Origin: Myxococcota bacterium | GTDB lineage: Bacteria; Myxococcota_A; SURF-8 | Assembly (NCBI GenBank): GCA_965140415.1 | Contig: OZ223209.1 | Location: forward strand, 5,792,001-5,856,000 | Direction: 5' to 3' | Length of the DNA: 64,000 nucleotides | Part shown: one piece after another, positions 1 to 64,000 of the stretch | Position numbering within the stretch: position 1 is the first letter of the stretch | Layout: each line of letters begins with the position of its first letter | Position numbers and translations under genes: made by a program | The notes under the pieces: model-generated | What the model was told of the DNA's origin: nothing | The model's input: only the letters and a program-made list of their open reading frames with translations | Database searches by the model: none

Positions 1-228
1 ATCCACGGCGGAATCCGGATCTTCATCCGTTTTCGAATCGCCGTCCGGCGGCTCGAAATCCACATCCCCAGCCGGGTTGCAGCCATTCTGGCAAACGCCG
101 TCGCAGCAAAGCAAAGTACCACCGCAATCCCCATCATCGGAGCAGGGTTCTCCCAAAGATGCCGAATCGCTGCTGCACGAACAAAACAGCAGAGCGGCGG
201 CCAGGATAAAAAGCGAAATTCGGTTCAT
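1..228 (-). CDS. Cys-rich lipoprotein, 5' part only (runs off the window start)
   Basis: Not in the ORF track. ATG at 228 reads MNRISLFILAAALLFCSCSSDSASLGEPCSDDGDCGGTLLCCDGVCQNGC...PDGD with no stop before base 1; signal peptide plus lipobox-like Cys. Confidence 0.75.
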   Translation of the reverse strand, partial: MNRISLFILAAALLFCSCSSDSASLGEPCSDDGDCGGTLLCCDGVCQNGCNPAGDVDFEPPDGDSKTDEDPDSAVD

Positions 229-270
229 GGCTCGATTTCCTTAACAGGGCGATTGTAGCCGTCTGTCACC

Positions 271-2859
271 TTAGCGGTCGCCGTCTGTGGGGATGACCAG
301 GTTTCCCGCTTCACGCGCCAGCGGCGCTCCGTCCACGATCAGATAAAACAGCACCGCTTCCGGCGCGCTGGCGGCGTCGTAGCCGATGGAAACGGAAGTC
401 AGGTTGCCGTTGCTGTCACTTTCCAATTCCGTATCCAGACCGTAGTCCAACTGCAAGGGGCGCAATTCGGCATCGGTTACGAGCAGATTGATGGTGTGCT
501 CACTGGCTTTGATGCTGGAACCGGTAACCGTCGCCGTGACGCGCTCGCCATTGGAATCGAAGCTCACCGCGCCGATGCCGCTGACCGGCGTGATGCGGCC
601 TTCGTTGTACGGCTCCAGAATCGCCGCACCGTAGGCGATCAGCATGTCGCTTTCCGGGTTGCACAGCCCCAACAGGCGCAGGAACTGACCGTAGAGCGGA
701 ATCCCGGCGCAGAGCGTTTTCGCGTACACGGTTGCCGCTTCAGGCGCTTCGCCGTCGGCGTTTAACATAGCGCTGATACGGAACGTATTGAAACTCAAGT
801 CTGCCGACATGATCTCCAGACCGAAACCGGCTTCGTTGATCAACGTCATGCCGCCGTTCTGGTAGCTCATCTGAACCGGGAAGACGCCGTGCGTTTCCGG
901 CTCGATCACGGTCGCCCCGTCTTCACCGGTGGGACGACCTTCCGTCACCCAGCCCAGCCAGTTGTCCTGCTGCTTGTCGATCAGGGTGATGACGAAATGC
1001 AGCGAGTCGAAACCGATCTGGTTGTAGCTGGGCATCAACGTCGGATAGGGAGCCGCCAGTCGTCGCAGTTCCCAGGCGGAAACCGGCTGCCCGATGGAGG
1101 GTTGCAGGGCGGGCACAGCCTCTGCCAGGGCGGGTTGGATATCGAAGACGAAATCTTGATTGTAGCTGCCCCCTTTGGTGCCGCCGCTCATCGCCAGTCC
1201 CTGACGATCCGGGCTAATCAGGTAATCGCCCGAAAGCGTGATCGTTACCTTGCCTTCGTTGTCTCCGGCAAACACGCTTTCCGGCACGACGGTAACAAAG
1301 CGCCGATCCGCGCTGATTTGAACGTCTACTTCCGAGGGAGGATCGAGCGTGATCGTCATATTGTCGTTGTCGATCAGCGCCAGGGTTGTGTCGCCGCCCT
1401 CACGCACCATCAACGTAAAGGCCAGGGCACGATTGGGTGCGATGGAATCCGGCGCGGTTTGCAGCGGCGTACCGAAATTGGTCGTAAAGCGGATTTCGAC
1501 GCTGTCGTCCGGCAAGGGTTCGTCCGGCCCCAGCATACAGGCCGGGTTGCTCGCCTGCGCGCTTCGCAGGCAGTAATCGTAGGGAACGCCGAAAATCTCG
1601 CCCGATTCCCCTGCTATGTAAATCGCGTGCATGCCCAGTGCGGGCGAGGCGTTCAGGTCGTCGCGGTCGTCGTCGATCAGCTTCAGCGCCCATTTCAGCG
1701 TACCGTCCGAGTTCAGCACGACCAGGTAGCCGTCACCGGTTCCAGCGTAGATCTGGCCTTGGCCGTCGACGGCGGGAGAGGAGCGGATCGGTGCGCCCCA
1801 GTCGAACGCCCATTGTTCCGTGCCGTCATCCGGGTCCAGCGCGTAAATCGAACCATCGGCTCCCGCCTGCAACACCCAGCCATCCGGGTGCAAGGCCGCA
1901 CTGGCGTAGATATGATCCTTGGCGGCGAATTCCCAGCGGACGTTCCCCGTTTCTCCATCGTAGGCGCGGGAGAAGCCATCGTAGCCGCCCAGCACGAACG
2001 CACCGTTATCCAACAGCAGCGCGCTGGCGGCGATGGTGCCCAGTGACGTCTGTTTCCACAGCCTGTTTCCATCGAAGTCGTAGGCGAACACATTGCCGAA
2101 AATGTCTACCACGTTGTTATTGCCGATGTAGATGCGCTCGTTCTCGACGTCGATAGCCGGTAAGGACCAGGTCTGATCGGACATGGTGATGCGCCAGATG
2201 CGCTCGCCCGTGTCGCGGTCGATGGCGTAAATAAAGAAGTTGTCGTTTCCGGCGATCAGCATGCCGTTGGATGCGATGGTGATATTGCCTTCGAACCAAC
2301 GAATGAAGGCGTTGTTCTCTGCCGGATCGTCGGCCTGAAAAGTCCAGACTTCCTCCCCGCTTTGTGCATCCAGCGCGTAGATGTGACCGTCGCCGCTGCC
2401 GAAATAAACGCGGCCCTTATCGTCCAGCAAGGCGGCGCTGTCGATGATCTCGCCGGTTTCCTTTTTCCATTTCAGGCTGCCGTCGGCGTTTAGCGCATAG
2501 AAAAAGCGATCCGCAGAGCCGCAATACACGGTGCCATCCGCACCGACGATCGGAGAGGAGAAAATCCCCTTGCCGGTGGGATAGGCCCAGAAGTCGGCGC
2601 CGTCATCGGTCAAATTCCATTCGGCAGCGCCGGTCTGTTTGGCGTTGCGACGAAATTTGGGCCAGGGGCTTTTCGGGTCCAACGGAACGTCGTAACTGAA
2701 ACTCGTGGGCTGATCACCGTCCGTGAGTTCGGCATCGCCATCCAGATCGCCGTCCGGATTTTCGCAATCCGAACCGGTGCAGTCATCCGAACCACAGCCT
2801 GCAATCATGACAAACGCGAGCAACAGGCAGAAAATCCACAAATGCGATTTGTGCAGCAT
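271..2859 (-). CDS. PQQ-like/BamB-type beta-propeller lipoprotein
   Basis: Lipobox MIAG-C, DGD linker, WPKFRRN motif and repeated 'SSPxxxxDGxVYxGSxDxxxYAL...G..W' blades. Likely start is MLHK at 2859; the ORF extends to 2922. Confidence 0.85.
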   Translation of the reverse strand: MLHKSHLWIFCLLLAFVMIAGCGSDDCTGSDCENPDGDLDGDAELTDGDQPTSFSYDVPLDPKSPWPKFRRNAKQTGAAEWNLTDDGADFWAYPTGKGIFSSPIVGADGTVYCGSADRFFYALNADGSLKWKKETGEIIDSAALLDDKGRVYFGSGDGHIYALDAQSGEEVWTFQADDPAENNAFIRWFEGNITIASNGMLIAGNDNFFIYAIDRDTGERIWRITMSDQTWSLPAIDVENERIYIGNNNVVDIFGNVFAYDFDGNRLWKQTSLGTIAASALLLDNGAFVLGGYDGFSRAYDGETGNVRWEFAAKDHIYASAALHPDGWVLQAGADGSIYALDPDDGTEQWAFDWGAPIRSSPAVDGQGQIYAGTGDGYLVVLNSDGTLKWALKLIDDDRDDLNASPALGMHAIYIAGESGEIFGVPYDYCLRSAQASNPACMLGPDEPLPDDSVEIRFTTNFGTPLQTAPDSIAPNRALAFTLMVREGGDTTLALIDNDNMTITLDPPSEVDVQISADRRFVTVVPESVFAGDNEGKVTITLSGDYLISPDRQGLAMSGGTKGGSYNQDFVFDIQPALAEAVPALQPSIGQPVSAWELRRLAAPYPTLMPSYNQIGFDSLHFVITLIDKQQDNWLGWVTEGRPTGEDGATVIEPETHGVFPVQMSYQNGGMTLINEAGFGLEIMSADLSFNTFRISAMLNADGEAPEAATVYAKTLCAGIPLYGQFLRLLGLCNPESDMLIAYGAAILEPYNEGRITPVSGIGAVSFDSNGERVTATVTGSSIKASEHTINLLVTDAELRPLQLDYGLDTELESDSNGNLTSVSIGYDAASAPEAVLFYLIVDGAPLAREAGNLVIPTDGDR

Positions 2860-3026
2860 GGCCAATCCTTGTTTGAAAGTTTCGATTGTGTTGATGTTAG
2901 ATCCTGTATCCGTTAATAGCATGACAACCCTTCCTTTGCAATATGCAAGGCTTTCTTAAACGGCAAACAACCGGATGAATACGTCACCCGGTTGCCTGTC
3001 GAATTTTGTCGTTTTATTGACGCTTG

Positions 3027-4673
3027 CTATTTTACGGAGCAATTCGGCAAGGCGTCATCCGTATCCACATACAAGCACTGCTCCGTCCGATGCGTTGCGT
3101 AGTGATTCAGCACCTCGAACGATTCCATGCCGAATTCGATTGCACCCAGTGACAGCCCAGTTGGAAGGTATTCGTCGGGATTGAATACGGCGATTTTCTG
3201 CAACGCCAGCGAATACGTCGTAGCAGGATCGATGGTTTCCGGCGCAGAGAACACCCATTCGTCCGAGGCTTCATCGATCATCCGTTGCAGGTCTGTGCCA
3301 TTTAGCGAAGTCGTATAGTAGCTGTTGAAGCCCGGCGAACCGGAAGGCTGCCGCTCGATTTTATAAGTGTCGAGCATGTTTTGCTGGTTGAATTCACCTG
3401 ATCCCCAACTGGCCCAGATCGTATCCAGGTATACCGCAGCGGCATCCGTCTGCAAGGCGTATTGTGCGGCTTTGGATGTGATTTGCGCGACATCGTAATT
3501 GGAATGCGAGGCTTTCAAGTATCCGGCTGCATCCAGATAGGTGGGAGCGTAGCGTTTCATGATCGCTTCGATATCGGACTGAAGTTGCGCATCTACCGGC
3601 ATCGTTCCGGGGAAAGTCATGTTCAGGCAATGCTCGTGTTCGATCACTTCTTTGTTCGACAAGTCCACCTTCACATCCAGCCGCGTGACGAACTGGGCGT
3701 TTGAGCCGCTTTGTACAATGATCGTATCTTCGATAATGGAAGGATCTCCCATGATGGTATGCGAATGACCACCCAGGATGATATCGATTCCGGGGACTGC
3801 CGCCGCCAATGCTTCATCGCCTCCCTGCCCGAGGTGACTCACCATCACGACCAGATCCACATCTTCGCCATGCTGGGCCAGCAGTTCACTGGCCCGTTCT
3901 TCATAGTCGTAACGAGAGTGAAAATCTCCGCCGACAAAGAAATCGCCGTCGTATTGCTGATTGCGCTCGTTCCACGGTTTGGACACCATGCCCATAAATC
4001 CGATTCTTACACAACCGACCTGAACTTCTGCCCAGTCCACCGCGCCCCAGTCCTCGGAGTTGGCCCCGGCGTATTCCGTGTTCGAGGCCAGCACGATGGC
4101 GTTGGGATCTTTCGAAAACGCCAGCAACTCCTCCGGTCCCCAGGCGAAGTCGTGATTGCCGATCACCCGAACATCGAATTTCATGGCATGGACGACTTCC
4201 ACCGTACTGTATCCGGCGGATAAGGCTTCGGCCACCGACCCTTTTTCGTGATCGTCACCGCCATCGGTGAAGAGTGTATACGGGTTTTCCTCTTTGACCG
4301 ACAAGTAATAGCCTCTAAGCGCCGCCGCCGGGCTTTCGCTGTCGTAATTCGGACAGGGTTGATAGGTGGAATGCAGATCGTTGATGTGAACGAAGGTTAC
4401 CGTCTGTTGCGTCGCATCGGTATCGCAGGCAGGAAAGGCCGCTTGCGCCACTTCGGCGTCGGCATCCGTGTCACCATCGGTACCATCTCCATCGATTACG
4501 GTTTGGTCCCCGTCTTGCTGGCTATCGCCATCGGTGGTGGCGTTTGGCTCTTCGTCGCCATCGGGTGAGTCCTGTTCCTCATTGCATCCAAGTACTATTG
4601 TTACGAGCAGCAGGGTTAGAACAAGAACGGCGTTAATCAGGTTACTGGATGATCTCATGCTACGATTCCTCAT
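3027..4673 (-). CDS. Bifunctional metallophosphatase/5'-nucleotidase family lipoprotein
   Basis: Lipobox VLG-C; metallophosphoesterase motifs HINDLH, DGGDD, GNHDF, SHLG, GGHSH. Confidence 0.85.
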   Translation of the reverse strand: MRNRSMRSSSNLINAVLVLTLLLVTIVLGCNEEQDSPDGDEEPNATTDGDSQQDGDQTVIDGDGTDGDTDADAEVAQAAFPACDTDATQQTVTFVHINDLHSTYQPCPNYDSESPAAALRGYYLSVKEENPYTLFTDGGDDHEKGSVAEALSAGYSTVEVVHAMKFDVRVIGNHDFAWGPEELLAFSKDPNAIVLASNTEYAGANSEDWGAVDWAEVQVGCVRIGFMGMVSKPWNERNQQYDGDFFVGGDFHSRYDYEERASELLAQHGEDVDLVVMVSHLGQGGDEALAAAVPGIDIILGGHSHTIMGDPSIIEDTIIVQSGSNAQFVTRLDVKVDLSNKEVIEHEHCLNMTFPGTMPVDAQLQSDIEAIMKRYAPTYLDAAGYLKASHSNYDVAQITSKAAQYALQTDAAAVYLDTIWASWGSGEFNQQNMLDTYKIERQPSGSPGFNSYYTTSLNGTDLQRMIDEASDEWVFSAPETIDPATTYSLALQKIAVFNPDEYLPTGLSLGAIEFGMESFEVLNHYATHRTEQCLYVDTDDALPNCSVK

Positions 4674-5176
4674 TCCACTGGTAAATAACGACGGATCGCG
4701 TCGATCCGAAATGCATTGCTGTTTATTTATTGAAAAGCGGACGTGCTTTTTAATTGCCTTTGTATTCTGTTCAGAACGGCTGGGAGATCAAGTTAGAATT
4801 CGGTTTGGAAATCGCCATCATCGTGGCAAAGCGCTGCGCCGCGCGAACGTCGCCGAAAACATCCAACGATCGATTGCTGGAGCTTTTTTCTTGGGCTGGA
4901 AGGCTGAGTAAATTGGTTTTCATCATTTCCAAAGTGGTTGTTGAACAGTCACGGTTGTCGTTTGCACTTTAGAAAGGATAAAGTCGGTATGATTGATTGA
5001 AATGAGATTTCGGTTAGCTATGAATTAGACACTGATAACCATACATTAACATTTGATTGCACTGAAACCGTTCCAGAAAACCGGCGGAAATGAAATAGCT
5101 GAAGGAATCCGAAATCTTGAAAAGATTTTCATTCGGTGTTAGGAGAACGAGTCACAGTGGCCTAGCGTATCGATTC

Positions 5177-5339
5177 TATTACTCAATTCCAATCATCGAG
5201 TAATCATGCTGTGACATGGTCTCACGGGATGAATATTCCGGGAGGCCGTGTCTGACATCAAGAAAACACAAAGCCTTCCGCGATCTTCGGTAGCGTAAGA
5301 CCATGGCACACTTTCGTATAATCAATATTTCATATTGAT
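5177..5339. ncRNA. Candidate structured RNA/ssDNA element, copy 1
   Basis: About 84% identical without gaps (22 differences in 139 nt, hand count) to 46771-46909; multi-helix fold conserved between the copies. Confidence 0.55.
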
Positions 5340-5350
5340 GAGCAGTTAGC

Positions 5351-5887
5351 TTAGTCGATGGGCACACCGACCGTGCGGAAGGAAAGCCCCTGCTGGCTGG
5401 CGGTGCTGATCATCACGCATTCGATCAACGGCGTGGATACTTTTACAGTCGACTGCCAGTGAACCAGGAAATTCGCGCCGCTTCCGCCGCTGGTATCGCG
5501 CGCGCCGACGATGTATTCCAGCGTTCCCAAAGGCGGAATTCGTAACGGCTGCGGAACGTATTCTCGTACCAGTTTGCCGTTCGTATCGTGATAGGTGACC
5601 GAGTCGATATAAATGGATTCATGCACGTCGGTATTGCGGATACTGAGCGTGTTGGTCAAATAGAAATTCTTGCTATCCTCGTGGTAGATGTGACTATAGG
5701 CGGAAACATATACATTGTGCCCCTCGATCATGCGTAGCTGCTTCCATTTTTCGGCAGCGACTTTTTCTCCACCTTCGCTGGTGACCGTCCGTTTTCCGTT
5801 GCGATGGTTTTGACCGCAACCAAATGGAGACAGAAACAGCGAAAGCAATACAAGCGCGATCAACATCATTTTCAGCGGGCTATGCAT
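5351..5887 (-). CDS. DUF3124-family lipoprotein
   Basis: Lipobox PFG-C; VYVxAYSHIY, LSIRNTD, GGSGANFLVxW and PLIECVMI motifs typical of DUF3124. Confidence 0.85.
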   Translation of the reverse strand: MHSPLKMMLIALVLLSLFLSPFGCGQNHRNGKRTVTSEGGEKVAAEKWKQLRMIEGHNVYVSAYSHIYHEDSKNFYLTNTLSIRNTDVHESIYIDSVTYHDTNGKLVREYVPQPLRIPPLGTLEYIVGARDTSGGSGANFLVHWQSTVKVSTPLIECVMISTASQQGLSFRTVGVPID

Positions 5888-6338
5888 GAAAGAACTCCTT
5901 CTGCTAAAAAGCGAATCCGAAATTGATTGTAGAGGCAGAAGGCGCTGTCGTCAACTATCGAAAGATCGAGTTTTTGTGCATCCGAGATTCCATGGCATTC
6001 TGTCGGGCGAGAGCCATCCGGTTTTGCTATGTCGCTCGCCATCTTGAGTGTTCGTGAAGGATTTTTAATTCGAGGCCAACCGCAAACACATCTTTTTGGC
6101 CGCTAAATGACCACGTAACCAACACTAAATGGCCACTACATGACCGTAAAGTGACAGTTCCTTTCTCGCAGCAAAGGCAGCGTCCGGCAGCATCCGGTAG
6201 CGTCAAGCTGCAAAACACAACTTAATGCAATAGCAGGCAGCATGAGCGACTGTGCGTTACCGGTCATTTAGTGTACGTTTGCTGGTCGTTTAGGGGTCGT
6301 CTACGGTTTTCTTCTGAGCTTGCGAAATGTAGTGAGAT

Positions 6339-6479
6339 GGTAGCAACATTTTCCCGTTGGTCGGCTACAGCGTAGCCGACAAGCAATGTCGCATTCAATT
6401 TCATTGTTGGAGCATGGGCTCCTGTCCTGCTCCAACTAAAAGGTAGCAACATTTTCGCGGTCGGGTCATCTGACCCGAT
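6339..6479. repeat. Mosaic cluster of REP-like palindromes
   Basis: GGTAGCAACATTTT twice (6339, 6442); palindromes GTCGGCTAC-AGC-GTAGCCGAC (6360-6380), GTTGGAGCA...TGCTCCAAC (6406-6436) and GTCGGGTCA-TC-TGACCCGAT (6460-6479). Confidence 0.7.
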
Positions 6480-6657
6480 AATTCCGAGAAAAATTCTACG
6501 GAATTTAAACGACTTCTCCGAAGAATCAAACCAGCAGCGGCACTCGATTCGCGCCAACAGTGGGAATCAATTTGCTTGGCGAGCCATCTGTTTCCCCGTA
6601 TACTAATCGGGTTTATCGTCGGATAAAGACTGAAACCCAGCAGCCAACGGAGAGGAC

Positions 6658-8478
6658 ATGCGGATACTTGGTATTTCCGCCTTCTATCACGACAGCGCCG
6701 CCTGCCTGTTGCAGGATGGCAAGATTCTAGCTGCCGCGCAGGAAGAGCGATTCTCGCGAAAGAAACACGATTTCCGTTTTCCCGAGCAGGCCATCGACTA
6801 CTGCCTGAAAGAAGCGGGGATTTCGGTTGCCGAGTTGGACCTGGTGACCTTTTACGACAAGCCCTTCATGAAACTGGATCGCCTGCTGGAAAGCTATTTG
6901 ACCTATGCGCCAATCGGTTTCGGCTCCTTTTTGAAAGCGATTCCGGTCTGGATGAAGCAGAAAATATTCCTGCGTAAAATCATCCACCAGTATCTGCCCG
7001 GTTTCGAAGGAAAACTGCTCTTCGCCTCGCATCACGAGTCTCATGCGGCAAGTGCCTTTTATCCTTCACCTTTTCAGCGTGCAGCCATTTTAACCGCCGA
7101 CGGCGTCGGCGAATGGGCCACCACCAGTTTCGGTGTCGGCAAAGACAATCACGTCGAACTGATTTCGGAAATGCACTTTCCGCATTCGCTCGGATTGCTC
7201 TACAGCGCATTCACCTACTACACCGGTTTCCGTGTAAATTCGGGGGAGTACAAGCTGATGGGCCTGGCTCCCTACGGCAGACCCATCTACGAAAAGCAGA
7301 TTCTGGACGAACTGATCGACCTGAAAGAAGACGGCTCGTTCCGAATGAACATGAAATATTTCAATTACGCCACCGGCCTGACGATGACCAACGGCGCTTT
7401 CGACAAGCTCTTCGGCGGGCCGCCGCGAAAACCGGAAACGCCGGTGCGCCAGAAAGACATGGATTTAGCTCGCTCCATCCAGGTGGTGACGGAAGAAATC
7501 ATGCTGCGCATCGCGCGGCATATCCACAAAGTTACCGGCGAAAAATATCTCTGCCTGGCAGGTGGCGTGGCGTTGAATTGCGTGGCCAATGGCCGTTTAT
7601 TGCGGGAAGGCCCCTTTGAGGATATCTGGATTCAGCCCGCTGCCGGCGACGCGGGTGGAGCGCTGGGAGCCGCCACGGTGGCCTGGTATCGTTATCTCGA
7701 TAATCCGAGAACTATCAATGGTTCCAATCGCTTGCAGCAGGCAAGCTATCTCGGTCCGGCCTTTGGCGACGACGAAATCCAGGCGTTTTTAGACGAGCAG
7801 GGCGCGGTCTACACCAAACTGACACCGGAAGAGGTTCCCGTCCGAACGGCGGAACTGATCGCCGATCAGAAAGTGGTGGGCTGGTTTCAGGGACGCATGG
7901 AATTCGGTCCGCGCGCCTTAGGCGCTCGCAGCATCATCGGCGATGCGCGCAGCCCCAAGATGCAGTCGATCATGAATCTGAAAATCAAATTCCGCGAGTC
8001 ATTCCGGCCATTTGCACCATCCGTGCTGGCGGATCATATTAGCGACTGGTTCGAGATCGACCGCGAATCGCCCTACATGCTGATTGTCGCGCAGGTTAAA
8101 AAAGAACGCTGCCGCGATATGGATAACGAAGAGAAAAAGCTCTTTGGAATCGATATGTTAAATGTGGTGCGCTCCGAAATTCCGGCGGTGACGCATGTCG
8201 ATCACTCGGCGCGGATTCAGTCCGTCAATCGCGAGGATAACGCCCCGTATTACGACATGATCAACGCATTTTATAAGCGCACCGGCTGCCCGGTCATCAT
8301 TAATACCTCGTTCAACGTACGCGGCGAGCCGATTGTCTGCCGTCCGCAGGAAGCTTTCGTCTGCTTTATGCGGACCCAGATGGACTATCTGATGGTCGGG
8401 AATTTCCTGCTGGCCAAAACGGAACAGAAAAAAGTGGAACTGGATGAATCCTGGATGCAGGAATTCGAACTGGATTAG
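6658..8478 (+). CDS. Carbamoyltransferase (NodU/CmcH/SxtI-like)
   Basis: ILGISAFYHDSAAC, EERFSRKKH, HHESHAASAF, GEYKLMGLAPYG, EFGPRALG, RESFRPFAP, NTSFN; GGAG RBS upstream. Confidence 0.95.
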   Translation: MRILGISAFYHDSAACLLQDGKILAAAQEERFSRKKHDFRFPEQAIDYCLKEAGISVAELDLVTFYDKPFMKLDRLLESYLTYAPIGFGSFLKAIPVWMKQKIFLRKIIHQYLPGFEGKLLFASHHESHAASAFYPSPFQRAAILTADGVGEWATTSFGVGKDNHVELISEMHFPHSLGLLYSAFTYYTGFRVNSGEYKLMGLAPYGRPIYEKQILDELIDLKEDGSFRMNMKYFNYATGLTMTNGAFDKLFGGPPRKPETPVRQKDMDLARSIQVVTEEIMLRIARHIHKVTGEKYLCLAGGVALNCVANGRLLREGPFEDIWIQPAAGDAGGALGAATVAWYRYLDNPRTINGSNRLQQASYLGPAFGDDEIQAFLDEQGAVYTKLTPEEVPVRTAELIADQKVVGWFQGRMEFGPRALGARSIIGDARSPKMQSIMNLKIKFRESFRPFAPSVLADHISDWFEIDRESPYMLIVAQVKKERCRDMDNEEKKLFGIDMLNVVRSEIPAVTHVDHSARIQSVNREDNAPYYDMINAFYKRTGCPVIINTSFNVRGEPIVCRPQEAFVCFMRTQMDYLMVGNFLLAKTEQKKVELDESWMQEFELD

Positions 8479-8486
8479 GAAAAAAC

Positions 8487-8888
8487 ATGCAACTGCCTGA
8501 ACGTACCACACAAAAGCTGCGTAAGTTTTCACTGGGCATCGTCTTGATCTGCACCGGCCTGGGGGCTCTGCTATTCTTCAAAGAGCATCCCGTTGCGGCG
8601 GGCGTGTTTGCCTCCTTGACGTTGTGGGGCATATTGGGCTTATTGATTCCCACGATCATTACGCCGCTGTACCTTTTTATGTCGGTGCTGGGTCTTATCT
8701 TGGGTTGGTTCAACACACGAATCATCCTGGGTCTGGTTTTCTTCCTTGTTTTCACGCCGTTAGGATTGTTTTTCCGCCTGATTCGACGCGATCCCTTGAA
8801 TCGTCGCCCCGATTCCAAGCGTGAAACATACTGGGAAAAAGTCGATTCCAGCGCCTTTGAAACCGAGCGTTACGAGCAGCAATACTAG
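8487..8888 (+). CDS. SxtJ-family membrane protein
   Basis: LRKF, LGWFNTRIILGLVFFLVFTPLG, RDPL, YW and terminal EQQY; lies directly after the carbamoyltransferase. Confidence 0.85.
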   Translation: MQLPERTTQKLRKFSLGIVLICTGLGALLFFKEHPVAAGVFASLTLWGILGLLIPTIITPLYLFMSVLGLILGWFNTRIILGLVFFLVFTPLGLFFRLIRRDPLNRRPDSKRETYWEKVDSSAFETERYEQQY

Positions 8889-9097
8889 AGGAATACTCGG
8901 AATTCCCTAGCCTGAAACATACAAAAAACCGGCCCATCGGCACAAATCCTTTGAAACCGAACGCGGTAGCTGCTAAGATGCCCCAAAACAGCATGATGAC
9001 AGGGGAACCTGTCCCACAAGACATTGCCGTCTAACGTAGTGATGGCGTAGTTGGTTGATTTCATTCATTCGATTGTGCTTGTGAAGGAGAAGAGTTC

Positions 9098-11146
9098 ATG
9101 GAACTGACGATGGGCACGCTAAGCATGTGGCTGTTTCTTGCAGTCTTGCTGATCGGCTTGGGGATTTTTTTGTATGTTTTCTATTATCGTTTGCAGATCC
9201 TGACGTTGGGATCTGCGGATAATCGCTTCGATCAGCTCGGCAATCGCGTATATGCCATGATCAAATACGCGTTTCTGCAATACAAGATGCCGCAGGAACT
9301 GAGCGCGGGTCTGCTGCATATCTTCATTTTTGCAGGCTTTATGACCCTGTCCATTCGCACGCTCATCATTTTCGGGCAAGGTTTCGGCGGCTCGGGCTTT
9401 TCGCTGAACGCCATTCCTGCAATCGGTTACTACATCGGACCGATTTACGCCCTGTTAAAAGAGCTGGTGGTCATCGGCGTGCTGATCGGCTGCGTAGGCT
9501 TTGCCTGGCGACGGTTGATCTCCAAACCGACTCGCATGCAGGATATTCCGCAGGCCGAGCCGGTTCTGATTCTTTGCTGGATCGCCGGTCTGATGATCGC
9601 CGACATGCTTTTGGAAGCGGGCCTGCACGCCGTCGGTCATCACGAGGCGGGCTTCTTTACCGCGCCGTCATTGGGTTGGCTGTTCAGCGGGTTGATGAAT
9701 GAATCCTCCGGCGCGACCATGTGGGAGGCGATGGTTTGGGTTCACAGCGTTATGATTCTGATTTTCCTGAACTATCTTCCCTTCGGCAAGCACTTCCACA
9801 TCATCACCGCCATTCCCAACGTTTTCTTGTCCAACATGAATCCGCGCGGACGGCTCAAGCCCATCGAAAACCTGGAAGAGCTGTTCGAAAAGATGGAAGA
9901 GGAAGACGTCAGCATCGGTTATCAGAACGTCGAGGATTATTCCTGGAAGGAAATTCTGGATCTGTATACCTGCACCGAATGTGGCCGCTGCATGCCGCAA
10001 TGCCCGGCCTGGAGCACGGAAAAGCCGCTGTCGTTAAAGCGCGTCAACAAAGAAAGCAAGCATCACCTCTACGAACGTGCCCCCTTCCTGCTCAATAAAA
10101 AAGCCGGTCCCGACGGCAAGGTCAAAGAATACGATGGTCCCGTCACTTGCGGCGGCGAAATCTCCGTCGACACGATCTGGGCCTGTACGCTTTGCGGCGA
10201 CTGCGAAGAGCGCTGCCCGGTGCTGATCGAGCAGGTGCCGCGTATCGTGAATCTGCGCCGCTATCTGGTGATGATGGAAGGCAACATGCCGCAGGAATTG
10301 AACAACACCTTCCGTGGCTGGGAACGCAACAGCAACCCCTGGGGTCTGGGCTACGACAAGCGCGGCGAATGGCTGACCGAGGATCTGGGCGTCAAGACGC
10401 TGGCGGAAGATCCGGACGTGGAATATCTTTTCTACGTCGGTTGCATGGGCTCTTTCGACGACCGCTCCACGCGCGTGACCAAAGCCGTTTGCAAGATCTT
10501 GCAGCAAGCGGGCGTGAGCTTTGGCGTATTGGGTATGGAAGAGCAATGCTGCGGCGAAACGGCGCGGCGGCTGGGTAACGAATTCTTGGGTCAGATGATG
10601 ATCCAGGCCAACGTCGAAGTGCTCAAGGGTTACAACGTCAAGAAGGTGATCGCCTTCTGTCCACACTGCTTCAATACGCTGAAAAACGAATACAGCGACT
10701 TCGACATGCAGTTCGAGGAAGTCTGGCACGCGGCGGACTTCGTACACAAACTGCTGGCCGACGGCAAAATCAGCATCAAGTCCGAGAGCCTGGGCGAGGT
10801 GGCCTTCCACGATCCCTGCTTCCTGGGCCGCTACAACCAGATTTTCGAGCAGCCGCGCAACCTGCTTAAGGCTGCAGGCGCAACGGTTGTCGATCCTGAA
10901 CTGAGCAAGAGCACTTCCTACTGCTGCGGCGCGGGTGGCGGTCGTATGTGGATGGAAGAAGAGAAACCGCGCGTCAACGACGAACGCTTCAAGCAGATCT
11001 GGACGGACTGCAAAGAGCCTGCGACCATCGGCGTCAGTTGTCCTTACTGCCTGACCATGATTCTAGACGGTAGCAAGAACGCCGATAAAGAGGACGATGT
11101 TAAGGTGCGCGACGTACTGGAGATCGTGGCCGACAACCTGGCCTGA
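9098..11146 (+). CDS. Membrane-bound (Fe-S) oxidoreductase, HdrF/FadF-like (cytochrome b-type TM region + 2x[4Fe-4S] + CCG domains)
   Basis: N-terminal TM helices with conserved His (LHIFIF, HSVM, KHFH); CTECGRC/CTLCGDC; CCG motifs (QCCG, HDPCFLGR, CCGAGGG). Confidence 0.9.
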   Translation: MELTMGTLSMWLFLAVLLIGLGIFLYVFYYRLQILTLGSADNRFDQLGNRVYAMIKYAFLQYKMPQELSAGLLHIFIFAGFMTLSIRTLIIFGQGFGGSGFSLNAIPAIGYYIGPIYALLKELVVIGVLIGCVGFAWRRLISKPTRMQDIPQAEPVLILCWIAGLMIADMLLEAGLHAVGHHEAGFFTAPSLGWLFSGLMNESSGATMWEAMVWVHSVMILIFLNYLPFGKHFHIITAIPNVFLSNMNPRGRLKPIENLEELFEKMEEEDVSIGYQNVEDYSWKEILDLYTCTECGRCMPQCPAWSTEKPLSLKRVNKESKHHLYERAPFLLNKKAGPDGKVKEYDGPVTCGGEISVDTIWACTLCGDCEERCPVLIEQVPRIVNLRRYLVMMEGNMPQELNNTFRGWERNSNPWGLGYDKRGEWLTEDLGVKTLAEDPDVEYLFYVGCMGSFDDRSTRVTKAVCKILQQAGVSFGVLGMEEQCCGETARRLGNEFLGQMMIQANVEVLKGYNVKKVIAFCPHCFNTLKNEYSDFDMQFEEVWHAADFVHKLLADGKISIKSESLGEVAFHDPCFLGRYNQIFEQPRNLLKAAGATVVDPELSKSTSYCCGAGGGRMWMEEEKPRVNDERFKQIWTDCKEPATIGVSCPYCLTMILDGSKNADKEDDVKVRDVLEIVADNLA

Positions 11147-11173
11147 TGCAGTAACACGTTTTTGGTTTTATAG

Positions 11174-11199
11174 AAGGGCGCGGCAACGCGCCCTTTTTT
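11174..11199 (+). terminator. Rho-independent terminator
   Basis: AAGGGCGCG-GCAA-CGCGCCCTT followed by a T-run, just after the stop of the HdrF-like gene. Confidence 0.85.
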
Positions 11200-11283
11200 C
11201 GTGGGGGAGAAATGAAATTGATTGTATTAATCGGAGCAATATATCAAAATGGCTTGAATTGTTAGCCGAGGGAAAAAAGGAAT

Positions 11284-12534
11284 ATGGAGATCTATTTAAC
11301 CAATGTTGCAGAGCGTTGGAAAAACGAGTTAGACAATGCTGATTGCAGCGTTTCGATATTTACTCCTTACCTATCCTCGCCAACAGCAAAAGAGATTGTA
11401 GAACATATATCACATCCCGAGAAATGTAATATCTATACTCTTTTCGAATCCTATAATTTCGCGGTTGGAAGTTCAGATATAAATACTCTCAGTACTTTAC
11501 AAGACATGGGTTTTAATCTTTTTCACCTGCCTAAACTTCACGCAAAAATAATTCTAATTCATGGAAAGTTTGTTTCCATTGGAAGTCAAAATGTGACCAA
11601 CGCAGGTCAAGAAAGAAGAGAAGCTACAATTTGTACTTCTAGTAATCAGGCTATCAAACAGGTTGAAAACGATGTTCAAAATTGGTTGATAGATCGAGTT
11701 GAGATTACAGCATCAATGATTCAAACCATGAAAGAGTATTTACCAGATTTGCTGAGTTTGGTTAACGAACTAAAAAGCTCTAGTGTTAGTATTGATAAAA
11801 TAGTTGAAATGAAAAAAACTATTGCGATCCTAAAATTTAATAAGCGTAAAAAGAAACTTGCTCGTTCACTGATGGAAACAAGAAAACTTCATCTGCGTTT
11901 ATCAGGAACAGTTTATAAAAGAATCAATGATTCTTATTATCTTAAGCCCAATGACAAAGGATTTGTTTCAACGATTAGTGAGGAATTTAGTAGGGAAAAA
12001 AACTATAATATTAAATTACCAAATTTGGAAAGATACCCAATAATAAATAAAAACACAGGACAATTGTCATGGTGTCGCGTATCCGAAACAAGTATATCGA
12101 GATTTTTTACAGGTTGGTTTCTAGAAGAGGAAATAGAAAACAAGAAAATTCGTTTTTCTGTCGATGTGACAAATAGCTACTTAATTAATAGACAAAATTT
12201 CACGATCAATCTCAAAGATTCTAACTCTGATGAAAAACAATCAGAAGAACTTGATTTTGGGGGATGGATTACTCCCAACTCCCTTGATCTTGACCTTGAC
12301 CCGGATTTAATCCCCAAAAATGCATTATCTGAATGGGTACTACAAAACAAAGAAGCAATTACTGAGACTATTAAGCATTTAATACTGAGTAGCTTTAAGC
12401 CCTCCAAGCCACTAGAAAGCAGCGAAGCATTAGCAAACGATTTCTTCGGGCCGGAAAAGTCAAAGCATATTATTGAAATTTACTTGTTTGATGATAAGTA
12501 CCCTATTTTAGTATCATCCCCAGAAAATTATTAA
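11284..12534 (+). CDS. PLD-like (single HxK) nuclease-domain protein, AT-rich
   Basis: TPYLS, LHAKI and GSQNVT motifs in the N-terminal ~140 aa; visibly much lower GC than the flanking genes. Confidence 0.75.
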   Translation: MEIYLTNVAERWKNELDNADCSVSIFTPYLSSPTAKEIVEHISHPEKCNIYTLFESYNFAVGSSDINTLSTLQDMGFNLFHLPKLHAKIILIHGKFVSIGSQNVTNAGQERREATICTSSNQAIKQVENDVQNWLIDRVEITASMIQTMKEYLPDLLSLVNELKSSSVSIDKIVEMKKTIAILKFNKRKKKLARSLMETRKLHLRLSGTVYKRINDSYYLKPNDKGFVSTISEEFSREKNYNIKLPNLERYPIINKNTGQLSWCRVSETSISRFFTGWFLEEEIENKKIRFSVDVTNSYLINRQNFTINLKDSNSDEKQSEELDFGGWITPNSLDLDLDPDLIPKNALSEWVLQNKEAITETIKHLILSSFKPSKPLESSEALANDFFGPEKSKHIIEIYLFDDKYPILVSSPENY

Positions 12535-12609
12535 TATCCAATTGACAACCTCCACCCCGATGGTCTCAAATAGAGAAACTTGGAGCACAACGAAATACAG
12601 GGGAGTACG

Positions 12610-13131
12610 ATGAAAGCTTTTCACATTCTCTTCGCTATCGGCAAGGACCGCCCCGGCATCGTGGGCGAGGTTTCCAGCTTCTTGACGGATCGCGGCGCGA
12701 ATATCGAAGACAGCCGCATGGCGGCGATGGGCGGACGGTTTACCTTGAACCTGCTCTTCTCCATCGATGCCAATCAAGCCACCCGTATCACGGCAGAATT
12801 GACGACCCTGCACGCTGCGGGCTTGGAATGCTCATTGCATTCCGCAGAAGATCCCAGCGCCCTGAAACGCGGGTCGAGCCTGCCGCTGAAACTCAGCATT
12901 CAAACCATGGATCATGTCGGAGTGGTGAAAAAAGTGGTGCGCGTGCTGCACGCGGCGCAGGCAAATATCGAATACCTGGACACCCAAATCACGCACGCGC
13001 CCTTTAGCGGTGAAGCCATTTTCAACCTTTCGCTGACCGCTTCCATTCCGGCGGAGCAGTCGATTCCGACCGTAAAAAAGAACCTGCTGCAACTGGCCGA
13101 CGAGGAAAACCTGGATCTTAACTTCGCCTAG
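12610..13131 (+). CDS. gcvR: Tandem ACT-domain protein, GcvR-like
   Basis: GKDRPGIV...GANIEDSRM and DHVGVV...NIE; GGGAG RBS before the ATG at 12610. Confidence 0.75.
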   Translation: MKAFHILFAIGKDRPGIVGEVSSFLTDRGANIEDSRMAAMGGRFTLNLLFSIDANQATRITAELTTLHAAGLECSLHSAEDPSALKRGSSLPLKLSIQTMDHVGVVKKVVRVLHAAQANIEYLDTQITHAPFSGEAIFNLSLTASIPAEQSIPTVKKNLLQLADEENLDLNFA

Positions 13132-13166
13132 CGTGTACACTGCATCCCCAACAGGAGGTGTGTAGT

Positions 13167-14102
13167 ATGCAGGCGTTTCGAAATCGGCTGGCCAAACGGG
13201 AAAAGCATCTTGGGAAATGGGCGCGACGCGAGCGCGTGGAGGCGTATCGCGTGTACGACCGCGACATCCCCGAATTCCCCTACCAGGTGGATCGCTACCG
13301 CGACAACGCCGTGCTGGCCCTGGTGGGCAAATTCGGCGGCATTGATGAAGAAGAGGAACAGTCGCGACTACAGCAGGCGCAGGTCATCGTGGCGGAAGTG
13401 CTGAACGTCGAAGCCAAACGGGTGTTCGTCAAGCAGCGGCAACGACAAAAGGGCAGCAGTCAATACGAACGCCTGCAACAGCGCGGCGTGGAAATCGACA
13501 TCAACGAAGCGGGCCTGCGCTATATCGTCAACCTGAGCGACTATCTGGACACCGGCCTGTACCTGGACCACCGCCCCACGCGGACACTGGTGCGCAGCCT
13601 GTCACAAGGCAAGCGCGTATTGAATCTCTTTGCCTATACCGGTTCCTTTTCCGTGGCGGCTGCGGCTGGCGGAGCCGCCCAGATCGTGACGGTGGATCTT
13701 TCCAATACGTACTTGAAGTGGGCGGGACGCAACTGGGAGAAGAACCCGCAACCGAAGTGCGAGCATCATCTGCTGCGCGAAGACGTGCAACAGTTTCTGG
13801 TGCAGGAACTGGAGCGTCCCCGGCGCTACGATTTGATCGTGCTCGATCCACCCTCTTTTTCCAACAGCAAAAAGATGTCCGGCACCATGGACATCCAGCG
13901 CGATCATGCAGGTTTGATCTCCAAGGTCATGCGTCTATTGGATAAAGACGGCGCGTTGTTGTTCAGCACGAATCGGCGTGGCTTCAAGCTGGATGAAGAG
14001 CGGTTGTCGGCCTTTGCCGTAGAAGATATTACCCGACAGACGACCCCACCCGATTTCGAACGTGTCCCGGCGCACCGCGCTTATTGGTTGAGAAAGAAAT
14101 AG
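13167..14102 (+). CDS. Class I SAM-dependent rRNA methyltransferase (RlmK/RlmI-like)
   Basis: YRVYDRDIPE, DYLDTGLYLDHR, LNLFAYTGSFS, VDLSNTYL, LDPPSFSNSK. Confidence 0.9.
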   Translation: MQAFRNRLAKREKHLGKWARRERVEAYRVYDRDIPEFPYQVDRYRDNAVLALVGKFGGIDEEEEQSRLQQAQVIVAEVLNVEAKRVFVKQRQRQKGSSQYERLQQRGVEIDINEAGLRYIVNLSDYLDTGLYLDHRPTRTLVRSLSQGKRVLNLFAYTGSFSVAAAAGGAAQIVTVDLSNTYLKWAGRNWEKNPQPKCEHHLLREDVQQFLVQELERPRRYDLIVLDPPSFSNSKKMSGTMDIQRDHAGLISKVMRLLDKDGALLFSTNRRGFKLDEERLSAFAVEDITRQTTPPDFERVPAHRAYWLRKK

Positions 14103-14150
14103 CAGGCGTCGGATGAGCATCTGTCGTGCCCATCTTCATCATATCGGAGT

Positions 14151-14298
14151 GATGGGCAAAGCAATTGCCCATCCTACTATGAATTACTATACACGTGCAT
14201 AGTATTGGTAGCTATTAATCAGGTACAATGTACCCGACATTTCCGATTGGTGTCGGGTCAGGAGACCCGACCAAAACCTGTGGAGCATGACGGGAGCC
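14151..14298. repeat. Mosaic REP-like palindrome cluster flanking the IS
   Basis: GATGGGCAA-AGCAA-TTGCCCATC-CTAC (GTAG-type, reversed), ATCAGGTAC-AAT-GTACCCGAC, TGTCGGGTC-AGGA-GACCCGAC, and the left half TGGAGCATGACGGGAGCC. Confidence 0.7.
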
Positions 14299-15604
14299 CA
14301 CAGCTGTCCCGCTAACTTCCAGGTTCAGCGCTACAACTACTTATTATTACAGATTGAATTTGTGATTATCAGGTGTCCGCGATAGTTTTTCTGCATTTCG
14401 AATAGTCAAGAAATGCAGGAGATCAAAATGACACAGACTGTCTTTTCGCAAGTGCTCGACTATTTGCCGGATCGCCATTTCCGCCGTTGTGTCAATCGCT
14501 ATCAGGGGAACAAGCGCATTCGTACCTTTTCCTGTATGGATCAATTCATTTGCATGGCATTTGCCCAGCTGGCCTACCGCGAAAGCCTGCGCGATATTGA
14601 AGCGACCTTGCGGGCTATTCAGCTGAAACTTTATCACATGGGTCTGCGTGGAAAAGTCTCTCGCAACACACTGGCCAGAGCGAATGAAAAACGCGACTGG
14701 CGCATTTACGCAGATCTCGCTCAGCCCCTGATACGGCGCGCCCGCGCGCTGTATGCGGACGAGAAGCTCGCCGTCGACCTAGACGCCACCACCTACGCGC
14801 TCGACACGACAGCGATTGATTTGAGTTTGTCGCTTTTTCCATGGGCCAAATTCACGCGATACAATGGATCATTGCGTCTTCACACGCAAATGGACCTTCG
14901 CGGACGGATTCCCGCCTTTATTTCCATTACGGACGGCAAGAGCCATGACAAGCGTTTACTGGATATTCTGCCTTTGGAAGCGGGCGCATTTTATATCATG
15001 GATCGCGGTTATGTCGATTACGGACGCATGCATCGCATCCATCGGGCGGGAGCCTTCTTCATTCTTAGAGCCAGCAAGAACACCAGCACAAAGCGAATCT
15101 ATTCACACCCCATCGACAAGAGCTTGGGATTGCGCGCCGATCAGACCGTGAGCTTCGTGGACCGTGCTTCCATTCGACGCTATCCGGATCATGTGCGGCG
15201 AATCAACTACATCGATCCAGAATCGAACACCCGATTTGTCTGGCTGACCAACAACTTTGATCTTTCTTCGGAAACGATTCCGGACTTGTACCGGCTGCGG
15301 TGGAGTATCGAAGTGTTTTTCAAATGGATCAAACAGAATCTGCGAATCAAGGCGTTTTACGGTCGCAGCGCCAATGCGGTAAAGACACAAGTGTGGATTT
15401 CGATTACGGTTTATCTGTTGGTTGCGATTCTGAAAAAGGATCTGAATCTCGAGCACAGTTTGATGACGATTCTACAGATTTTAAGCGTCACGCTTTTCGA
15501 GGAAAGCCCCATTTTACAGGTGCTAAAGGCAAACGCCTCCCTGCCTACCAATATCCCTTTTGGTAAGCAGTTGGAATTATTCAATAGTTAACGGGACAGC
15601 TGTG
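14299..15604 (+). mobile_element. IS4-family insertion sequence (1306 bp), 19-bp terminal IRs, 10-bp target-site duplication
   Basis: IRL CACAGCTGTCCCGCTAACT (14299-14317) and IRR AGTTAACGGGACAGCTGTG (15586-15604) match at 18/19; direct repeat GACGGGAGCC at 14289-14298 and 15605-15614. Confidence 0.95.
14413..15591 (+). CDS. IS4-family DDE transposase (DUF4372 N-terminus)
   Basis: VFSQ...FAQLAYRESLRDI, ALDTT, MDRGY, YRLRWSIEVFFKWIKQNL (YREK-like); the stop lies inside the IRR; alternative start at 14428. Confidence 0.95.
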   Translation: MQEIKMTQTVFSQVLDYLPDRHFRRCVNRYQGNKRIRTFSCMDQFICMAFAQLAYRESLRDIEATLRAIQLKLYHMGLRGKVSRNTLARANEKRDWRIYADLAQPLIRRARALYADEKLAVDLDATTYALDTTAIDLSLSLFPWAKFTRYNGSLRLHTQMDLRGRIPAFISITDGKSHDKRLLDILPLEAGAFYIMDRGYVDYGRMHRIHRAGAFFILRASKNTSTKRIYSHPIDKSLGLRADQTVSFVDRASIRRYPDHVRRINYIDPESNTRFVWLTNNFDLSSETIPDLYRLRWSIEVFFKWIKQNLRIKAFYGRSANAVKTQVWISITVYLLVAILKKDLNLEHSLMTILQILSVTLFEESPILQVLKANASLPTNIPFGKQLELFNS

Positions 15605-15638
15605 GACGGGAGCCCTGCTCCAACGCAGAGGTATACTA

Positions 15639-16142
15639 CTACCCCGACTTCCACATGCGATGCAACAATGGAAAGACGGCGGGAGTTTTAAGGCGGTACT
15701 GCTTGTATTCATCACCGAACATGCGGAGTAGCTCCGCTTCTTCTTTGCGCACGAGCAGAATCAAGGTGACATACATGGCCGCCACAACAGCGAAAATCGG
15801 CCACGATTGCAACAGCAATCCAAGTCCGGGTGCAAGAAACACAACCCATGCGCCATAAACCGGGTGACGGCAGGCGGCATACGGTCCCTTTGTGAATAAC
15901 TCACCTTTGGGAAACCGTGTGTTCAACACATAAAGCGCCGCGATAAAAAACGGAAAGCCGATGAGTATCAGCGACACTCCAAGTCCGTATTGCCACGACG
16001 ACGGAATGAGGGTGATACTCAGCGCTTCAGGATATCGCACACGCAAGCCGATGCCGATCGCGGTGTATAGCAGCGATAAGACAACGAAGATGGGACCGAC
16101 CCCAAATATGCTTAGCCTGCGCTTCGCGTTCTCCTTCACCAT
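15639..16142 (-). CDS. Isoprenylcysteine carboxylmethyltransferase/PEMT-family membrane protein
   Basis: LFTKGPYAACRHPVY, EEAELLRMFGDEYKQY...PAVFP. Confidence 0.85.
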   Translation of the reverse strand: MVKENAKRRLSIFGVGPIFVVLSLLYTAIGIGLRVRYPEALSITLIPSSWQYGLGVSLILIGFPFFIAALYVLNTRFPKGELFTKGPYAACRHPVYGAWVVFLAPGLGLLLQSWPIFAVVAAMYVTLILLVRKEEAELLRMFGDEYKQYRLKTPAVFPLLHRMWKSG

Positions 16143-16264
16143 CCGGTTTGCCCTTTCATCGATCAGGATTTCTATAATGAGTCGTTTTAAGATACCTCAT
16201 TGCCATGGGATTTGAAAGCAGCCACAGACAATATCCGGCGGACGCACTCGTCAAAACCCCATAC

Positions 16265-16300
16265 ACAAAAACGAACCGGGCGCCACGATTGGCGCCCGGC
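16265..16300 (-). terminator. Terminator after metF copy 1
   Basis: GCCGGGCGCCA-ATCG-TGGCGCCCGGT followed by TCGTTTTTG on the minus strand. Confidence 0.7.
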
Positions 16301-16328
16301 AATTGATGTACACTAATTTTGATGAAGA

Positions 16329-17264
16329 TCAGCCCTGGCTCATATCCGGTCGGGGATACAGGCCCGCGCCTTTGACCATCGGTTCTACCGCCTCTTCCCA
16401 TTCGATGGCCATGATGTGAACGCCGGCCACGCCTTCCATCTCCTTCAACGCTTTGATGGTTTCGATGGCGATCTCGATACCGGTTTCCTTCTGCTTGTCC
16501 GCAGGCGCATCTTTCATGCGCTGCACCATGGCGTCGGGTACATCCATACCCGCCACGTTTTTGGCCATGTACGAAGCCATGCGCGCGCTCTTCATGGGTG
16601 TCACACCCGCTAAAATTTTGACCTGCTCGTGCAGACCGCGTTTGCGTACACCTTCCATCCATTCGCCGAAACGATCCAGGTTAAAGACGCACTGCGTCTG
16701 GATGAAGTTGACACCCGCCGCCGCCTTCTTCGCCAGACGCGGAACGCGAATCGCAAAGGGATCGGCAAAGGGATTGGCCGCCGCACCGATGAACATCTTG
16801 GGCGCGCCCTTTTTGATGGGCTTGCCGCCCTGGAACACTTCGTCGTCGCGCATACGCTTGACGATGTTGATCAGTTGAATGGAATCGACATCGTACACGT
16901 TTTTGCTGCCCGGATGATCGCCGAACTGTTGGTGATCGCCGGAAAGGCAGACGATGTTCTTGATGCCCAACGCCGCCGCGCCCAGAATGTCGGATTGCAT
17001 GGCGATGCGGTTACGGTCACGACAGACCATCTGCATCACCGGCTCCAAGCCCATTTCCAGCAAAAGCTTGCTGGCAGCGATGGAGGACATGCGCACCATG
17101 GCCGTCTGATTGTCCGTGACGTTCACGGCATCGACGAAGCCTTTCAATAGCGCTCCCTTTTCACGCACAACTTCCGGGTCCATTCCACGAGGCGGTCCGC
17201 ATTCACCCGTGACCGCAAAGTGTCCAGCTCGTAACACGGCTTCGAGATTGCTGTTTGAAATCAT
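16329..17264 (-). CDS. metF: Methylenetetrahydrofolate reductase, copy 1
   Basis: VTGECGPPRG, NVTDNQ, CRDRNRIAMQSD, LSGDH, FIQTQ, GVHIMA. Confidence 0.93.
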   Translation of the reverse strand: MISNSNLEAVLRAGHFAVTGECGPPRGMDPEVVREKGALLKGFVDAVNVTDNQTAMVRMSSIAASKLLLEMGLEPVMQMVCRDRNRIAMQSDILGAAALGIKNIVCLSGDHQQFGDHPGSKNVYDVDSIQLINIVKRMRDDEVFQGGKPIKKGAPKMFIGAAANPFADPFAIRVPRLAKKAAAGVNFIQTQCVFNLDRFGEWMEGVRKRGLHEQVKILAGVTPMKSARMASYMAKNVAGMDVPDAMVQRMKDAPADKQKETGIEIAIETIKALKEMEGVAGVHIMAIEWEEAVEPMVKGAGLYPRPDMSQG

Positions 17265-17926
17265 TTAAGATCCTCCCGCGTGATGTGGCGCGGCCCTCCG
17301 TCGCGGCTCGTCGACCAGTCATTCACTTCATTGATTTTTTCGTAATTTTCAAGCTGATCCAAATCGGTCAGCCTGTCGATAATCACTTGCCAGCCGCAGG
17401 GAACATCTTTGTTGATTTCACAGTGGCCATCGACCGACCCGCCGCAGGGGCCGTTTAACAGACTCTTGGAACAACGCGAAATAGGGCAGATGCCGCCGGT
17501 CAGATGCAGTTTGCAACTACCGCAAGCCTGGCAGCGTTCCGTGTACTCGCCCGCCGCCGTCGCACCTCCCATAAAGGTGGTGTTCAGCGCTGGGAACACC
17601 GGCATACCCTTGTAACGCTCAGCCACAAACTGAACGCCGACACCGCAGCCCAATGACATCACGGCATCCACGCCTTCCAGATGCTGTTCCAGCATCTGCA
17701 CGTATTCCGGGTCGCACTGCCGCTCCAGCGTGATCTCCACGATTTCGATCGGCTTCTCCGCCTTCTGTCTTGCCAGCTTGATCTGGGTGCTTAGAATACC
17801 GACTTCCTTCTGACCTCCCGCACTGCATACCGTCACGCAGCCTTTACAACCGACGAGCGCGATCTTGTTGTACGGAGCAAGCATTTCCTCCAGCACATCC
17901 ATTGCTTTTCGTTCTGCTACGATCAT
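17261..17926 (-). CDS. metV: MTHFR small subunit (Fe-S/Zn), copy 1
   Basis: GCKGCVTVC, RQCD, GCGVG, CQACGSC, CPISRCSKSLLNGPCGG; 4-bp overlaps with both neighbours. Confidence 0.92.
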   Translation of the reverse strand: MIVAERKAMDVLEEMLAPYNKIALVGCKGCVTVCSAGGQKEVGILSTQIKLARQKAEKPIEIVEITLERQCDPEYVQMLEQHLEGVDAVMSLGCGVGVQFVAERYKGMPVFPALNTTFMGGATAAGEYTERCQACGSCKLHLTGGICPISRCSKSLLNGPCGGSVDGHCEINKDVPCGWQVIIDRLTDLDQLENYEKINEVNDWSTSRDGGPRHITREDLK

Positions 17927-18360
17927 GCGCGTACCTCCTGGTCCTCGGGGTTTCTCACGGCTAAATTAGGACCCAATTGACGTATCTTTTCCGTGAATAC
18001 ATTGAACAACTCGGCTAGCTGCGGTCCCATGGATGCAGCATTGTTATGAAATTCAAGTCGCTCCGGATCGATATGCGCCTCTTCCAACAACTTGCGACCG
18101 CGGGCGATGCGTTTTTTCGCCTTGATGTTGCCGCTGATGAAATGGCAATCGCCTTCCATGCAACCGACCACCAGAACGCCGTCGGCTCCTTTTAGAAAGG
18201 CATCCAGCACTTCCTGCAACTCGGCGCGCCCCGAACAGGGAATGCGGACGATGCGCACGTTGGGCGGATAACTGAGCCGCATGGAGCCGGCCAGATCCGC
18301 CGCTGCGAATCCGCAGTAGTTGCAGCAGAACGCGATAATGGTAGGTTCGAAATCAGCCAA
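17923..18360 (-). CDS. mvhD: MvhD/FlpD [2Fe-2S] subunit, Cys form
   Basis: FCCNYCGFAAADLAG, IPCSGR, GADGVLVVGCMEGDCHF; TTG start. Confidence 0.92.
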   Translation of the reverse strand: MADFEPTIIAFCCNYCGFAAADLAGSMRLSYPPNVRIVRIPCSGRAELQEVLDAFLKGADGVLVVGCMEGDCHFISGNIKAKKRIARGRKLLEEAHIDPERLEFHNNAASMGPQLAELFNVFTEKIRQLGPNLAVRNPEDQEVRA

Positions 18361-21300
18361 TTCTTCCTCCCTCTTGTTCCTCGTGTTGCTGGATCACATC
18401 GAGAATGGATTCTATCTGGCTATTGGTGAAGTGCTGAAGTTGAATTGCTTTGCCAGGACATTCGGAAGCGCACACACCGCAACCGCGACATTCCGCCGGG
18501 TTGATATAGGCTGCGCCGATATTGCTGTCGATGATCGGAACGCCATACGGGCAGGCTCGCACGCAACCCAGGCAGACCGCGCATTTGTCCGGGTCCACCA
18601 CGGAAACCTGTCCACCCACCGAGAGATGATCTTTGGACAGAATGCTCATGGCGCGTGCGGCAGCGGCGGAAGCCTGAGCGATGGTTTCATCGATCGGCTT
18701 GGGACCGTGCGCCAGACCGGCCATGTAGACGCCGTCGGAGGGGAAATCTACCGGACCCAGTTTCTGATGCACTTCCAGGAAATAGCCGTCCGCCGTGCGC
18801 GGAAGTTTCAGAATTTCCGCAATGACGTTGTTGTCGTTGGGTTCGATGGCTGCCGCCAAAACCAGCAGATCCGCCTGAACCTTCAGTTTACCCAAGCGCG
18901 GCAGAGGATGCTCCACAAGCACCTTGTCTCCCTGCGGCGTCACGACCGGTTGATGCTCCAAATCGTAGCGTACGAACAACACGCCCAGTTGTCGCGCCTG
19001 CTCGTAGAGTTTTTCCTTCATCCCGTAGGAGCGCATGTCGCGGAACAGAATGGTCACGTTGGTTTTGGGCGAATTCTGCTTGATCAGAATGGCGTTCTTC
19101 AACGACTGCGAACAGCAGACCTTGCTGCAATAAGGACGGGTTTCGTTGCGCGAGCCGACGCATTGGATCATAACGACTTCTTTAAGCGCCGAGACCTCAT
19201 CCGGGTTATGCTCCAAGCGCTGTTCCAGATCCAGTTGCGTGATGACCGCCGGGCTTTCCCCATAACCGAAGGTATCCGGCTTGGTTTCGCGCCCGCCGAT
19301 AGCCACCACCGTGGCACCGTGCTTGATCGACATGCGACGTTTCTCGCCGTTACTCTGCTCGATCAGACTTTCGAAGTTACCCAAAAAACCGTCGGTGCGC
19401 AGCAGACGCGCACTGGTCAAGACCTCGATTTTGTCGTGTTCATTCACACGCCGAATCAGATCTTCGCGGAATTCCTTGATGGGACGCCCGTCGTGTGTGG
19501 CCCGCAGTTTGTTCAGGTTACCGCCCAGTTTGTCGCTCATTTCGATCAAGGTCGTCGGGAAGCCCTGATCCGCCAATTCCAGCGCAGCGGTCATTCCTGC
19601 CAAACCACCACCGATGACCAGCGCACTGTGTACCAGCGACTGGTTCTGTTTATGCAGCGGTTCCAACTGACGCGCATTGTTGATGGCCATATCGACCAGC
19701 ATTTTGGCTTTGTCCGTGGCGCGTTCCGGTTCCTTCTGATGGACCCAACTGCAATGCTCGCGGATATTGGCCATGCTGAACAGGTAGTTGTTGATACCGG
19801 TATCGCGCAAGGTTGCCTGGAACAAGGGTTCGTGGGTACGCGGCGTACAGGACGCCACCACCATGCGGTTGATGCCCTTTTCCTTGATGATCTCTTTCAT
19901 ATGTTCCTGATTATCCTGCGAACAGGCAAACAGGACGCCCTCGGCGTGAACGACGTCGCCATGACGGCCAGCATAATCAGCCACGTCCGGCACGTTGACG
20001 ATGCCGCCGATATTGATACCGCAGTTACACACCCATACACCGATGCGCTGATCGCTCGCGTCTGTGTCTTTTTCATCCACCAGTTGTAGCTGTTCAATCT
20101 GGGTGTTGCGTGCACTGCCCAGATGCCGCGTGGCGGCTGCCGCCGCTCCACTGGCCTGGGCCACCGATTCGGGAATGTCTTTGGGCCCCTGCATGACGCC
20201 ACAGACGAACACACCCGGCTTGGTGGTTGCCAACGGCTTGAAGGGATCCGTTTTGGCAAAGCCGAAATCATCCAGTTCGATGCCCACGCGCTGCGCCAGT
20301 TCCGCGACTTCCTCGCGCGGTTTCAGACCGGTGGAAAGCACGAGCAGATCGAAAGTCTCCTTGACCGCTTTGCCGTCTTCACCGATGTAGGTGACTTCGA
20401 TGTCCTGGTTCTCCGGGACTTCATCTACACGAGAGATCATCGAACGCACGTAGCGCACGCCGTACTGACTTTGCGCACGGTTGCAGTAGTCGTCGAAACC
20501 TTTTCCGGCGGCGCGCAGTTCCATCATGAAGATGGTCGTCTGCAAATCTCCGCCTGCGTGGTCGGTAGCGATAACCGCTTCCTTGGTAGCGAACATACAG
20601 CAGACCGCCGAACAGTAGTTGCGGTCGTTGCGTTTGTCGCGACTACCCACGCATTGAATCCAGGCGATTTTGTGCGGGTGCTTGCCGTCGCTGATACGCG
20701 CCACATGTCCTTCCGACGGTCCCGTGGCCGACAGCATGCGCTCGAAGTCCATGCTGGTAATCACGTTCTGCCAGCGTCCGTAACCGTATTCGCCGATTTC
20801 CTCGGCTTCGAACTGATCGAAACCCGGGGCGAGGATCACGCTACCGACATCGAGGATGCGCTCGCGTTCCGGCATGTTGTGGTCGATCGCTTTGGCGACG
20901 CAGGTCTCCTCGCACAAGCCACATTCCGAACAGGTACCGCAGACCAAGCAACGTCCCGCCTCGGCAATGGCTTCCTCTTCGGTCATCACCTGTGCGACTT
21001 CGTCGAAGGTGCCGATGCGCTTTTCGACATCGATATGATGAGGCGCAGGCCGATGCGCTTCCGGTACGCGCGACAGTTTGGGCTCGGGGGCCAGTTTCGG
21101 CAACCATTCGCGCCCTTCACGCAGATCCTGACCGTTCAAGTAACGGTGAATGCTCTCCGCCGCTTCTTTTCCATGGGCAATGGCGGTAATGGCAATGCCC
21201 GGTCCCGCCTGCAAGTCGCCACCGGCGAAGACGTTGGGAACTTCGGTTTGGAAGGTCAACGGATCGGCCTTGATCCAGCCGTGATTCAAAATCTTGTCCA

Positions 21301-22831
21301 GCGACGAACCGCTCAGGAAATCGTCCGGTCCCTGGCCGATGGCCACGATGACGTTATCGCATTCGATGGTTTCCGTTGCATTGTCGTCGAAGGTCGGGGC
21401 AAAGCGCCCGTTTTCATCGAGTACCGACAAGCACTTACGGAAAGTGATCCCCGTAACTTTACCGGCTCCATCTTTATGGATTTCCACCGGACCCACGGAA
21501 TTGTGACGAATTACGCCCTCTTCCTCGCCTTCCACGATTTCATCGAGGCTGGCGAGCATGTCTTCACGCGATTCCAGGCAACACAGATGCACTTCGCGTT
21601 TGGCGTTTGCATCCGCCTGGGTCAAGACGCGCAACGAGGTGCGAGCGACATCGTAGGCGACATCACCGCCGCCGATCACTACCACCCGGCGTCCCAAAGT
21701 CGGCGGATTCAGGTAGGCCACATCGCGCAGGAAATCGATACCCGGCAGCACGCCTTCGGCGTCTTCGCCCGGTACGTTTAACATGCGCGCTTTCTGCGCA
21801 CCGCCCGCGATGAACATGGAATCGTAGTCGGAAGTCAGGCTATCCACGCTGACGTCCGTGCCTACACGAGTATTGCAGCGAATCTCGACGCCGATATCTT
21901 CAATCGCCTTGATTTCCGCCGCCAGAATTTCGCGCGGCAGACGATAAGCGGGAATGCCACTGCGCAGCATACCGCCCGCTTCGGGTGCGGATTCGAATAC
22001 GGTCACGGCGTGGCCGTTCAAGCGCAGGAACCAGGCAGCCGTCAGACCCGCAGGTCCACCACCGACCACGGCGATTTTCTTGCCGGTATCCGCAGCGACT
22101 TCGGGCAACGCTTCCGCCGCCTCGTGGGTCGTTTCGTAATCGGAGACGAAGCGCTTCAGTTCGCGAATCGCCAAAGGCTCATCGACTTTGCCACGATTGC
22201 AGGCATCTTCGCAGGGATGCGGACAGACGCGACCGCAGACCGCCGGGAAGGGCAGTTCGCGTCGGATGACTTTAAGGGCATCGGCAAAGCGGCCCTGGCC
22301 GATCAGCGCTACATAACCCTGACAGCGTGTATGCACCGGGCAGGCGTCGCGGCAGGGCGACGTTCCCTTTTTCTCGATGGCATAGCCGCCGGGAATGGCC
22401 TGGGGGTAACGCTTGCGAATGGCACGGCGTCCATCCAGGCCCATGTTGTATTCGTTGGGAAGTTCGATCGGACAGACCTTGGCGCACTCACCGCAGCCGG
22501 TACATTTTTCCAGATCGACATAACGCGGATGCATCATGACCTTGGCCTGGAAAGTCCCCGGATCGCCATCCAGCCCCAGCACTTCCGTGTTGGTCAGAAT
22601 TTCGATGTTCGGATGTCGTCCCACCTCGATCAGCTTCGGCGAAATAATGCACATCGAGCAATCGTTGGTGGGGAAGGTCTTGTCCAGTTGCGCCATGCGA
22701 CCACCGATGGCCGTGTCGCGCTCGACCAGATATACTTTAAACCCGGCGTTGGCCAGATCGATGGACGCCTGCATCCCGCCGATGCCTGCGCCAACTACCA
22801 TCACCGCTCCTACTGGTTGTTTCGCCGTCAT
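18353..22831 (-). CDS. hdrA: HdrA-like flavoprotein, HdrL type (duplicated HdrA domains with an inserted GltD-like NAD(P)H oxidoreductase)
   Basis: GGRMAQLDKTFPTNDCSMC, QCVGSR twice, insert with PCRDACP, CGRVCPHPCE, GGGPAG and GGGDVAYD; C-terminal ferredoxin; 1492 aa. Confidence 0.92.
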   Translation of the reverse strand: MTAKQPVGAVMVVGAGIGGMQASIDLANAGFKVYLVERDTAIGGRMAQLDKTFPTNDCSMCIISPKLIEVGRHPNIEILTNTEVLGLDGDPGTFQAKVMMHPRYVDLEKCTGCGECAKVCPIELPNEYNMGLDGRRAIRKRYPQAIPGGYAIEKKGTSPCRDACPVHTRCQGYVALIGQGRFADALKVIRRELPFPAVCGRVCPHPCEDACNRGKVDEPLAIRELKRFVSDYETTHEAAEALPEVAADTGKKIAVVGGGPAGLTAAWFLRLNGHAVTVFESAPEAGGMLRSGIPAYRLPREILAAEIKAIEDIGVEIRCNTRVGTDVSVDSLTSDYDSMFIAGGAQKARMLNVPGEDAEGVLPGIDFLRDVAYLNPPTLGRRVVVIGGGDVAYDVARTSLRVLTQADANAKREVHLCCLESREDMLASLDEIVEGEEEGVIRHNSVGPVEIHKDGAGKVTGITFRKCLSVLDENGRFAPTFDDNATETIECDNVIVAIGQGPDDFLSGSSLDKILNHGWIKADPLTFQTEVPNVFAGGDLQAGPGIAITAIAHGKEAAESIHRYLNGQDLREGREWLPKLAPEPKLSRVPEAHRPAPHHIDVEKRIGTFDEVAQVMTEEEAIAEAGRCLVCGTCSECGLCEETCVAKAIDHNMPERERILDVGSVILAPGFDQFEAEEIGEYGYGRWQNVITSMDFERMLSATGPSEGHVARISDGKHPHKIAWIQCVGSRDKRNDRNYCSAVCCMFATKEAVIATDHAGGDLQTTIFMMELRAAGKGFDDYCNRAQSQYGVRYVRSMISRVDEVPENQDIEVTYIGEDGKAVKETFDLLVLSTGLKPREEVAELAQRVGIELDDFGFAKTDPFKPLATTKPGVFVCGVMQGPKDIPESVAQASGAAAAATRHLGSARNTQIEQLQLVDEKDTDASDQRIGVWVCNCGINIGGIVNVPDVADYAGRHGDVVHAEGVLFACSQDNQEHMKEIIKEKGINRMVVASCTPRTHEPLFQATLRDTGINNYLFSMANIREHCSWVHQKEPERATDKAKMLVDMAINNARQLEPLHKQNQSLVHSALVIGGGLAGMTAALELADQGFPTTLIEMSDKLGGNLNKLRATHDGRPIKEFREDLIRRVNEHDKIEVLTSARLLRTDGFLGNFESLIEQSNGEKRRMSIKHGATVVAIGGRETKPDTFGYGESPAVITQLDLEQRLEHNPDEVSALKEVVMIQCVGSRNETRPYCSKVCCSQSLKNAILIKQNSPKTNVTILFRDMRSYGMKEKLYEQARQLGVLFVRYDLEHQPVVTPQGDKVLVEHPLPRLGKLKVQADLLVLAAAIEPNDNNVIAEILKLPRTADGYFLEVHQKLGPVDFPSDGVYMAGLAHGPKPIDETIAQASAAAARAMSILSKDHLSVGGQVSVVDPDKCAVCLGCVRACPYGVPIIDSNIGAAYINPAECRGCGVCASECPGKAIQLQHFTNSQIESILDVIQQHEEQEGGRIG

Positions 22832-23664
22832 GCCAGCTCCCGTATGCTAAGTAAGGACTGAGGGTCGCTTAGATGTTTGCGGAAGTAGCCCTTCGCCCGT
22901 GTCGGGTCCAGGGCCAGCATCATCAGCTCCGTAAAATAAAAGACCGGCAAGGGTCGCGGGCCATCGCCCATCCATTGCCGCTCCAGATTCATGAAGCACA
23001 TCGAACAACCGGTGACGATCGCTTCCGCACCGGTGCGCGCCGCCATTTTGAAGATATCGCCGGTCAGCTTCCCAACGATTTCGTCGCGCGTCATCGTCAG
23101 ACTGCCGCCACAACAGGTCGTCTTGTAGGACCAGTCGATGACCTCCGCGCCGAGAGCTTTCAAGATGTCGTCGACTTCCGTGGGATTTTCCGGTTTGGGC
23201 GCGCCGGTGATATTGGCCGGGCGCGACGTCAGGCAGCCGTAATAGCAGACCACCTTCAGGCCTTTCAGCCCGTCTCCAGCCTGCTTTTTGAGTTTTTTCA
23301 GCACCTCTTCTTTACTGAACAGGTGCATGACATGCTTTACTTCCGCCTTGCCGGTCACGTTTTCCACGCCCTTGGGTGCGCCATGTTCCAACACGTGATG
23401 ACGAGCAGCGGCCAAACGACCGAAGCAGGCCGGGCAGGGGGTCACGACTTCATCTCCCATCTGCTCGGCAATCGCCAGATTACGTCCCGCTAACGCGACG
23501 TTCAATTCGTGACTGACTGTGTGGGCGCTACTTGCACCGCAACAGCTCCAGTCTGGAAGTTCGGTCAATTCCATGTCCAGCATGCGACACAGATCGCGGG
23601 TGGACTGGTCCAATTCCTGGCCGGTTCCCTCCGCGCTGCAACCTGGGTAGTATGCCACTTTCAT
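22828..23664 (-). CDS. hdrB: Heterodisulfide reductase subunit B, copy 1
   Basis: YYPGCS, DWSCCGAS, PCPAC, YYGC, TCCGG. Confidence 0.92.
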   Translation of the reverse strand: MKVAYYPGCSAEGTGQELDQSTRDLCRMLDMELTELPDWSCCGASSAHTVSHELNVALAGRNLAIAEQMGDEVVTPCPACFGRLAAARHHVLEHGAPKGVENVTGKAEVKHVMHLFSKEEVLKKLKKQAGDGLKGLKVVCYYGCLTSRPANITGAPKPENPTEVDDILKALGAEVIDWSYKTTCCGGSLTMTRDEIVGKLTGDIFKMAARTGAEAIVTGCSMCFMNLERQWMGDGPRPLPVFYFTELMMLALDPTRAKGYFRKHLSDPQSLLSIRELA

Positions 23665-24233
23665 CCGATGTTCTCCTTGAATAGCTTCCGGATTTCATCT
23701 CGGGAAGAAACGTTTTTGGCGAAAAGATGAATTTTACCTTTGCCGAACAGTTTCAGCCCCAGCTTGAAGTCCTTGAAGAAGTCGCCGGTGGCCATCTTGT
23801 ATTTGCGGATCATGCTCAACTCATGCAGACGACCATGCCGCTCTACCGTATCCATGAAAGCTTTGTGGAAAGCCGGGATACTCGGTTCCGATGGCGTGAC
23901 ACCGCTTGCGGTAGCCCGTTGGCGCAAGAAGTCGATGACCTTGGGCAACGCCAACTGATTGGGGCAGCGTGTCGTGCAGGTTTCGCAGGAAACGCACAAC
24001 CACAGGTGATGGGACTGGAAAAGCTGATCTTCCATGCCCAACTGCACCATGCGCCAGAAATCGTGCGGCATCACATCGGTCAGTTCCACGATCGGACAGC
24101 CCGACGAGCATTTCCCACACTGGTAACACTCCATCGGATTGACGCCGGTTTCTTCGGCTACCTGTTGTGCCAATTCGGAATTTGGTGAAATTTCTTCACT
24201 TTCGAAAGGGGGGGTTTGGGTATCCATTGCCAT
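23661..24233 (-). CDS. hdrC: Heterodisulfide reductase subunit C
   Basis: CYQCGKCSSGCP, WLCVSCETCTTRCP, GRLHE; start uncertain (24227, 24233 or 24281). Confidence 0.9.
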   Translation of the reverse strand: MAMDTQTPPFESEEISPNSELAQQVAEETGVNPMECYQCGKCSSGCPIVELTDVMPHDFWRMVQLGMEDQLFQSHHLWLCVSCETCTTRCPNQLALPKVIDFLRQRATASGVTPSEPSIPAFHKAFMDTVERHGRLHELSMIRKYKMATGDFFKDFKLGLKLFGKGKIHLFAKNVSSRDEIRKLFKENIG

Positions 24234-24711
24234 TGCAAGCCTCGCATTGCGTGTTGAAATGGAATTGAAAACGTTGTTCAATACAGACTACAAGTGCCAC
24301 ATCCGAAGCCGTCACTATATGGACAGCGCTTGCGGTTGATCATGTCGGTAAATCTATCGGCGCCTTGAACCAGCCATCCGCTATATAACACCACTGCACC
24401 CATCAGCGCTATTATGCCGATCCATGGTGCCGATCACGCTGACGCAGGCCCGAAGCCGGCGTTGGTTGCGGGTGACGCGGGGCTGGGATTTTTCCTGCGT
24501 CTGCTACCCGACACCCACTTTCGCTCTATATTGGTCTTGTGTCAAGCGGATGAACCATCATTTTTTTCATTTCCCCAGGAAAAATGCCACTAACCCGAAA
24601 TTCACAAGCACGCAGCATACCTTTCAATTCGGCGAAACGGGCATTCGCCGGGAAAAATGACGCAAAAACCCCACCTGTCCCATCGTCATAGTGGGAAACC
24701 GGCAAGCGCCC

Positions 24712-24740
24712 TTGACGCAGAGACAAAGCGTCCGTATAAT
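24712..24740 (+). promoter_or_regulatory. Sigma70-type promoter
   Basis: TTGACG-N17-TATAAT upstream of the Fe-S/CoA-transferase/GNAT gene. Confidence 0.7.
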
Positions 24741-25001
24741 CAAGTGTAATGCATTCGTTGTCTTGGCTTCCGGGTAGTCTGCCTGTCGTATTTCAGGGGC
24801 GTGTCGGCACTCTTGTATGGAACCATACGAGAGTCTTGTTGCTGTTCGTTATGCGTTTCAAGCGCCTCCCTTCCAGAACATGCCCCGGACCCGGACGTTC
24901 ATGGAATGCCGCCCGCGCCCCCATCGAGGATAGAAGAATTGCGCACCGGGGTATGCATCGGTTTCAATTCGCCGTTCGATTCCAGCTATCGGGGTGAATA
25001 C

Positions 25002-27851
25002 ATGAAAGTGTTACAGAAAATCGATCTTCCGGTCATTCTGGAACAATTGGCCGCCCGCTATGGCAAAATATACGGACCGATGCGCCGCCATGGAGGCGAA
25101 TTGCGTTTCGGCCAGTATCTCGGCGAAGAACTGGATCTGGACGGCGGCCTGCCGATGAACTCGCCCAAGGACATCTTTTCCTCTCGACTGGCATGGATCG
25201 AAGCCGCGCTCAAAGAAGGAAGAAGCGAATTTCCAGAACCCGTTGTCTTGTTCGGAATTCGCCCCTGCGATCTGGACGCGCTGGATCGTCTGCAACAACG
25301 ACTGATACCTCAACTAGGGGAAAACGTACTGCTGGGTGAAATGGTTTCTCTGATCGTTGCCAACACCTGTAGCTTTCCGGAATTGAACTGTTTCCACGCC
25401 TCGATGGGTGGCGATCCCAAGCAAGCACCCAAGGCGGATATCCTGTTCTCTTCGATCGGAAACGATCTGTACATCCACGCCCAATCCCAGCGCGGAACGA
25501 AAGCGCTGGAGCAGATCGACAACTGGTTGCGCGAAGCCGACGACAGCGAAAACCAGCAGTTGCACGCCGTTTCCAAACTCGGCTTCCAGACTTTCAGAAA
25601 GCCCGACATTCCGCGTTTACGCCAACAACTTCATGAACGAATCGGAAAGTTGGCGCTATCCGCCGAGTTCGAAGACTGTTTAGCCTGCGGCAACTGCTTG
25701 CAGGTCTGTCCGATGTATCTTCCCATTGCCGATACCTTGACCAAAACAAAGGTTTCGACAACGAAACCCACTTATCAACGCCTGCCTTTCGAGAACATGC
25801 TAATGGCGTTGCAGGACGCCGGGCAACGCATCGACTGCGTCGGCTGCGGGCGATGTTCGAATGTCTGTCCCAGCGGACTGGGAATGCTGGAAGCCATCGA
25901 CAACGTATTGGGACGGGTCCGGCGTGGCGACACCAGTTCGTCGTTTGCGTCAAGCAAGCTACCCGAATGGCTGTTGCCCATCCGGCAGAAACTGGTCACA
26001 CCGGTAAAAGCCTTTTCCGTCATTCGACCCGGCGACACGGTTTTTCTTGCCAGTGGCTGTGCCGAACCGCAGTTTCTGGCGCGCGCCTTTATGGAAAACT
26101 ATCACAAGTTCTTAAACGTACAGGTCATTCATCTGCTTTCGATGGGTGCCGTCACCTTCGACGATCCCCAGCTCACCGACCATTTACGGCTCAACGCCTT
26201 TTTCATCGGCGATCAGTCGCGGCAGGCGGTCGCTAGCGGTCAGGCCGATTACACGCCGGTGTTTCTTTCCGAATTGCCCGAACTTTTTCGCAGTGGACAA
26301 ATCCCGGTGGATGTGGCCCTGATTCAGGTATCCCCGCCGGATCGACACGGCTACTGTACGCTAGGCATTTCGGTGGAAACCATTCAGGCGACGGTAGCCA
26401 GCGCCCATACGGTCATCGCCCAGATCAACCAGCATATGCCGCGCACCTATGGCGATACCGCCATTCACATCGACGATATCGACGAAGTCATCCACGTCGA
26501 TGAGCCGCTGATCGAGTGGAGACCGCCCGCTATCCGTGAACGTACCGCCAAAATCGGGCAGTACATCGCGCAACTGGTGGAAGATGGGGCGACGTTACAG
26601 ATCGGCATCGGCAAGATCGGGCAGGCGCTGTTACCGTTTTTACGCGAACGCAAAAACCTGGGAATTCACACCCAGATCATCACGGACGAAGTCATCAACC
26701 TGATGCAAAAAGGGGTGGTCAATAACCGACTTAAAGGCATCAATGAAGGCCGAACGGTGGCCTCCTTTGCGGTGGGTACCCGGCGCTGTTACGCCGCGCT
26801 GGACAACAACCCCTCCATCGAGTTTCGGGGCATGGATTATGTTTCCGATCCCAACGTGATCAGCAAAAACAACAAAATGACCGCCATCAACTCGGCCTTT
26901 GAAGTCGATCTGGCCGGGCAGGTCTGCGCCGATTCCATGCACCATCAGTTTTACAGCGGCATCGCATCGATGGCCAGCTTCCTGCGCGGCGCGGCGCGCT
27001 CCAAAGACGGCAAGCCGATCATCGCGCTTCCCAGCACGGCTTTAAACGGTGAACACTCGCGCATTCAACCGCTACTGTCTCCCGGCAATCCGGTCGTTGC
27101 GACCCGTGGCGACGTGCACTACATCATCACCGAATACGGCATCGCCTACCTGCACGGAAAATCGCTGCGCGAACGGGCGCTGGCCCTGATTGAAATCGCG
27201 CATCCCAAGTTTCGCGGCTGGCTACTGGAACAGGCCAAGCAGTTGAAATACATTTTCGAAGATCAGGAACTGCCCTCGTTAAGCCAGCACGTATATCCCG
27301 AAGAATGGGAAACAACGGTATTTACCACCACCGGCGAGGAACTTTCCGTGCGCCCGATCAAGGCTTCGGATGAACCGGCCTTACAACGGCTCTATTACTC
27401 GCTTAGCGATCAGGATGTCTTCATGCGTTTCATGGGTAACGACCGCCATTTTCACCATAACCGCATGCAGGCACTGACGGTCGTCAACTACGACACACGC
27501 ATGGCCATCGTCGCTACACGCGGACGCATGGGACGCGAGGAAATCATGGGCATCGCCCGCTACGACATCGACCCCGCCTCCGGCATTGCGGAAGTCGCCT
27601 TTACGATTCGGGACAGCATGCGCAGACAGGGCATCGGTACCCGGTTACTGGAACATCTTACGGTAATCGCCAAAAGCAAGGGAGTGAAAGGGTTCCGCGC
27701 GGAGATCCTTTCCCGCAACCGGGCGATGATGAGCCTGTTCAATACGTCGGGCGCAAGGCCGCATTCTCATGTCGAGGATGGCATGTACACCATGTGGTAT
27801 GCTTTCGATTCGGAATCGGACACCATACAAGAACCAACCCCAACGAAGTGA
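25002..27851 (+). CDS. Fusion: AsrA/FlxC-like [4Fe-4S] domain + acetyl-CoA hydrolase/transferase-like domain (Glu->Gln) + GNAT acetyltransferase
   Basis: LFGIRPCD, CLACGNCLQVCP, CVGCGRCSNVCP; QVSPPDRHG, LQIGIG, GIHTQ, TEYGIA; C-terminal RPI...AEVAF...QGIG GNAT. Likely start is ATG 25002; the ORF extends to 24801. Confidence 0.85.
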   Translation: MKVLQKIDLPVILEQLAARYGKIYGPMRRHGGELRFGQYLGEELDLDGGLPMNSPKDIFSSRLAWIEAALKEGRSEFPEPVVLFGIRPCDLDALDRLQQRLIPQLGENVLLGEMVSLIVANTCSFPELNCFHASMGGDPKQAPKADILFSSIGNDLYIHAQSQRGTKALEQIDNWLREADDSENQQLHAVSKLGFQTFRKPDIPRLRQQLHERIGKLALSAEFEDCLACGNCLQVCPMYLPIADTLTKTKVSTTKPTYQRLPFENMLMALQDAGQRIDCVGCGRCSNVCPSGLGMLEAIDNVLGRVRRGDTSSSFASSKLPEWLLPIRQKLVTPVKAFSVIRPGDTVFLASGCAEPQFLARAFMENYHKFLNVQVIHLLSMGAVTFDDPQLTDHLRLNAFFIGDQSRQAVASGQADYTPVFLSELPELFRSGQIPVDVALIQVSPPDRHGYCTLGISVETIQATVASAHTVIAQINQHMPRTYGDTAIHIDDIDEVIHVDEPLIEWRPPAIRERTAKIGQYIAQLVEDGATLQIGIGKIGQALLPFLRERKNLGIHTQIITDEVINLMQKGVVNNRLKGINEGRTVASFAVGTRRCYAALDNNPSIEFRGMDYVSDPNVISKNNKMTAINSAFEVDLAGQVCADSMHHQFYSGIASMASFLRGAARSKDGKPIIALPSTALNGEHSRIQPLLSPGNPVVATRGDVHYIITEYGIAYLHGKSLRERALALIEIAHPKFRGWLLEQAKQLKYIFEDQELPSLSQHVYPEEWETTVFTTTGEELSVRPIKASDEPALQRLYYSLSDQDVFMRFMGNDRHFHHNRMQALTVVNYDTRMAIVATRGRMGREEIMGIARYDIDPASGIAEVAFTIRDSMRRQGIGTRLLEHLTVIAKSKGVKGFRAEILSRNRAMMSLFNTSGARPHSHVEDGMYTMWYAFDSESDTIQEPTPTK

Positions 27852-27860
27852 GGTGATGAA

Positions 27861-28316
27861 ATGGACGAGCTTCAGAAAAACGACTTGTTCCGCACGGCCA
27901 TCGGGCGCGAGTTGGAAGCCTATACCTTTTATAAGGATGTTGCGGAGCGAGTGAATAACGCCGCCGTAAAACAGATTTTCGAGGAACTGTCCATCGAGGA
28001 AAAACGACACGAGGAAATGCTCTGGAAAATGAAGGGTGACGACACGGTTTCTTTTAAAATCAATGCACCGCAGGATTTGAAAGTTGCCGAAACGGTGGAT
28101 CTGCCGCCGCTGTCGATGGACATGAAACCGGCGGACGCCATCGCGCTGGCAATGAAAAAGGAAGAACAGGCCGTAGCCTTTTATCAGGCGCTGGCGAACA
28201 TGTGCCAGGAAGAAGAGACCAAACGGATCTATACCGAGCTTTCCAAAATGGAAATGACGCACAAGCATCGGCTGGAAAACGCCTTCGTCGATATCGGTTA
28301 TCCGGAAGTCTGGTAA
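27861..28316 (+). CDS. Ferritin-like/rubrerythrin-family protein
   Basis: AIGRELEAYTFY, EEKRH, AMKKEEQAVAFY, EMTH (ExxH pairs). Confidence 0.85.
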   Translation: MDELQKNDLFRTAIGRELEAYTFYKDVAERVNNAAVKQIFEELSIEEKRHEEMLWKMKGDDTVSFKINAPQDLKVAETVDLPPLSMDMKPADAIALAMKKEEQAVAFYQALANMCQEEETKRIYTELSKMEMTHKHRLENAFVDIGYPEVW

Positions 28317-28326
28317 GGGGAGCCCG

Positions 28327-30060
28327 TCAGGCCGAGGTGCTTTCCAACCAGTAGTTGTAGTTGCTCATTTCCTGTGCCTGCAAGATGTAATAGGCATGCG
28401 CGGCGCTCTTTGCGTTGAAAAGCTGGTGCCGGATATTCGGGTCCGAACCCAAAGCACGCGCCAATGCGGCCAGCACCGCCAGGTGACGGTCGCGCTGATT
28501 GGGCGGAGTCGCCAGTAACACGATGCAATGCAGGGGAATGCCATCGGGTGTGGGAATGTCCATGCCTTCACGGCTTATCGCCATGGCTCCGATCATGCTG
28601 TCGCCATTTTCCAGTTCGCCATGCGGAATCGCCAAACCTGCGCCGATACAGGTGGAAATCTGCTCCTCGCGCTGCAATATCGAGGCCAGCAGTTCTTTTC
28701 TGTCTACATTCAAATGATTGGTTCGGATAAGGATGTCCGTCAGTTCGCGAATGGCTTCTTCCTTGCTGTCGGCCCTGAAGCCGGTCACGATATTCTCTTC
28801 ATGCAGAAAATCGATCAAGCGGGCCTTGTCCATGCCGTAATCACCCGAACGCACCAAGGCCATGCGTGTGAAAATCGGACCGATGATTTCGTTAAGCAGC
28901 ACCGAGGTCAACCCCACCGCCAGAATCAGGTTGGCGATTTCGCCGAACTGGGGATCGGCTTGGACCATCAGAATCAGACCGACCGCCACACCCGCCTGCG
29001 GGATCAGCGCCGGACCGAGGGTGCGCCGGATGCGACTGGGCGCTCCGGCTAAACGCATGGCCAACCAGGCCGCAACGATCTTCCCGGCCAGCCGCAACAC
29101 GACAACCAATATCGCAATAACACCACCGGCCAAAGCGACTCGCAGATCCAGTTCCATACCTGCCAGAGTGAAAAACACCGTTAAAATCGCACCTTCCAGG
29201 TTGGCAAAAACACCGTGACCGATCTCATCTTTTTCCGGTGTCAGGTTTTCAACCGCCACCCCAAGGAAAAGACAGGACAATAACAGCGAGACGCCCAGAT
29301 AGTCTGCCAGTCCGGCGGTGACGAGAATGGCGATAATCGAAGCAGTGGCCAGCCGGTCGGAACGTACAATCTTGCGCGTAGCCAGAATCAGCAGTAATCC
29401 CGCTCCAACACCCAATGCCGCCGAAAAAACCAGTTGATACAACGGCGCGGAAAAGACCCGCAGCAGGCCGCAATTCAAGCTTGGTTCCATGAAATTTCGC
29501 GCCGCCCGGTAGGCCAGTTCGAAAAGCAGGATACAAGCGATGTTGTTCAGCGCCACGGCGGCCATCAAGGTTTTTACGAACACGCCCTTGCTGCGGCTCT
29601 CCTTGACGATGCTGAAAATCGTGGCAGGGGCGGTGGAAATCGCCAACATTCCCAGCAATAACCCCAAACTCCAGTGCATATCCGGTACAAACAACATACC
29701 CAGAAATACAAACGCGGGAGTGATGGTCGCTTCCAGCGCAACGAGAATCAGCAGGCGCTTGGTGGCGTTTCGCAAACGACGAATGTTCAAGTGACTGCCT
29801 ACAGCGACCGCAATCAGCCCCAGTGCAAAATGGGTGATCGGCAGCAGGCCATCCAGCGTTTCCAGTGAAAACAAGCCCAGCAAAGAGGGGCCAAGAAGCA
29901 GACCTACCACGATCTGACCGGTGACGGCAGGCAGACGCAATCGCCCGGTCAGATTACCGAAAACGCTTCCGGCCAGCAGAACGATGGCCAGGGTCAGCAA
30001 TGGATTGGTTCCATGCAACATCCGGTGAACGTTTCCCCATGTTTTGAAATGAAAAGCCAA
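28327..30060 (-). CDS. Cation:proton antiporter with a C-terminal PTS EIIA domain
   Basis: Many TM helices with STAPAT, FFTLAG, PQAGVAVG; C-terminal REEQISTCIGAGLAIPHG EIIA motif. Start may be 30021. Confidence 0.88.
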   Translation of the reverse strand: MAFHFKTWGNVHRMLHGTNPLLTLAIVLLAGSVFGNLTGRLRLPAVTGQIVVGLLLGPSLLGLFSLETLDGLLPITHFALGLIAVAVGSHLNIRRLRNATKRLLILVALEATITPAFVFLGMLFVPDMHWSLGLLLGMLAISTAPATIFSIVKESRSKGVFVKTLMAAVALNNIACILLFELAYRAARNFMEPSLNCGLLRVFSAPLYQLVFSAALGVGAGLLLILATRKIVRSDRLATASIIAILVTAGLADYLGVSLLLSCLFLGVAVENLTPEKDEIGHGVFANLEGAILTVFFTLAGMELDLRVALAGGVIAILVVVLRLAGKIVAAWLAMRLAGAPSRIRRTLGPALIPQAGVAVGLILMVQADPQFGEIANLILAVGLTSVLLNEIIGPIFTRMALVRSGDYGMDKARLIDFLHEENIVTGFRADSKEEAIRELTDILIRTNHLNVDRKELLASILQREEQISTCIGAGLAIPHGELENGDSMIGAMAISREGMDIPTPDGIPLHCIVLLATPPNQRDRHLAVLAALARALGSDPNIRHQLFNAKSAAHAYYILQAQEMSNYNYWLESTSA

Positions 30061-30288
30061 ATTTTCGAACGTACCGGAACCGGTAAAATCCCTTCCCGAT
30101 TTCCGTTCGAATAATGCTATTATAGCGCCTCTTTCCGGCTTGGAACAGAAAAGGCGTCACAAAAAAGAAAATAGAGTATACTGGCAAGGCTTTTAAAAAA
30201 ATTGCAAGTATATCAAGCTTTTCTTGACGATCCGAGTGCAACATGCTAATGAGATCTGCCTACTAGCGCTAATCGAGGGAGTGTGGAA

Positions 30289-30576
30289 ATGACGAAATCA
30301 GAGTTGATAGAACAAGTTACGACCAAAATGGATCTGCCCAAAAGTCAGGCCGAGCAGGTCGTCAATCTGGTCTTCCAGTCCATGGCGGATACGCTGTCGC
30401 AAAAGGGTCGCATCGAGATCCGCGGCTTTGGAAGTTTTTCCAGCAAGCATTATCCTGCCTATCAGGGACGCAACCCGCGTACCGGCGAAGTCATCGACGT
30501 GCAGGAAAAATGGCTGCCGACCTTCAAAGCAGGTAAAGAGCTGCGCGAGCGCGTGGACAACGGCGAATTCAAATAA
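30289..30576 (+). CDS. ihfB: Integration host factor beta / HU family
   Basis: MTKSELI, RIEIRGFGSF, GRNPRTG, FKAGKELRERV. Confidence 0.85.
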   Translation: MTKSELIEQVTTKMDLPKSQAEQVVNLVFQSMADTLSQKGRIEIRGFGSFSSKHYPAYQGRNPRTGEVIDVQEKWLPTFKAGKELRERVDNGEFK

Positions 30577-30640
30577 TTCCCGACGCAGGTTCGATTCTCT
30601 TCCATTGACTGGATGAGCTTCCAGCAGATCGAGGCAGGTC

Positions 30641-31810
30641 ATGGGACTCATGAACAATGTGGTCAGCCTGAGCCAGTTTCAGGTCATCGGCCATCCGCCC
30701 AAAGACGACGTGGAAGCCTGGCTTGCAGATCGTCTGAGCAAATCCGCCTTTCAGCCGATAGACGACCTGATCAAGGAACAGTCCAGCGGCTGGGTTTGTC
30801 TGGACGATATGACCGACAACACCTTTGCGGAGGCACGCGCGTTTCTGCGGCCTCCCTACGTCTGCTTCAGCCTGCGCAAAGACGAGCGCAAGGTGCCCAA
30901 AAGCCTGTTGACGCAGCAGGTGGACGCCGCCTGCAAACGCTGGTTAAGCGAACATCCGGATTTCAAATTTGTACCCAAAGAGCTTAAAGGCGAATTCCGC
31001 GATATCGCTTTTCACAACCTGCTCAAAAAAAGCCTGCCGGTCCCCAGTACCTTCGATGTCGTATGGAATACCGATCTGGGTGTAGTCAGTGCGACCTCGC
31101 TGAACAACAAGGAACTGGACGCCTTCTGCAAGCTCTTCGAGCAAACTTTTACAGGAACCGGCCTGCTCGCGGTGCATCCATTCGCACGCGCCACAATGGT
31201 GCTCGATCCCAAGCATCATACACAACTGCAACGCCTGAACCAGGCAGGCAGCGACCATGTGATGGATCTGATCAACGAAAACCTCTGGATCGGAAACGAC
31301 TTTTTGCTTTGGCTGGTCTACAACACCTGCGAAAGCGATTCGCAGTACGCCGTGACACTGGATGGTCCTGCGATTCTGGGCGAACCCTTCGTCGCACATG
31401 TCGACAGCCGCGTGCTGGCCGCCGGTCAGGAAGGGGAAGCGGTGCAGCGCATCACCTTTGCCGGTCCCCAGGGCGATTTCAGCGAGGTGCGCTCGGCACT
31501 AAAGAGCAACATGCAGTTGCATGAGGCGATGATCTATTTCGAGAAAGACGACGACATCTACAAACTCACCTTAAAAGGCGACCTGTTCCGTTTTGCCTCC
31601 TTCTCGTGCCCGAAAGTCAAGATCGAGCGCGACGAAACCACCAACGAGATCGACGAACGCGAGGCGGTGTTCTACGAACGCATGCACCTGCTGCACACCG
31701 GCTTGCAGATGTTCGACAGCCTGTTCGCGGAATTTCTGGAGCTGCGCCTGTCCAAGAAATGGTCGGCGCTGGTTACGGATATCCAGCAATGGGCCGAAGC
31801 GGCCCGTTAG
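30641..31810 (+). CDS. RdgC-like recombination-associated protein (deltaproteobacterial type, two modules)
   Basis: FQPID...SGWV, FSLRKDERKVP, PVPSTFDVVWN, GNDFLLWL, FYERM. Confidence 0.65.
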   Translation: MGLMNNVVSLSQFQVIGHPPKDDVEAWLADRLSKSAFQPIDDLIKEQSSGWVCLDDMTDNTFAEARAFLRPPYVCFSLRKDERKVPKSLLTQQVDAACKRWLSEHPDFKFVPKELKGEFRDIAFHNLLKKSLPVPSTFDVVWNTDLGVVSATSLNNKELDAFCKLFEQTFTGTGLLAVHPFARATMVLDPKHHTQLQRLNQAGSDHVMDLINENLWIGNDFLLWLVYNTCESDSQYAVTLDGPAILGEPFVAHVDSRVLAAGQEGEAVQRITFAGPQGDFSEVRSALKSNMQLHEAMIYFEKDDDIYKLTLKGDLFRFASFSCPKVKIERDETTNEIDEREAVFYERMHLLHTGLQMFDSLFAEFLELRLSKKWSALVTDIQQWAEAAR

Positions 31811-31854
31811 AGCGATTCTTAATCATTTTTAGCGATATATGTTTTCTTGATTTC

Positions 31855-31922
31855 TGTAGCGGCGGAGCGTAAGCCCGCCGTTTTCAAAGTGTTTTTCGGC
31901 GGGCTTACGCTCCGCCGCTACA
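31855..31922. repeat. REPIN-like inverted doublet of GTAG-type REPs
   Basis: Perfect 26-bp inverted repeat TGTAGCGGCGGAGCGTAAGCCCGCCG / CGGCGGGCTTACGCTCCGCCGCTACA with a 16-nt spacer, between convergent genes. Confidence 0.85.
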
Positions 31923-31953
31923 AGAAGACATCGCTAATATCGTAAGGGATTAC

Positions 31954-31985
31954 GGTTGGAACATGACGGGAGCCATGCTCCAACC
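31954..31985. repeat. Intact copy of the REP-like palindrome hit by the IS4 element
   Basis: GGTTGGAACATGACGGGAGCCATGCTCCAACC; matches the reconstructed empty IS site and, in reverse, 6406-6436. Confidence 0.8.
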
Positions 31986-32011
31986 TATAGTGGTCCACAA
32001 AGAAACCTTTA

Positions 32012-33037
32012 TTATTTAGCTCCGCAGTAGCATGGAGCGGAACCGCAGAAAAGATCGCAATCTTCATCGACAGCACAGTCTTCATACAGTTCATAATCGT
32101 CGCTATCGTAGCAGGTTCCCTGCATTTCGCAGGTGGATGAGCAGAGGTCGTCGTCACTCTGGTTGCCATCGTCGCATTCTTCGACATCTTCGTACTTCGT
32201 GCCGTCTCCGCAAACAATGCAGATATCCATAACAGGCAGCGTACACTGGGAATCGTCGGTACAATCCGTTGCGCGGCCTTGAAGAGGTTTGTTCGTATAG
32301 CACATTTCGTTGATTGTTTCGCCGCACCAATTGGACCCGATCCCTGCACAAATGGCCAGGGGTGGGCAATCCCATTCGCTTTCGCATTTATGGAACGTTT
32401 CCCCATCGCAGGTCGCCGTGGCGGTCGTATCGCTGTAGCTGTTGTAGCCGCAGAGGTATCCAGTTGCATCATCGCGCGAAATGCAGAAACCCTGCACTTC
32501 AACGGTGGTGTTCTGACAATCGTCGTTCGTATAGCAGACATTCCCTGTTGCCGCACATTGACCCGCCACCAACTCGATTTCCTGTTCCAATTCAGCTTCC
32601 ATTTCCATATCGCCATCCGTCACATCGCCGTCAGTGCTGTCGCCATCGGGATTCGTGTCGCCGTCGGGATTCGTGTCACCGTCGGGATTGGTGTCGCCGT
32701 CGGGATTCGTGTCACCATCGGGATTGGTGTCACCGTCGGGGTTGGTGTCACCGTCGGGGTTGGTGTCACCGTCGGGATTCGTGTCACCGTCGGGATTCGT
32801 ATCACCGTCGGGATTGGTGTCACCATCAGACGAGGTGCAACCCGTGCAATCTCCCCAGCCAGTGCCATCGGCATTACAGGTTTGAACACCCTCTACGTCT
32901 GTTCCCGCACAGGGGCATTTTTGAACGACACCCGGATCGCAGACTTTTTCCGGGTCGGAAGAATCGCTGCAACCGGCAATCGAAGCAAACGCGAAAGTAG
33001 CTAGCAACAGGGTCAACAGGCAATGTGTAAGTTTCAT
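32012..33037 (-). CDS. Cys-rich lipoprotein with (DGDTNP)10 repeat and a myxobacterial-type Cys-rich repeat
   Basis: Lipobox IAG-C; CDPG..QKCPC..GVQTCNADGTGWGDC; CGDG...EECDDGN...CSSTC. Confidence 0.85.
   Translation of the reverse strand: MKLTHCLLTLLLATFAFASIAGCSDSSDPEKVCDPGVVQKCPCAGTDVEGVQTCNADGTGWGDCTGCTSSDGDTNPDGDTNPDGDTNPDGDTNPDGDTNPDGDTNPDGDTNPDGDTNPDGDTNPDGDTNPDGDSTDGDVTDGDMEMEAELEQEIELVAGQCAATGNVCYTNDDCQNTTVEVQGFCISRDDATGYLCGYNSYSDTTATATCDGETFHKCESEWDCPPLAICAGIGSNWCGETINEMCYTNKPLQGRATDCTDDSQCTLPVMDICIVCGDGTKYEDVEECDDGNQSDDDLCSSTCEMQGTCYDSDDYELYEDCAVDEDCDLFCGSAPCYCGAK
32648..32827 (-). repeat. 18-bp coding tandem repeat, 10 copies
   Basis: Ten units encoding DGDTNP, differing only at synonymous sites. 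Confidence 0.95.
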
Positions 33038-33297
33038 AATCGTGTCCTACCGTTTTTTGTTAAATGTCGAACTGACTGATATCACACTTGTATTCGGATG
33101 TCAAGCATCCTCAGACGAAACACCTTCGCCCCTCCATCCTCGTACAGATGTTCTTGTTTGACCGCATGAAGGAGGATTCATTCAATCAAAATTCGAAATA
33201 AGTGCAAAGGAGCAATGCACAACTCGATTACAGCATTGCAATCGGCCATAAAGAGCTTATGATAGAAGTAGGGACAATAACGCGACGGGAGACAATT

Positions 33298-33492
33298 ATG
33301 TGTGAATCTGCGGCCTATCTGAAAAAAGACGAGAAAGAAGAACTGTTGATGCAGTCGGTAGCCGTGGTACTTCCGACCGGAAAAGACAGCTTCGTTTTGC
33401 GCGGACTACTGGGAGACAGCGTCGAAGTGAAGGGACGCGTCAACGAAATCAACCTGATGTCGAACAAGATTATTTTTGTGCCGACAGACTGA
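33298..33492 (+). CDS. cooT: CooT-family nickel-binding protein
   Basis: MCESAAYL start, 64 aa, L.GLLGD..EVKGRV.EINL...KI pattern; GGGAG RBS; adjacent to cooC. Confidence 0.8.
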   Translation: MCESAAYLKKDEKEELLMQSVAVVLPTGKDSFVLRGLLGDSVEVKGRVNEINLMSNKIIFVPTD

Positions 33493-34252
33493 GAACTTTC
33501 TCGGCGATATCCCGTAAGGAATCCGGCACATCGTCGAGGTTTTCGAAGGGCCGTACGCCCTTGCGGTCGGCCTCGATAAACTCTTCCAGTTCCGGTACGA
33601 AACCCAGAAAATCAAATTCAGGCAGGGTCTCTTTGAGCAGATCGATGTCTTCCTGTCCGCGCACGCGATTTCCCAAAACCAGGAATTGCTTGATGCCGAT
33701 CTCCTGACCGAGCTGGCGGATGCGATGCGCCGCCATACGGCTGCGCGCGCCGGGATTGACCACAACCAGCAGGGCATCCACCGCGTGCGTGGTTGCTCGT
33801 CCCAAATGCTCGACACCCGCTTCCATATCCATCAGCGCGATCTCGTCGCGATACAGCACCACGTTGGTCATCAGCGCCTTCAACATCGCACTTTCAGGGC
33901 ACACACAACCCATGCCGCCACCATGAACCGTTCCCATGACCAACAGCTTAACGCCATCGCGTTCCTTGCTGAAGCGGTCGGGGATATCGTCTACCTTGGG
34001 ATTGAGTGTAAAGAATCCACCCATCGTTCCCTTTTGCGCACCCGTGCGTTCGGCGATCAGATCCGACAGTTCGGCAATCGGCGTGATCGGATCCTCCTCC
34101 GGAATACCCAGCCCCGCCGCCAGATTCGTGACTGGGTCCGCATCGATGGCGATGACCCGCTGTCCACCTTGGGCCAATAGACGCGCCAGAATCGCGGTCA
34201 TGGTCGTTTTGCCAACCCCACCTTTTCCGCCAATGGCCAGTTTCAAACTCAC
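33470..34252 (-). CDS. cooC: CO dehydrogenase/ACS nickel-insertion ATPase (CooC/AcsF)
   Basis: GKGGVGKTT, IDADP, GCVCP, DMEAGVEHLGR; GTG start at 34252 after GGAGG. Confidence 0.92.
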   Translation of the reverse strand: MSLKLAIGGKGGVGKTTMTAILARLLAQGGQRVIAIDADPVTNLAAGLGIPEEDPITPIAELSDLIAERTGAQKGTMGGFFTLNPKVDDIPDRFSKERDGVKLLVMGTVHGGGMGCVCPESAMLKALMTNVVLYRDEIALMDMEAGVEHLGRATTHAVDALLVVVNPGARSRMAAHRIRQLGQEIGIKQFLVLGNRVRGQEDIDLLKETLPEFDFLGFVPELEEFIEADRKGVRPFENLDDVPDSLRDIAEKVLSLSAQK

Positions 34253-34406
34253 GGTATCATCCTCCAGAGTAAATTCAGTAAAAGATCGTAAGGCGAATCC
34301 CGCTCGCATCCGACCGTTCCAGTGGATTAGAGCGGATGACTTCCGATTTTGTTCCCGGATTGATCCGACGAAGCCTCCCATGCCGCATTGCAAGCTGCAT
34401 AGATGA

Positions 34407-34460
34407 GAAAAAGGCGGCGGCGGTCGAACGCAAGAATATCACGTCCGTCACGCCGCCGCC
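34407..34460 (-). terminator. Extended hairpin terminator between acsE and cooC
   Basis: GGCGGCGGCG...CGCCGCCGCC arms followed by TTTTTC on the minus strand. Confidence 0.55.
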
Positions 34461-34523
34461 AATCGAAACAGAAAGGAAAACCACAGTTCGCGACGTATCG
34501 CGAAGTAGCTGGAATTCCTAAGC

Positions 34524-35411
34524 TTACAGCTCCAGCCAGGAATCTGAATAAAGCTGCTGGTTCGTCAGGATCTTCACGGTCTTGACGTAATCCTGCTGCT
34601 TCTTGTCCAGAGATCCCATATCGATGGATTCGCCGTTGTACGCCTTCATGACCAGCGCTTCCAGTTCGGGACGCTGCCCCTTGGCAATAGCGATAATCTC
34701 CTTGTCCAGACCATCCATGATCGCCGAAGTCATGCCGAGGTTTTTCAAGATGATAAGGTAGGTCTGGTTGATGATGTCGCGCAAATGCTCGGGCGAACCA
34801 TTGGACACATTGGACAAACCGCAGGTGCTGTTGCAACCGGGAGCGATCTCACCGATCATGGCGGTGAATTCGGTGCAACTGACAACCTGTTCCTGCTGGG
34901 AGGAAACCGGCACCACGACCGGGTCGAAGAACATGTCTTCAACGGCCAAACCGGCTTCCATGCCGTGATACAACAGTTCGGCGGCCAGTGCGCCACGCTC
35001 GTTGCTGTCACGCGGGATACCGTCGGTCGCATACATCAAAGCCACGAAACGGGCTTTGTATTCCGCTGCCAGCGGAAGCATCTTTTCCATGCGTTCCGGA
35101 ATGGCGGAAATCGAGTTGATCAGCGCCGGACCCGGTGTGGGATCGTAGGCTTTCAACGCAGCTTCCATCGCTTCCATGTTCATGGTGTCCAGACTCAAAG
35201 GAATGCTGACGGCGCTCTGCACCGTTTTGACAATCCATTCCATCAGTTCCGGGCCGCCCTTGCGTGCGAAACCGACGTTCAAGTCCAGAATGTCCGCGCC
35301 ATTGGCTTCCAGCGCTTTGGCCATCTTGATGATAGGCTCGGCGTTGCGTTCCTTCATCGCCGGTCCGAGTGATTTGGACATCACATTAATATTCTCGGCT
35401 ATGACGATCAT
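34524..35411 (-). CDS. acsE: Methyl-THF:corrinoid protein methyltransferase
   Basis: IAENIN, LDLNVG, LSLDT, INSIS, FFDP, GLSNVSNG (pterin-binding fold); lies in the acs operon. Confidence 0.92.
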   Translation of the reverse strand: MIVIAENINVMSKSLGPAMKERNAEPIIKMAKALEANGADILDLNVGFARKGGPELMEWIVKTVQSAVSIPLSLDTMNMEAMEAALKAYDPTPGPALINSISAIPERMEKMLPLAAEYKARFVALMYATDGIPRDSNERGALAAELLYHGMEAGLAVEDMFFDPVVVPVSSQQEQVVSCTEFTAMIGEIAPGCNSTCGLSNVSNGSPEHLRDIINQTYLIILKNLGMTSAIMDGLDKEIIAIAKGQRPELEALVMKAYNGESIDMGSLDKKQQDYVKTVKILTNQQLYSDSWLEL

Positions 35412-35464
35412 ATACCCTCCTCCTGAAAATGGGTCGATGCCGACATCCTCGGCAATTCATCAAA

Positions 35465-36820
35465 TCAACTCGCTTTTGCGAAATTCTGCTTCAAGAACGC
35501 CGGAATGTGCGCACTTTCACGCGGTCCGATCATCACATTCCAGTCCGAGCCGACTTCCTCTTCCACATCGCCACTGATAATGGCGGCGTAACCGGGTAAA
35601 ACCAGAGTCTTGGATTTGACCTTGTCGGCGATGCCGCACTTCTTCACCAGCGCACCGACGGTATCGCCAACGAACTTGCCGGCTGCCCAGGCGGTGAGAA
35701 CGGAGAGACCGTCGGTATCAAGTACCAACAACCAGGTCGGCACACGGCTCGCCTCGATCTCGCCGGAAACCACGAAGTAGGTCAGCGAGAAGTTCGCCGT
35801 CACCAGCACCGGAGAATCGGCGCCGGGACCGTTGATCTCGTAGATGCCTTCGTCGGTCTTCATGGGTCGTTGCGGATCGGTGTAGATATTCAACCGCTGC
35901 AACAACAACGGGAACAGGCTCTCGCCCTGAATGTCGGAAAGTACGATCAATCCTGCATACTTGGAGACGAGGATTCCCGCATAGGCCGTTTCCAGCATCG
36001 GGTCGTCGGTCATCTCGCAGGGGAAGGTGATCGTTGGGAAACCCAGCGGACGGAAAGTCTCGTTGATCGCCAGACGCCGAATGGCGATGTGGTCGAACAA
36101 CTGCTTTTTCAGCGAGCGGCTACCCGGATCGAGCACCAGATCTTTCAGACCAAGGTCGATCAGTTTCTGTGACAGATCGCTGACCTCTTCCAGGCTTTCA
36201 CCACGCACCGCCAGCGGACAGGCGTTGTCTTTGGCCAGATCGGCCATCTCTTCGTAATTGTCCGCATCCGCCGCATACAACAACGGCTTGCGATCCTTAA
36301 CGGACTCGATGACCTCTCCGAGCACGTCTTCGTCGGCCATCAGGATCATTCCCATCTGGGTGCTGTCCGCAACCAGTTTCACCAGCGCGCCGTATTTTTT
36401 GGCGTCGTCGGTGTTGCATTTGAGCGCTACGGCGTTGGCTTTGAGCATCAAGCCGACACGCTCGTATTTAAGCGTATTCAACCGTTCGATTTTGGCTTTT
36501 ACCTGCTTGACGTCTTCATCGTCGGCAACCAGAACGCAAAATCCGGGTTGATTGAAGAAGGTTTTTTCGTGGCGGTACAGTACCGTTTCACCGCCCACTG
36601 CGAATTTTTCCTCGCCCTCACCGACTTCAACCGTCCTAATGGGCGGTGCCGATTCGGCGTCCAAGGTGGCTTTCGCTTCATCTGAAACGTGCGGACAGGC
36701 GGAAAGTTCCGCCTTGCCCGCCGCCAGATTCATCGCGAAGGCCAGACACGTGGGAACTCCGCAGTCCCCACAGTTGGTTTTGGGTAGGAGCTTAAAAATC
36801 TGGATTCCAGAAAGTCCCAT
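35465..36820 (-). CDS. acsC: Corrinoid Fe-S protein large subunit
   Basis: LPKTNCGDCGVPTCLAFA...CP, GGETVLYRHEKTF, NIYTDPQ, GLSVLTAWAAGKF. Confidence 0.95.
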   Translation of the reverse strand: MGLSGIQIFKLLPKTNCGDCGVPTCLAFAMNLAAGKAELSACPHVSDEAKATLDAESAPPIRTVEVGEGEEKFAVGGETVLYRHEKTFFNQPGFCVLVADDEDVKQVKAKIERLNTLKYERVGLMLKANAVALKCNTDDAKKYGALVKLVADSTQMGMILMADEDVLGEVIESVKDRKPLLYAADADNYEEMADLAKDNACPLAVRGESLEEVSDLSQKLIDLGLKDLVLDPGSRSLKKQLFDHIAIRRLAINETFRPLGFPTITFPCEMTDDPMLETAYAGILVSKYAGLIVLSDIQGESLFPLLLQRLNIYTDPQRPMKTDEGIYEINGPGADSPVLVTANFSLTYFVVSGEIEASRVPTWLLVLDTDGLSVLTAWAAGKFVGDTVGALVKKCGIADKVKSKTLVLPGYAAIISGDVEEEVGSDWNVMIGPRESAHIPAFLKQNFAKAS

Positions 36821-36845
36821 ATATTCCTCCGCTCTATAGTCCGGA

Positions 36846-39050
36846 TTACATCATCGGGTCCATCGACAATGCCGGATGACCAACTTTTTCCATGTGGGCA
36901 TACACTTCTTCTTCGGTCGTTCCGACGGTTTCGTCGGCGATCTTGTCGAGAAGTCCATTGATACCCAACTCACCAGACACCTTAGCAAACCGCTCTGCAA
37001 TTTCCTCTTTGAGCCGTTTGGGCATCCACGCGATGCGCTGGATACCGCCTTCGGCGCTGATGAATTTCTTGCTGGTAATGTAGAGCTTACTGTGACCGAC
37101 GAAGCCCGGCGTAATCGCACCGCCGCCGACCGAACCGGCCAGGGTGGTGAATTTCATGCCGGAAGGCGTCATGCCGCGATAGTCGCGGTCGACGATCATT
37201 ACACCGTTGCAGGTCGGCATGAATGCCGCAATGCATTCGAAGCAACCACAGCTGGTCATGGGCTGATCCATGATGCTGTAGGCGTTGTACTGACCCACGT
37301 TTCCTCGGCTGGCTTTCTGCACGAACTCATTGACACCCGACCATTGGCCCTTCTGTTCGTCGATGGTGTCGCCTTTTTCGATCGGTTGGTTGGGACCGGT
37401 CGGATTGATTTCGTTACTGGCCTTGCAGTCGAGCCAGCTATACGCACCGCACAGACCGGCGCGTTCCGGGGTCACCACGCAAACATGTGTGGGAGCGAAG
37501 GACTGGCACAGGGTGCAGGAGTAGAAGGTGTCGATGGCTTCATCGGTCATACCTTCCACGCGCTCGTCGCGAATCTTGTAAGCGGCGCGGGCCTTGGCCA
37601 CCATTTCGGTCACCTTGGCTTCATCGGTGAAGATGGTAACCTGCACCTTGTCCAGAATGTTGCCGAAGTCCTGGTGGAACTTGGCGTGCAGAATACGTCC
37701 GATATCCGCCAGCGCAAAGCCCTTCTCGATCGCACCCTTGGCGATACGTACCCAGGCGATATCGCGTTGGCCGATGTGCATCGCACCCTGCGCGAAGTTG
37801 ATGAGATGGTGAATCTGACGTTCGAGAATCGGTTCGAAGTCTTCCTGCATGGCGCGACCGGCGACTTCGACGTAAATCGCCAGTGGCGTTTTGCTGCCCT
37901 CTCCCAGTTCCTTCAGATCGGGACCGACGACTTCGACGTTGCCGTCCTGGACTTCGTCCATCTCGCGCATCTGAACCAGCTCGACCGCTTGTGTGCGACC
38001 GCCACCGGCTTCGTAGTAGATGTCCTCGCCGCGTACGCGCTCGCCTTCGAAGGCGGGACCGTAAGAGACCGGGACCGGAACTTTGGTGATGTTGACTTTT
38101 AAGCCGCGAACTTCAATCGCCTTGCCAACAATATCCTCATAAGGAATGTTGCTGACGACGTGCTCGTAAGTGCAAACGCCGGTGGGCAGAATCTCGGGAA
38201 TCGGGGTATCCGCGATAACCGGGAAACCGTAGTTGACGATGCCCAGACCGTTGGCATACCACTCGTCGGTCACGGTACCCATTGTCAACGCAAAAGCGAA
38301 CACGCGGTCTTTGTTGTAAATCAGGATACGGCGGAAGTCGCCAGGCTCGATACCACCGAAACTCATAGCGGCGCGTGTGGCGAAACCGACGGCGAAAACG
38401 GCGGCGCTGGTATCGGGACCGAAGGAAACCAGGCGGGTTCCCCAGCCGACCTGCACACCCGCTTCGACCAGCTGATCGCTGAAGGTTTTGCCTTCATGCG
38501 AACCAGCCATAAAGACATACAGGTTTTTCTCTTGCAATTCCAACGCGATCTTGGCCGCGATCTCCGAGTTGGGAGCCGCACCCAGAATGGCCGCAAAGCC
38601 AGGAGCGGTACCATCGACGAACTCGACACCACGCTTACGGAGGATGATGTCGTTGGCCGCGCCCAACCAGATGTTGTCGGCGGTGACGTCTTCGTCCGTA
38701 AGGTAGAAGTTCGGTTCGTTCAAGTAGCGAACACCCTCGCTCAGTTCCTCGGCGAAGAGGGTCGCCATACCGGCGTCCAGGGCCGGGCCGAGATAGGGCA
38801 GATGATATTTTTCATGAACCATGGGCGGAAGCAGCGACTTGCAGCGGTCCAGGACCGGCTTCATGTCTTCCAGCTTCTCCACCTTATGGCCAAGAATTCC
38901 GTAAATGATCGGTAGATAATAACCGGTGTTGGTAAAATTCACCTCGGCGTTGCCGCCGTGGGTGTCCATGGCCTCTTTCCATTGTTGTTCGGCCCTGGCG
39001 ACGATTTTATGCGCACCGCGAATACCGGCGGAAGCGATAATTTTTGACAT
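36846..39050 (-). CDS. acsB: Acetyl-CoA synthase (A-cluster subunit)
   Basis: NTGYYLP, FYSCTLCQSFAPTHVC, GLCGAYSWLD, PMTSCGCFEC. Confidence 0.96.
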   Translation of the reverse strand: MSKIIASAGIRGAHKIVARAEQQWKEAMDTHGGNAEVNFTNTGYYLPIIYGILGHKVEKLEDMKPVLDRCKSLLPPMVHEKYHLPYLGPALDAGMATLFAEELSEGVRYLNEPNFYLTDEDVTADNIWLGAANDIILRKRGVEFVDGTAPGFAAILGAAPNSEIAAKIALELQEKNLYVFMAGSHEGKTFSDQLVEAGVQVGWGTRLVSFGPDTSAAVFAVGFATRAAMSFGGIEPGDFRRILIYNKDRVFAFALTMGTVTDEWYANGLGIVNYGFPVIADTPIPEILPTGVCTYEHVVSNIPYEDIVGKAIEVRGLKVNITKVPVPVSYGPAFEGERVRGEDIYYEAGGGRTQAVELVQMREMDEVQDGNVEVVGPDLKELGEGSKTPLAIYVEVAGRAMQEDFEPILERQIHHLINFAQGAMHIGQRDIAWVRIAKGAIEKGFALADIGRILHAKFHQDFGNILDKVQVTIFTDEAKVTEMVAKARAAYKIRDERVEGMTDEAIDTFYSCTLCQSFAPTHVCVVTPERAGLCGAYSWLDCKASNEINPTGPNQPIEKGDTIDEQKGQWSGVNEFVQKASRGNVGQYNAYSIMDQPMTSCGCFECIAAFMPTCNGVMIVDRDYRGMTPSGMKFTTLAGSVGGGAITPGFVGHSKLYITSKKFISAEGGIQRIAWMPKRLKEEIAERFAKVSGELGINGLLDKIADETVGTTEEEVYAHMEKVGHPALSMDPMM

Positions 39051-39068
39051 GTGTTGTTCTCCTTTCCC

Positions 39069-41246
39069 TTAATCCAAGGCCTGGCGGTCGGCCATATCGG
39101 CCAGCTTGCGTTCGCGCTTCTTGTCGATGCCGAGCGCTTTACGCTTCTTGTCGATATGGGCGATCATCTTGTGAGCCGCCGAGATGGGGTCTTCGTCGTA
39201 GTCCCACATTCCACCAGTGATACTCTCGTACTTGTTGAAGAGCAGATCGGTGAACTCGGGAGAACCCAACGTCGGGAAGGTGGTGGAGAACATGGTATAG
39301 ACACCACTGGCCACGAAGTAATGGCCGATGGAGATGGCTTTTTCGCTCATCCACTCGGGGGCCGCACCGGCTGCGGGAAGATCGCTGATGTCGTCGCCCA
39401 GTCCACCTTCTTTGACGACTGTGGAAGCCGCGATCAGAATGCGGGAGTTGTCCACGCAAGAACCCATGTGCAGGACCGGCGGAATACCGACCGTCTCGCA
39501 GACTTCGGCCAGACCCGGACCGGCGTGCTGTGCCGCCGCTTCGGGAACCAGCAGACCTTCTTTGGCCAGCGCCACCGCGCCGCAACCGGTCATCAGGACG
39601 ATAACATCGTTCTTGACCAGTTCCTTGACCATTTGAATGTGCCAGCTATCGTGCGGCGTCTTCGGATTGGTGCAACCGACCACACCGGCGATACCGCGAA
39701 TCTTTCCGTTGATGATGTTGTCGTTCAACGGACGGTAGGAGGCGCGGAAGAGGCCACCCAGCAGGTAGTTGATGGTTTCATGCGAGAAACCGGCCACCAG
39801 CTTGTGGGTTTCTTCCGGAATATGCACCACCTCAGGGCGATTCTCGAAATTATCGATGGCTTGCTTGACCACTTCGCGCGCCGTGTTGATGGCATCGTGC
39901 TCGTGGAATTCGATATGCTCCGCTCCCGGCATCTTGGCGCGCGGGCTGGTGGTAATGATCTTGGTATGGTAGTGCCCGGCCACCGAAGGCAGCGCACACA
40001 TAATGCACTGAACATCGACGACCATTGCTTCGACTGCGCCGGTCACGATGGCCAGTTCCTGTTGCAGGAAGTCACCCGCAACGTTTACACCATGGCGCAT
40101 CAGAATTTCATTGGCCGTGCAGCAAATGCCGCCCAGGTTAATGCCCTTGGCGCCCTTGCTCTCCGCATATTTCAGCAGTTCCGGATCTTGCGACGCCGCA
40201 ACGATCTGCTCTGAAAGCAGTGGCTCATGACCATGGATGATAATGTTGACCTGGTCTTTCTTCAGAATTCCCAGATTGGCTTCGCCCATAATCGGGACCG
40301 GTGTGCCGAACATAATGTCCTGCAACTCCGTACCGATCATCGAGCCACCCCAACCGTCACCGATGGCGGCTCGGGAACCCTGGATCATCAGGTTTTCCAT
40401 TTCCTGATCCACACCCATGTGGGTACGGTGCATAATTTCCACGATTTCGCGATCGATACCGCGTGGTGCCATACCCAGATCGCGCCACAATTGCTGGCGC
40501 TTCAAGGGAGCTTTGCGCAGGAATTTGAGTTCACCCTCTTGTTGTCCGAATTCGGCAAGAGCCGTTTCACCAACTTCAATCGCAATCTCTTCTTTGGAGC
40601 GTCCTTCGATTTCGATATCGAAATCCAACGCGACCTGGAGAAGTTTCTGCTCATCTTTGATCTCATAACCGGGGGCTTCACCCTTGGCAGCCAGGATAAG
40701 GGTTTCTGCTACGGCACGACCATGGTCCGAGTGTGCTGCTGCACCGCCCGCAATCATGCGCACGAAGTTACGTGCAGCGATGGTACTTGCGGTGGCGCCG
40801 CAAACACCCACGCTCTCCGGCTCACCCGGCTTGGTCTTCTTGATGCGGCAGGGGCCCATGACGCAGATCTTGCAGCAGGTGCCGTCGATACCCCAGTTGC
40901 ATTGCGGCTGTTGTGCGGCCAGACGATCCCAGACAAGCTGTACGCCGTCATCTTCGGCCACCTGAATGGTCTTCAATGCGGTGGGGTCCACACTCTTGGG
41001 TTGGTCGCCAACCTTTTTAGCCTTGGCTCTGGTCGGCGTATCGAACTGCTTGGCGGCAACAGGAGCGGCAGCAGCAGCCTTGGGAGCAGGTTTTGCGGCG
41101 ACAGCCGGAGCGGCTCCACCCACCTGCGCACGCAACTGCGCTAGCGTTTGTTGCTGTTCGCTAATCAATTTTTTCAGCTCGGCAAGTTCCGATCCCTTAC
41201 CTGCCGATTTTCCTTTATCTGAACCGACGATAATTTCGACTTTCAT
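39069..41246 (-). CDS. cooS: Anaerobic Ni-CO dehydrogenase catalytic subunit with an N-terminal extension
   Basis: CCKICVMGPC, GVCGAT, AAHSDH, HGHEP, GICCTANE, DVQC, VGC, GCG, GSCVDN, SEKA. Confidence 0.96.
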   Translation of the reverse strand: MKVEIIVGSDKGKSAGKGSELAELKKLISEQQQTLAQLRAQVGGAAPAVAAKPAPKAAAAAPVAAKQFDTPTRAKAKKVGDQPKSVDPTALKTIQVAEDDGVQLVWDRLAAQQPQCNWGIDGTCCKICVMGPCRIKKTKPGEPESVGVCGATASTIAARNFVRMIAGGAAAHSDHGRAVAETLILAAKGEAPGYEIKDEQKLLQVALDFDIEIEGRSKEEIAIEVGETALAEFGQQEGELKFLRKAPLKRQQLWRDLGMAPRGIDREIVEIMHRTHMGVDQEMENLMIQGSRAAIGDGWGGSMIGTELQDIMFGTPVPIMGEANLGILKKDQVNIIIHGHEPLLSEQIVAASQDPELLKYAESKGAKGINLGGICCTANEILMRHGVNVAGDFLQQELAIVTGAVEAMVVDVQCIMCALPSVAGHYHTKIITTSPRAKMPGAEHIEFHEHDAINTAREVVKQAIDNFENRPEVVHIPEETHKLVAGFSHETINYLLGGLFRASYRPLNDNIINGKIRGIAGVVGCTNPKTPHDSWHIQMVKELVKNDVIVLMTGCGAVALAKEGLLVPEAAAQHAGPGLAEVCETVGIPPVLHMGSCVDNSRILIAASTVVKEGGLGDDISDLPAAGAAPEWMSEKAISIGHYFVASGVYTMFSTTFPTLGSPEFTDLLFNKYESITGGMWDYDEDPISAAHKMIAHIDKKRKALGIDKKRERKLADMADRQALD

Positions 41247-42772
41247 GATTGTCTCCTTTGAATGAGGTCTCGCAGCATGTTGATTTCTTCTTGTTGTGTT
41301 TTTATCAGCTCGCGAAGGGCGGCCAGTTCGGATTCCGAGGCCGTCTCTTCCTCATCGGCCCCAAGCGTGATGACGATTCGCACGGGACCGGACTCTCCGT
41401 CCGTATTGATGGTTTTGGAAACTGCAACAGGTTCGCTGGCAACTTCCACTGCCGGCACTTCCACTTTGGCAACAGGAGCCGGTGTAGGTGCAGGCGCTGG
41501 TGCAGCAGCAGCGGCAGCAGCAGCTTTTGCTTCCGCATCCGCCTTGGCCTTGGCTTCTGCATCCGCTTTGGCTTTTGCATCGGCAGCGGCTTTGGCCTTG
41601 GCTTCTGCATCCGCTTTGGCTTTTGCATCGGCAGCGGCTTTGGCCTTGGCAGCAGCATCGGCTTTTGCTTTCGCTTCGGCAGCGGCTTTGGCCTTGGCAT
41701 CCGCTTCCGCCTTGGCTTTCGCTTCCGCCGCAGCTTTTGCTTTGCCGTCGTCTGCCGGTTTGGCGGCTTTCTTCGGCTTGTCTTTCTTGACCTTGGCCTT
41801 CTTCGGCTTCGCCTCGACCTTCGGCGCACGCTCTTCGAGCAGATCCGCCATCAACTGGCGCACCAGTTCAACGGTCTTGGGATGCCGCAGCACCAGCACG
41901 TCGCCTCCAGCCACCAGGCAAGATGCGGCGGTGATGGTTTCCATCAATACACCACGCTTGGAAGTATCGCCCAGTTCAGGCATTTCCTTGCTGGAGATTT
42001 TTGCTTCTTTCGTTTTCCAGACTTCACGTCCGAGATTGCAGTACAGCGGGTATTGCAGTTTCTCATCTTCCTGCACCAGAGCCGCCAAACGAGCGCGCTC
42101 CATAACCGAATAGCTGTACTCCATACCGTAACCCAAACCTCCGACGGTCGGGTCCACGATGATATTGGTATCCGGGACACCCAGGTTGCCCAGCAGAATG
42201 TTCAACTGCTTGGCAAGGTTGATGTCGATCGGCGAAGACGCGACCGCGATATGGCCGTAGGCCAGCGTGCCTGCGCCCAATTGCTTGTAATCGTCTTCTT
42301 CTACCGGACCAACCAACAGCTTGGTATCTGTAACCGCTTCGCATACAGCGCGCAGTACCTCGATGTCCTTGGCGTGACTGGCGGTACCCCAGACGCAGAC
42401 GGGAACGTCTACGGCTTCGAGTACGCTCTTGACTACTTTCACAGCATGATCCGCGCCCAGATCCTTCCCGTTGGGATCGGTGCCGATCAACTCGAGATGA
42501 ATCATGTCCGCGCCGTATTTGTCTTGAGCCATTTTGGCCCACTTGGCAGGATCCTTAAGCGCGTCGCCCCAGACGGCTACCAGTTCGGATGCCAGATCTT
42601 CCGGTTCGATGTCGTTAACCGCAATGGCGATTTTCGGAGTGTTGGGCATTTCGCCTTCGAAAGTATAGAACGGCATGGTGCTTTCACCGCCGATCACGAA
42701 ACCGCGCTCTCCCGGGATCTGGATTTGCTTGATTTTACCAGGATACTTTACTTGGGGGATATCTACGGCCAT
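41243..42772 (-). CDS. acsD: Corrinoid Fe-S protein small subunit with a long C-terminal Lys/Ala extension
   Basis: GGESTMPFY.FEG, SPIDINLAKQLN, DPTVGGLGYGMEY, LRHP; about 190 extra C-terminal residues. Confidence 0.93.
   Translation of the reverse strand: MAVDIPQVKYPGKIKQIQIPGERGFVIGGESTMPFYTFEGEMPNTPKIAIAVNDIEPEDLASELVAVWGDALKDPAKWAKMAQDKYGADMIHLELIGTDPNGKDLGADHAVKVVKSVLEAVDVPVCVWGTASHAKDIEVLRAVCEAVTDTKLLVGPVEEDDYKQLGAGTLAYGHIAVASSPIDINLAKQLNILLGNLGVPDTNIIVDPTVGGLGYGMEYSYSVMERARLAALVQEDEKLQYPLYCNLGREVWKTKEAKISSKEMPELGDTSKRGVLMETITAASCLVAGGDVLVLRHPKTVELVRQLMADLLEERAPKVEAKPKKAKVKKDKPKKAAKPADDGKAKAAAEAKAKAEADAKAKAAAEAKAKADAAAKAKAAADAKAKADAEAKAKAAADAKAKADAEAKAKADAEAKAAAAAAAAPAPAPTPAPVAKVEVPAVEVASEPVAVSKTINTDGESGPVRIVITLGADEEETASESELAALRELIKTQQEEINMLRDLIQRRQS
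41505..41745 (-). repeat. Degenerate 24/48-bp coding repeats (KAKAAAEA/KAKADAEA)
   Basis: Repeated GCTTTGGCCTTGGCTTCTGCATCC-like units within acsD. Confidence 0.85.
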
Positions 42773-42829
42773 TCCTCTCTCCTTTTAACGAGTGAACAAA
42801 TTCCGAATCCTCTGTCTCGGCAGAGAAGA

Positions 42830-43042
42830 TCAGGCCGGTGTTTTGCGCTTCTCGCTTCCGAATCCCTCCTCTACATAATAGTATCGGAGACCGGTCTTGA
42901 TGTACTTGAGCATCTCTTCGCGATCACGAGTCTTGGCGCGCCAACGATCGGCATCCTCCGGAATGCCTTCTTCGTAGGTGGCGTCTAAGACTTCCACCTC
43001 CTCGCCATCGAACTTCTTTTTCTTCACCTTGGTTTCCGTCAT
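42830..43042 (-). CDS. Small hypothetical protein leading the acs operon
   Basis: 70 aa, AGAGGAG RBS, codirectional with acsD and 57 nt upstream of it. Confidence 0.75.
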   Translation of the reverse strand: MTETKVKKKKFDGEEVEVLDATYEEGIPEDADRWRAKTRDREEMLKYIKTGLRYYYVEEGFGSEKRKTPA

Positions 43043-43585
43043 TGCAATCTCTCCTCTTTCGGTTGGGTGTCAAATGGTTGTTGAATTCTCAGTCCGTGCT
43101 CGAATAACAAAATGAAAAAAAATCTTGACCTATACGCACTCTTGGAGTAAATGAGCGAACCTCTACGCTAAGCTCATTGCCTCCTCATATTTGATAACCC
43201 TAGAACCTTCATCCGTCATAACGTGCTCGCGAAATATACTTTTGCCACAAATATCGGGAACTTGAGTACTGACTTCCGCAAAAAGATGTTCGGGGTTTTT
43301 CCACTTATTATAACTCAAAACCAAGTGTACCAATAAGTTGTTATCATACGTCCAGCAATCAGGCAAGGCTTTTTGTCGGTGATCCGTATTAATATTTTCC
43401 CATAAAACATTAATAAATGCCTCTTTTCCCTTTCCCCATAAACCGGGTCGAGTCTCTCGTCTGATCGATCTGGTAAGGTACTTCCCTTTTCATTGCCAAT
43501 GAACTTATGCACTCCATGACCCCGCATCGCCAACTTCTTCGACGTGCTGCGACTTGATCTTAGGCTCCGCTGCTAGCTGGGGCAT

Positions 43586-43676
43586 TTGACAAAACCATGC
43601 TGCACAGCAGAATATTCCACCTAATTTTGCGGATTTCACGAATTCGCTTGACGCTTACCTGTCCTTGACGCAAAAT
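43586..43676 (+). promoter_or_regulatory. Candidate sigma70 promoters for fhs
   Basis: TTGACA-N16-CAGAAT (43586) and TTGACG-N17-CAAAAT (43648). Confidence 0.4.
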
Positions 43677-43907
43677 AGTCCAGTCGCAAGAAAGGATCGA
43701 AAACACGCCGGTTTCAACAGGAATGGGAACGAACCGTAAACCGCCTGCCGTTTGAAGATCCGACCCTGCGCACACAGCACCCGTTCGTTGTAGAGCAAGC
43801 ACGCTGTCTCCGATAAGGATACAGCTTCACAGTTTCTGGAGAGACGTACCCAACGTTTTTTTCTTCACGGCTCCCAATATGAGCCACAACCCAGAAGGAG
43901 TGATTGC

Positions 43908-45683
43908 ATGACTCTCGACCCCACGAAACACGCAGATTGGGAAATTGCCGAAGAAGCCGAATCGCGGATGAAAACCGTGTACGAGCTCGGTGAAAAACTC
44001 GGACTGACCAAAGAAGAACTGCTGCCACACGGCCATTATGTGGCCAAAGTGGATTTCCGGCAGGTTCTCGACCGGCTCAAAGATCGCCCAAACGCCAAGT
44101 ACATCGATGTGACGGCCATTACCCCCACCCCGCTGGGAGAAGGCAAATCCACCAGTTCGATGGGTCTGGTACAAGGTCTGGGCAAACGTAACAAGAACGT
44201 AACCGCAGCCATCAGGCAGCCCTCCGGCGGCCCCACCATGAACATCAAAGGTTCGGCGGCGGGCGGTGGACGTTCCCAGTGCATCCCGCTAACCCCCTTC
44301 TCTTTGGGTCTGACGGGCGACATCAACGCCATCATGAACGCCCACAACCTGGCCATGGTTGCATTGACTTCGCGCCTGCAACACGAGCGCAACTATAACG
44401 ACGAGCAACTTCTCCGCCTGAGCAAGATGCCACGCCTGGACATCGACCCCACCAAGGTCGAAATGGGTTGGATCATCGATTTCTGTGCGCAGTCGCTGCG
44501 CAATATCATTATCGGCATCAACGATGTCGGCGGCAAGTTCGACGGCTTCATGATGAAATCCAAGTTCGGCATTGCCGTTTCTTCGGAAGTCATGGCGATT
44601 CTGGCCGTCAGCACCAGCTTGAAAGACATGCGCGAGCGCATGGGTAAGATCGTGGTCGGCTACAGCAAATCCGGCAAACCCATCACCACCGAGGATCTGG
44701 AAGTCGCCGGTGCGATGACCGCCTGGATGGTTGAAGCCTTGAACCCGAACCTGATGCAGACCTTGGAAGGTCAACCGGTCTTCGTACACGCCGGTCCTTT
44801 TGCCAATATCGCCATCGGTCAAAGCTCCATCATCGCCGATCAAGTCGGCTTGAAGCTGGGCGACTACCACGTCACCGAATCCGGCTTCGGCGCGGACATC
44901 GGATTCGAGAAATTCTGGAATTTGAAATGCCGCTTCAGCGGATTGAAACCCAATGCAGCGGTCGTCGTTGCGACCATTCGCGCCTTGAAATGCCATGGCG
45001 GCGCGCCGATTCCCGTTCCGGGTAAACCGATGCCCGATGAATACAGCGGCGAGAATGTCGAATGGGTCGAGAAGGGTTGTAAGAATCTGGTACACCACAT
45101 CGCGACGGTCAAAAGAGCCGGTATCAACCCGGTCGTCTGTATCAACGCCTTCTACACCGACACCGACAATGAAATCAAAAAGGTGCGTGAGATGGCCGAA
45201 GCCGCCGGTGCTCGCGTGGCTTTGTCACGTCACTGGGAACATGGCGGCGAGGGTGCGCTGGAATTCGCCGACGCCGTGGTGGATGCCTGTGAAGAACCCA
45301 ACGATTTCAAACTGCTGTACGAACTGGACCTGCCTATCCGCGACCGCATCGACAAAATCGCGACGACGGTCTACGGTGCGGACGGTGTGGAATACTCCGC
45401 CGAAGCCAAGGGCAAGCTGGATCGCATGGAAGCCGACCCGGAAATCTCCAAACTCGGACTGTGCATGGTCAAGACACACCTGTCGCTCTCCGACAATCCC
45501 GCCTTGAAGGGCGTACCAAAAGGCTGGAAACTCTTCGTGCGCGATGTGCTGACCTACGGTGGCGCGGGCTTCGTGGTTCCGGTGGCCGGAGCGATCAGCC
45601 TGATGCCGGGCACAGGCAGCAACCCGGCCTATCGCCGCGTCGATGTGGATGTCGAGTCCGGCAAAGTCAAAGGACTTTTCTAG
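43908..45683 (+). CDS. fhs: Formate--tetrahydrofolate ligase
   Basis: [56 protein letters not shown]. Confidence 0.97.
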
Positions 45684-45714
45684 GCTAGGCGCTGGCAACG
45701 GGGCTTGAATTCTC

Positions 45715-45748
45715 ACCGAAGCCGGGCATTCCCGGCTTCGGTCTTTTT
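45715..45748 (+). terminator. Terminator-like hairpin between fhs and folD
   Basis: ACCGAAGCCGGG-CATT-CCCGGCTTCGGT followed by CTTTTT. Confidence 0.75.
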
Positions 45749-45778
45749 GAGAACGATCCAATACAAGGAGGGGCCGAC

Positions 45779-46672
45779 ATGACGGCAGAACTCATTAGCG
45801 GAACTGCGATACGCAAAACGATTTTGGCGGAACTGAAAGAAGAAGTGGAAAAAATGAAGGCCGAGCACGATGTCGTGCCGGGTCTGGTCACGATTCTGGT
45901 CGGAGAGAATCCGGCTTCCATCAGCTATGTCACGTTGAAAATCAAAACCGCACACGAACTGGGCTTTCACGAAGTTCAGGATAATCAACCGCCGGATATT
46001 TCCGAAGAGGATCTGCTGGCGCTGATTCAGAAATACAATGACGATCCCAAGATTCATGGCATCTTGGTGCAGTTGCCGCTGCCCAAGCACATCGACGAGA
46101 AAAAAGTGCTCAATGCCATCGACCCGGACAAAGATGTGGATGGCTTCCATCCGGTCAACGTTGGCCGCTTGATGATCGGTGGTGACGAAGTCCGCTTCCC
46201 GCCCTGCACTCCGGCGGGTTGTCAGGAAATGATCGTGCGCAGCGGCACGGAAACCAGCGGTGCGGAAGTCGTTGTGGTCGGTCGCAGCAACATCGTGGGT
46301 AAACCCATCGCCATGATGATGGCCCAAAAGGGACCGGGCGCCAACAGCACTGTAACCATCGTGCATACACGCACCAAGGATCTGGCCGCGCATTGCAAAC
46401 GCGCGGATATTCTGATCGTGGCGGCTGGTGTTCCGGGATTGGTGAAGCCGGAATGGATCAAACCGGGTGCAACTGTCATTGATGTCGGCGTGAACCGCAT
46501 TGGCGTGAACGAAGAAACCGGCAAGGCGATTTTACGTGGCGATGTCGATTTCGAGGCGGCCAAGGAAATCGCGGGTAAAATCACCCCGGTTCCCGGCGGC
46601 GTCGGCCCGATGACCATCACCATGTTGATGAAAAACACCGTGAAAAGCGCCTGGCTGCATCTCAAGAACTAA
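45779..46672 (+). CDS. folD: Bifunctional methylene-THF dehydrogenase/cyclohydrolase
   Basis: YVTLK, GILVQLPLP, KDVDGFHP, PCTP, GRSNIVGKP, ITPVPGGVGPMT. Confidence 0.97.
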   Translation: MTAELISGTAIRKTILAELKEEVEKMKAEHDVVPGLVTILVGENPASISYVTLKIKTAHELGFHEVQDNQPPDISEEDLLALIQKYNDDPKIHGILVQLPLPKHIDEKKVLNAIDPDKDVDGFHPVNVGRLMIGGDEVRFPPCTPAGCQEMIVRSGTETSGAEVVVVGRSNIVGKPIAMMMAQKGPGANSTVTIVHTRTKDLAAHCKRADILIVAAGVPGLVKPEWIKPGATVIDVGVNRIGVNEETGKAILRGDVDFEAAKEIAGKITPVPGGVGPMTITMLMKNTVKSAWLHLKN

Positions 46673-46695
46673 ACGTTCAATACATCGGTTGTTTC

Positions 46696-46722
46696 AAGCA
46701 GGGCTGCGGCCCTGCTTTTTTT
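46696..46722 (+). terminator. Rho-independent terminator after folD
   Basis: AAGCAGGGC-TGCG-GCCCTGCTT followed by a T-run. Confidence 0.85.
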
Positions 46723-46770
46723 ATGCTCAATTTTCAAAGCCGTGGAATACGGCTGTCCAACTAGAGTAGG

Positions 46771-46934
46771 TATTACTCAATTCTGTCCATCGAGTAATCA
46801 CGATGTGACATGGTCTCACGGAATGGAAATTCCGGGAGGCCGTGTGTAACTTATTGAAGACACACAGCCTTCCACGATCTTCGATCGCGTAAGACTATGG
46901 CACACATTCATGGAATCAGTGGCTAAAATTGATT
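46771..46934. ncRNA. Candidate structured RNA/ssDNA element, copy 2
   Basis: Homolog of 5177-5339; additionally enclosed by an outer stem CTAGAGT-A-GGT / ACC-GCTCTAG (46761-46948). Confidence 0.55.
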
Positions 46935-47233
46935 AAGAACCGCTCTAGAGCCACAACTATTCATAAACAAACATGTGGTTATCCTGAATGCAACAAAGGA
47001 TCTGCATGAAAATATTAAAGATTCTTCGGCTTCGCTTCAGAATGACAAGTTCAACAGTAGCCATTTCAATCAATCCTGAATAAAATGAGATCCGAGCAAC
47101 AAACTCACAATAATGCAGATCCGCTTTGATTTTTATGCTGCAATATTCCTTAGTAATATCAACCAACTAAAAATCCTTACAAAAAAATATCACTTTTTTC
47201 TAAAGTTTCCTCTCGAACTGCCGATCACTAGAG

Positions 47234-48121
47234 ATGCACAGGTTTCCCAGGGAAGGGAAACGGCTGTCCAAGGAGGGACACGTGACGATTCGAAGCCTGC
47301 CGCCAAGTGCGGCACCGCCACAACTTGTGACGCAGAAAAAGACGCTGTCGGGAAGCTCCTCGGCGAAAGCGTCGTTCTCCGTTCAAAACCCTTCTTCCAA
47401 AGAATCCGACGAAACCCTTGATTCGAGCCAGCTTTTTCAAACAGGCGCGGAACACGTGGTGTTCCAACTCGTCCAGCAACAATCGGATTTTAAGGAAGGG
47501 GAACAAAACGGAACAGGTTTCGAATCGGAAACGCCAACACTCGCGGCAACTTCCGCCGCGTCATCCGGTGAGGCCGAGGCTTTTTCCAGTGAGGGATCGA
47601 ACCACCTGGAAAAAATGCTGGCCAGGCCGCTTCATATTCATCAAGTTACAACCGGAAATGGGGGCCGCTGGCGTTCGATCCGGTTTAACGGGCTTACTTA
47701 TCAGACCCAACAGCAAAGTCAGGCGATCATAGCCTCACCCACCGAACGCGACTCGGATGTACAGATCGTTTCGGGAGGAAATAGCGCTCTATTGGCACTG
47801 GCGCTACCGACCGTCAATTCAACAGAACAGACAGAACCGGAGCAGGAATCCAAACAAAGTAGTGTTGCACCGCCAGAGACTTCCTCTTCCCAGGATCAAC
47901 AGACCGGATTTGGATTGCTCAATCTGGACATAGACGGTTCCGAGCGCCTGCGCAATATGACTCGCAATCAGCCGACAACACCTTCCGAAACGGATCTTTC
48001 ACTCTTGAAGAAACGTAATCCCTACGAGAAAGTCGCTCGTCCCGTTTTCCACAATCCGCAGAATGTCAAACAAGCCGCACTCGATCTCGCCATGGGCATT
48101 TTCAGCAAAAAAGCCGAGTAA
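47234..48121 (+). CDS. Hypothetical Ser/Gln-rich low-complexity protein
   Basis: 295-aa ORF filling the gap before purF; no recognisable motif; start uncertain. Confidence 0.45.
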   Translation: MHRFPREGKRLSKEGHVTIRSLPPSAAPPQLVTQKKTLSGSSSAKASFSVQNPSSKESDETLDSSQLFQTGAEHVVFQLVQQQSDFKEGEQNGTGFESETPTLAATSAASSGEAEAFSSEGSNHLEKMLARPLHIHQVTTGNGGRWRSIRFNGLTYQTQQQSQAIIASPTERDSDVQIVSGGNSALLALALPTVNSTEQTEPEQESKQSSVAPPETSSSQDQQTGFGLLNLDIDGSERLRNMTRNQPTTPSETDLSLLKKRNPYEKVARPVFHNPQNVKQAALDLAMGIFSKKAE

Positions 48122-48478
48122 TAAACAACAATTACAGCGTGACAAATCTTCAATCATTCAGATTGGCCGGCAACAGCAGGCGATGGCAATCCTATCTATT
48201 CGAGTACGGCAGGCTTTAAATACGTTCCAATATAATGGTTACTCAAGCTATTGTTTTAAGCCGCGTTTTTATCCAGAAACCGAGCCGGATGGCCTGCGCT
48301 TGAAGGGAACGTTTATCAATTGAAAAAACGTGTAATCTGCCTATTGACCCGATTGAACATCTGTGAGAGTATACCGGCTTTCCATGGGCCGCTTGACCGG
48401 TTCTCCTTACAACTGAGTGAAGCCGCAATCTCGAATCTTTCGACCGAAACCGGCAAGCCATGACGAGCGAGGATGCTC

Positions 48479-49849
48479 ATGTTCGACAAGTTTCATGAAG
48501 AGTGTGGGATTTTCGGGATTTTCAATCACGAGGAAGCGTCGCGCTTTATTTATCTGGGATTGCATGCCTTACAGCATCGCGGCCAGGAAAGTTGCGGCAT
48601 CTGCACCGACGATGGGAGTCTGCACATTCATCGTGCCATGGGACTCGTTTCCGAACAGTTCAGCGAAGACATTCTGCAAAAGCTGACGGGAAACAGTGGG
48701 ATCGGTCACGTCCGCTATTCCACTGCCGGCGCTTCGCATTTGAAAAACGCTCAGCCTTTCCAGGTAAACTACGCCCACGGTCAACTTGCCACCGCACACA
48801 ACGGTAACCTGGTCAACGCCAGTATCGTCAAACGGCAACTGGAGCAGGCGGGTTCGATTTTCCAGTCCAGCATGGACACCGAAGTCATCGTACATCTGAT
48901 CGCCCGCTCCAAACAGCATACGCTGATCGAGCGCGTGGTGGATGCATTGAGCCAGATTTCTGGCGCATATTCGGTGGTGTTTATGGAACCGGGACGCATG
49001 ATCGCGGTGCGCGATCCTTACGGCATCCGCCCGCTGGTTCTGGGCAAGCTCGACGATAGCTGGGTGGTCGCCAGCGAAACCACGGCGTTAAGCCTGATCG
49101 ACGGCGAATACGTGCGCGAAATCGAACCGGGTGAAATGGTGGTGATCGAAGGCGACAACAAGCTGCGTTCCATCCAGGCCTTGCCCGCCGCCCCGACTCG
49201 CAAGCAATGCGTGTTCGAGCATGTCTACTTCGCGCGTCCCGATTCGCGCCTGTTCGGTGACAACGTGTATCTGGTGCGCAAACGTATGGGCCGTGAACTG
49301 GCCGAAGAATTCCCGGTCGAAGCCGATATGGTGATCCCGGTTCCCGATTCCGGCGTTCCGGCGGCCATCGGTTACAGCGAAGCCAGCGGCATTCCCTTTG
49401 AAATGGGGTTGATCCGCAGCCATTACGTGGGCCGCACCTTCATCGAACCGACTCAGTCGATCCGGCATTTCGGTGTTAAGCTGAAGTTATTGCCGGTGCG
49501 CTCGCTGATCAAAGATAAGCGCGTGGTGGTGATCGACGATTCCATTGTGCGCAGTACGACCTCGCGCAAGATCGTCAAGATGTTCTGGGATGCGGGTGCC
49601 AAAGAAGTGCATTTCCGCGTCAGTTCGCCACCGACCATTTCCCCTTGCTTCTACGGCATCGATACACCTTCCAAAAAGGAATTGATCGCCGCAACGCATT
49701 CTGTCGATGAGATCCGCAAGCAATTGACCGCCACCAGCCTGGCCTATCTATCTTTGGACGGCCTGGTCAAAGCCACCGGCGGCCATGGCGCGAGCTTCTG
49801 CCACGCCTGCTTCAGCGGCGACTATCCCATTCCCTTCCCGGAAGATTAG
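48479..49849 (+). CDS. purF: Amidophosphoribosyltransferase
   Basis: EECGIFG, LQHRGQE, GHVRYST, HNGNL, CVFEHVYFARPDS, VPDSG, DDSIVR, PCFYGID. Confidence 0.97.
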   Translation: MFDKFHEECGIFGIFNHEEASRFIYLGLHALQHRGQESCGICTDDGSLHIHRAMGLVSEQFSEDILQKLTGNSGIGHVRYSTAGASHLKNAQPFQVNYAHGQLATAHNGNLVNASIVKRQLEQAGSIFQSSMDTEVIVHLIARSKQHTLIERVVDALSQISGAYSVVFMEPGRMIAVRDPYGIRPLVLGKLDDSWVVASETTALSLIDGEYVREIEPGEMVVIEGDNKLRSIQALPAAPTRKQCVFEHVYFARPDSRLFGDNVYLVRKRMGRELAEEFPVEADMVIPVPDSGVPAAIGYSEASGIPFEMGLIRSHYVGRTFIEPTQSIRHFGVKLKLLPVRSLIKDKRVVVIDDSIVRSTTSRKIVKMFWDAGAKEVHFRVSSPPTISPCFYGIDTPSKKELIAATHSVDEIRKQLTATSLAYLSLDGLVKATGGHGASFCHACFSGDYPIPFPED

Positions 49850-50080
49850 TTCCGGTTTCCAATCATCACGGCAACGCCTGCACGTCTGGTCGGTCGCACA
49901 TTCCGATTGCTACCTTGCCTGTGTATCGATAGTAGTCGTCTTACTGTTTGTCTGGAGGTTGCTTGCTAAAAAGCGGCGTTCGGTATTGCATCATGTGCCA
50001 TTCGGACATACACTGCTTCAAACGACGGCCAGAACTCGTAGTCGATACACAGTGCGGATGAGCGGAGTGAGGAGGAAGTC

Positions 50081-50899
50081 GTGAGCGATAGCAAATTGAG
50101 TGTGTTGGATATCCTGAAACTGTTGAATAAAAGCAATTGCGGCGATTGTGGCGTGCCCAGTTGCATGGCTTTCGCCGTGCAGATGTTGCAGCAGAATCGC
50201 CCGCTGGGCGACTGTCCCCATGTTGCTGCGGATGTATTGCAGGACTTCAACAACAGCCACACCCAACAACAACCGGCGCTTGAACAACAGTTGAACGTCA
50301 TCCCGAACCTGCTGAAAGAGCGCGTGCAGAAAATCGACTTCAACGAAGCCGCACCACGTTTGAAAGCGGAAGTGGTAGACGATCGCCTTGTGATTCGCTG
50401 CTTGGGACGTAACTTTTATGTGGATCAGCAGGGCGAGTTGTATTCGGAAAGCCACACCAATTTCTGGGTTCATCTTCCGATTCTGAATTATATTTATTAC
50501 TGCAAAGGACGAGAGCTTACAAACGAGTGGGTAAAATTCGACAACCTGAAAAACGCCATGTCGTTTTCCAATTACTTCGCCAGTCGCTGCGAGGCGCGCC
50601 TGAAAGATCTGGCCGACAAACAAACGGACTTGTTCTTCGATCTGCTGGACCTTTTCGGAGGTCGTCCCGCATCCGAAGACTTCACCACCGATCTGGCGCG
50701 CATCATTTATCCCTTACCCCGCATCCCCATGTTGATCAGCTACTGGCCGGAGGAAGAAGAATTCGAATCCAAGCTTTCGGTCTACTTCGACCGGGCGACA
50801 CAAGATAATCTGGATATCGAATCGCTCTATGTAATGGGGATGGGGCTGGTTGGTATGTTCACCAACATCATCACCCACCACGGATTCTTACAGGAGTAA
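50081..50899 (+). CDS. Fe-S domain + DUF3786 protein
   Basis: N-terminal LNKSNCGDCGVPSCMAFA...CP (same motif as AcsC); C-terminal PLPRIPMLISYW..EEEFES...FD. Confidence 0.8.
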   Translation: MSDSKLSVLDILKLLNKSNCGDCGVPSCMAFAVQMLQQNRPLGDCPHVAADVLQDFNNSHTQQQPALEQQLNVIPNLLKERVQKIDFNEAAPRLKAEVVDDRLVIRCLGRNFYVDQQGELYSESHTNFWVHLPILNYIYYCKGRELTNEWVKFDNLKNAMSFSNYFASRCEARLKDLADKQTDLFFDLLDLFGGRPASEDFTTDLARIIYPLPRIPMLISYWPEEEEFESKLSVYFDRATQDNLDIESLYVMGMGLVGMFTNIITHHGFLQE

Positions 50900-51016
50900 T
50901 AACGAGCGAAAAAAGGAAATCTTTTACCTGCCTATCACTTCCCCTTGTTGTCTTTGACGCTGCCGGATACAATTTCATAAAACACCACGATGCCCAATGA
51001 GGCATAGGAGGCAGCC

Positions 51017-51451
51017 ATGAAAGTGACTTCTCCGGCGTTTCATCACGGCGCTGCCATTCCGCAGCGTTACGGTTGCGGCAATGGGCGCAACTACCGTAAG
51101 CCCTCGATTCCTTTGAAGTGGGAACATGTTCCGGTCGGCACGCAAAGCTTCGTGCTGTTGATGGACGATCCTCACCCGGTGGCGCGGCATTGGGTGCATT
51201 GGCTTGTGGTGGATTTGCCCCGCGATTGCCGTGGCCTGCCCGAAGGCATAAGCGGAAAGGATATGCCGCCCACTGCGTGTGAACTACCGAATACCTGGGG
51301 TGAGCGTGGCTACGGCGGTCCCTGCCCACCCAGCGGTTCCCACACCTACCGCATTCAAGTGTTTGCGTTGGCAGAAGAAAACTGCACGCTGAAGCTGGAA
51401 TCCAGAAAATCCAGATCCTGGACCCCTGCCTGCGCAGGGGTGACAGCGTAG
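51017..51451 (+). CDS. YbhB/YbcL (PEBP/RKIP) family protein, C-terminus apparently replaced by a REP-like element
   Basis: SPAF, IP..Y, DDP, WVHW, GYGGPCPP, HTY; ends WTPACAGVTA, which is read from a palindrome. Confidence 0.75.
   Translation: MKVTSPAFHHGAAIPQRYGCGNGRNYRKPSIPLKWEHVPVGTQSFVLLMDDPHPVARHWVHWLVVDLPRDCRGLPEGISGKDMPPTACELPNTWGERGYGGPCPPSGSHTYRIQVFALAEENCTLKLESRKSRSWTPACAGVTA
51397..51444. repeat. REP-like element
   Basis: GGAATCCAG...CTGGACCCCTGCCTGCGCAGGGGTGAC, resembling the widespread GTCATCCCCGCGCAGGCGGGGATCCAG class. Confidence 0.7.
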
Positions 51452-51545
51452 AAGAACCGCTAAAATCACATTAGAATCGTTCTAAAGTCCTTGTGTCTAA
51501 GGCTGAACTCAAGTAGAGTTTGGGCCGAAACCACAAGGAGGAGCC

Positions 51546-52175
51546 ATGCTGCGCGCGGTGATTTTCGATCTGGACGAGACCCTGATTTCTTCTGCCGAGG
51601 CAATTGTCAGTTTTTTTCGCAAGTTATACGACTATATCGACATGCCCTTTCCCGAAGCGGAAAAGGAGATCTTTTATACCGCCAGCGAAAAGGGGATTGT
51701 CGAACGATTGTTTCCCGATCCGGAGAAGCGCAAACTGGCCGACAAATTCAAACGAGAAGTCTACGATTTCGGCGATCATACCAGCAAAATCGAATTGAAG
51801 CCCTTCGCCCGCGAGGCGGTTGAGTATTGCCACGGACGCTACAAGCTGGCGCTGGCCACCAATCGCGGCGATACGACCCCGGTGGTATTGGAGCGTTTCG
51901 GTTTCACCGAGCTGTTTGAAATCGCCATTCACGCGAAAACGCTGGCCCAGCCTAAACCGCATCCAATTGTAATCGAAACGATTTTAGACACCTTGCAGGT
52001 CGAGCCGGAAGAAATCATCCTGGTGGGAGATTCACAGGTGGATGTCGAAACCGCGAAAAACGGTGGCATTAAATGCGTGATCGTCGGAGTCCATGCCAAA
52101 CCGGGGTTTGGCGATTACCAGCTTGAAGACCTGTCCGGTCTGCCGGGATTATTGCAGAAGCTGGAAAACGAGTAG
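51546..52175 (+). CDS. HAD-family hydrolase (phosphoglycolate phosphatase-like)
   Basis: FDLDETL, ATNR, KPHP, VGDSQVD; AGGAGG RBS. Confidence 0.9.
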   Translation: MLRAVIFDLDETLISSAEAIVSFFRKLYDYIDMPFPEAEKEIFYTASEKGIVERLFPDPEKRKLADKFKREVYDFGDHTSKIELKPFAREAVEYCHGRYKLALATNRGDTTPVVLERFGFTELFEIAIHAKTLAQPKPHPIVIETILDTLQVEPEEIILVGDSQVDVETAKNGGIKCVIVGVHAKPGFGDYQLEDLSGLPGLLQKLENE

Positions 52176-52207
52176 CCAAGCCGCAGCCGAATCGAAACTT
52201 CGATCCG

Positions 52208-53758
52208 TTACGGGCAAGTGTCCAGATATCCTACGCAGATCTCCGCGATTCCATCGCAATCGTGATCGTATATCACACCGGTTTGCTGTCCCTGGCTATA
52301 CACGTAGCTTGTACAATTGCTGTCGTAAACCCCGTCGCAGTCGGTATCGGTTTTCATCGTAAGCCGATAGCCGTCAACCGAGTAGGTGTAATCGGTGCAG
52401 CCGTTGTCGGGAACTCCATTGCAATCCAGATCCGTTTCATCTCGTAACCGATTGCCGTAGGCATCGTAAGAATAGCGGTAGCAGTAGTGATCCGCCTCGC
52501 CGTCGCAATCCTCGTCCGCCTCGATCAGCAGCAGTTCGCCACGAGTGGAATAATGATAGTAGTTGCAGGAAATGTCCGCTTCGCCGTCGCAGTCGGTATC
52601 GGTAAAGTTGATCGCCAGGGTGTTATCGTCATTGTTTTGATAGCTGACACATTCATCGGCTTCGCCGTCGCAATCGTAGTCGCGACGCTCCGTCTGATCG
52701 CCGTTGGATTCATAAACCCGTTCGGAGCAGTAGTCCCAACTGTCGTCACAATTGAAATCGTAGCGGGAGGTTTCGGGATAACCCATATCCGTGAAGGTAT
52801 ATTCACTACAATTGCGATTCGGGGTACCGTCGCAGCCGTCGTCGGTATACATGCTCTGCAAATAGCCGCGCGGATCGCTGGTAAACGAGCTGCACTCTTC
52901 GTCGCGACCATCGCAGTTATTGTCCCGATAATCGAACGAAACCTGCCCGTAGGCATCGTATTCGTAACGGCTGCAATTCGCATCCAGTACGCCGTCGCAG
53001 TCTGTGTCCATACTTTCTGCAATGATTTTTCCCGCCTCGTTGTACCGCATGTGGCGGCAGGATTCATCGGCGGAACCGTTACAGGCCAGATCCTGATAAT
53101 CGTAGACCAGGCGACCTTCCGAATTGTACCAGCTTACTGCGCAGCGGTCCCAATGGTTATTACAGCCATTATTGGTGACGGTGCTGCGGCAGGTTAAATC
53201 CTGGAAGGGATCATCCGCATCCTGTTCGGCTTCCATTTCCCAGTCGATGTCGTACTCACGCTCCCATTCCCATTCGATGTCCGGGTCGCCATCCGTTTCG
53301 ACCTCAAATTCAATATCAAACTCAACATCGATTTCATCATCCAGTTCCATTTGTTCTGCTTCGTTGTATTCTATCTCCGTTTTATCGGTTTCCACATGTT
53401 CCCATTCCCAGCGGTCGAAGTCCCACTCCAAATCCGAAATCTCTTCGATCTCCACTGTATCCGGCATATCGATTGCATCGACTTCGTCCAGGTCGCCATC
53501 GGAAACGTAATCCCGTTCAACCTCTTGCAGCTCTGAGGTTTCCAATGGCTCGACATCCGCCACGTCCAGATCTCCGTCGCCGGTTAATGGGGAGTCTTCA
53601 TCCGTCAGATTCCCGTTCACATCGTTTTCAATCATGGACTCATCATCGGCATCACCCGAACCCCAAAGAATGGGGTTGGAATTATAACAACCCGAGACAA
53701 AAACCACGAGCAGCAGACAAAACGGCAGGAACACTCGAATTTTCACTGTTGTGAGCAT
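52208..53758 (-). CDS. Acidic lipoprotein with about 12 YD-like / DxxCDG Cys repeats
   Basis: Lipobox VSG-C; Asp/Glu-rich linker; repeated Y.YD..G...D.dCDG..D..C units. Confidence 0.8.
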   Translation of the reverse strand: MLTTVKIRVFLPFCLLLVVFVSGCYNSNPILWGSGDADDESMIENDVNGNLTDEDSPLTGDGDLDVADVEPLETSELQEVERDYVSDGDLDEVDAIDMPDTVEIEEISDLEWDFDRWEWEHVETDKTEIEYNEAEQMELDDEIDVEFDIEFEVETDGDPDIEWEWEREYDIDWEMEAEQDADDPFQDLTCRSTVTNNGCNNHWDRCAVSWYNSEGRLVYDYQDLACNGSADESCRHMRYNEAGKIIAESMDTDCDGVLDANCSRYEYDAYGQVSFDYRDNNCDGRDEECSSFTSDPRGYLQSMYTDDGCDGTPNRNCSEYTFTDMGYPETSRYDFNCDDSWDYCSERVYESNGDQTERRDYDCDGEADECVSYQNNDDNTLAINFTDTDCDGEADISCNYYHYSTRGELLLIEADEDCDGEADHYCYRYSYDAYGNRLRDETDLDCNGVPDNGCTDYTYSVDGYRLTMKTDTDCDGVYDSNCTSYVYSQGQQTGVIYDHDCDGIAEICVGYLDTCP

Positions 53759-54058
53759 TCGTTGTCACTCCTTTTAAAACATCCAAAACAACATTGTTCT
53801 AACAACTTATAAGGTACCCGTTTTTACAGAAGGAAACAAGTGGAAGCTATCATTTAATGCACAAGGCATGAAAAGAGAGTATTTCGTTTTTGCCAAGCTT
53901 TGTTTGATCCGCCTAAGAAAATTACTTGTATCTGAACTCTGCTTCAGGTAAACTCGGATCACCAAACCAGAGCGCAACTGTCACGAAAGGAAGTACTCGG
54001 AACCGGAAGTTCCAGGCAAAGGCGATTGGCAACACCCCAAGCGAAGGAAGCGAACAAC

Positions 54059-54502
54059 ATGGCGAGCAAGAAAATCACCTCGAATATCGAAGATTATCTG
54101 GAGGCTATTTTTCGGATTGAGCGCGACCGTGGCGTGGTGCGCGTCAAGGAAATCTCACTTGCCATGGGTGTGACCTATCCCAGCACCAGTGGGATATTGA
54201 AGAAAATGGAACAGATGGAACTCGTGGAGCACGAGCGTTACGGCTACGTCAAACTAACGGAAAATGGACGCGCGGTTGCGGAAAAGATTTTAACGCGCGA
54301 AGAAAGCCTGCATCGTTTTTTAAAGAATGTACTGATGCTGCCCGATACGATTGCCCAGCAGGATGCCTGCCTGATGGAGCACGCCATGAGCGATGAGACC
54401 GCCGAACGACTGATCCCTTTCTTCGATGCCCTATCCAATCCCTCGGAAGAGATGTTAGGTTTTCTTAAACCGCTACAGGAACAGCTGTCGAACTCGAAAT
54501 AA
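54059..54502 (+). CDS. DtxR/MntR-family metal-dependent regulator
   Basis: EDYLEAI, VRVKEI, LTENG, DACLMEHAMS. Confidence 0.9.
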   Translation: MASKKITSNIEDYLEAIFRIERDRGVVRVKEISLAMGVTYPSTSGILKKMEQMELVEHERYGYVKLTENGRAVAEKILTREESLHRFLKNVLMLPDTIAQQDACLMEHAMSDETAERLIPFFDALSNPSEEMLGFLKPLQEQLSNSK

Positions 54503-54585
54503 CGGAATAACAAATCGAGGCCACGGAACAATACGGAATAACGTTACCGTGTGCCTGGTTCTCATGCTCATACTGGAGATCTTTC

Positions 54586-55785
54586 GTGACGTACCGTGCC
54601 GGACAATCCGTGACCTATCAACCCCTTGGAACCCGAGCTCCGAAACCCCGAAGAAGCAAGAAACCCATTCTGTTTTTGTTGTTGTCGGTAATAATCGGTT
54701 TAGTGGTGGCATACTGCGTTTCCGAAGCTCCCGAAAACCAAAGCGAACCGCTTGCCGTGGCAGATGGCGATTCGGACAGCGACAGCGATTCGAAGTTGAT
54801 CCAACCCGCTTCCTTGGCTGAAGCCGGAGAGCAAACTCCCGATGGAGATCCTCCCACCGAGGCGGTTCAAGGCAAAGAAGTGGATGCCGATCAGGAAACG
54901 GTTGAAAACACAAACAGTACCGATACAACGCTTACAGCAGATACACCCGCAGCGCCGCAAGACGATCTACCCCATGTCATCAGCGGCGAGGTGGAACACT
55001 CATTGTATACTTCCTTTGCACGTCATTTCGACCGGGAAGACAAAGAGCAGCGCCTGATCGCCGAACAACTGGCGGCTCACTTTAAACGTATTTTCTTTTT
55101 CGATATCAATTTCAAACGCGATCTGCGCCCCGGAGATCCATATTCGTTTATCTGGGAGAAAACCGAGGATTCCACCGACGGCATACGCATATTGGCGGCA
55201 TCTTTTCATAGTCTGAAGAAAAAAGAGACATTCGAAGGCTATTTCTTTCAGCCGAGCGGAGCTAATTTCGGGCGGCACTATTTCCCCGATGGACAGAGTA
55301 CGCAAAAGGAACTGATTCACCCGCCACTGCACGAGTTCGAGCAGGTCACTTCGCTGTTACGCGACCGCCGCCCGCGTCATCTGGGCATCGATTTCAAAGC
55401 CCCCGTCGGGACGCCAGTATATATGCCTTACGACGGTAAGATTGTCTCTGTTTCCCGTCGTATCAAACGCGGCAATGGACGCTTCATCAAGTGCCGTTAT
55501 AGCGCAAAGAACCTGGAAGCCTTGTTCCTGCATCTGGACAGTATCGAGCCCGGTTTAAAGGCGGGGATGTCCGTTAAAGCCGGTACGCTTATCGGAAAAG
55601 TCGGCAATACCGGTCGTAGCTACGCACCGCATTTGCATTATCAGGTGCAGAAAAAACCGGGTGCCGTGTTGGATCCCTATAACGTGCATGGCGCAACGCG
55701 ACGCAAAGTGCCTGAAAAAGACAAAGCCGCCTTTTTGCGCGCGGTTTCCGCTTATCGCAGTGAAATGGGAGTTCCGGATAAATAG
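54586..55785 (+). CDS. M23-family metallopeptidase
   Basis: N-terminal TM segment, HLGIDF (HxxxD), LHL, GNTGRSYAPHLHY. Confidence 0.88.
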   Translation: MTYRAGQSVTYQPLGTRAPKPRRSKKPILFLLLSVIIGLVVAYCVSEAPENQSEPLAVADGDSDSDSDSKLIQPASLAEAGEQTPDGDPPTEAVQGKEVDADQETVENTNSTDTTLTADTPAAPQDDLPHVISGEVEHSLYTSFARHFDREDKEQRLIAEQLAAHFKRIFFFDINFKRDLRPGDPYSFIWEKTEDSTDGIRILAASFHSLKKKETFEGYFFQPSGANFGRHYFPDGQSTQKELIHPPLHEFEQVTSLLRDRRPRHLGIDFKAPVGTPVYMPYDGKIVSVSRRIKRGNGRFIKCRYSAKNLEALFLHLDSIEPGLKAGMSVKAGTLIGKVGNTGRSYAPHLHYQVQKKPGAVLDPYNVHGATRRKVPEKDKAAFLRAVSAYRSEMGVPDK

Positions 55786-55881
55786 AGTTCGTATTCGATC
55801 CTGGAGATAGGTATAGGCAAACCGAAACAAAGCCTGCTCCGTCTCTGCTTTCCTTCGACGCTCCTGTTTTTGTCTTTCCCG

Positions 55882-57426
55882 TTACCGGTTTACCGGAGCG
55901 ACTTCAATCGGTGGGAAACTAAGAACGAAGGTGGTGCCTTTTTCCGGCTGTGAATCCACCGCGATGAATCCCTTATGTGCTTCCACCACTTTTTTCACCA
56001 CCGATAATCCCAGCCCGCTTCCCGTAATGGCGCGTGTCGCCTGACCGCGTACACGGAAAAAGCGGTCGAAGATATTGGGCAGATCCTGGGCGTCGATACC
56101 GATGCCGGAATCGCGGATTTCAATACAACCCAAACCGTTACGGATAAAGCTGCTTACCTCCACCCGGCCTTGATCCGGCGTGTACTTGATGGCATTACCG
56201 ATGACGTTCATCAGTGCGCTCTTGAAATGGTCGTGATCGGCGTACAGTTGCCAGGGCGTTTCGCTCGGGGTATAGCCAAGCTCGATTTTCTTCTTCTCCG
56301 CCTGTAGCTGCAACACATCCACCACCGAAGTAAGGATGTCATCGGCTGCCAGCACTTCGAGGTTGAACACCTCCGCCCCGGATTCGAGCTTGGACAACGA
56401 CAGCAGGTTGGCGATCATCTGCAACAGTTCCTTGATACGCACTCCCATGCGAGTCTGAAGCCGTTCACAGGACGTGCCGGTCCAGGCATCGCAACCGGCC
56501 TGCATGGCGTAGACCATCTGCTCGATACTCGCCAGCGGCGCGCGCAGATCGTGCGACACCATCGCCACGAATTCCGACTTCTGCTTGTCTATCAATTTCT
56601 GTCCTGTGATATCCTCGAACACCGTGACCGAGCCAAGCACGTCGCCACCGCCGTTCAATACTGGCGAGCATTGAGCGCGCAGGTACTGGCGCGAAATTGC
56701 ACCGGGTGCGAACTCGCGCGTAACCGCACGGCCTTCCCGAATCACCTCCTGCACCATCTCCACGGCATCATTATCGCGGATGGAGATGTCCAAAGGCTTG
56801 CCGATCAACGGATCGGTTTCGATTTGCAGCACCTTGATCGCCGCCGGGTTGTGATGCACCACCAGCCCCTCACTGTTGGTGACGAGCACCGCTTCCATCA
56901 TGCAGGCGAACACGGTTTTCAGGCGGCTTTGCTCCTCTACGATCGTTATCAGATCGTGCGCCTTTTCGCTTTTAAGTTGTTCGGTTTCGCGCTGTAAAGC
57001 GCGCTTCTGTAACGCACGATCCACCACGATGCGAATGTAGTCTGGTGTAAAGGGCTTGCCCACGAAATCGAAAGCCCCCTGCTTCATGGCCATAACCGCT
57101 TTACTGACCGTGGCGAAACCCGTGATGACGATCACCTGGATATCGGGGCGATGCTCTTTCACCCAGGCCAGCACCTCGAAACCATCGATGCCGGGCATCA
57201 TCAAATCCAGCAGCAGTACATCGAACTCCTGCTGCTGCATGCATTCGATGCCCTTGCTGCCGTTTTCGGCTTTGACAATCGTATGCCCCAAGCCTTTAAG
57301 CGAGCGTTCGCAGCCTTCTCGAATCACCTGCTCGTCATCTACGATCAGCACCCGCGCGTGCTGCGGCGTCTCGTGGAGGAGGGCGGATGTTGCGCCTTGC
57401 TGCGATGATGGTGTAGTCTGACTCAT
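55882..57426 (-). CDS. Receiver-PAS-histidine kinase
   Basis: LIVDDE, LDLMMPG, GKPF; PAS region; SHDLRAPL, NAIKY, DSGIGI, GSGLGL. Start 57426 overlaps the stop of the upstream gene. Confidence 0.92.
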   Translation of the reverse strand: MSQTTPSSQQGATSALLHETPQHARVLIVDDEQVIREGCERSLKGLGHTIVKAENGSKGIECMQQQEFDVLLLDLMMPGIDGFEVLAWVKEHRPDIQVIVITGFATVSKAVMAMKQGAFDFVGKPFTPDYIRIVVDRALQKRALQRETEQLKSEKAHDLITIVEEQSRLKTVFACMMEAVLVTNSEGLVVHHNPAAIKVLQIETDPLIGKPLDISIRDNDAVEMVQEVIREGRAVTREFAPGAISRQYLRAQCSPVLNGGGDVLGSVTVFEDITGQKLIDKQKSEFVAMVSHDLRAPLASIEQMVYAMQAGCDAWTGTSCERLQTRMGVRIKELLQMIANLLSLSKLESGAEVFNLEVLAADDILTSVVDVLQLQAEKKKIELGYTPSETPWQLYADHDHFKSALMNVIGNAIKYTPDQGRVEVSSFIRNGLGCIEIRDSGIGIDAQDLPNIFDRFFRVRGQATRAITGSGLGLSVVKKVVEAHKGFIAVDSQPEKGTTFVLSFPPIEVAPVNR

Positions 57427-57809
57427 TGCAACCAATGGTGAATCCGATCCATCAATTCCGCCGGTTCCACGGGTTTGGGAATGTAATCCTCCGCTTCGCT
57501 TTCCAGCATGTCGCGATGGGTGTAGGTGCTGGAAGAGACGTGATCGGCCACGGCGGTAAGCAGAATCACCGGAATGCGCGCGGTTTCCGGGTTGCTTTTG
57601 ATTTTGTCGCAGGCTTCATGCCCGTCCATCACCGGCATCATGACATCCAGAATCACGAGATCCGGGTGAAAGCTTTGCAATTTGTCCAGGCATTCTTTGC
57701 CGTCGTAAGCGATTTCCGTTTGGTATCCCGCCTTGTCTACCAAAGTTCGCACCGCTTCCACGAAATCGGGATCGTCATCGACCAACATTACTTTCTTTTT
57801 TTCGTCCAT
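57423..57809 (-). CDS. Single-domain response regulator
   Basis: LVDDD, LDVMMP, LLTA, PKP. Confidence 0.92.
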   Translation of the reverse strand: MDEKKKVMLVDDDPDFVEAVRTLVDKAGYQTEIAYDGKECLDKLQSFHPDLVILDVMMPVMDGHEACDKIKSNPETARIPVILLTAVADHVSSSTYTHRDMLESEAEDYIPKPVEPAELMDRIHHWLQ

Positions 57810-57859
57810 TATGCTTCCTCCTGTGAAAGTGAACGGTTAACTACCAACGCTACCTGTTT

Positions 57860-58786
57860 CTAATCGAGTTGCGGGCGCGGCAACAGTCCGGCCCGTTCGA
57901 CGATTTCATGAACCTTCTCTTCCCATTCGATTGCCATGACGTGCACCCCGTGTACGCCTTCGATCGTTTTCAGTTCCTGAATCTGCTCTACACACAGATC
58001 GATGCCGCGCTGCGGCTGCTCCTCTTTGGGTACGTCGGCAATGCGCTTGATGATTTCGTCGGGAATGTCCATCCCGGCCACCATGCGTTTCATGAACTTG
58101 GCCATTCCGGCGCTTTTAAGCGGCGTGACCCCTGCCAGAATATGAACCTTTTCGTGCAGGCCGCGCTTGCGCACGTCCTCCATGTATTTCTTGAATTTAT
58201 CCATGTTGTAGATGCACTGCGTCTGCACGAAGTCCGCCCCGGCCATGATTTTGAGTTCCAGCCTGGGAACGCGAATTTCATACGGATCGGCAAAGGGGTT
58301 GACGGCGCAGCCGATAAACAGTTTTGGCGCACCCTGGATTTCCTTGCCGGATGGGAACAGGCCTTCATCGCGCATGGTCTTGACGAGGTGGATCAACTGC
58401 ATCGAGTCGATGTCGAACACGTTTTTCGCTTCGGGGTCATCACCGAAAGTCTGATGATCGCCCGACAGACACAGCAGGTTGCGAATACCCATGGCCGAAG
58501 CGCCCAGAATGTCCGATTGCAAGGCGATGCGGTTGCGGTCGCGCACGACCATCTGCATATTGGGTTCGATGCCGTTTTCTTTAAGCAATAATGAACCGGC
58601 CATGGAACTCATACGCACCACGCTGGTCTGGTTGTCGGTGACGTTGCAGGAATCGGCGTTACCCGTAATCAGCTTGGCTTTGCGGTGAATCACTTCCGGG
58701 TCCGCGCCGCGCGGCGGGCCGCATTCCGCCGTAACGGCAAACGCTCCCGAACTCAGCACCTTTTCGAGATTACTTCCGCTTTTCAT
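57860..58786 (-). CDS. metF: Methylenetetrahydrofolate reductase, copy 2
   Basis: Paralog of 16329-17264; start MKSGSNLEK at 58786 overlaps the metV stop. Confidence 0.93.
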   Translation of the reverse strand: MKSGSNLEKVLSSGAFAVTAECGPPRGADPEVIHRKAKLITGNADSCNVTDNQTSVVRMSSMAGSLLLKENGIEPNMQMVVRDRNRIALQSDILGASAMGIRNLLCLSGDHQTFGDDPEAKNVFDIDSMQLIHLVKTMRDEGLFPSGKEIQGAPKLFIGCAVNPFADPYEIRVPRLELKIMAGADFVQTQCIYNMDKFKKYMEDVRKRGLHEKVHILAGVTPLKSAGMAKFMKRMVAGMDIPDEIIKRIADVPKEEQPQRGIDLCVEQIQELKTIEGVHGVHVMAIEWEEKVHEIVERAGLLPRPQLD

Positions 58787-59451
58787 TCCTGCATATCCTC
58801 CCTGACAATGCGCCGTGGGCCGCCGTCGCGGCTTTTTCTCCAACATTTGAAATCGCGCAGTTTGAGATAGTTGTCGAGTTGATCCAACTCTTTCAAGCGG
58901 TCGATGATCAACTGCCAGCCACAAGGAACATCTTTATCGATTTCACAGCGCCCCTGTGTGGAACCACCGCAGGGGCCATGGAAAATGCTTTTGGAACAAC
59001 GGGTTACCGGGCAGATGCCACCGGTGAGATGCAAGACGCAGTCTCCGCATGCCTGGCAGCGTTCCGACCATTCGCCCTGTTTTTCGGTCACGCCGATAAA
59101 GGTGGTATTGATAGCTGGAAGGATGGGAGTTTTTCCGAACCGTTCCGCCAGGAATTGAACGCCCGCACCGCAACCAAGCGACAACACGGCTTCGTAATCG
59201 TTTATGAAGGGGCGTAATACCTCAAGATACTCCGGGTCACACTGGCGTTCCAATGTCACTTCACGTGTCTCCAAGGGCTTACCCTCGGCCTCTCTAGCCA
59301 GTCGCAAGGTGGATGCCAGCACCTCGACTTCCTTCTCGCCACCCACCCGGCAGACCGTAACGCAGCCGAAACAACCTGCAATAAGCACCTTCTTGTACGG
59401 CTCGATCATTTTAAGAATTTCTTCCAGCGGCTTGCCACTCCCGGTGATCAT
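58783..59451 (-). CDS. metV: MTHFR small subunit, copy 2
   Basis: GCFGCVTVC, RQCD, CQACGDC, CPVTRCSK, GPCGG. Confidence 0.92.
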   Translation of the reverse strand: MITGSGKPLEEILKMIEPYKKVLIAGCFGCVTVCRVGGEKEVEVLASTLRLAREAEGKPLETREVTLERQCDPEYLEVLRPFINDYEAVLSLGCGAGVQFLAERFGKTPILPAINTTFIGVTEKQGEWSERCQACGDCVLHLTGGICPVTRCSKSIFHGPCGGSTQGRCEIDKDVPCGWQLIIDRLKELDQLDNYLKLRDFKCWRKSRDGGPRRIVREDMQE

Positions 59452-59909
59452 GGTTGCCCTTCTTTCTCGCTTGTTTCTTTCGGCGAAAGATCCTGCCGTT
59501 TTTGATTGATGATGCTGGGTCCAAGATCGGCGATATGGCTTGTCATGTCCGAAACGTGCGCCGCAAACTTTGCCCCTTCACCTGCGCTCAGGTTGTACAT
59601 GCGCACGCGCTCCGCTCCGATTCCCGCACTCTGCAACAACGCATCGGTTCGTTTGACGCGCTCTTTTGCTCGCAGGTTGCCTTTGACAAAGTGGCAGTCG
59701 CCTTCCAGACAACCGACGACCATCACGCCATCCGCGCCACTTTCAAATGCGCGCAACATCATCACCTCATCCACTCGCCCCGTACAGGGCACCATCACAA
59801 TCGAAGTGCTCTCCGGATATTGACGTCGTTCCGAACCTGCCAGGTCCGCAGCGGTATACGCTCAATGACGGCAGGCGAAGATCAGAATGTTCGGTCTGAA
59901 CTCGGTCAT
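59448..59909 (-). CDS. mvhD: MvhD, selenocysteine-containing (UGA at codon 16)
   Basis: MTEFRPNILIFACRH-TGA-AYTAADLAG...VPCTGR...GCLEGDCHF; the TGA (59862-59864) aligns with the Cys in FCCNYC of copy 1; ATG overlaps the hdrA stop; 153 aa. Confidence 0.9.
59832..59848 (-). promoter_or_regulatory. SECIS-like hairpin
   Basis: CGGACCT-GGC-AGGTTCG stem-loop; the G-first loop starts 20 nt after the UGA. Confidence 0.7.
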
Positions 59910-62900
59910 GCCCTCTCCTGTGCTTGAGGTTGAATGGATTGTTGGAACACCCGGTAGGCGTCTATTTTGGTGATCAGGTTGCGATGATCGTATACCCCCA
60001 TGTGAATCGTTCCCGCCGGACATTCCGCGACACAAATGCCGCAACCCTGACAAAGCGCCGGATTGATTTCCGCGCTGTGCTCGGCGTTGATAAACGGCAC
60101 ACCATAAGGACAGGCACGTACGCAGGTCAAACACACCGCGCAATGCTCCGGGTCTACCTGACTGACAATTCCCGAAAGACGAAGGCTCTGCTTGCTTAGC
60201 ACCGTGGCCGCTCTCGCCACCGCCGCATTCGCCTGGGAAATCGTTTCCTGCATGTTTTTCGGGCCGTGAGCGACTCCCGCCAGATACAGACCATCGCTGG
60301 CGAAATCCACCGGACGCAGCTTGGCATGCGCCTCGAAGAAAAAGCCGTGATCGTTTCGCGGCACACGCAGCATTGTGGCCAGTTCTTCCGTTTGTGCAGC
60401 TTCGATGCCAGTCGCCAGTACCAATAACGACGGACGCAGTTCGACCCGACGACGGATGGATGGATCGAGCAGTTCAATGAAGATCTTTTCTTCTTCAAAA
60501 CGCACCTGCGGCGCATTCTCGTCCGGTTCGTAACGGACAAAGTTCACGCCCAGTTGTCGTGCCTGCCGATATTTCAATTCGCTCATGCCGTAGCTGCGGA
60601 TGTCGCGGTAAAGCACGTCGATGCGCGTTTTCGGGAACCGTGTTTTGATAGCGAGGGCGTTTTTTATCGACTGATTGCAGCAGATGCGGGAGCAGTAGGG
60701 TAAATGCTGCGCATCGCGGCTACCTGCACACAATAACATCACGATCCAGGGATGCTGAAATCCCAGTTCCGGTTCCTGCTCCAGGCGCTGTTCCAAGTCG
60801 CTCTGTGTCAGCACACCCGGATGTGTACCCAGTCCATATAGCTCGGGCCTGGATTCCACTCCGCCGGTGGCGACGATGGCCGCGCCGTGCTTCAGGCTGC
60901 GCGTCACACCGGCGGGCGTCATGATCGTAGTTTCGAAATTGCCGACGAAGCCGCCATGCTCCACCACTTCCGAAGAGGCCAGAACTTGGATATTCGGTTG
61001 CTCACGCACCTCATTCACGAGTCGGGCCAGAACCGGAGCGACAGGAACGCCTTCTTCGGCCTGCTTGATCTTTTTCATTTGGCCGCCCAGCGTCGCTTCG
61101 CGTTCGATAAGATAGACGCCGAAGCCCTGCCTGGCAGCCTGCAAAGATGCCGTCATACCGGCCAAACCGCCGCCGATGACCAGCAGATGCGGATTGACTT
61201 CGAATTCATGCTCTTTTAAGGCAACGGCCTGCGCGACGTTGGATACCGCCATATGGACCAGCCGTCTGGCCTTTTCCGTCGCCCGTTCGGGTTGACCTTG
61301 ATGCACCCAACTGCAATGATCGCGAATATTGGCCATGTCGAACATGTAACGGTTCAACCCGGCCTGTCGCAGGGTTTCCTGAAACACCGGTTCATGGGTT
61401 CGCGGTGAACAGGCGGCAACCACCACATGTGTCAACTGCTGCTCATTGATAATGGTCCGCATGCGCTCCTGGGTATCCTGCGAGCAGGTATACAAAGGAT
61501 GCTCGGCATACACGACACCCGGCAAGCCCTTTGCGTAATCGACCACGTTTTCAACATCCACCACCGAGGCAATATTGATGCCGCAGTGACAGACAAAGAC
61601 GCCGATTCGTTTTTCTTCCCCGTTTTCGTTCCGTTCAGGCGGGAAGCTTTCGCGTTCGACCAGGCTGCCGCGCGCATCTGCAAGATTGGCTGCCGCCGCT
61701 GCTGCGGCGCCGCTGGCCTCACTGACGGTCTCCGGGATATCCTTGGGTCCGCTGAAAACACCCGAAACGAACACACCGGGCCGGTTGGTAGCTAACGGCT
61801 GGAAGGGATCTGTGCGGGCAAAGCCGAAGCGATCCAAGTCCACCCCCACCCGCTGTGCCAGCAGGCGAGTTTTATCCGAAATTTCCACACCGACCGAGAG
61901 CACCACCAGATCGAAGTTTTCCCGTACCTGTCCGCCGTCTTCGCCGATGTAGCGCAACTCCAGGTCGTGACTGTTGGGGTCTTCGTATACACGGCTGACC
62001 ATGGCGCGTACATAGCGTACGCCGTGATGTTCCTGCGCCCGGATGGCGTAGTCGTCGAAGTTTTTACCGAACGCACGCAGATCGATGAAAAAGATGGTGG
62101 GTTCGATATTGGCATCGTGATCGCGCGCGATTACCGCTTCCTTGGTGGCGTACATGCAGCAGACGGAAGAGCAATAGTCGCGCTCACAGGTCGTGTCGCG
62201 ACTGCCTACGCATTGTATCCAGGCGATTTTACGCGGGTGTTTGCCATCGGACGGTCGCGCCACCGTGCCCGATGTCGGACCCGAAGCGGAAAGCAGGCGT
62301 TCGAACTCGATGCTGGTCATCACGTTCTGATACACACCGTAGCCAAATTCTCCACGCCGAGCGGCGTTGAAGGTGTCGTAGCCGGGAGAAAGAATCACCG
62401 AGCCGACTTCGAAGGTTTGCAGCGACTCGCTGTGGTCGTAATGAATGGCCTTGGCGTCGCACAGGGATTGACAGGTACCGCAAGCACCGACATTCAACCG
62501 GACACAGCTTTGCTCGTCGATTACCGGTACGCGCGGAACGGCCTGTGGGTATTGGATGTAAATGGGTTTTCGCGCAGAGAGGCGTTCGTTGAATTGGCTG
62601 CGCAAGGGATGCGCTTCTTTGTTGCTTAATTGTTCGATTTTCAGAAAATCTACCGGGCATACCGACACGCAGGCCCCGCAGGCGCGACATTTTTCCCGAT
62701 CGACTTCGATTCCCTCCGCCGTGAGCAACAGTGCGCCGGTATTCATGACTTTGTCGCACATTACCTGGCATAAACCGCAGCGAAGACAATCCGCTCCTCG
62801 TTCGTCTTGCTTCGTCTCTCGTAATTTTTCGGAGCGTGCCAGTATAGCCGCGCCCATGCTACGCTGTATTTCCGGAACGTCGTCAACGCGGATAGCGTCG

Positions 62901-63565
62901 AATTTAGCAGGACAGGCCACGTAACAGGCTCCGCAGCGGATACAGGCCTGCTCGTCGATTTTCGCGACCTGCTTCTTTTCCCAGTCGATCGCTCCTACCG
63001 GGCAGCGCCTGGCGCAGGTACCGCACATGCGGCAAGCTTCTTCGTCTACCGAGAAACGCCAGCCGTAATCCGCAATGCCTTTGCGTGCACCGAAAAACGG
63101 TAATACGACTTTGTCCTTTTTAGGCTTCGAGGCTGCCTTGTTGTCATCCATTTCGGGGAAATAGGGACGATGCGTTACCGGACAGACGATTTCACATTGT
63201 CCGCAACCGGTGCAGGCATTCAGATCGACATAGCGTGGGCGTTTGCGCACCGTCACGGAAAAATTTCCCACTTCGCCTTCTACACTGACTAGTTCGCTAT
63301 AGGTGATCAGTTCGATGTTGCGATGCCGTCCCAATTCAACCAACTTGGGAGAGATAATGCACATCGAACAGTCGTTGGTTGGAAAGGTCTTGTCCAGTTG
63401 CGCCATACGCCCGCCGACCGAAGGTGACTGTTCCAGCAGGTAGACCTTGAAATCCGCATTGGCCAGATCCAAGGCGCTTTGCATACCGCTGATACCGCCG
63501 CCGACAACCAATACTGCTCCAATTGGGCGGAGGACCTCTTGTTTTGTCTGTTGCCTGGCGTCCAT
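59906..63565 (-). CDS. hdrA: HdrA-like flavoprotein (duplicated) with a polyferredoxin insert, copy 2
   Basis: GGRMAQLDKTFPTNDCSMC, several CxxCxxCxxxCP motifs in the insert, QCVGSR/CAGSR, C-terminal ferredoxin; 1219 aa. Confidence 0.92.
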   Translation of the reverse strand: MDARQQTKQEVLRPIGAVLVVGGGISGMQSALDLANADFKVYLLEQSPSVGGRMAQLDKTFPTNDCSMCIISPKLVELGRHRNIELITYSELVSVEGEVGNFSVTVRKRPRYVDLNACTGCGQCEIVCPVTHRPYFPEMDDNKAASKPKKDKVVLPFFGARKGIADYGWRFSVDEEACRMCGTCARRCPVGAIDWEKKQVAKIDEQACIRCGACYVACPAKFDAIRVDDVPEIQRSMGAAILARSEKLRETKQDERGADCLRCGLCQVMCDKVMNTGALLLTAEGIEVDREKCRACGACVSVCPVDFLKIEQLSNKEAHPLRSQFNERLSARKPIYIQYPQAVPRVPVIDEQSCVRLNVGACGTCQSLCDAKAIHYDHSESLQTFEVGSVILSPGYDTFNAARRGEFGYGVYQNVMTSIEFERLLSASGPTSGTVARPSDGKHPRKIAWIQCVGSRDTTCERDYCSSVCCMYATKEAVIARDHDANIEPTIFFIDLRAFGKNFDDYAIRAQEHHGVRYVRAMVSRVYEDPNSHDLELRYIGEDGGQVRENFDLVVLSVGVEISDKTRLLAQRVGVDLDRFGFARTDPFQPLATNRPGVFVSGVFSGPKDIPETVSEASGAAAAAAANLADARGSLVERESFPPERNENGEEKRIGVFVCHCGINIASVVDVENVVDYAKGLPGVVYAEHPLYTCSQDTQERMRTIINEQQLTHVVVAACSPRTHEPVFQETLRQAGLNRYMFDMANIRDHCSWVHQGQPERATEKARRLVHMAVSNVAQAVALKEHEFEVNPHLLVIGGGLAGMTASLQAARQGFGVYLIEREATLGGQMKKIKQAEEGVPVAPVLARLVNEVREQPNIQVLASSEVVEHGGFVGNFETTIMTPAGVTRSLKHGAAIVATGGVESRPELYGLGTHPGVLTQSDLEQRLEQEPELGFQHPWIVMLLCAGSRDAQHLPYCSRICCNQSIKNALAIKTRFPKTRIDVLYRDIRSYGMSELKYRQARQLGVNFVRYEPDENAPQVRFEEEKIFIELLDPSIRRRVELRPSLLVLATGIEAAQTEELATMLRVPRNDHGFFFEAHAKLRPVDFASDGLYLAGVAHGPKNMQETISQANAAVARAATVLSKQSLRLSGIVSQVDPEHCAVCLTCVRACPYGVPFINAEHSAEINPALCQGCGICVAECPAGTIHMGVYDHRNLITKIDAYRVFQQSIQPQAQERA

Positions 63566-63568
63566 TGC

Positions 63569-64000
63569 TTATCCTTGAAGTTCGCTCGTGAGTTCCACAG
63601 TTTGCGATAGTACCGAACCGATCGAAATCAAATGACCATTGAATCGTGTGGTATCGCTCTGTTCCGCCAAAGTGAACGCGATCAATTCCGTTGAATAGAA
63701 AACCGGCATGGGAAAAGTAGTATCTCCCGGCTTTGCTTCCGCCTGGCGGGTTTCGAGATTGGCATGGCACATGGGACAGTCCGTCACGATTGCCTGCGCC
63801 CCGCCGATGCGCGCCGCCTGTACGACGTCGTTTACAAGTTTATAGGTGATATCGGGACGGGCCATCGTCAGGCTACCACCGCAGCATTCGGTTTTGTGAC
63901 TGAAAGCGACCGGATGCCCACCCAGCGCATTGACAAGTTGATCCAAACGCTGCGGTTGTTCGAAATCCTGTGCACCGGTGACTTTGGGCGGACGCAGCGA
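63569..64000 (-). CDS. hdrB: Heterodisulfide reductase subunit B, copy 2 (3' part; truncated by the window end)
   Basis: KTECCGGSL, DCPMCHANLE, PVFYSTEL. Confidence 0.85.
   Translation of the reverse strand, partial: SLRPPKVTGAQDFEQPQRLDQLVNALGGHPVAFSHKTECCGGSLTMARPDITYKLVNDVVQAARIGGAQAIVTDCPMCHANLETRQAEAKPGDTTFPMPVFYSTELIAFTLAEQSDTTRFNGHLISIGSVLSQTVELTSELQG

Follow-up and report, generated by a model that had tools for sequence, protein, structure and literature searches.

REPINs and MITEs are listed as separate kinds of repeat in the accessible parts of previous accounts (bioRxiv 10.1101/2021.07.10.451892; PMC3189936). Among the IS630-derived MITEs, RUP of Streptococcus pneumoniae, Correia/NEMIS of Neisseria, ERIC, and Nezha are, according to the available sections of two reports (PMC2817692, PMC3184786), non-coding and shorter than 200 nt, share their terminal inverted repeats (TIRs) with an insertion sequence (IS), carry TA at both ends, form a stable hairpin, and are often found at gene 3′ ends; the IS that matches Nezha is known only from another species. 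The element described here is like them in these features. Unlike RUP, Correia, ERIC, and Nezha as portrayed in those sections, it encloses a REP doublet whose origin can be traced to a RAYT locus, instead of anonymous remains of the IS, and this interior is more uniform than the ends.

REPIN-RAYT systems, in the parts of the sources that are available (PMC3116915; bioRxiv 10.1101/2021.07.10.451892), comprise two inverted REPs about 100 nt across with a variable spacer and conserved arms. They are extragenic, their doublets are over-represented, and the same arms flank a low-copy RAYT (REP-associated HUH tyrosine transposase) gene, all of which applies here as well. The present element differs from those systems in its foot, which is GTGC and not GTAG, in its arms of about 40 nt with a stem-mismatch-stem layout, and in the location of the doublet within TA-flanked IS630 ends. 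It was also reported that REP recognition is strand-specific and that mismatches in the stem play a role (PMC8266576, accessible part). TIRtrons/TIRYT and REPtrons, as far as the accessible text of PMC3733652 describes them, show a similar layout, in which a tyrosine transposase gene lies between long inverted, partly self-complementary repeats that occur as dimers elsewhere; unlike in TIRtrons, the foot here is GGGTG[CG]CA and not GGGGWSAS. With regard to the TnpA-Y1 transposases (PMC6006769, in the portion available), the RAYT protein associated with the present arms (locus L082, see below) has the class 2 Y-NP motif and lacks the C-terminal extension seen in subclass 2.1, and its WQ and YIHNNP motifs resemble, by motif only, subclass 2.6 or, within 2.2, the marginal GTGG-rich branches.

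No description of a REPIN inside IS630 or IS5 MITE ends was found in the openly accessible literature. A paper on a REP-MITE hybrid in Pelobacter reportedly exists, which was not traced in the open literature.

The 186-nt element and its REP doublet

The window, i.e., the whole 64,000-nt stretch of DNA that was analysed, belongs to a Myxococcota genome (G000) assembled as one contig of 5.98 Mb and 93.7% complete. The initial annotation had pointed to a structured element of about 160 nt, present twice. Both copies lie where it placed them, in the same orientation, and align without gaps over 139 nt (from window positions 5177 and 46771) with exactly 22 differences; the stems that it named are present in the sequence. 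The length and the number were, however, underestimated. The element measures 186 nt from TA to TA (Table 1), over which copies 1 and 2 differ at 47 positions, and a profile built from 65 near-full copies and then run on G000 gave 95 non-overlapping hits, comprising 88 at E<1e-3 and 80 at E<1e-10. The genes beside the two copies are housekeeping or metabolic ones, namely a DUF3124 gene (copy 1) and folD (ahead of copy 2).

Table 1. Positions in the window of the two copies, their parts, and a sister element
Feature	Coordinates	Strand	Remarks
Copy 1, whole element TA to TA	5168..5353	+	old, decayed ends; model register, TA at both ends
Copy 1, left TA	5168..5169	.	presumed target duplication, as seen at paralogous empty sites of other copies
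Copy 1, decayed left IS630-type end and subterminal segment, with ATTACTC/GAGTAAT hairpin	5170..5208	+	
Copy 1, left REP arm	5211..5250	+	GTGC-type foot, 9-bp stem, A.G mismatch, inner hairpin
Copy 1, variable spacer between arms	5251..5268	.	corresponds to the site of the RAYT gene in G004
Copy 1, right REP arm, inverted	5269..5309	-	folds on the minus strand, C-GAA-G triloop
Copy 1, decayed right IS630-type end	5310..5351	+	
Copy 1, right TA	5352..5353	.	within the TAA stop (5351-5353, minus strand) of the DUF3124 gene 5351-5887
Sister element	31808..31939	+	IS630-type end, then GTAG-type REP doublet (31856-31921); far end decayed
Copy 2, whole 186-nt element TA to TA	46762..46947	+	90 nt downstream of folD, directly after a terminator-like hairpin
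Copy 2, left TA and imperfect terminal inverted repeat, IS630-type	46762..46790	+	
Copy 2, left REP arm	46805..46844	+	
Copy 2, right REP arm, inverted	46863..46903	-	
Copy 2, right terminal inverted repeat and TA	46919..46947	+	27/29 identical to the right end of the G004 IS630

Both ends and both arms are present in 38 of the 88 copies, 29 of which are exactly 186 nt long. TA occupies both termini in 25 of the 38 full copies and is missing at one or both called ends in the other 13, a few of which look like one-base register shifts of end calling. Conservation drops sharply just beyond the TA in 32 strict full copies. The TIRs of these 32 are imperfect, with 9–17 of the first 22 positions agreeing between the ends (10/22 in copy 1 and 16/22 in copy 2). 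Like a MITE, the element is short, non-coding, and multicopy. The median identity over 2080 copy pairs is 0.79 and only one pair reaches 0.98; therefore, most copies are old.

Forty relatives were sampled, none of the same genus, and target duplication was examined at paralogous sites instead of orthologous empty sites. The flanks of the copies at G000 5936016 and 850984, joined across one TA, correspond to uninterrupted repeats elsewhere in G000, and a sister element with matching ends lies inside the copy at 4448417, bordered on either side by the repeated TA. These paralogous empty sites show TA target duplication. Contigs of three sequencing runs over copy 2 contained no joint skipping the element, which speaks for neither reading. 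The initial annotation had reported that terminal inverted repeats with target duplication were lacking, because its coordinates cut the repeats off and the ends of copy 1 are decayed.

In the middle of the element lies a core of 100 nt, each half of which folds alone into a foot, a 9-bp stem, an A.G mismatch, and an inner hairpin, the left half on the plus strand and the right half on the minus strand. The four-way junction suggested by the earlier fold is a REP doublet, in which compensatory changes fall within the halves and not across the closing helix, where an RNA with a four-way junction would be expected to have them. Seven genomes yielded 247 arms, 155 of them distinct. Among the 152 arms of G000, 115 have a neighbouring arm no more than 200 bp away, and 53 pairs there stand in inverted orientation at a distance of exactly 99 bp. 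Single arms, and arms with a gene between them, were seen as well in the genomes examined. The within-arm hairpin is 95.8% paired in 78 arms, compared with at most 43% in slid controls. Compensatory cells within the arm number 142 versus 38 in shuffles (78 aligned arms, 7 genomes), the aligned arms being related sequences and the cells not independent events, while pairs changed on both sides (7/14) were not above shuffles, 192 of 500 of which reached this number. The alignment took 78 of the 79 listed arms, with one G000 arm at the edge of L005 omitted and only 9 from G000. A comparison inside the doublet carries more weight: stem positions 4 and 9 differ between left and right arms, and each arm stays Watson-Crick there; the cross-arm helix at these two positions would have G.T in 47 and C.A in 52 of 56 doublets.

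Triloops occur in 37 of 61 clean inner hairpins, and 26 of these 37 are GNA with N being any of the four bases; d(GNA) triloops are stable DNA loops. The CTTCG hairpin that had been read as a UUCG loop does not form a C(UUCG)G tetraloop; its sequence, GATC-TTC-GATC, gives a C-GAA-G triloop on the minus strand. The mixed G-U evidence for strand noted earlier arises because each arm has two T.G pairs and those of the two arms lie on opposite strands, as befits a two-fold symmetric doublet.

Several features of REPINs are thereby found in the interior. Each arm is, by sequence folding, a strand-specific hairpin with an unpaired 5′ tag, and the inverted doublet encloses a variable spacer (difference 0.29 versus 0.05–0.07 in the arms). 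The tag is mostly GTGC, not the GTAG or GTGG of REPINs, and the whole element is not a REPIN by its boundaries, which lie about 40 nt outside each arm at the TA-flanked TIRs. Over 39 register-clean copies, the mean pairwise difference per site is 0.05–0.07 in the arms and 0.18–0.49 in the ends, and private changes per site amount to 0.012–0.013 in the arms and 0.012–0.023 in the ends and elsewhere, although these copies had been picked with a left-arm filter that favours arm conservation. The arms are more uniform than the ends, the reverse of a plain MITE with inert cargo. This is partly, and only partly, explained by the fact that the two ends of IS630 differ at outer positions; an arm role in copying, gene conversion, and a host role at gene ends are possible causes.

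The initial annotation had recognised no known RNA class in the element. The Rfam search agreed with this, giving no match at the gathering score in the whole window and three chance-level ones in the region of copy 1 (E 0.57–5.3; search up to E 10). Resemblances to an IS110 bridge RNA, an integron attC site, a hairpin ribozyme, and SRP, considered as leads, were rejected from alignments.

RAYT loci and insertion-sequence ends in related genomes

The two halves of the G000 core align to two arms in G004, a genome of the same family, where locus L082 (G004:C2:794500-796200) presents the left arm, a RAYT gene (491-1122), and the right arm in succession. The ORF scores 90 bits against NF047646 (REP-associated tyrosine transposase; cut-off 80), and its protein is short, with 161 aa from the first Met. 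L082 is the one locus at which these REPs were found to flank a RAYT gene, and G000 has no such locus. From its sequence, this arrangement is likely the source of the core.

RAYT relatives with 38–57% identity occur once or twice in G000, G002, G003, G006, G007, and two more genomes. Each RAYT locus that was read has inverted flanking hairpins with a G[GT]GTG[CG]CA-type foot and an otherwise different sequence. The G000 member of the L082 subfamily (L154, G000:C1:4582411-4582875) contains one in-frame TAG and is flanked by arms of another REP family, which has 69 matches in the genome. Of 80 metagenome RAYT loci examined, 71 had sufficient upstream flank and 50 of these carried the foot there; on the downstream side it was present, inverted, in 61 of the 72 with sufficient flank. 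The control on the opposite strand was high (58/143) and is not clean, probably because REPs come as doublets. GTGG (59) and GTGC (53) were the foot variants in this subfamily, the motif search having admitted these two only. The arms of the present element were found at none of the 80 metagenome loci.

As a separate observation, the RAYT subfamily (L199-L278, L153-L162) is widespread, occurring in at least 517 metagenome stretches; its flanking hairpins retain a GTGG or GTGC foot followed by CA and otherwise differ widely in sequence. In addition, a RAYT of another subfamily with GTAG-type flanks at L127 (G001:C2, about 349600-351000) lies between two direct blocks of about 370 bp that contain the present REP doublet.

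With regard to the ends, G004 has two identical, TA-flanked IS630 elements of 1097 bp (one at L077), which encode a frameshifted transposase with DDE_3 and HTH_33 domains (NF033545, 160 bits versus a cut-off of 100) whose stop codon falls inside the right end. Two G000 copies share 28 identical nt with this right end, and 10 of 32 copies agree with it at 27 or more of 29 positions; for the right end of copy 2 (G000 5838919-5838947), BLAST gives 93.1% over 29 nt. Hits to the 3′ end of the element in G004 lie directly behind DDE_3 matches. At its left end, the repeat is less similar to known IS630 ends (21–22 of 29 positions at best), and the exact parent is therefore a relative of the G004 IS630. 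The two ends of the G004 element agree with each other at the inner 18 positions and differ at the outer ones, and those of the repeat do likewise. Within the repeat, the two ends are co-inherited (Mantel r 0.24–0.39, p 0.001–0.016; 39 register-clean copies), and no empty IS630 shell was seen among 23 inspected of 24 orphan end matches.

An IS630 transposase is present in all five relatives searched. In G000 (93.7% complete), by comparison, no match to DDE_3 or to the G004 protein was found, and none of 13 NF033545 matches exceeded the cut-off; five of them were checked, of which four fit IS481 better and the fifth is a 49-aa N-terminal piece. A cognate transposase in the same genome, one of the features looked for in an IS630-type MITE, is thus not seen in G000. 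The earlier statement that no transposase lies beside the two copies holds, and it is in G004 that an IS630 DDE transposase and a RAYT with matching ends are found.

Other candidate sources were set aside. An IS630 in L080, considered as parent of the core, is an insertion at a TA into an IS5-shelled copy, and another in L081 adjoins half a core; neither gave rise to the core. The ends of IS5-like elements in G000 differ from those of the present element. Of 10 Y1 matches in G000, 3 have a copy or fragment no more than about 300 bp away; the one protein that was read is an ordinary IS200, and this proximity was treated as shared intergenic hot spots.

The 100-nt core is common to genomes of two families in the order. 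A phylum-wide DNA search matched 13 of 401 genomes, strongly only in these two families (f1 and f2), the other 6 being short hits with E above 0.002. A pattern scan of metagenome contigs gave no matches, and a pattern match in Planctomycetota (L031) lies inside a coding region and was dismissed as chance.

In related genomes, the doublet is found either bare or inside IS5 ends. In G004, G006, and G009, it often occupies a different shell, which is TA-flanked, about 237 nt long, and matches at its ends an IS5-family element of 870 bp that is multicopy in these genomes. Both IS5-type ends were seen at 4/6 loci in G004, 6/12 in G006, 1/11 in G009, and 0/16 in G001-G003, counting fetched loci only. 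The transposase is retained in the genomes with IS5-shelled doublets (e.g., L097, L163), a system that may be active. A third combination occurs in the window itself, where the sister element (Table 1), with its TA in the TAG stop of ORF 30641-31810, carries a GTAG-type doublet behind an IS630-type end. Across G000, 20 of 67 GTAG-type REPs have a TIR-like IS630-type end within 70 nt. In this lineage, a REPIN is thus nested in a MITE three times over (GTGC/IS630, GTGC/IS5, and GTAG/IS630), apparently by separate captures in DDE shells. G000 also holds at least three further REP-like families (67, 69, and 149 matches), nested in each other and in the present element.

How the element may have formed and spread

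Most likely, the 186-nt element represents selfish DNA of a nested kind, namely a REPIN inside an IS630-type MITE, rather than a new RNA gene. In its full form, which we consider probable, this reading holds that a RAYT-derived doublet was captured in a deleted IS630, was carried to TA sites in trans by the transposase of an IS630, and is by now probably stranded. Briefly, deletion of the RAYT gene from between two inverted arms, whose intact arrangement is seen in G004, would have left the doublet. This doublet would then have been captured in an internally deleted IS630, of which about 40 nt of each end were retained. The composite, whose anatomy, boundaries, and TA duplication are observed, was moved to TA sites, mostly just behind gene ends, presumably by the IS630 enzyme. 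Its mobility has probably been lost since, as the assembly yielded no IS630 transposase and the G000 RAYT of the L082 subfamily has an in-frame stop and different arms. Any RNA from the copies would be putative passive read-through from neighbour genes. Several points count against this account: the arms are far more uniform than the ends, the mobilising IS630 enzyme is documented in a relative and not in G000, similarity to known IS630 ends is lower at the left end, L082 is the only RAYT locus found with these exact arms, and TA is absent from one or both called ends of 13 of 38 full copies.

A different view of the copying step keeps the same anatomy and has a RAYT read the single-stranded arms, alone or together with a DDE enzyme, while the IS630 ends ride along or serve only for integration at TA. 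Across subfamilies, uniformity is about fivefold higher in the arms than in the ends, with similar private changes, a pattern more in keeping with constraint in the copying lineage than in resident copies; DDE shells enclose REP doublets three times (the present one with IS630 ends in G000 and with IS5 ends in G004, G006, and G009, and a GTAG-type one with IS630 ends in G000); and conserved REP-stem mismatches matter for E. coli TnpAREP, according to the available part of PMC8266576. However, the limits of the element are set by TA-flanked TIRs lying about 40 nt beyond the arms and accompanied by TA duplication, which is a DDE signature; the left-arm filter favoured arm conservation in the copies selected, a younger cargo spread by gene conversion would yield the same pattern, and the G000 RAYT of the L082 subfamily has other arms and a TAG stop. 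We regard RAYT-driven copying as unlikely. The three captures and the stronger arm uniformity point, in a further form, toward REPINs that ride in DDE mini-transposons as a hybrid selected as a two-enzyme replicator, with arms for copying and IS630/IS5 ends for delivery to TA. This proposal is doubtful to a similar degree; if it were true, REPs would have a dissemination route independent of RAYT-mediated integration.

The genomic context raises the question of a host role, namely that the element spread as a MITE and is kept by the host between convergent genes as a 3′ RNA hairpin, either a two-way terminator or an mRNA stability element. Gene context was derived from crude ORF calls (custom script), a weakness for this proposal, and by these calls convergent genes flank 31 of 60 copies, compared with 197 of 1284 large gaps, and divergent genes flank 1 of the 60; the median distance to a gene 3′ end is 30 nt, and the terminal TA is part of a stop codon at 6 of 78 ends. 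Roles as a terminator or mRNA stability element have been described for MITEs (PMC3184786, in its accessible sections). The same distribution would nevertheless result from TA targeting and loss of insertions near promoters, and the arms gain private changes at about the rate of the rest. Retention by the host seems rather improbable. Along the G000 contig, copies are uneven (22 in the first Mb, 18 in the last, and 3–7 in each other) and split 30 versus 30 between replichores, with GC skew giving no clear origin. The least probable reading, to which we give very little weight, is a multicopy ncRNA with a four-way junction, possibly a ribozyme. Folding against shuffles does give z-scores of −4.2 and −4.5 for the two copies on the plus strand and of −3.9 and −5.5 on the minus strand, the core consensus, when folded as DNA, adopts the four-way form as its predicted minimum for both strands, and the core is conserved across two families. 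Against this, it is the inverted duplication of the arms alone that makes the cross-arm helix complementary, and the uncompensated differences fall in this helix; the halves fold on opposite strands, and loops vary freely except for the GNA bias; single and gene-split arms exist; copy orientation in co-directional gaps is 17 versus 11 (p=0.34), i.e., there is no strand preference; and Rfam gave no match. Of the two possibilities that the initial annotation had left side by side, the structured non-autonomous mobile element is supported, while the novel ncRNA is not, given halves that fold on opposite strands.

Reading the element as an IS630-type MITE with a REPIN inside removes a false ncRNA candidate and accounts for its RNA-like appearance: an inverted REP doublet always folds as a four-way junction with mixed G-U signals. 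The candidate enzymes, IS630 (L077) and RAYT (L082), are both intact in G004, and the spread of REPs is therefore testable on this element.

Other features of the window

Several further features were noted in the window. Positions of about 14245-15637 (G000 5806245-5807637) hold a copy of a multicopy 1.35-kb DDE_Tnp_1 element with a 401-aa frame. Short palindromic repeats, in place of uniform ends, delimit the copies of this element, which suggests targeting of REP-like sites. At 6658-8888 (+), a carbamoyltransferase gene precedes a small ORF that matches Pfam SxtJ. Genes for formate-tetrahydrofolate ligase, folD, a CdhD-like protein, and large flavin and iron-sulfur proteins lie at 41243-46672, 18353-27851, and 59906-63565; from their sequences, these genes together would fit an anaerobic metabolism of the Wood-Ljungdahl type. 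Just behind copy 2, at 47019-47051 (G000 5839019-5839051), is a short palindromic repeat of another family, one member of which is the insertion site of the element copy at G000 850984.

Follow-up and report, generated by a model that had tools for sequence, protein, structure and literature searches.

CFeSP and CODH/ACS of the model acetogens are distinct proteins in transient contact, and in methanogens both belong to the roughly 2-MDa ACDS complex. How ACDS is organised was only recently explained by a coiled coil together with disordered termini: in Methanosarcina acetivorans, CoFeSP is reported to oligomerise via a coiled coil within the disordered N-terminal part of CdhD, with disordered termini of CdhA and CdhC as proposed tethers (bioRxiv 10.64898/2026.07.07.736967). 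The subunit reported to dock on ACS in C. autoethanogenum is the small subunit of CoFeSP (bioRxiv 10.1101/2024.08.05.606187).

Here, we describe an acsD-cooS junction from a Myxococcota bacterium at which the C-terminus of AcsD (the tail) and the N-terminus of CooS (the head) carry similar peptides. This junction and archaeal ACDS share pathway and subunit family, a CoFeSP small subunit with a Leu-zipper helix in a non-globular terminal region, and a proposed role in which CODH, ACS and CoFeSP are kept together yet mobile. Unlike archaeal CdhD, AcsD here starts directly with its core (NF003376 from residue 1) and bears its helix C-terminally, at residues 480-508; moreover, a homologous copy is present on the CODH subunit, the spacer is a long predicted helix, and ACS is of the bacterial AcsB type.

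Adjacent genes whose upstream product carries a C-terminal element and whose downstream product carries an N-terminal one are also the setting of the docking domains of modular PKS and NRPS. There, such short elements, built from helices, an added beta-strand or both, link successive enzymes without a covalent bond. The two docking elements of those systems are generally not mutually homologous, unlike the AcsD tail and CooS head; furthermore, neither peptide matches a Pfam docking domain (E<=10), and the enzymes are unrelated. The peptides that target cargo to bacterial microcompartments (BMCs) and encapsulins likewise combine a terminal amphipathic helix with a low-complexity linker to the enzyme, but the module described here adds a strand and a four-heptad helix, and shell genes gave 0 matches in the genome of this bacterium, G000 (PF00936, PF04454).

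The acsD-cooS operon

The window, that is, the whole 64,000-nt stretch of DNA analysed, carries on its minus strand the gene order orf70-acsD-cooS-acsB-acsC-acsE-cooC. The CFeSP small subunit is encoded by acsD (41243..42772, minus strand), whose 509-aa product consists of a core at about residues 1-315 and a 195-aa C-terminal extension. The core is matched by Pfam PF03599 CdhD over residues 22-302 (E 2.3e-38; 132.4 bits against a cut-off of 24.8), by NCBIfam NF003376 over 1-312 (373.5 bits against a cut-off of 280) and by WLP_AcsD over 7-311. The acsD TGA overlaps the ATG (as ATGA) of cooS/acsA (39069..41246, minus strand), the gene for the Ni-CODH catalytic subunit, which has 725 aa and an N-terminal extension of about 85 aa and is matched by Pfam PF03063 over 123-687 (E 3.6e-174, 580.6 bits) and by TIGR01702 over 86-707 (658 bits against a cut-off of 478). 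The original prediction had placed both terminal motifs outside the catalytic folds, and so they are: CdhD covers only AcsD 22-302, and TIGR01702 begins at CooS residue 86.

Next come acsB, for acetyl-CoA synthase (36846..39050, minus strand; 734 aa; PF18537, PF03598 and PF19436 cover 21-734), and acsC, for the CFeSP large subunit (35465..36820, minus strand; 451 aa; PF04060 over 12-44, PF03599 over 64-442), neither of which has, by Pfam coverage, an extension comparable to those of AcsD and CooS. An acsE-like methyltransferase gene (34524-35411, minus strand) and a gene for a CooC/AcsF-type P-loop ATPase (33470-34393, minus strand), assigned on the joint basis of Pfam PF00809 and PF01656, round off the operon (33470..35411).

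Where read contigs from three runs of a single study fall on the window, outside the repeat region 41473-41734, they are identical to it, and one contig of 8.8 kb spans the junction of acsD and cooS without a single difference. As the window itself may derive from these runs, they are not independent support. The sole RNA run, on 41735-41900, differs at 14 positions, comes from a relative and is silent on expression here.

Architecture of the two extensions

Both peptides are encoded on the minus strand as quoted in the original prediction, except that the true AcsD C-terminus lies five residues beyond the quoted, otherwise correct end (…DLIQRRQS*). Behind the AcsD core, AF2 predicts a single helix at residues 39-122 of a 209-aa AcsD piece (pLDDT 87-91), corresponding to an 84-residue, Ala/Lys/Glu/Asp-rich alpha-helix at AcsD 339-422 (41507..41758, minus strand), which is flanked by Lys/Pro-rich and Ala/Pro-rich stretches and encoded by a 48-nt tandem repeat (TRF period 48, 4.6 copies, 41523-41744). 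If helical, this segment is predicted to form a rigid spacer of roughly 12-13 nm. AcsD 315-425 matches NCBIfam tolA_full below the model's cut-off (E 1.1e-11) and resembles TolA domain II and other single long Ala-Lys-Glu-rich spacer helices both in composition and as one long predicted helix; AcsD itself is not a TolA protein, the resemblance being one of low-complexity composition and the helicity being predicted.

The Ala/Pro-rich stretch at AcsD 423-449 (41426..41506, minus strand) is predicted to be unstructured (AF2 pLDDT <50 over most of piece residues 124-146) and leads into a predicted beta-hairpin (AVSKTI … VRIVIT) at AcsD 450-469 (41366..41425, minus strand; AF2 strands at piece 150-155 and 164-169), the second strand of which is the homologue of the CooS N-terminal strand in alignments A4 and A5. 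This predicted hairpin could be extended by an added N-terminal strand. It is followed by an acidic loop at AcsD 470-479 (41336..41365, minus strand), with a net charge of -6 here and -2 to -7 in four other genomes, and by an amphipathic heptad helix at AcsD 480-505 (41258..41335, minus strand) with a conserved L-Q-L at d positions, which AF2 places at piece residues 180-208 (AcsD 480-508, pLDDT 76-86). The last four AcsD codons (RRQS; 41246..41257, minus strand) overlap the cooS Shine-Dalgarno (SD) sequence AGGAG at 41253-41257 and probably lie outside the functional module; in G004, AcsD terminates ahead of the SD, without RRxS. An ESM Atlas look-up with AcsD 445-509 returned no usable match.

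The head module occupies CooS 1-42 (41121..41246, minus strand) and opens with the strand-like MKVEIIVG, which a Lys/Gly/Ser loop connects to a heptad helix from residue 18 or 19 to 42. AF2 modelling of CooS 1-140 from a 5-row alignment gave a mean pLDDT of 46, with helix 18-42, at about 70, as the only usable part; residues 1-14 are not confidently folded alone, and the N-terminal strand is not predicted. The Ala/Pro/Lys-rich linker at CooS 43-85 (40992..41120, minus strand) is predicted to be disordered (AF2 pLDDT <50 for 45-88), and is retained across genomes with varying length and composition (alignment A8). Of the flexible Ala/Pro/Lys linkers first proposed for both proteins, the one in CooS is thus predicted unstructured by AF2, but its AcsD counterpart is mainly one predicted rigid helix (339-422, pLDDT about 90). 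AGGAG sits 6-8 nt upstream of the ATG or GTG start of cooS in 5/5 genomes that bear the module pair, and public gene calls have CooS begin with this Met as well.

Homology of tail and head

The resemblance first noticed between the two peptides is real: BLASTP aligns them with 15/39 identities and 28/39 positives (E 4e-7), and their Smith-Waterman score of 66 was attained by 0/20,000 shuffled heads (mean 22.4, sd 4.4, max 51). Moreover, hhalign of 5 tails against 5 heads returned a probability of 96.9% (E 1.4e-10, 41 columns). The heptad periodicity likewise holds up, as the 10-sequence alignment has only three columns that are invariant (L25, L39) or nearly so (Q32), and these lie exactly 7 apart, and a positions are hydrophobic in 10/10 sequences. 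On sequence evidence, one strand-loop-coiled-coil module, about 45 aa long, is present twice, as AcsD tail and as CooS head, and a local duplication at the gene junction would fit both this homology and the adjacency.

Charge complementarity and heterotypic preference, both part of the original prediction, fared less well. The AcsD loop is acidic as claimed, but the supposedly basic CooS loop is not, head loops being about neutral (net loop charges in five genomes: tail -6, -2, -7, -7, -3; head +1, -1, 0, 0, -1). The e/g positions, read by hand, suit tail-tail, head-head and tail-head pairs alike, so nothing in the helices would enforce hetero-association.

A Pfam scan of both peptides (E<=10) returned only COMP (0.0097) and SlyX (0.07), both below cut-offs, and searching the PDB with the module profile returned nothing beyond weak matches to generic coiled coils, such as GCN4 chimeras, the best full-sequence E value being 5e-4 for an engineered spike HR1 construct. 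In the searched text of the literature on bacterial AcsD/CooS, no description of such modules was found.

Distribution and selection

Related loci were collected with the AcsD protein as query. The module pair is present in 5/10 genomes of this Myxococcota order (G000, G001, G004, G006 and G009), and G002 and G008 have acsD-cooS with neither module. The original prediction had suggested examining co-occurrence across genomes, and the outcome is both or neither, with 0/7 acsD-cooS genomes carrying just one module. This co-occurrence represents one or two evolutionary events and is hence statistically weak. The best AcsD tree puts G002 inside the pair-bearing clade, which would imply co-loss; co-loss in G002 is not accepted as an established event, however, as a tree that unites the five pair-bearers in a single clade is not rejected by the AU test (p 0.093).

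A profile search of the five pair-bearing genomes yielded exactly two strong matches in each, the next best having E 0.12. Among 5.8 billion proteins there were 8 matches, 4 of them located at residue 1 of proteins or fragments with PF03063 and the other 4 at the C-terminus of those with PF03599; among 1.84 billion representatives, 17 matches reached E<=0.001, and the one that alone spans the whole profile is a CooS fragment. In these 5.8 and 1.84 billion proteins, the module is confined to the AcsD tail and the CooS head within this clade. A small ORF upstream of the operon is also found where the pair is absent, and no conserved extra gene is specific to pair-bearing operons.

Five genomes from 4 genera have retained the head, with identities of 21-46% between genera and 87% within one genus. 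Between G006 and G009, 11 synonymous versus 5 non-synonymous codon differences separate the tails and 13 versus 6 the heads, over 44 codons each. Judged by their codons, both modules are under purifying selection and both are translated.

Furthermore, loop length and sequence vary in step between the tail and the head of a genome. For example, the G004 tail is 39% identical to its own head, and either is at most 29% identical to any orthologue. Same-genome tail-head pairing is the top one of 24 permutations when 4 genomes are used and 2-3 of 120 when 5 are, in tests based on just 4-5 related genomes. Codons shared at identical residues show no enrichment (same-genome 25/63 versus cross-genome 50/133), and tail-head similarity without a shared-codon excess points to selection for matching, not to recent gene conversion; this comparison is of low power, and conversion of older date may have played a part.

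A putative tether and its alternatives

We consider it somewhat probable that a mixed coiled-coil bundle of tails and heads tethers CFeSP to CODH/ACS, as a bacterial analogue of the archaeal ACDS scaffold. AcsD tail and CooS head would associate, most simply as a mixed bundle with two heads from the CODH homodimer and tails from as many as two CFeSP molecules, so that CFeSP would be permanently held at CODH/ACS through the paired modules. The tether would consist, on the AcsD side, of the predicted 84-residue helix plus the Ala/Pro stretch and, on the CooS side, of the disordered linker of about 45 residues; given the slack in these arms, a tethered CFeSP could still swing between AcsE and the ACS A-cluster. 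Because they lie at the junction of translationally coupled genes, the modules could pair as soon as they are made, and the product would be a bacterial ACDS-like assembly held by terminal modules. What we infer is that tail and head bind, in which ratio they do so, how far the arms reach and that pairing occurs during translation. A 1:1 complex prediction with tail alignment A5 and head alignment A6 scored 0.18 against a mark of 0.32, which counts neither for nor against binding.

Homology of the modules, and e/g positions that by hand reading permit homo-pairs, would equally suit self-association without cross-binding, in which heads zip the two N-termini of a CODH dimer and tails di- or oligomerise CFeSP. 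The two heads of one CODH dimer should lie near each other and could simply pair together. Archaeal CoFeSP, too, is reported to self-oligomerise via the CdhD coiled coil (bioRxiv 10.64898/2026.07.07.736967). Nevertheless, we regard self-association alone as unlikely: two independent functions would leave unexplained both the joint presence or absence of the modules and the within-genome tracking of tail and head in loop length and sequence, and homologous coiled coils with the same L-Q-L core and a/d pattern would be expected to cross-pair anyway.

Likeness of tail and head within each genome is also what one receptor fitting both would produce, and BMC cargo is addressed by terminal amphipathic helices on linkers; both modules might thus be the same address tag for a third partner (scaffold, membrane complex or compartment) with no direct tail-head contact. 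This seems quite unlikely, given that G000 (a single contig of 5.98 Mb, CheckM completeness 93.7%) has no BMC shell (PF00936) or encapsulin (PF04454) gene, where control genomes matched, that none of the five genomes encodes a third module-bearing protein, and that pair-bearing operons share no conserved extra gene of their own. Most improbable is a head that is a non-functional by-product of junction duplication, or of a mis-called start with the real CooS beginning downstream: the modules do adjoin, making slippage or duplication plausible as an origin, but retention of the head in five genomes of four genera, its mostly synonymous changes between G006 and G009 (13 vs 6), the strong SD ahead of the start in 5/5 genomes and the retained CooS linker all speak against it.

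In this small set of anaerobic Myxococcota, related strand-plus-helix modules on long arms most likely clip two neighbouring carbon-fixation enzymes together, and matching terminal modules on AcsD and CooS would represent a convergent, genetically simple route to ACDS-like tethering. We see as possible, though rather doubtful, a more elaborate, independent ACDS-like supercomplex, in which two heads and two tails would form a four-helix bundle with a small shared beta-sheet on the CODH two-fold axis, two CFeSP would sit on rigid helical arms of about 13 nm so that each ACS site has its own captive methyl carrier, assembly would proceed co-translationally from the last and first 45 codons of the coupled genes, and Thermodesulfobacteriota would have solved the problem a second time, independently, with their own AcsD extension. 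Were that supercomplex real, permanent CFeSP tethering would be a recurrent theme beyond model acetogens. The two 45-aa peptides offer a compact test system for whether methyl-carrier tethering matters for flux through the Wood-Ljungdahl carbonyl branch, and the modules could double as small natural docking tags in enzyme assemblies.

Other long AcsD proteins

The long AcsD of Thermodesulfobacteriota has a comparable layout, with a core followed by about 200 aa with EAKAK-type repeats and a conserved terminal peptide, and the same gene order acsD-cooS. The terminal peptide there is a different one (…GPKEMKVAExQLSPVDKLLAQINRVNKR), and the neighbouring CooS is without a homologous copy. Homology between the Myxococcota and Thermodesulfobacteriota tails is ruled out, as hhalign of the same 5 tails against this unrelated family gave a probability of 0.3% and no score. 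In the AcsD tree, the Thermodesulfobacteriota cores form a separate clade from the Myxococcota ones.

Genomic context and the paired terminal modules

The acsD-cooS gene pair belongs to a Wood-Ljungdahl carbonyl-branch operon on the minus strand, in a source genome assembled as a single 5.98 Mb contig from an uncultured Myxococcota lineage. Read along that strand, a 70-aa ORF (42830-43042) lies directly upstream of acsD (41243-42772, 509 aa), followed by cooS/acsA (39069-41246, 725 aa), acsB (36846-39050), acsC (35465-36820), a gene for an acsE-like pterin-binding methyltransferase (34524-35411) and one for a CooC-type ATPase (33470-34393), with fhs and folD divergently transcribed relative to the acsD-cooS operon. 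Family models span only residues 1-312 of AcsD, the small subunit of CFeSP, and residues 86-707 of CooS, the CODH subunit, and thus leave a C-terminal extension of ~195 aa on the former and an N-terminal extension of ~85 aa on the latter; no comparable extension was seen on AcsB or AcsC by Pfam coverage. AcsD ends in …GPVRIVITLGADEEETASESELAALRELIKTQQEEINMLRDLIQRRQS (the tail), and CooS begins with MKVEIIVGSDKGKSAGKGSELAELKKLISEQQQTLAQLRAQVGG… (the head). Both had been quoted correctly in the original prediction, save for AcsD's five last residues, which were missing.

The shared motif proposed for these ends was recovered by BLASTP, with 15 identities and 28 positives over 39 residues (E 4e-7). 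The tail-head local alignment scored 66, against a mean of 22.4 (sd 4.4, maximum 51) for 20,000 composition-preserving shuffles of the head, and a profile of five tails matched a profile of five heads with 96.9% probability (E 1.4e-10, 41 columns). As a control for coiled-coil likeness, the same five tails compared with the tail conserved in a different AcsD family gave a probability of 0.3%. The resemblance of tail and head exceeds chance. Heptad periodicity, likewise predicted, is evident in the 10-sequence alignment, in which L25, Q32 and L39 are the sole invariant or near-invariant columns, spaced by exactly seven, and the a positions between them are hydrophobic in every row. Judged from this alignment, the module helix comprises four heptads with a conserved buried glutamine.

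Architecture and translation of the extensions

AlphaFold2 modeling of AcsD 301-509 from a single sequence (mean pLDDT 72.6) contradicted the flexible linker originally assigned to AcsD: residues 339-422 form one continuous predicted helix (pLDDT about 90), and the Ala/Pro stretch 423-449 is predicted to be unstructured. It is followed by a predicted beta-hairpin (450-455 and 464-469, VRIVIT), an acidic loop and a predicted helix (480-508). In the other four tails, an alternating hydrophobic stretch can be seen by eye ~10 residues ahead of the conserved strand. For CooS 1-140 (five rows, mean pLDDT 46), only helix 18-42 was predicted (pLDDT about 70), with 45-88 unstructured. Of the charge complementarity suggested for the loops, the acidic half holds for AcsD (-6, -2, -7, -7, -3), whereas the CooS loops are not basic (+1, -1, 0, 0, -1); the tail loop is more acidic than the head loop in each of the five genomes.

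A 48-nt tandem repeat (41523-41744; 4.6 copies as assembled, 86% matches, with 41473-41734 skipped as repeat in the read comparison) codes for the long predicted helix of AcsD, which is rich in Ala, Lys, Glu and Asp. The helix resembles TolA domain II in composition, with tolA_full matching below cut-off at E 1.1e-11. Among NCBIfam subfamily models, NF003377 (432 positions) covers AcsD 1-413 and so takes in ~100 residues of the repeat region; it scores 516.6, just under its cut-off of 527. A long-form delta subunit is thus already represented in the NCBI models, its extension given no stated meaning. In G009, a genome of the same order, a frameshift in the equivalent repeat region splits AcsD, possibly through an assembly error.

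The acsD TGA and cooS ATG overlap as ATGA. An AGGAG lies within the last AcsD codons (41253-41257), and the same sequence stands 6-8 nt before the cooS start in all five pair-bearing genomes, the start codon being ATG in G000 (the window's genome) and G004 and GTG in G001, G006 and G009. In public annotations, too, CooS begins at this residue. Since AcsD of G004 terminates ahead of the Shine-Dalgarno sequence and lacks the RRxS ending, RRxS in the other four is a translated Shine-Dalgarno sequence and no part of the module. The RR-x-S end in the window (41246-41257, minus strand; AGG AGA) is hence a dual-use stretch, not a protein motif.

Distribution

A profile search of the 10 species genomes of the order returned two adjacent module matches each in G000, G001, G006 and G009, while the diverged pair of G004, overlooked by the first profiles, was recognised by inspecting the locus. 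G002 and G008 carry acsD then cooS with neither extension, and in G003, G005 and G007 (79-95% complete) acsD was not found with the query used. The co-occurrence anticipated by the original prediction was therefore observed among the acsD-bearing genomes, with both modules in 5/7, neither in 2/7 and a single module in none. In each positive genome the profile hit exactly two places (next best match E 0.12), and the window's own genome holds no module outside the AcsD tail and CooS head. The module was not found in 30 more genomes of the phylum, of which just one (G012) has acsD. In this basal relative, gene order differs, a short acsD being followed by a ferredoxin-like gene with Cys-rich 4Fe-4S motifs and not by cooS.

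Among 1.84 billion representative proteins, a profile search gave 17 matches at E<=0.001. Seven were inspected: one, a frameshifted CooS fragment near-identical to that of the window, covers the whole profile, and the other six, repeat or coiled-coil proteins, are unrelated; the remaining 10 cover parts of the helix only. When 5.8 billion proteins were searched by word index, with 8000 candidates scored, eight matches emerged: four begin at the first residue of a PF03063 protein or fragment, and four lie at the C-terminal end of a PF03599 protein or fragment. Genome and database searches thus place the module on AcsD and CooS only, indicating a lineage-specific invention. Within the sequences searched, only a few uncultured species carry it.

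Evolution of the pair

Tails of different genera share 42-51% identity (G004 left aside) and tail and head 22-37%, except for 42% within G001; as a rule, a tail is more similar to other tails than to heads, which makes the duplication an old one. Tail and head of one genome nevertheless agree in features that vary among genomes. Both modules have a long loop in G000 and G001 and a loop four residues shorter in G006 and G009, and local sequence is matched within genomes (SELA, SSDV; LP.S…KLTE in G004). In G004, tail and head share 39% identity, whereas neither exceeds 29% with any orthologue. Summed same-genome similarity ranks first of 24 permutations with four genomes, one per genus, and second to third of 120 with five. 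Where residues are identical, the same codon is used no more often within genomes (25/63) than between them (50/133), so recent gene conversion is not the obvious cause. Co-evolution of tail and head is the simpler reading of this within-genome similarity in a small sample.

In an AcsD-core tree of 32 rows (three broken or partial loci, L049, L050 and L053, excluded), Myxococcota AcsD forms one clade with the short G012 and G008 proteins basal and G002 nested among the pair-bearers, which, if the tree is right, implies joint loss of both modules. An alternative uniting the five pair-bearers, a group named after the tree was seen, was not rejected by the AU test (p 0.093). The both-or-neither pattern represents one or two evolutionary events only.

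A putative tether between CFeSP and CODH

We lean towards a putative co-assembly of tail and head that tethers CFeSP to CODH/ACS, joining the small subunit of the one to the CODH subunit of the other; the docking originally envisaged is plausible and partly supported, with binding itself the putative step. In the CODH homodimer, the two N-termini are located close to the two-fold axis and the D-cluster. In our hand reading of the helices (a = 3, 10, 17, 24; d = 6, 13, 20), g-to-e' pairs appear alike favorable in tail-tail, head-head and tail-head combinations, and g positions 9 and 23 often carry hydrophobic residues, as seen in bundles with three or more helices. Because the CODH N-termini are near the axis and the helices are without hetero-specific features, a mixed bundle is favored over a strict 1:1 heterodimer. 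Such a bundle would contain two heads and one or two tails, and the head's N-terminal strand could extend the tail hairpin. For Clostridium autoethanogenum, a preprint has the D-cluster lying on the C2 axis and the CFeSP small subunit docking on ACS domains A1 and A3 (bioRxiv 10.1101/2024.08.05.606187). The arm, roughly 12-13 nm long if its ~84 residues are helical, together with two unstructured stretches would let CFeSP still get to both AcsE and the ACS A-cluster, and immediate pairing may be favored because the modules are encoded where two translationally coupled genes meet.

Self-association as the sole role of both modules, which tail-tail and head-head pairing would allow, seems unlikely to us. 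Somewhat less likely still is a shared third partner addressed by both modules, given that neither BMC nor encapsulin shell genes were found in the window's genome and that no third module-bearing protein exists in the five positive genomes. A non-functional remnant is very improbable; between the congeneric G006 and G009, the tail differs by 11 synonymous and 5 non-synonymous codons of 44, and the head by 13 and 6 of 44. A small share of the probability falls to none of these readings.

The putative tether resembles, in its way of working, the docking-domain pairs of PKS/NRPS systems, although the AcsD/CooS modules have no docking-domain family match. The nearest functional precedent is the archaeal ACDS supercomplex, which the Myxococcota pair may resemble in operation without being a member. 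A 2026 preprint on ACDS shows that CoFeSP oligomerises via the disordered N-terminus of its small subunit CdhD, which contains a Leu-zipper coiled coil, and puts forward disordered termini of the CdhA and CdhC subunits as tethers (bioRxiv 10.64898/2026.07.07.736967). In contrast to CdhD, the AcsD helix is C-terminal; Myxococcota further differ in a homologous module copy on CODH and an ACS of the AcsB type. The literature searched, supplementary material aside, yielded no description of tail or head modules on bacterial AcsD or CooS. The AcsD/CooS pair is a new case of a known kind, namely coiled-coil modules for docking or oligomerisation carried on linkers at protein termini, and it bears clearly on the organisation of CFeSP and CODH/ACS.

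Other AcsD extensions and neighboring ORFs

Thirteen AcsD genes from Thermodesulfobacteriota or 'delta proteobacterium' MAGs (loci L035-L037, L039, L042-L045, L047, L048 and L051-L053; e.g. L037:2878-3057) carry an independent C-terminal extension of ~200 aa; 12 are complete (471-521 aa) and one is partial. An EAKAK-type repeat region precedes a strongly conserved terminus, …GPKEMKVAExQLSPVDKLLAQINRVNKR (mean column identity 79%), for which homology to the Myxococcota tail was ruled out (profile comparison probability 0.3%). The adjacent CooS begins with a conserved ~17-aa Lys/Glu-rich stretch (…ETLKVVEKEKKKIKPE…), missing from short Spirochaetota forms.

The 70-aa ORF (…YYYVEEGFGSEKRKTPA) matches neither Pfam nor NCBIfam models. 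By tblastn, it precedes acsD in 23 of the loci compared, spanning the window's Myxococcota order, G012, L049 and all 12 Spirochaetota loci, and was undetected in the Thermodesulfobacteriota long-AcsD loci; it occurs both with and without the tail/head pair. Close to the acetyl-CoA pathway genes, a 1016-aa ORF on the plus strand (24801-27851) is an unusual fusion of 4Fe-4S dicluster, acetyl-CoA hydrolase/transferase N- and C-terminal, and C-terminal GNAT acetyltransferase domains.
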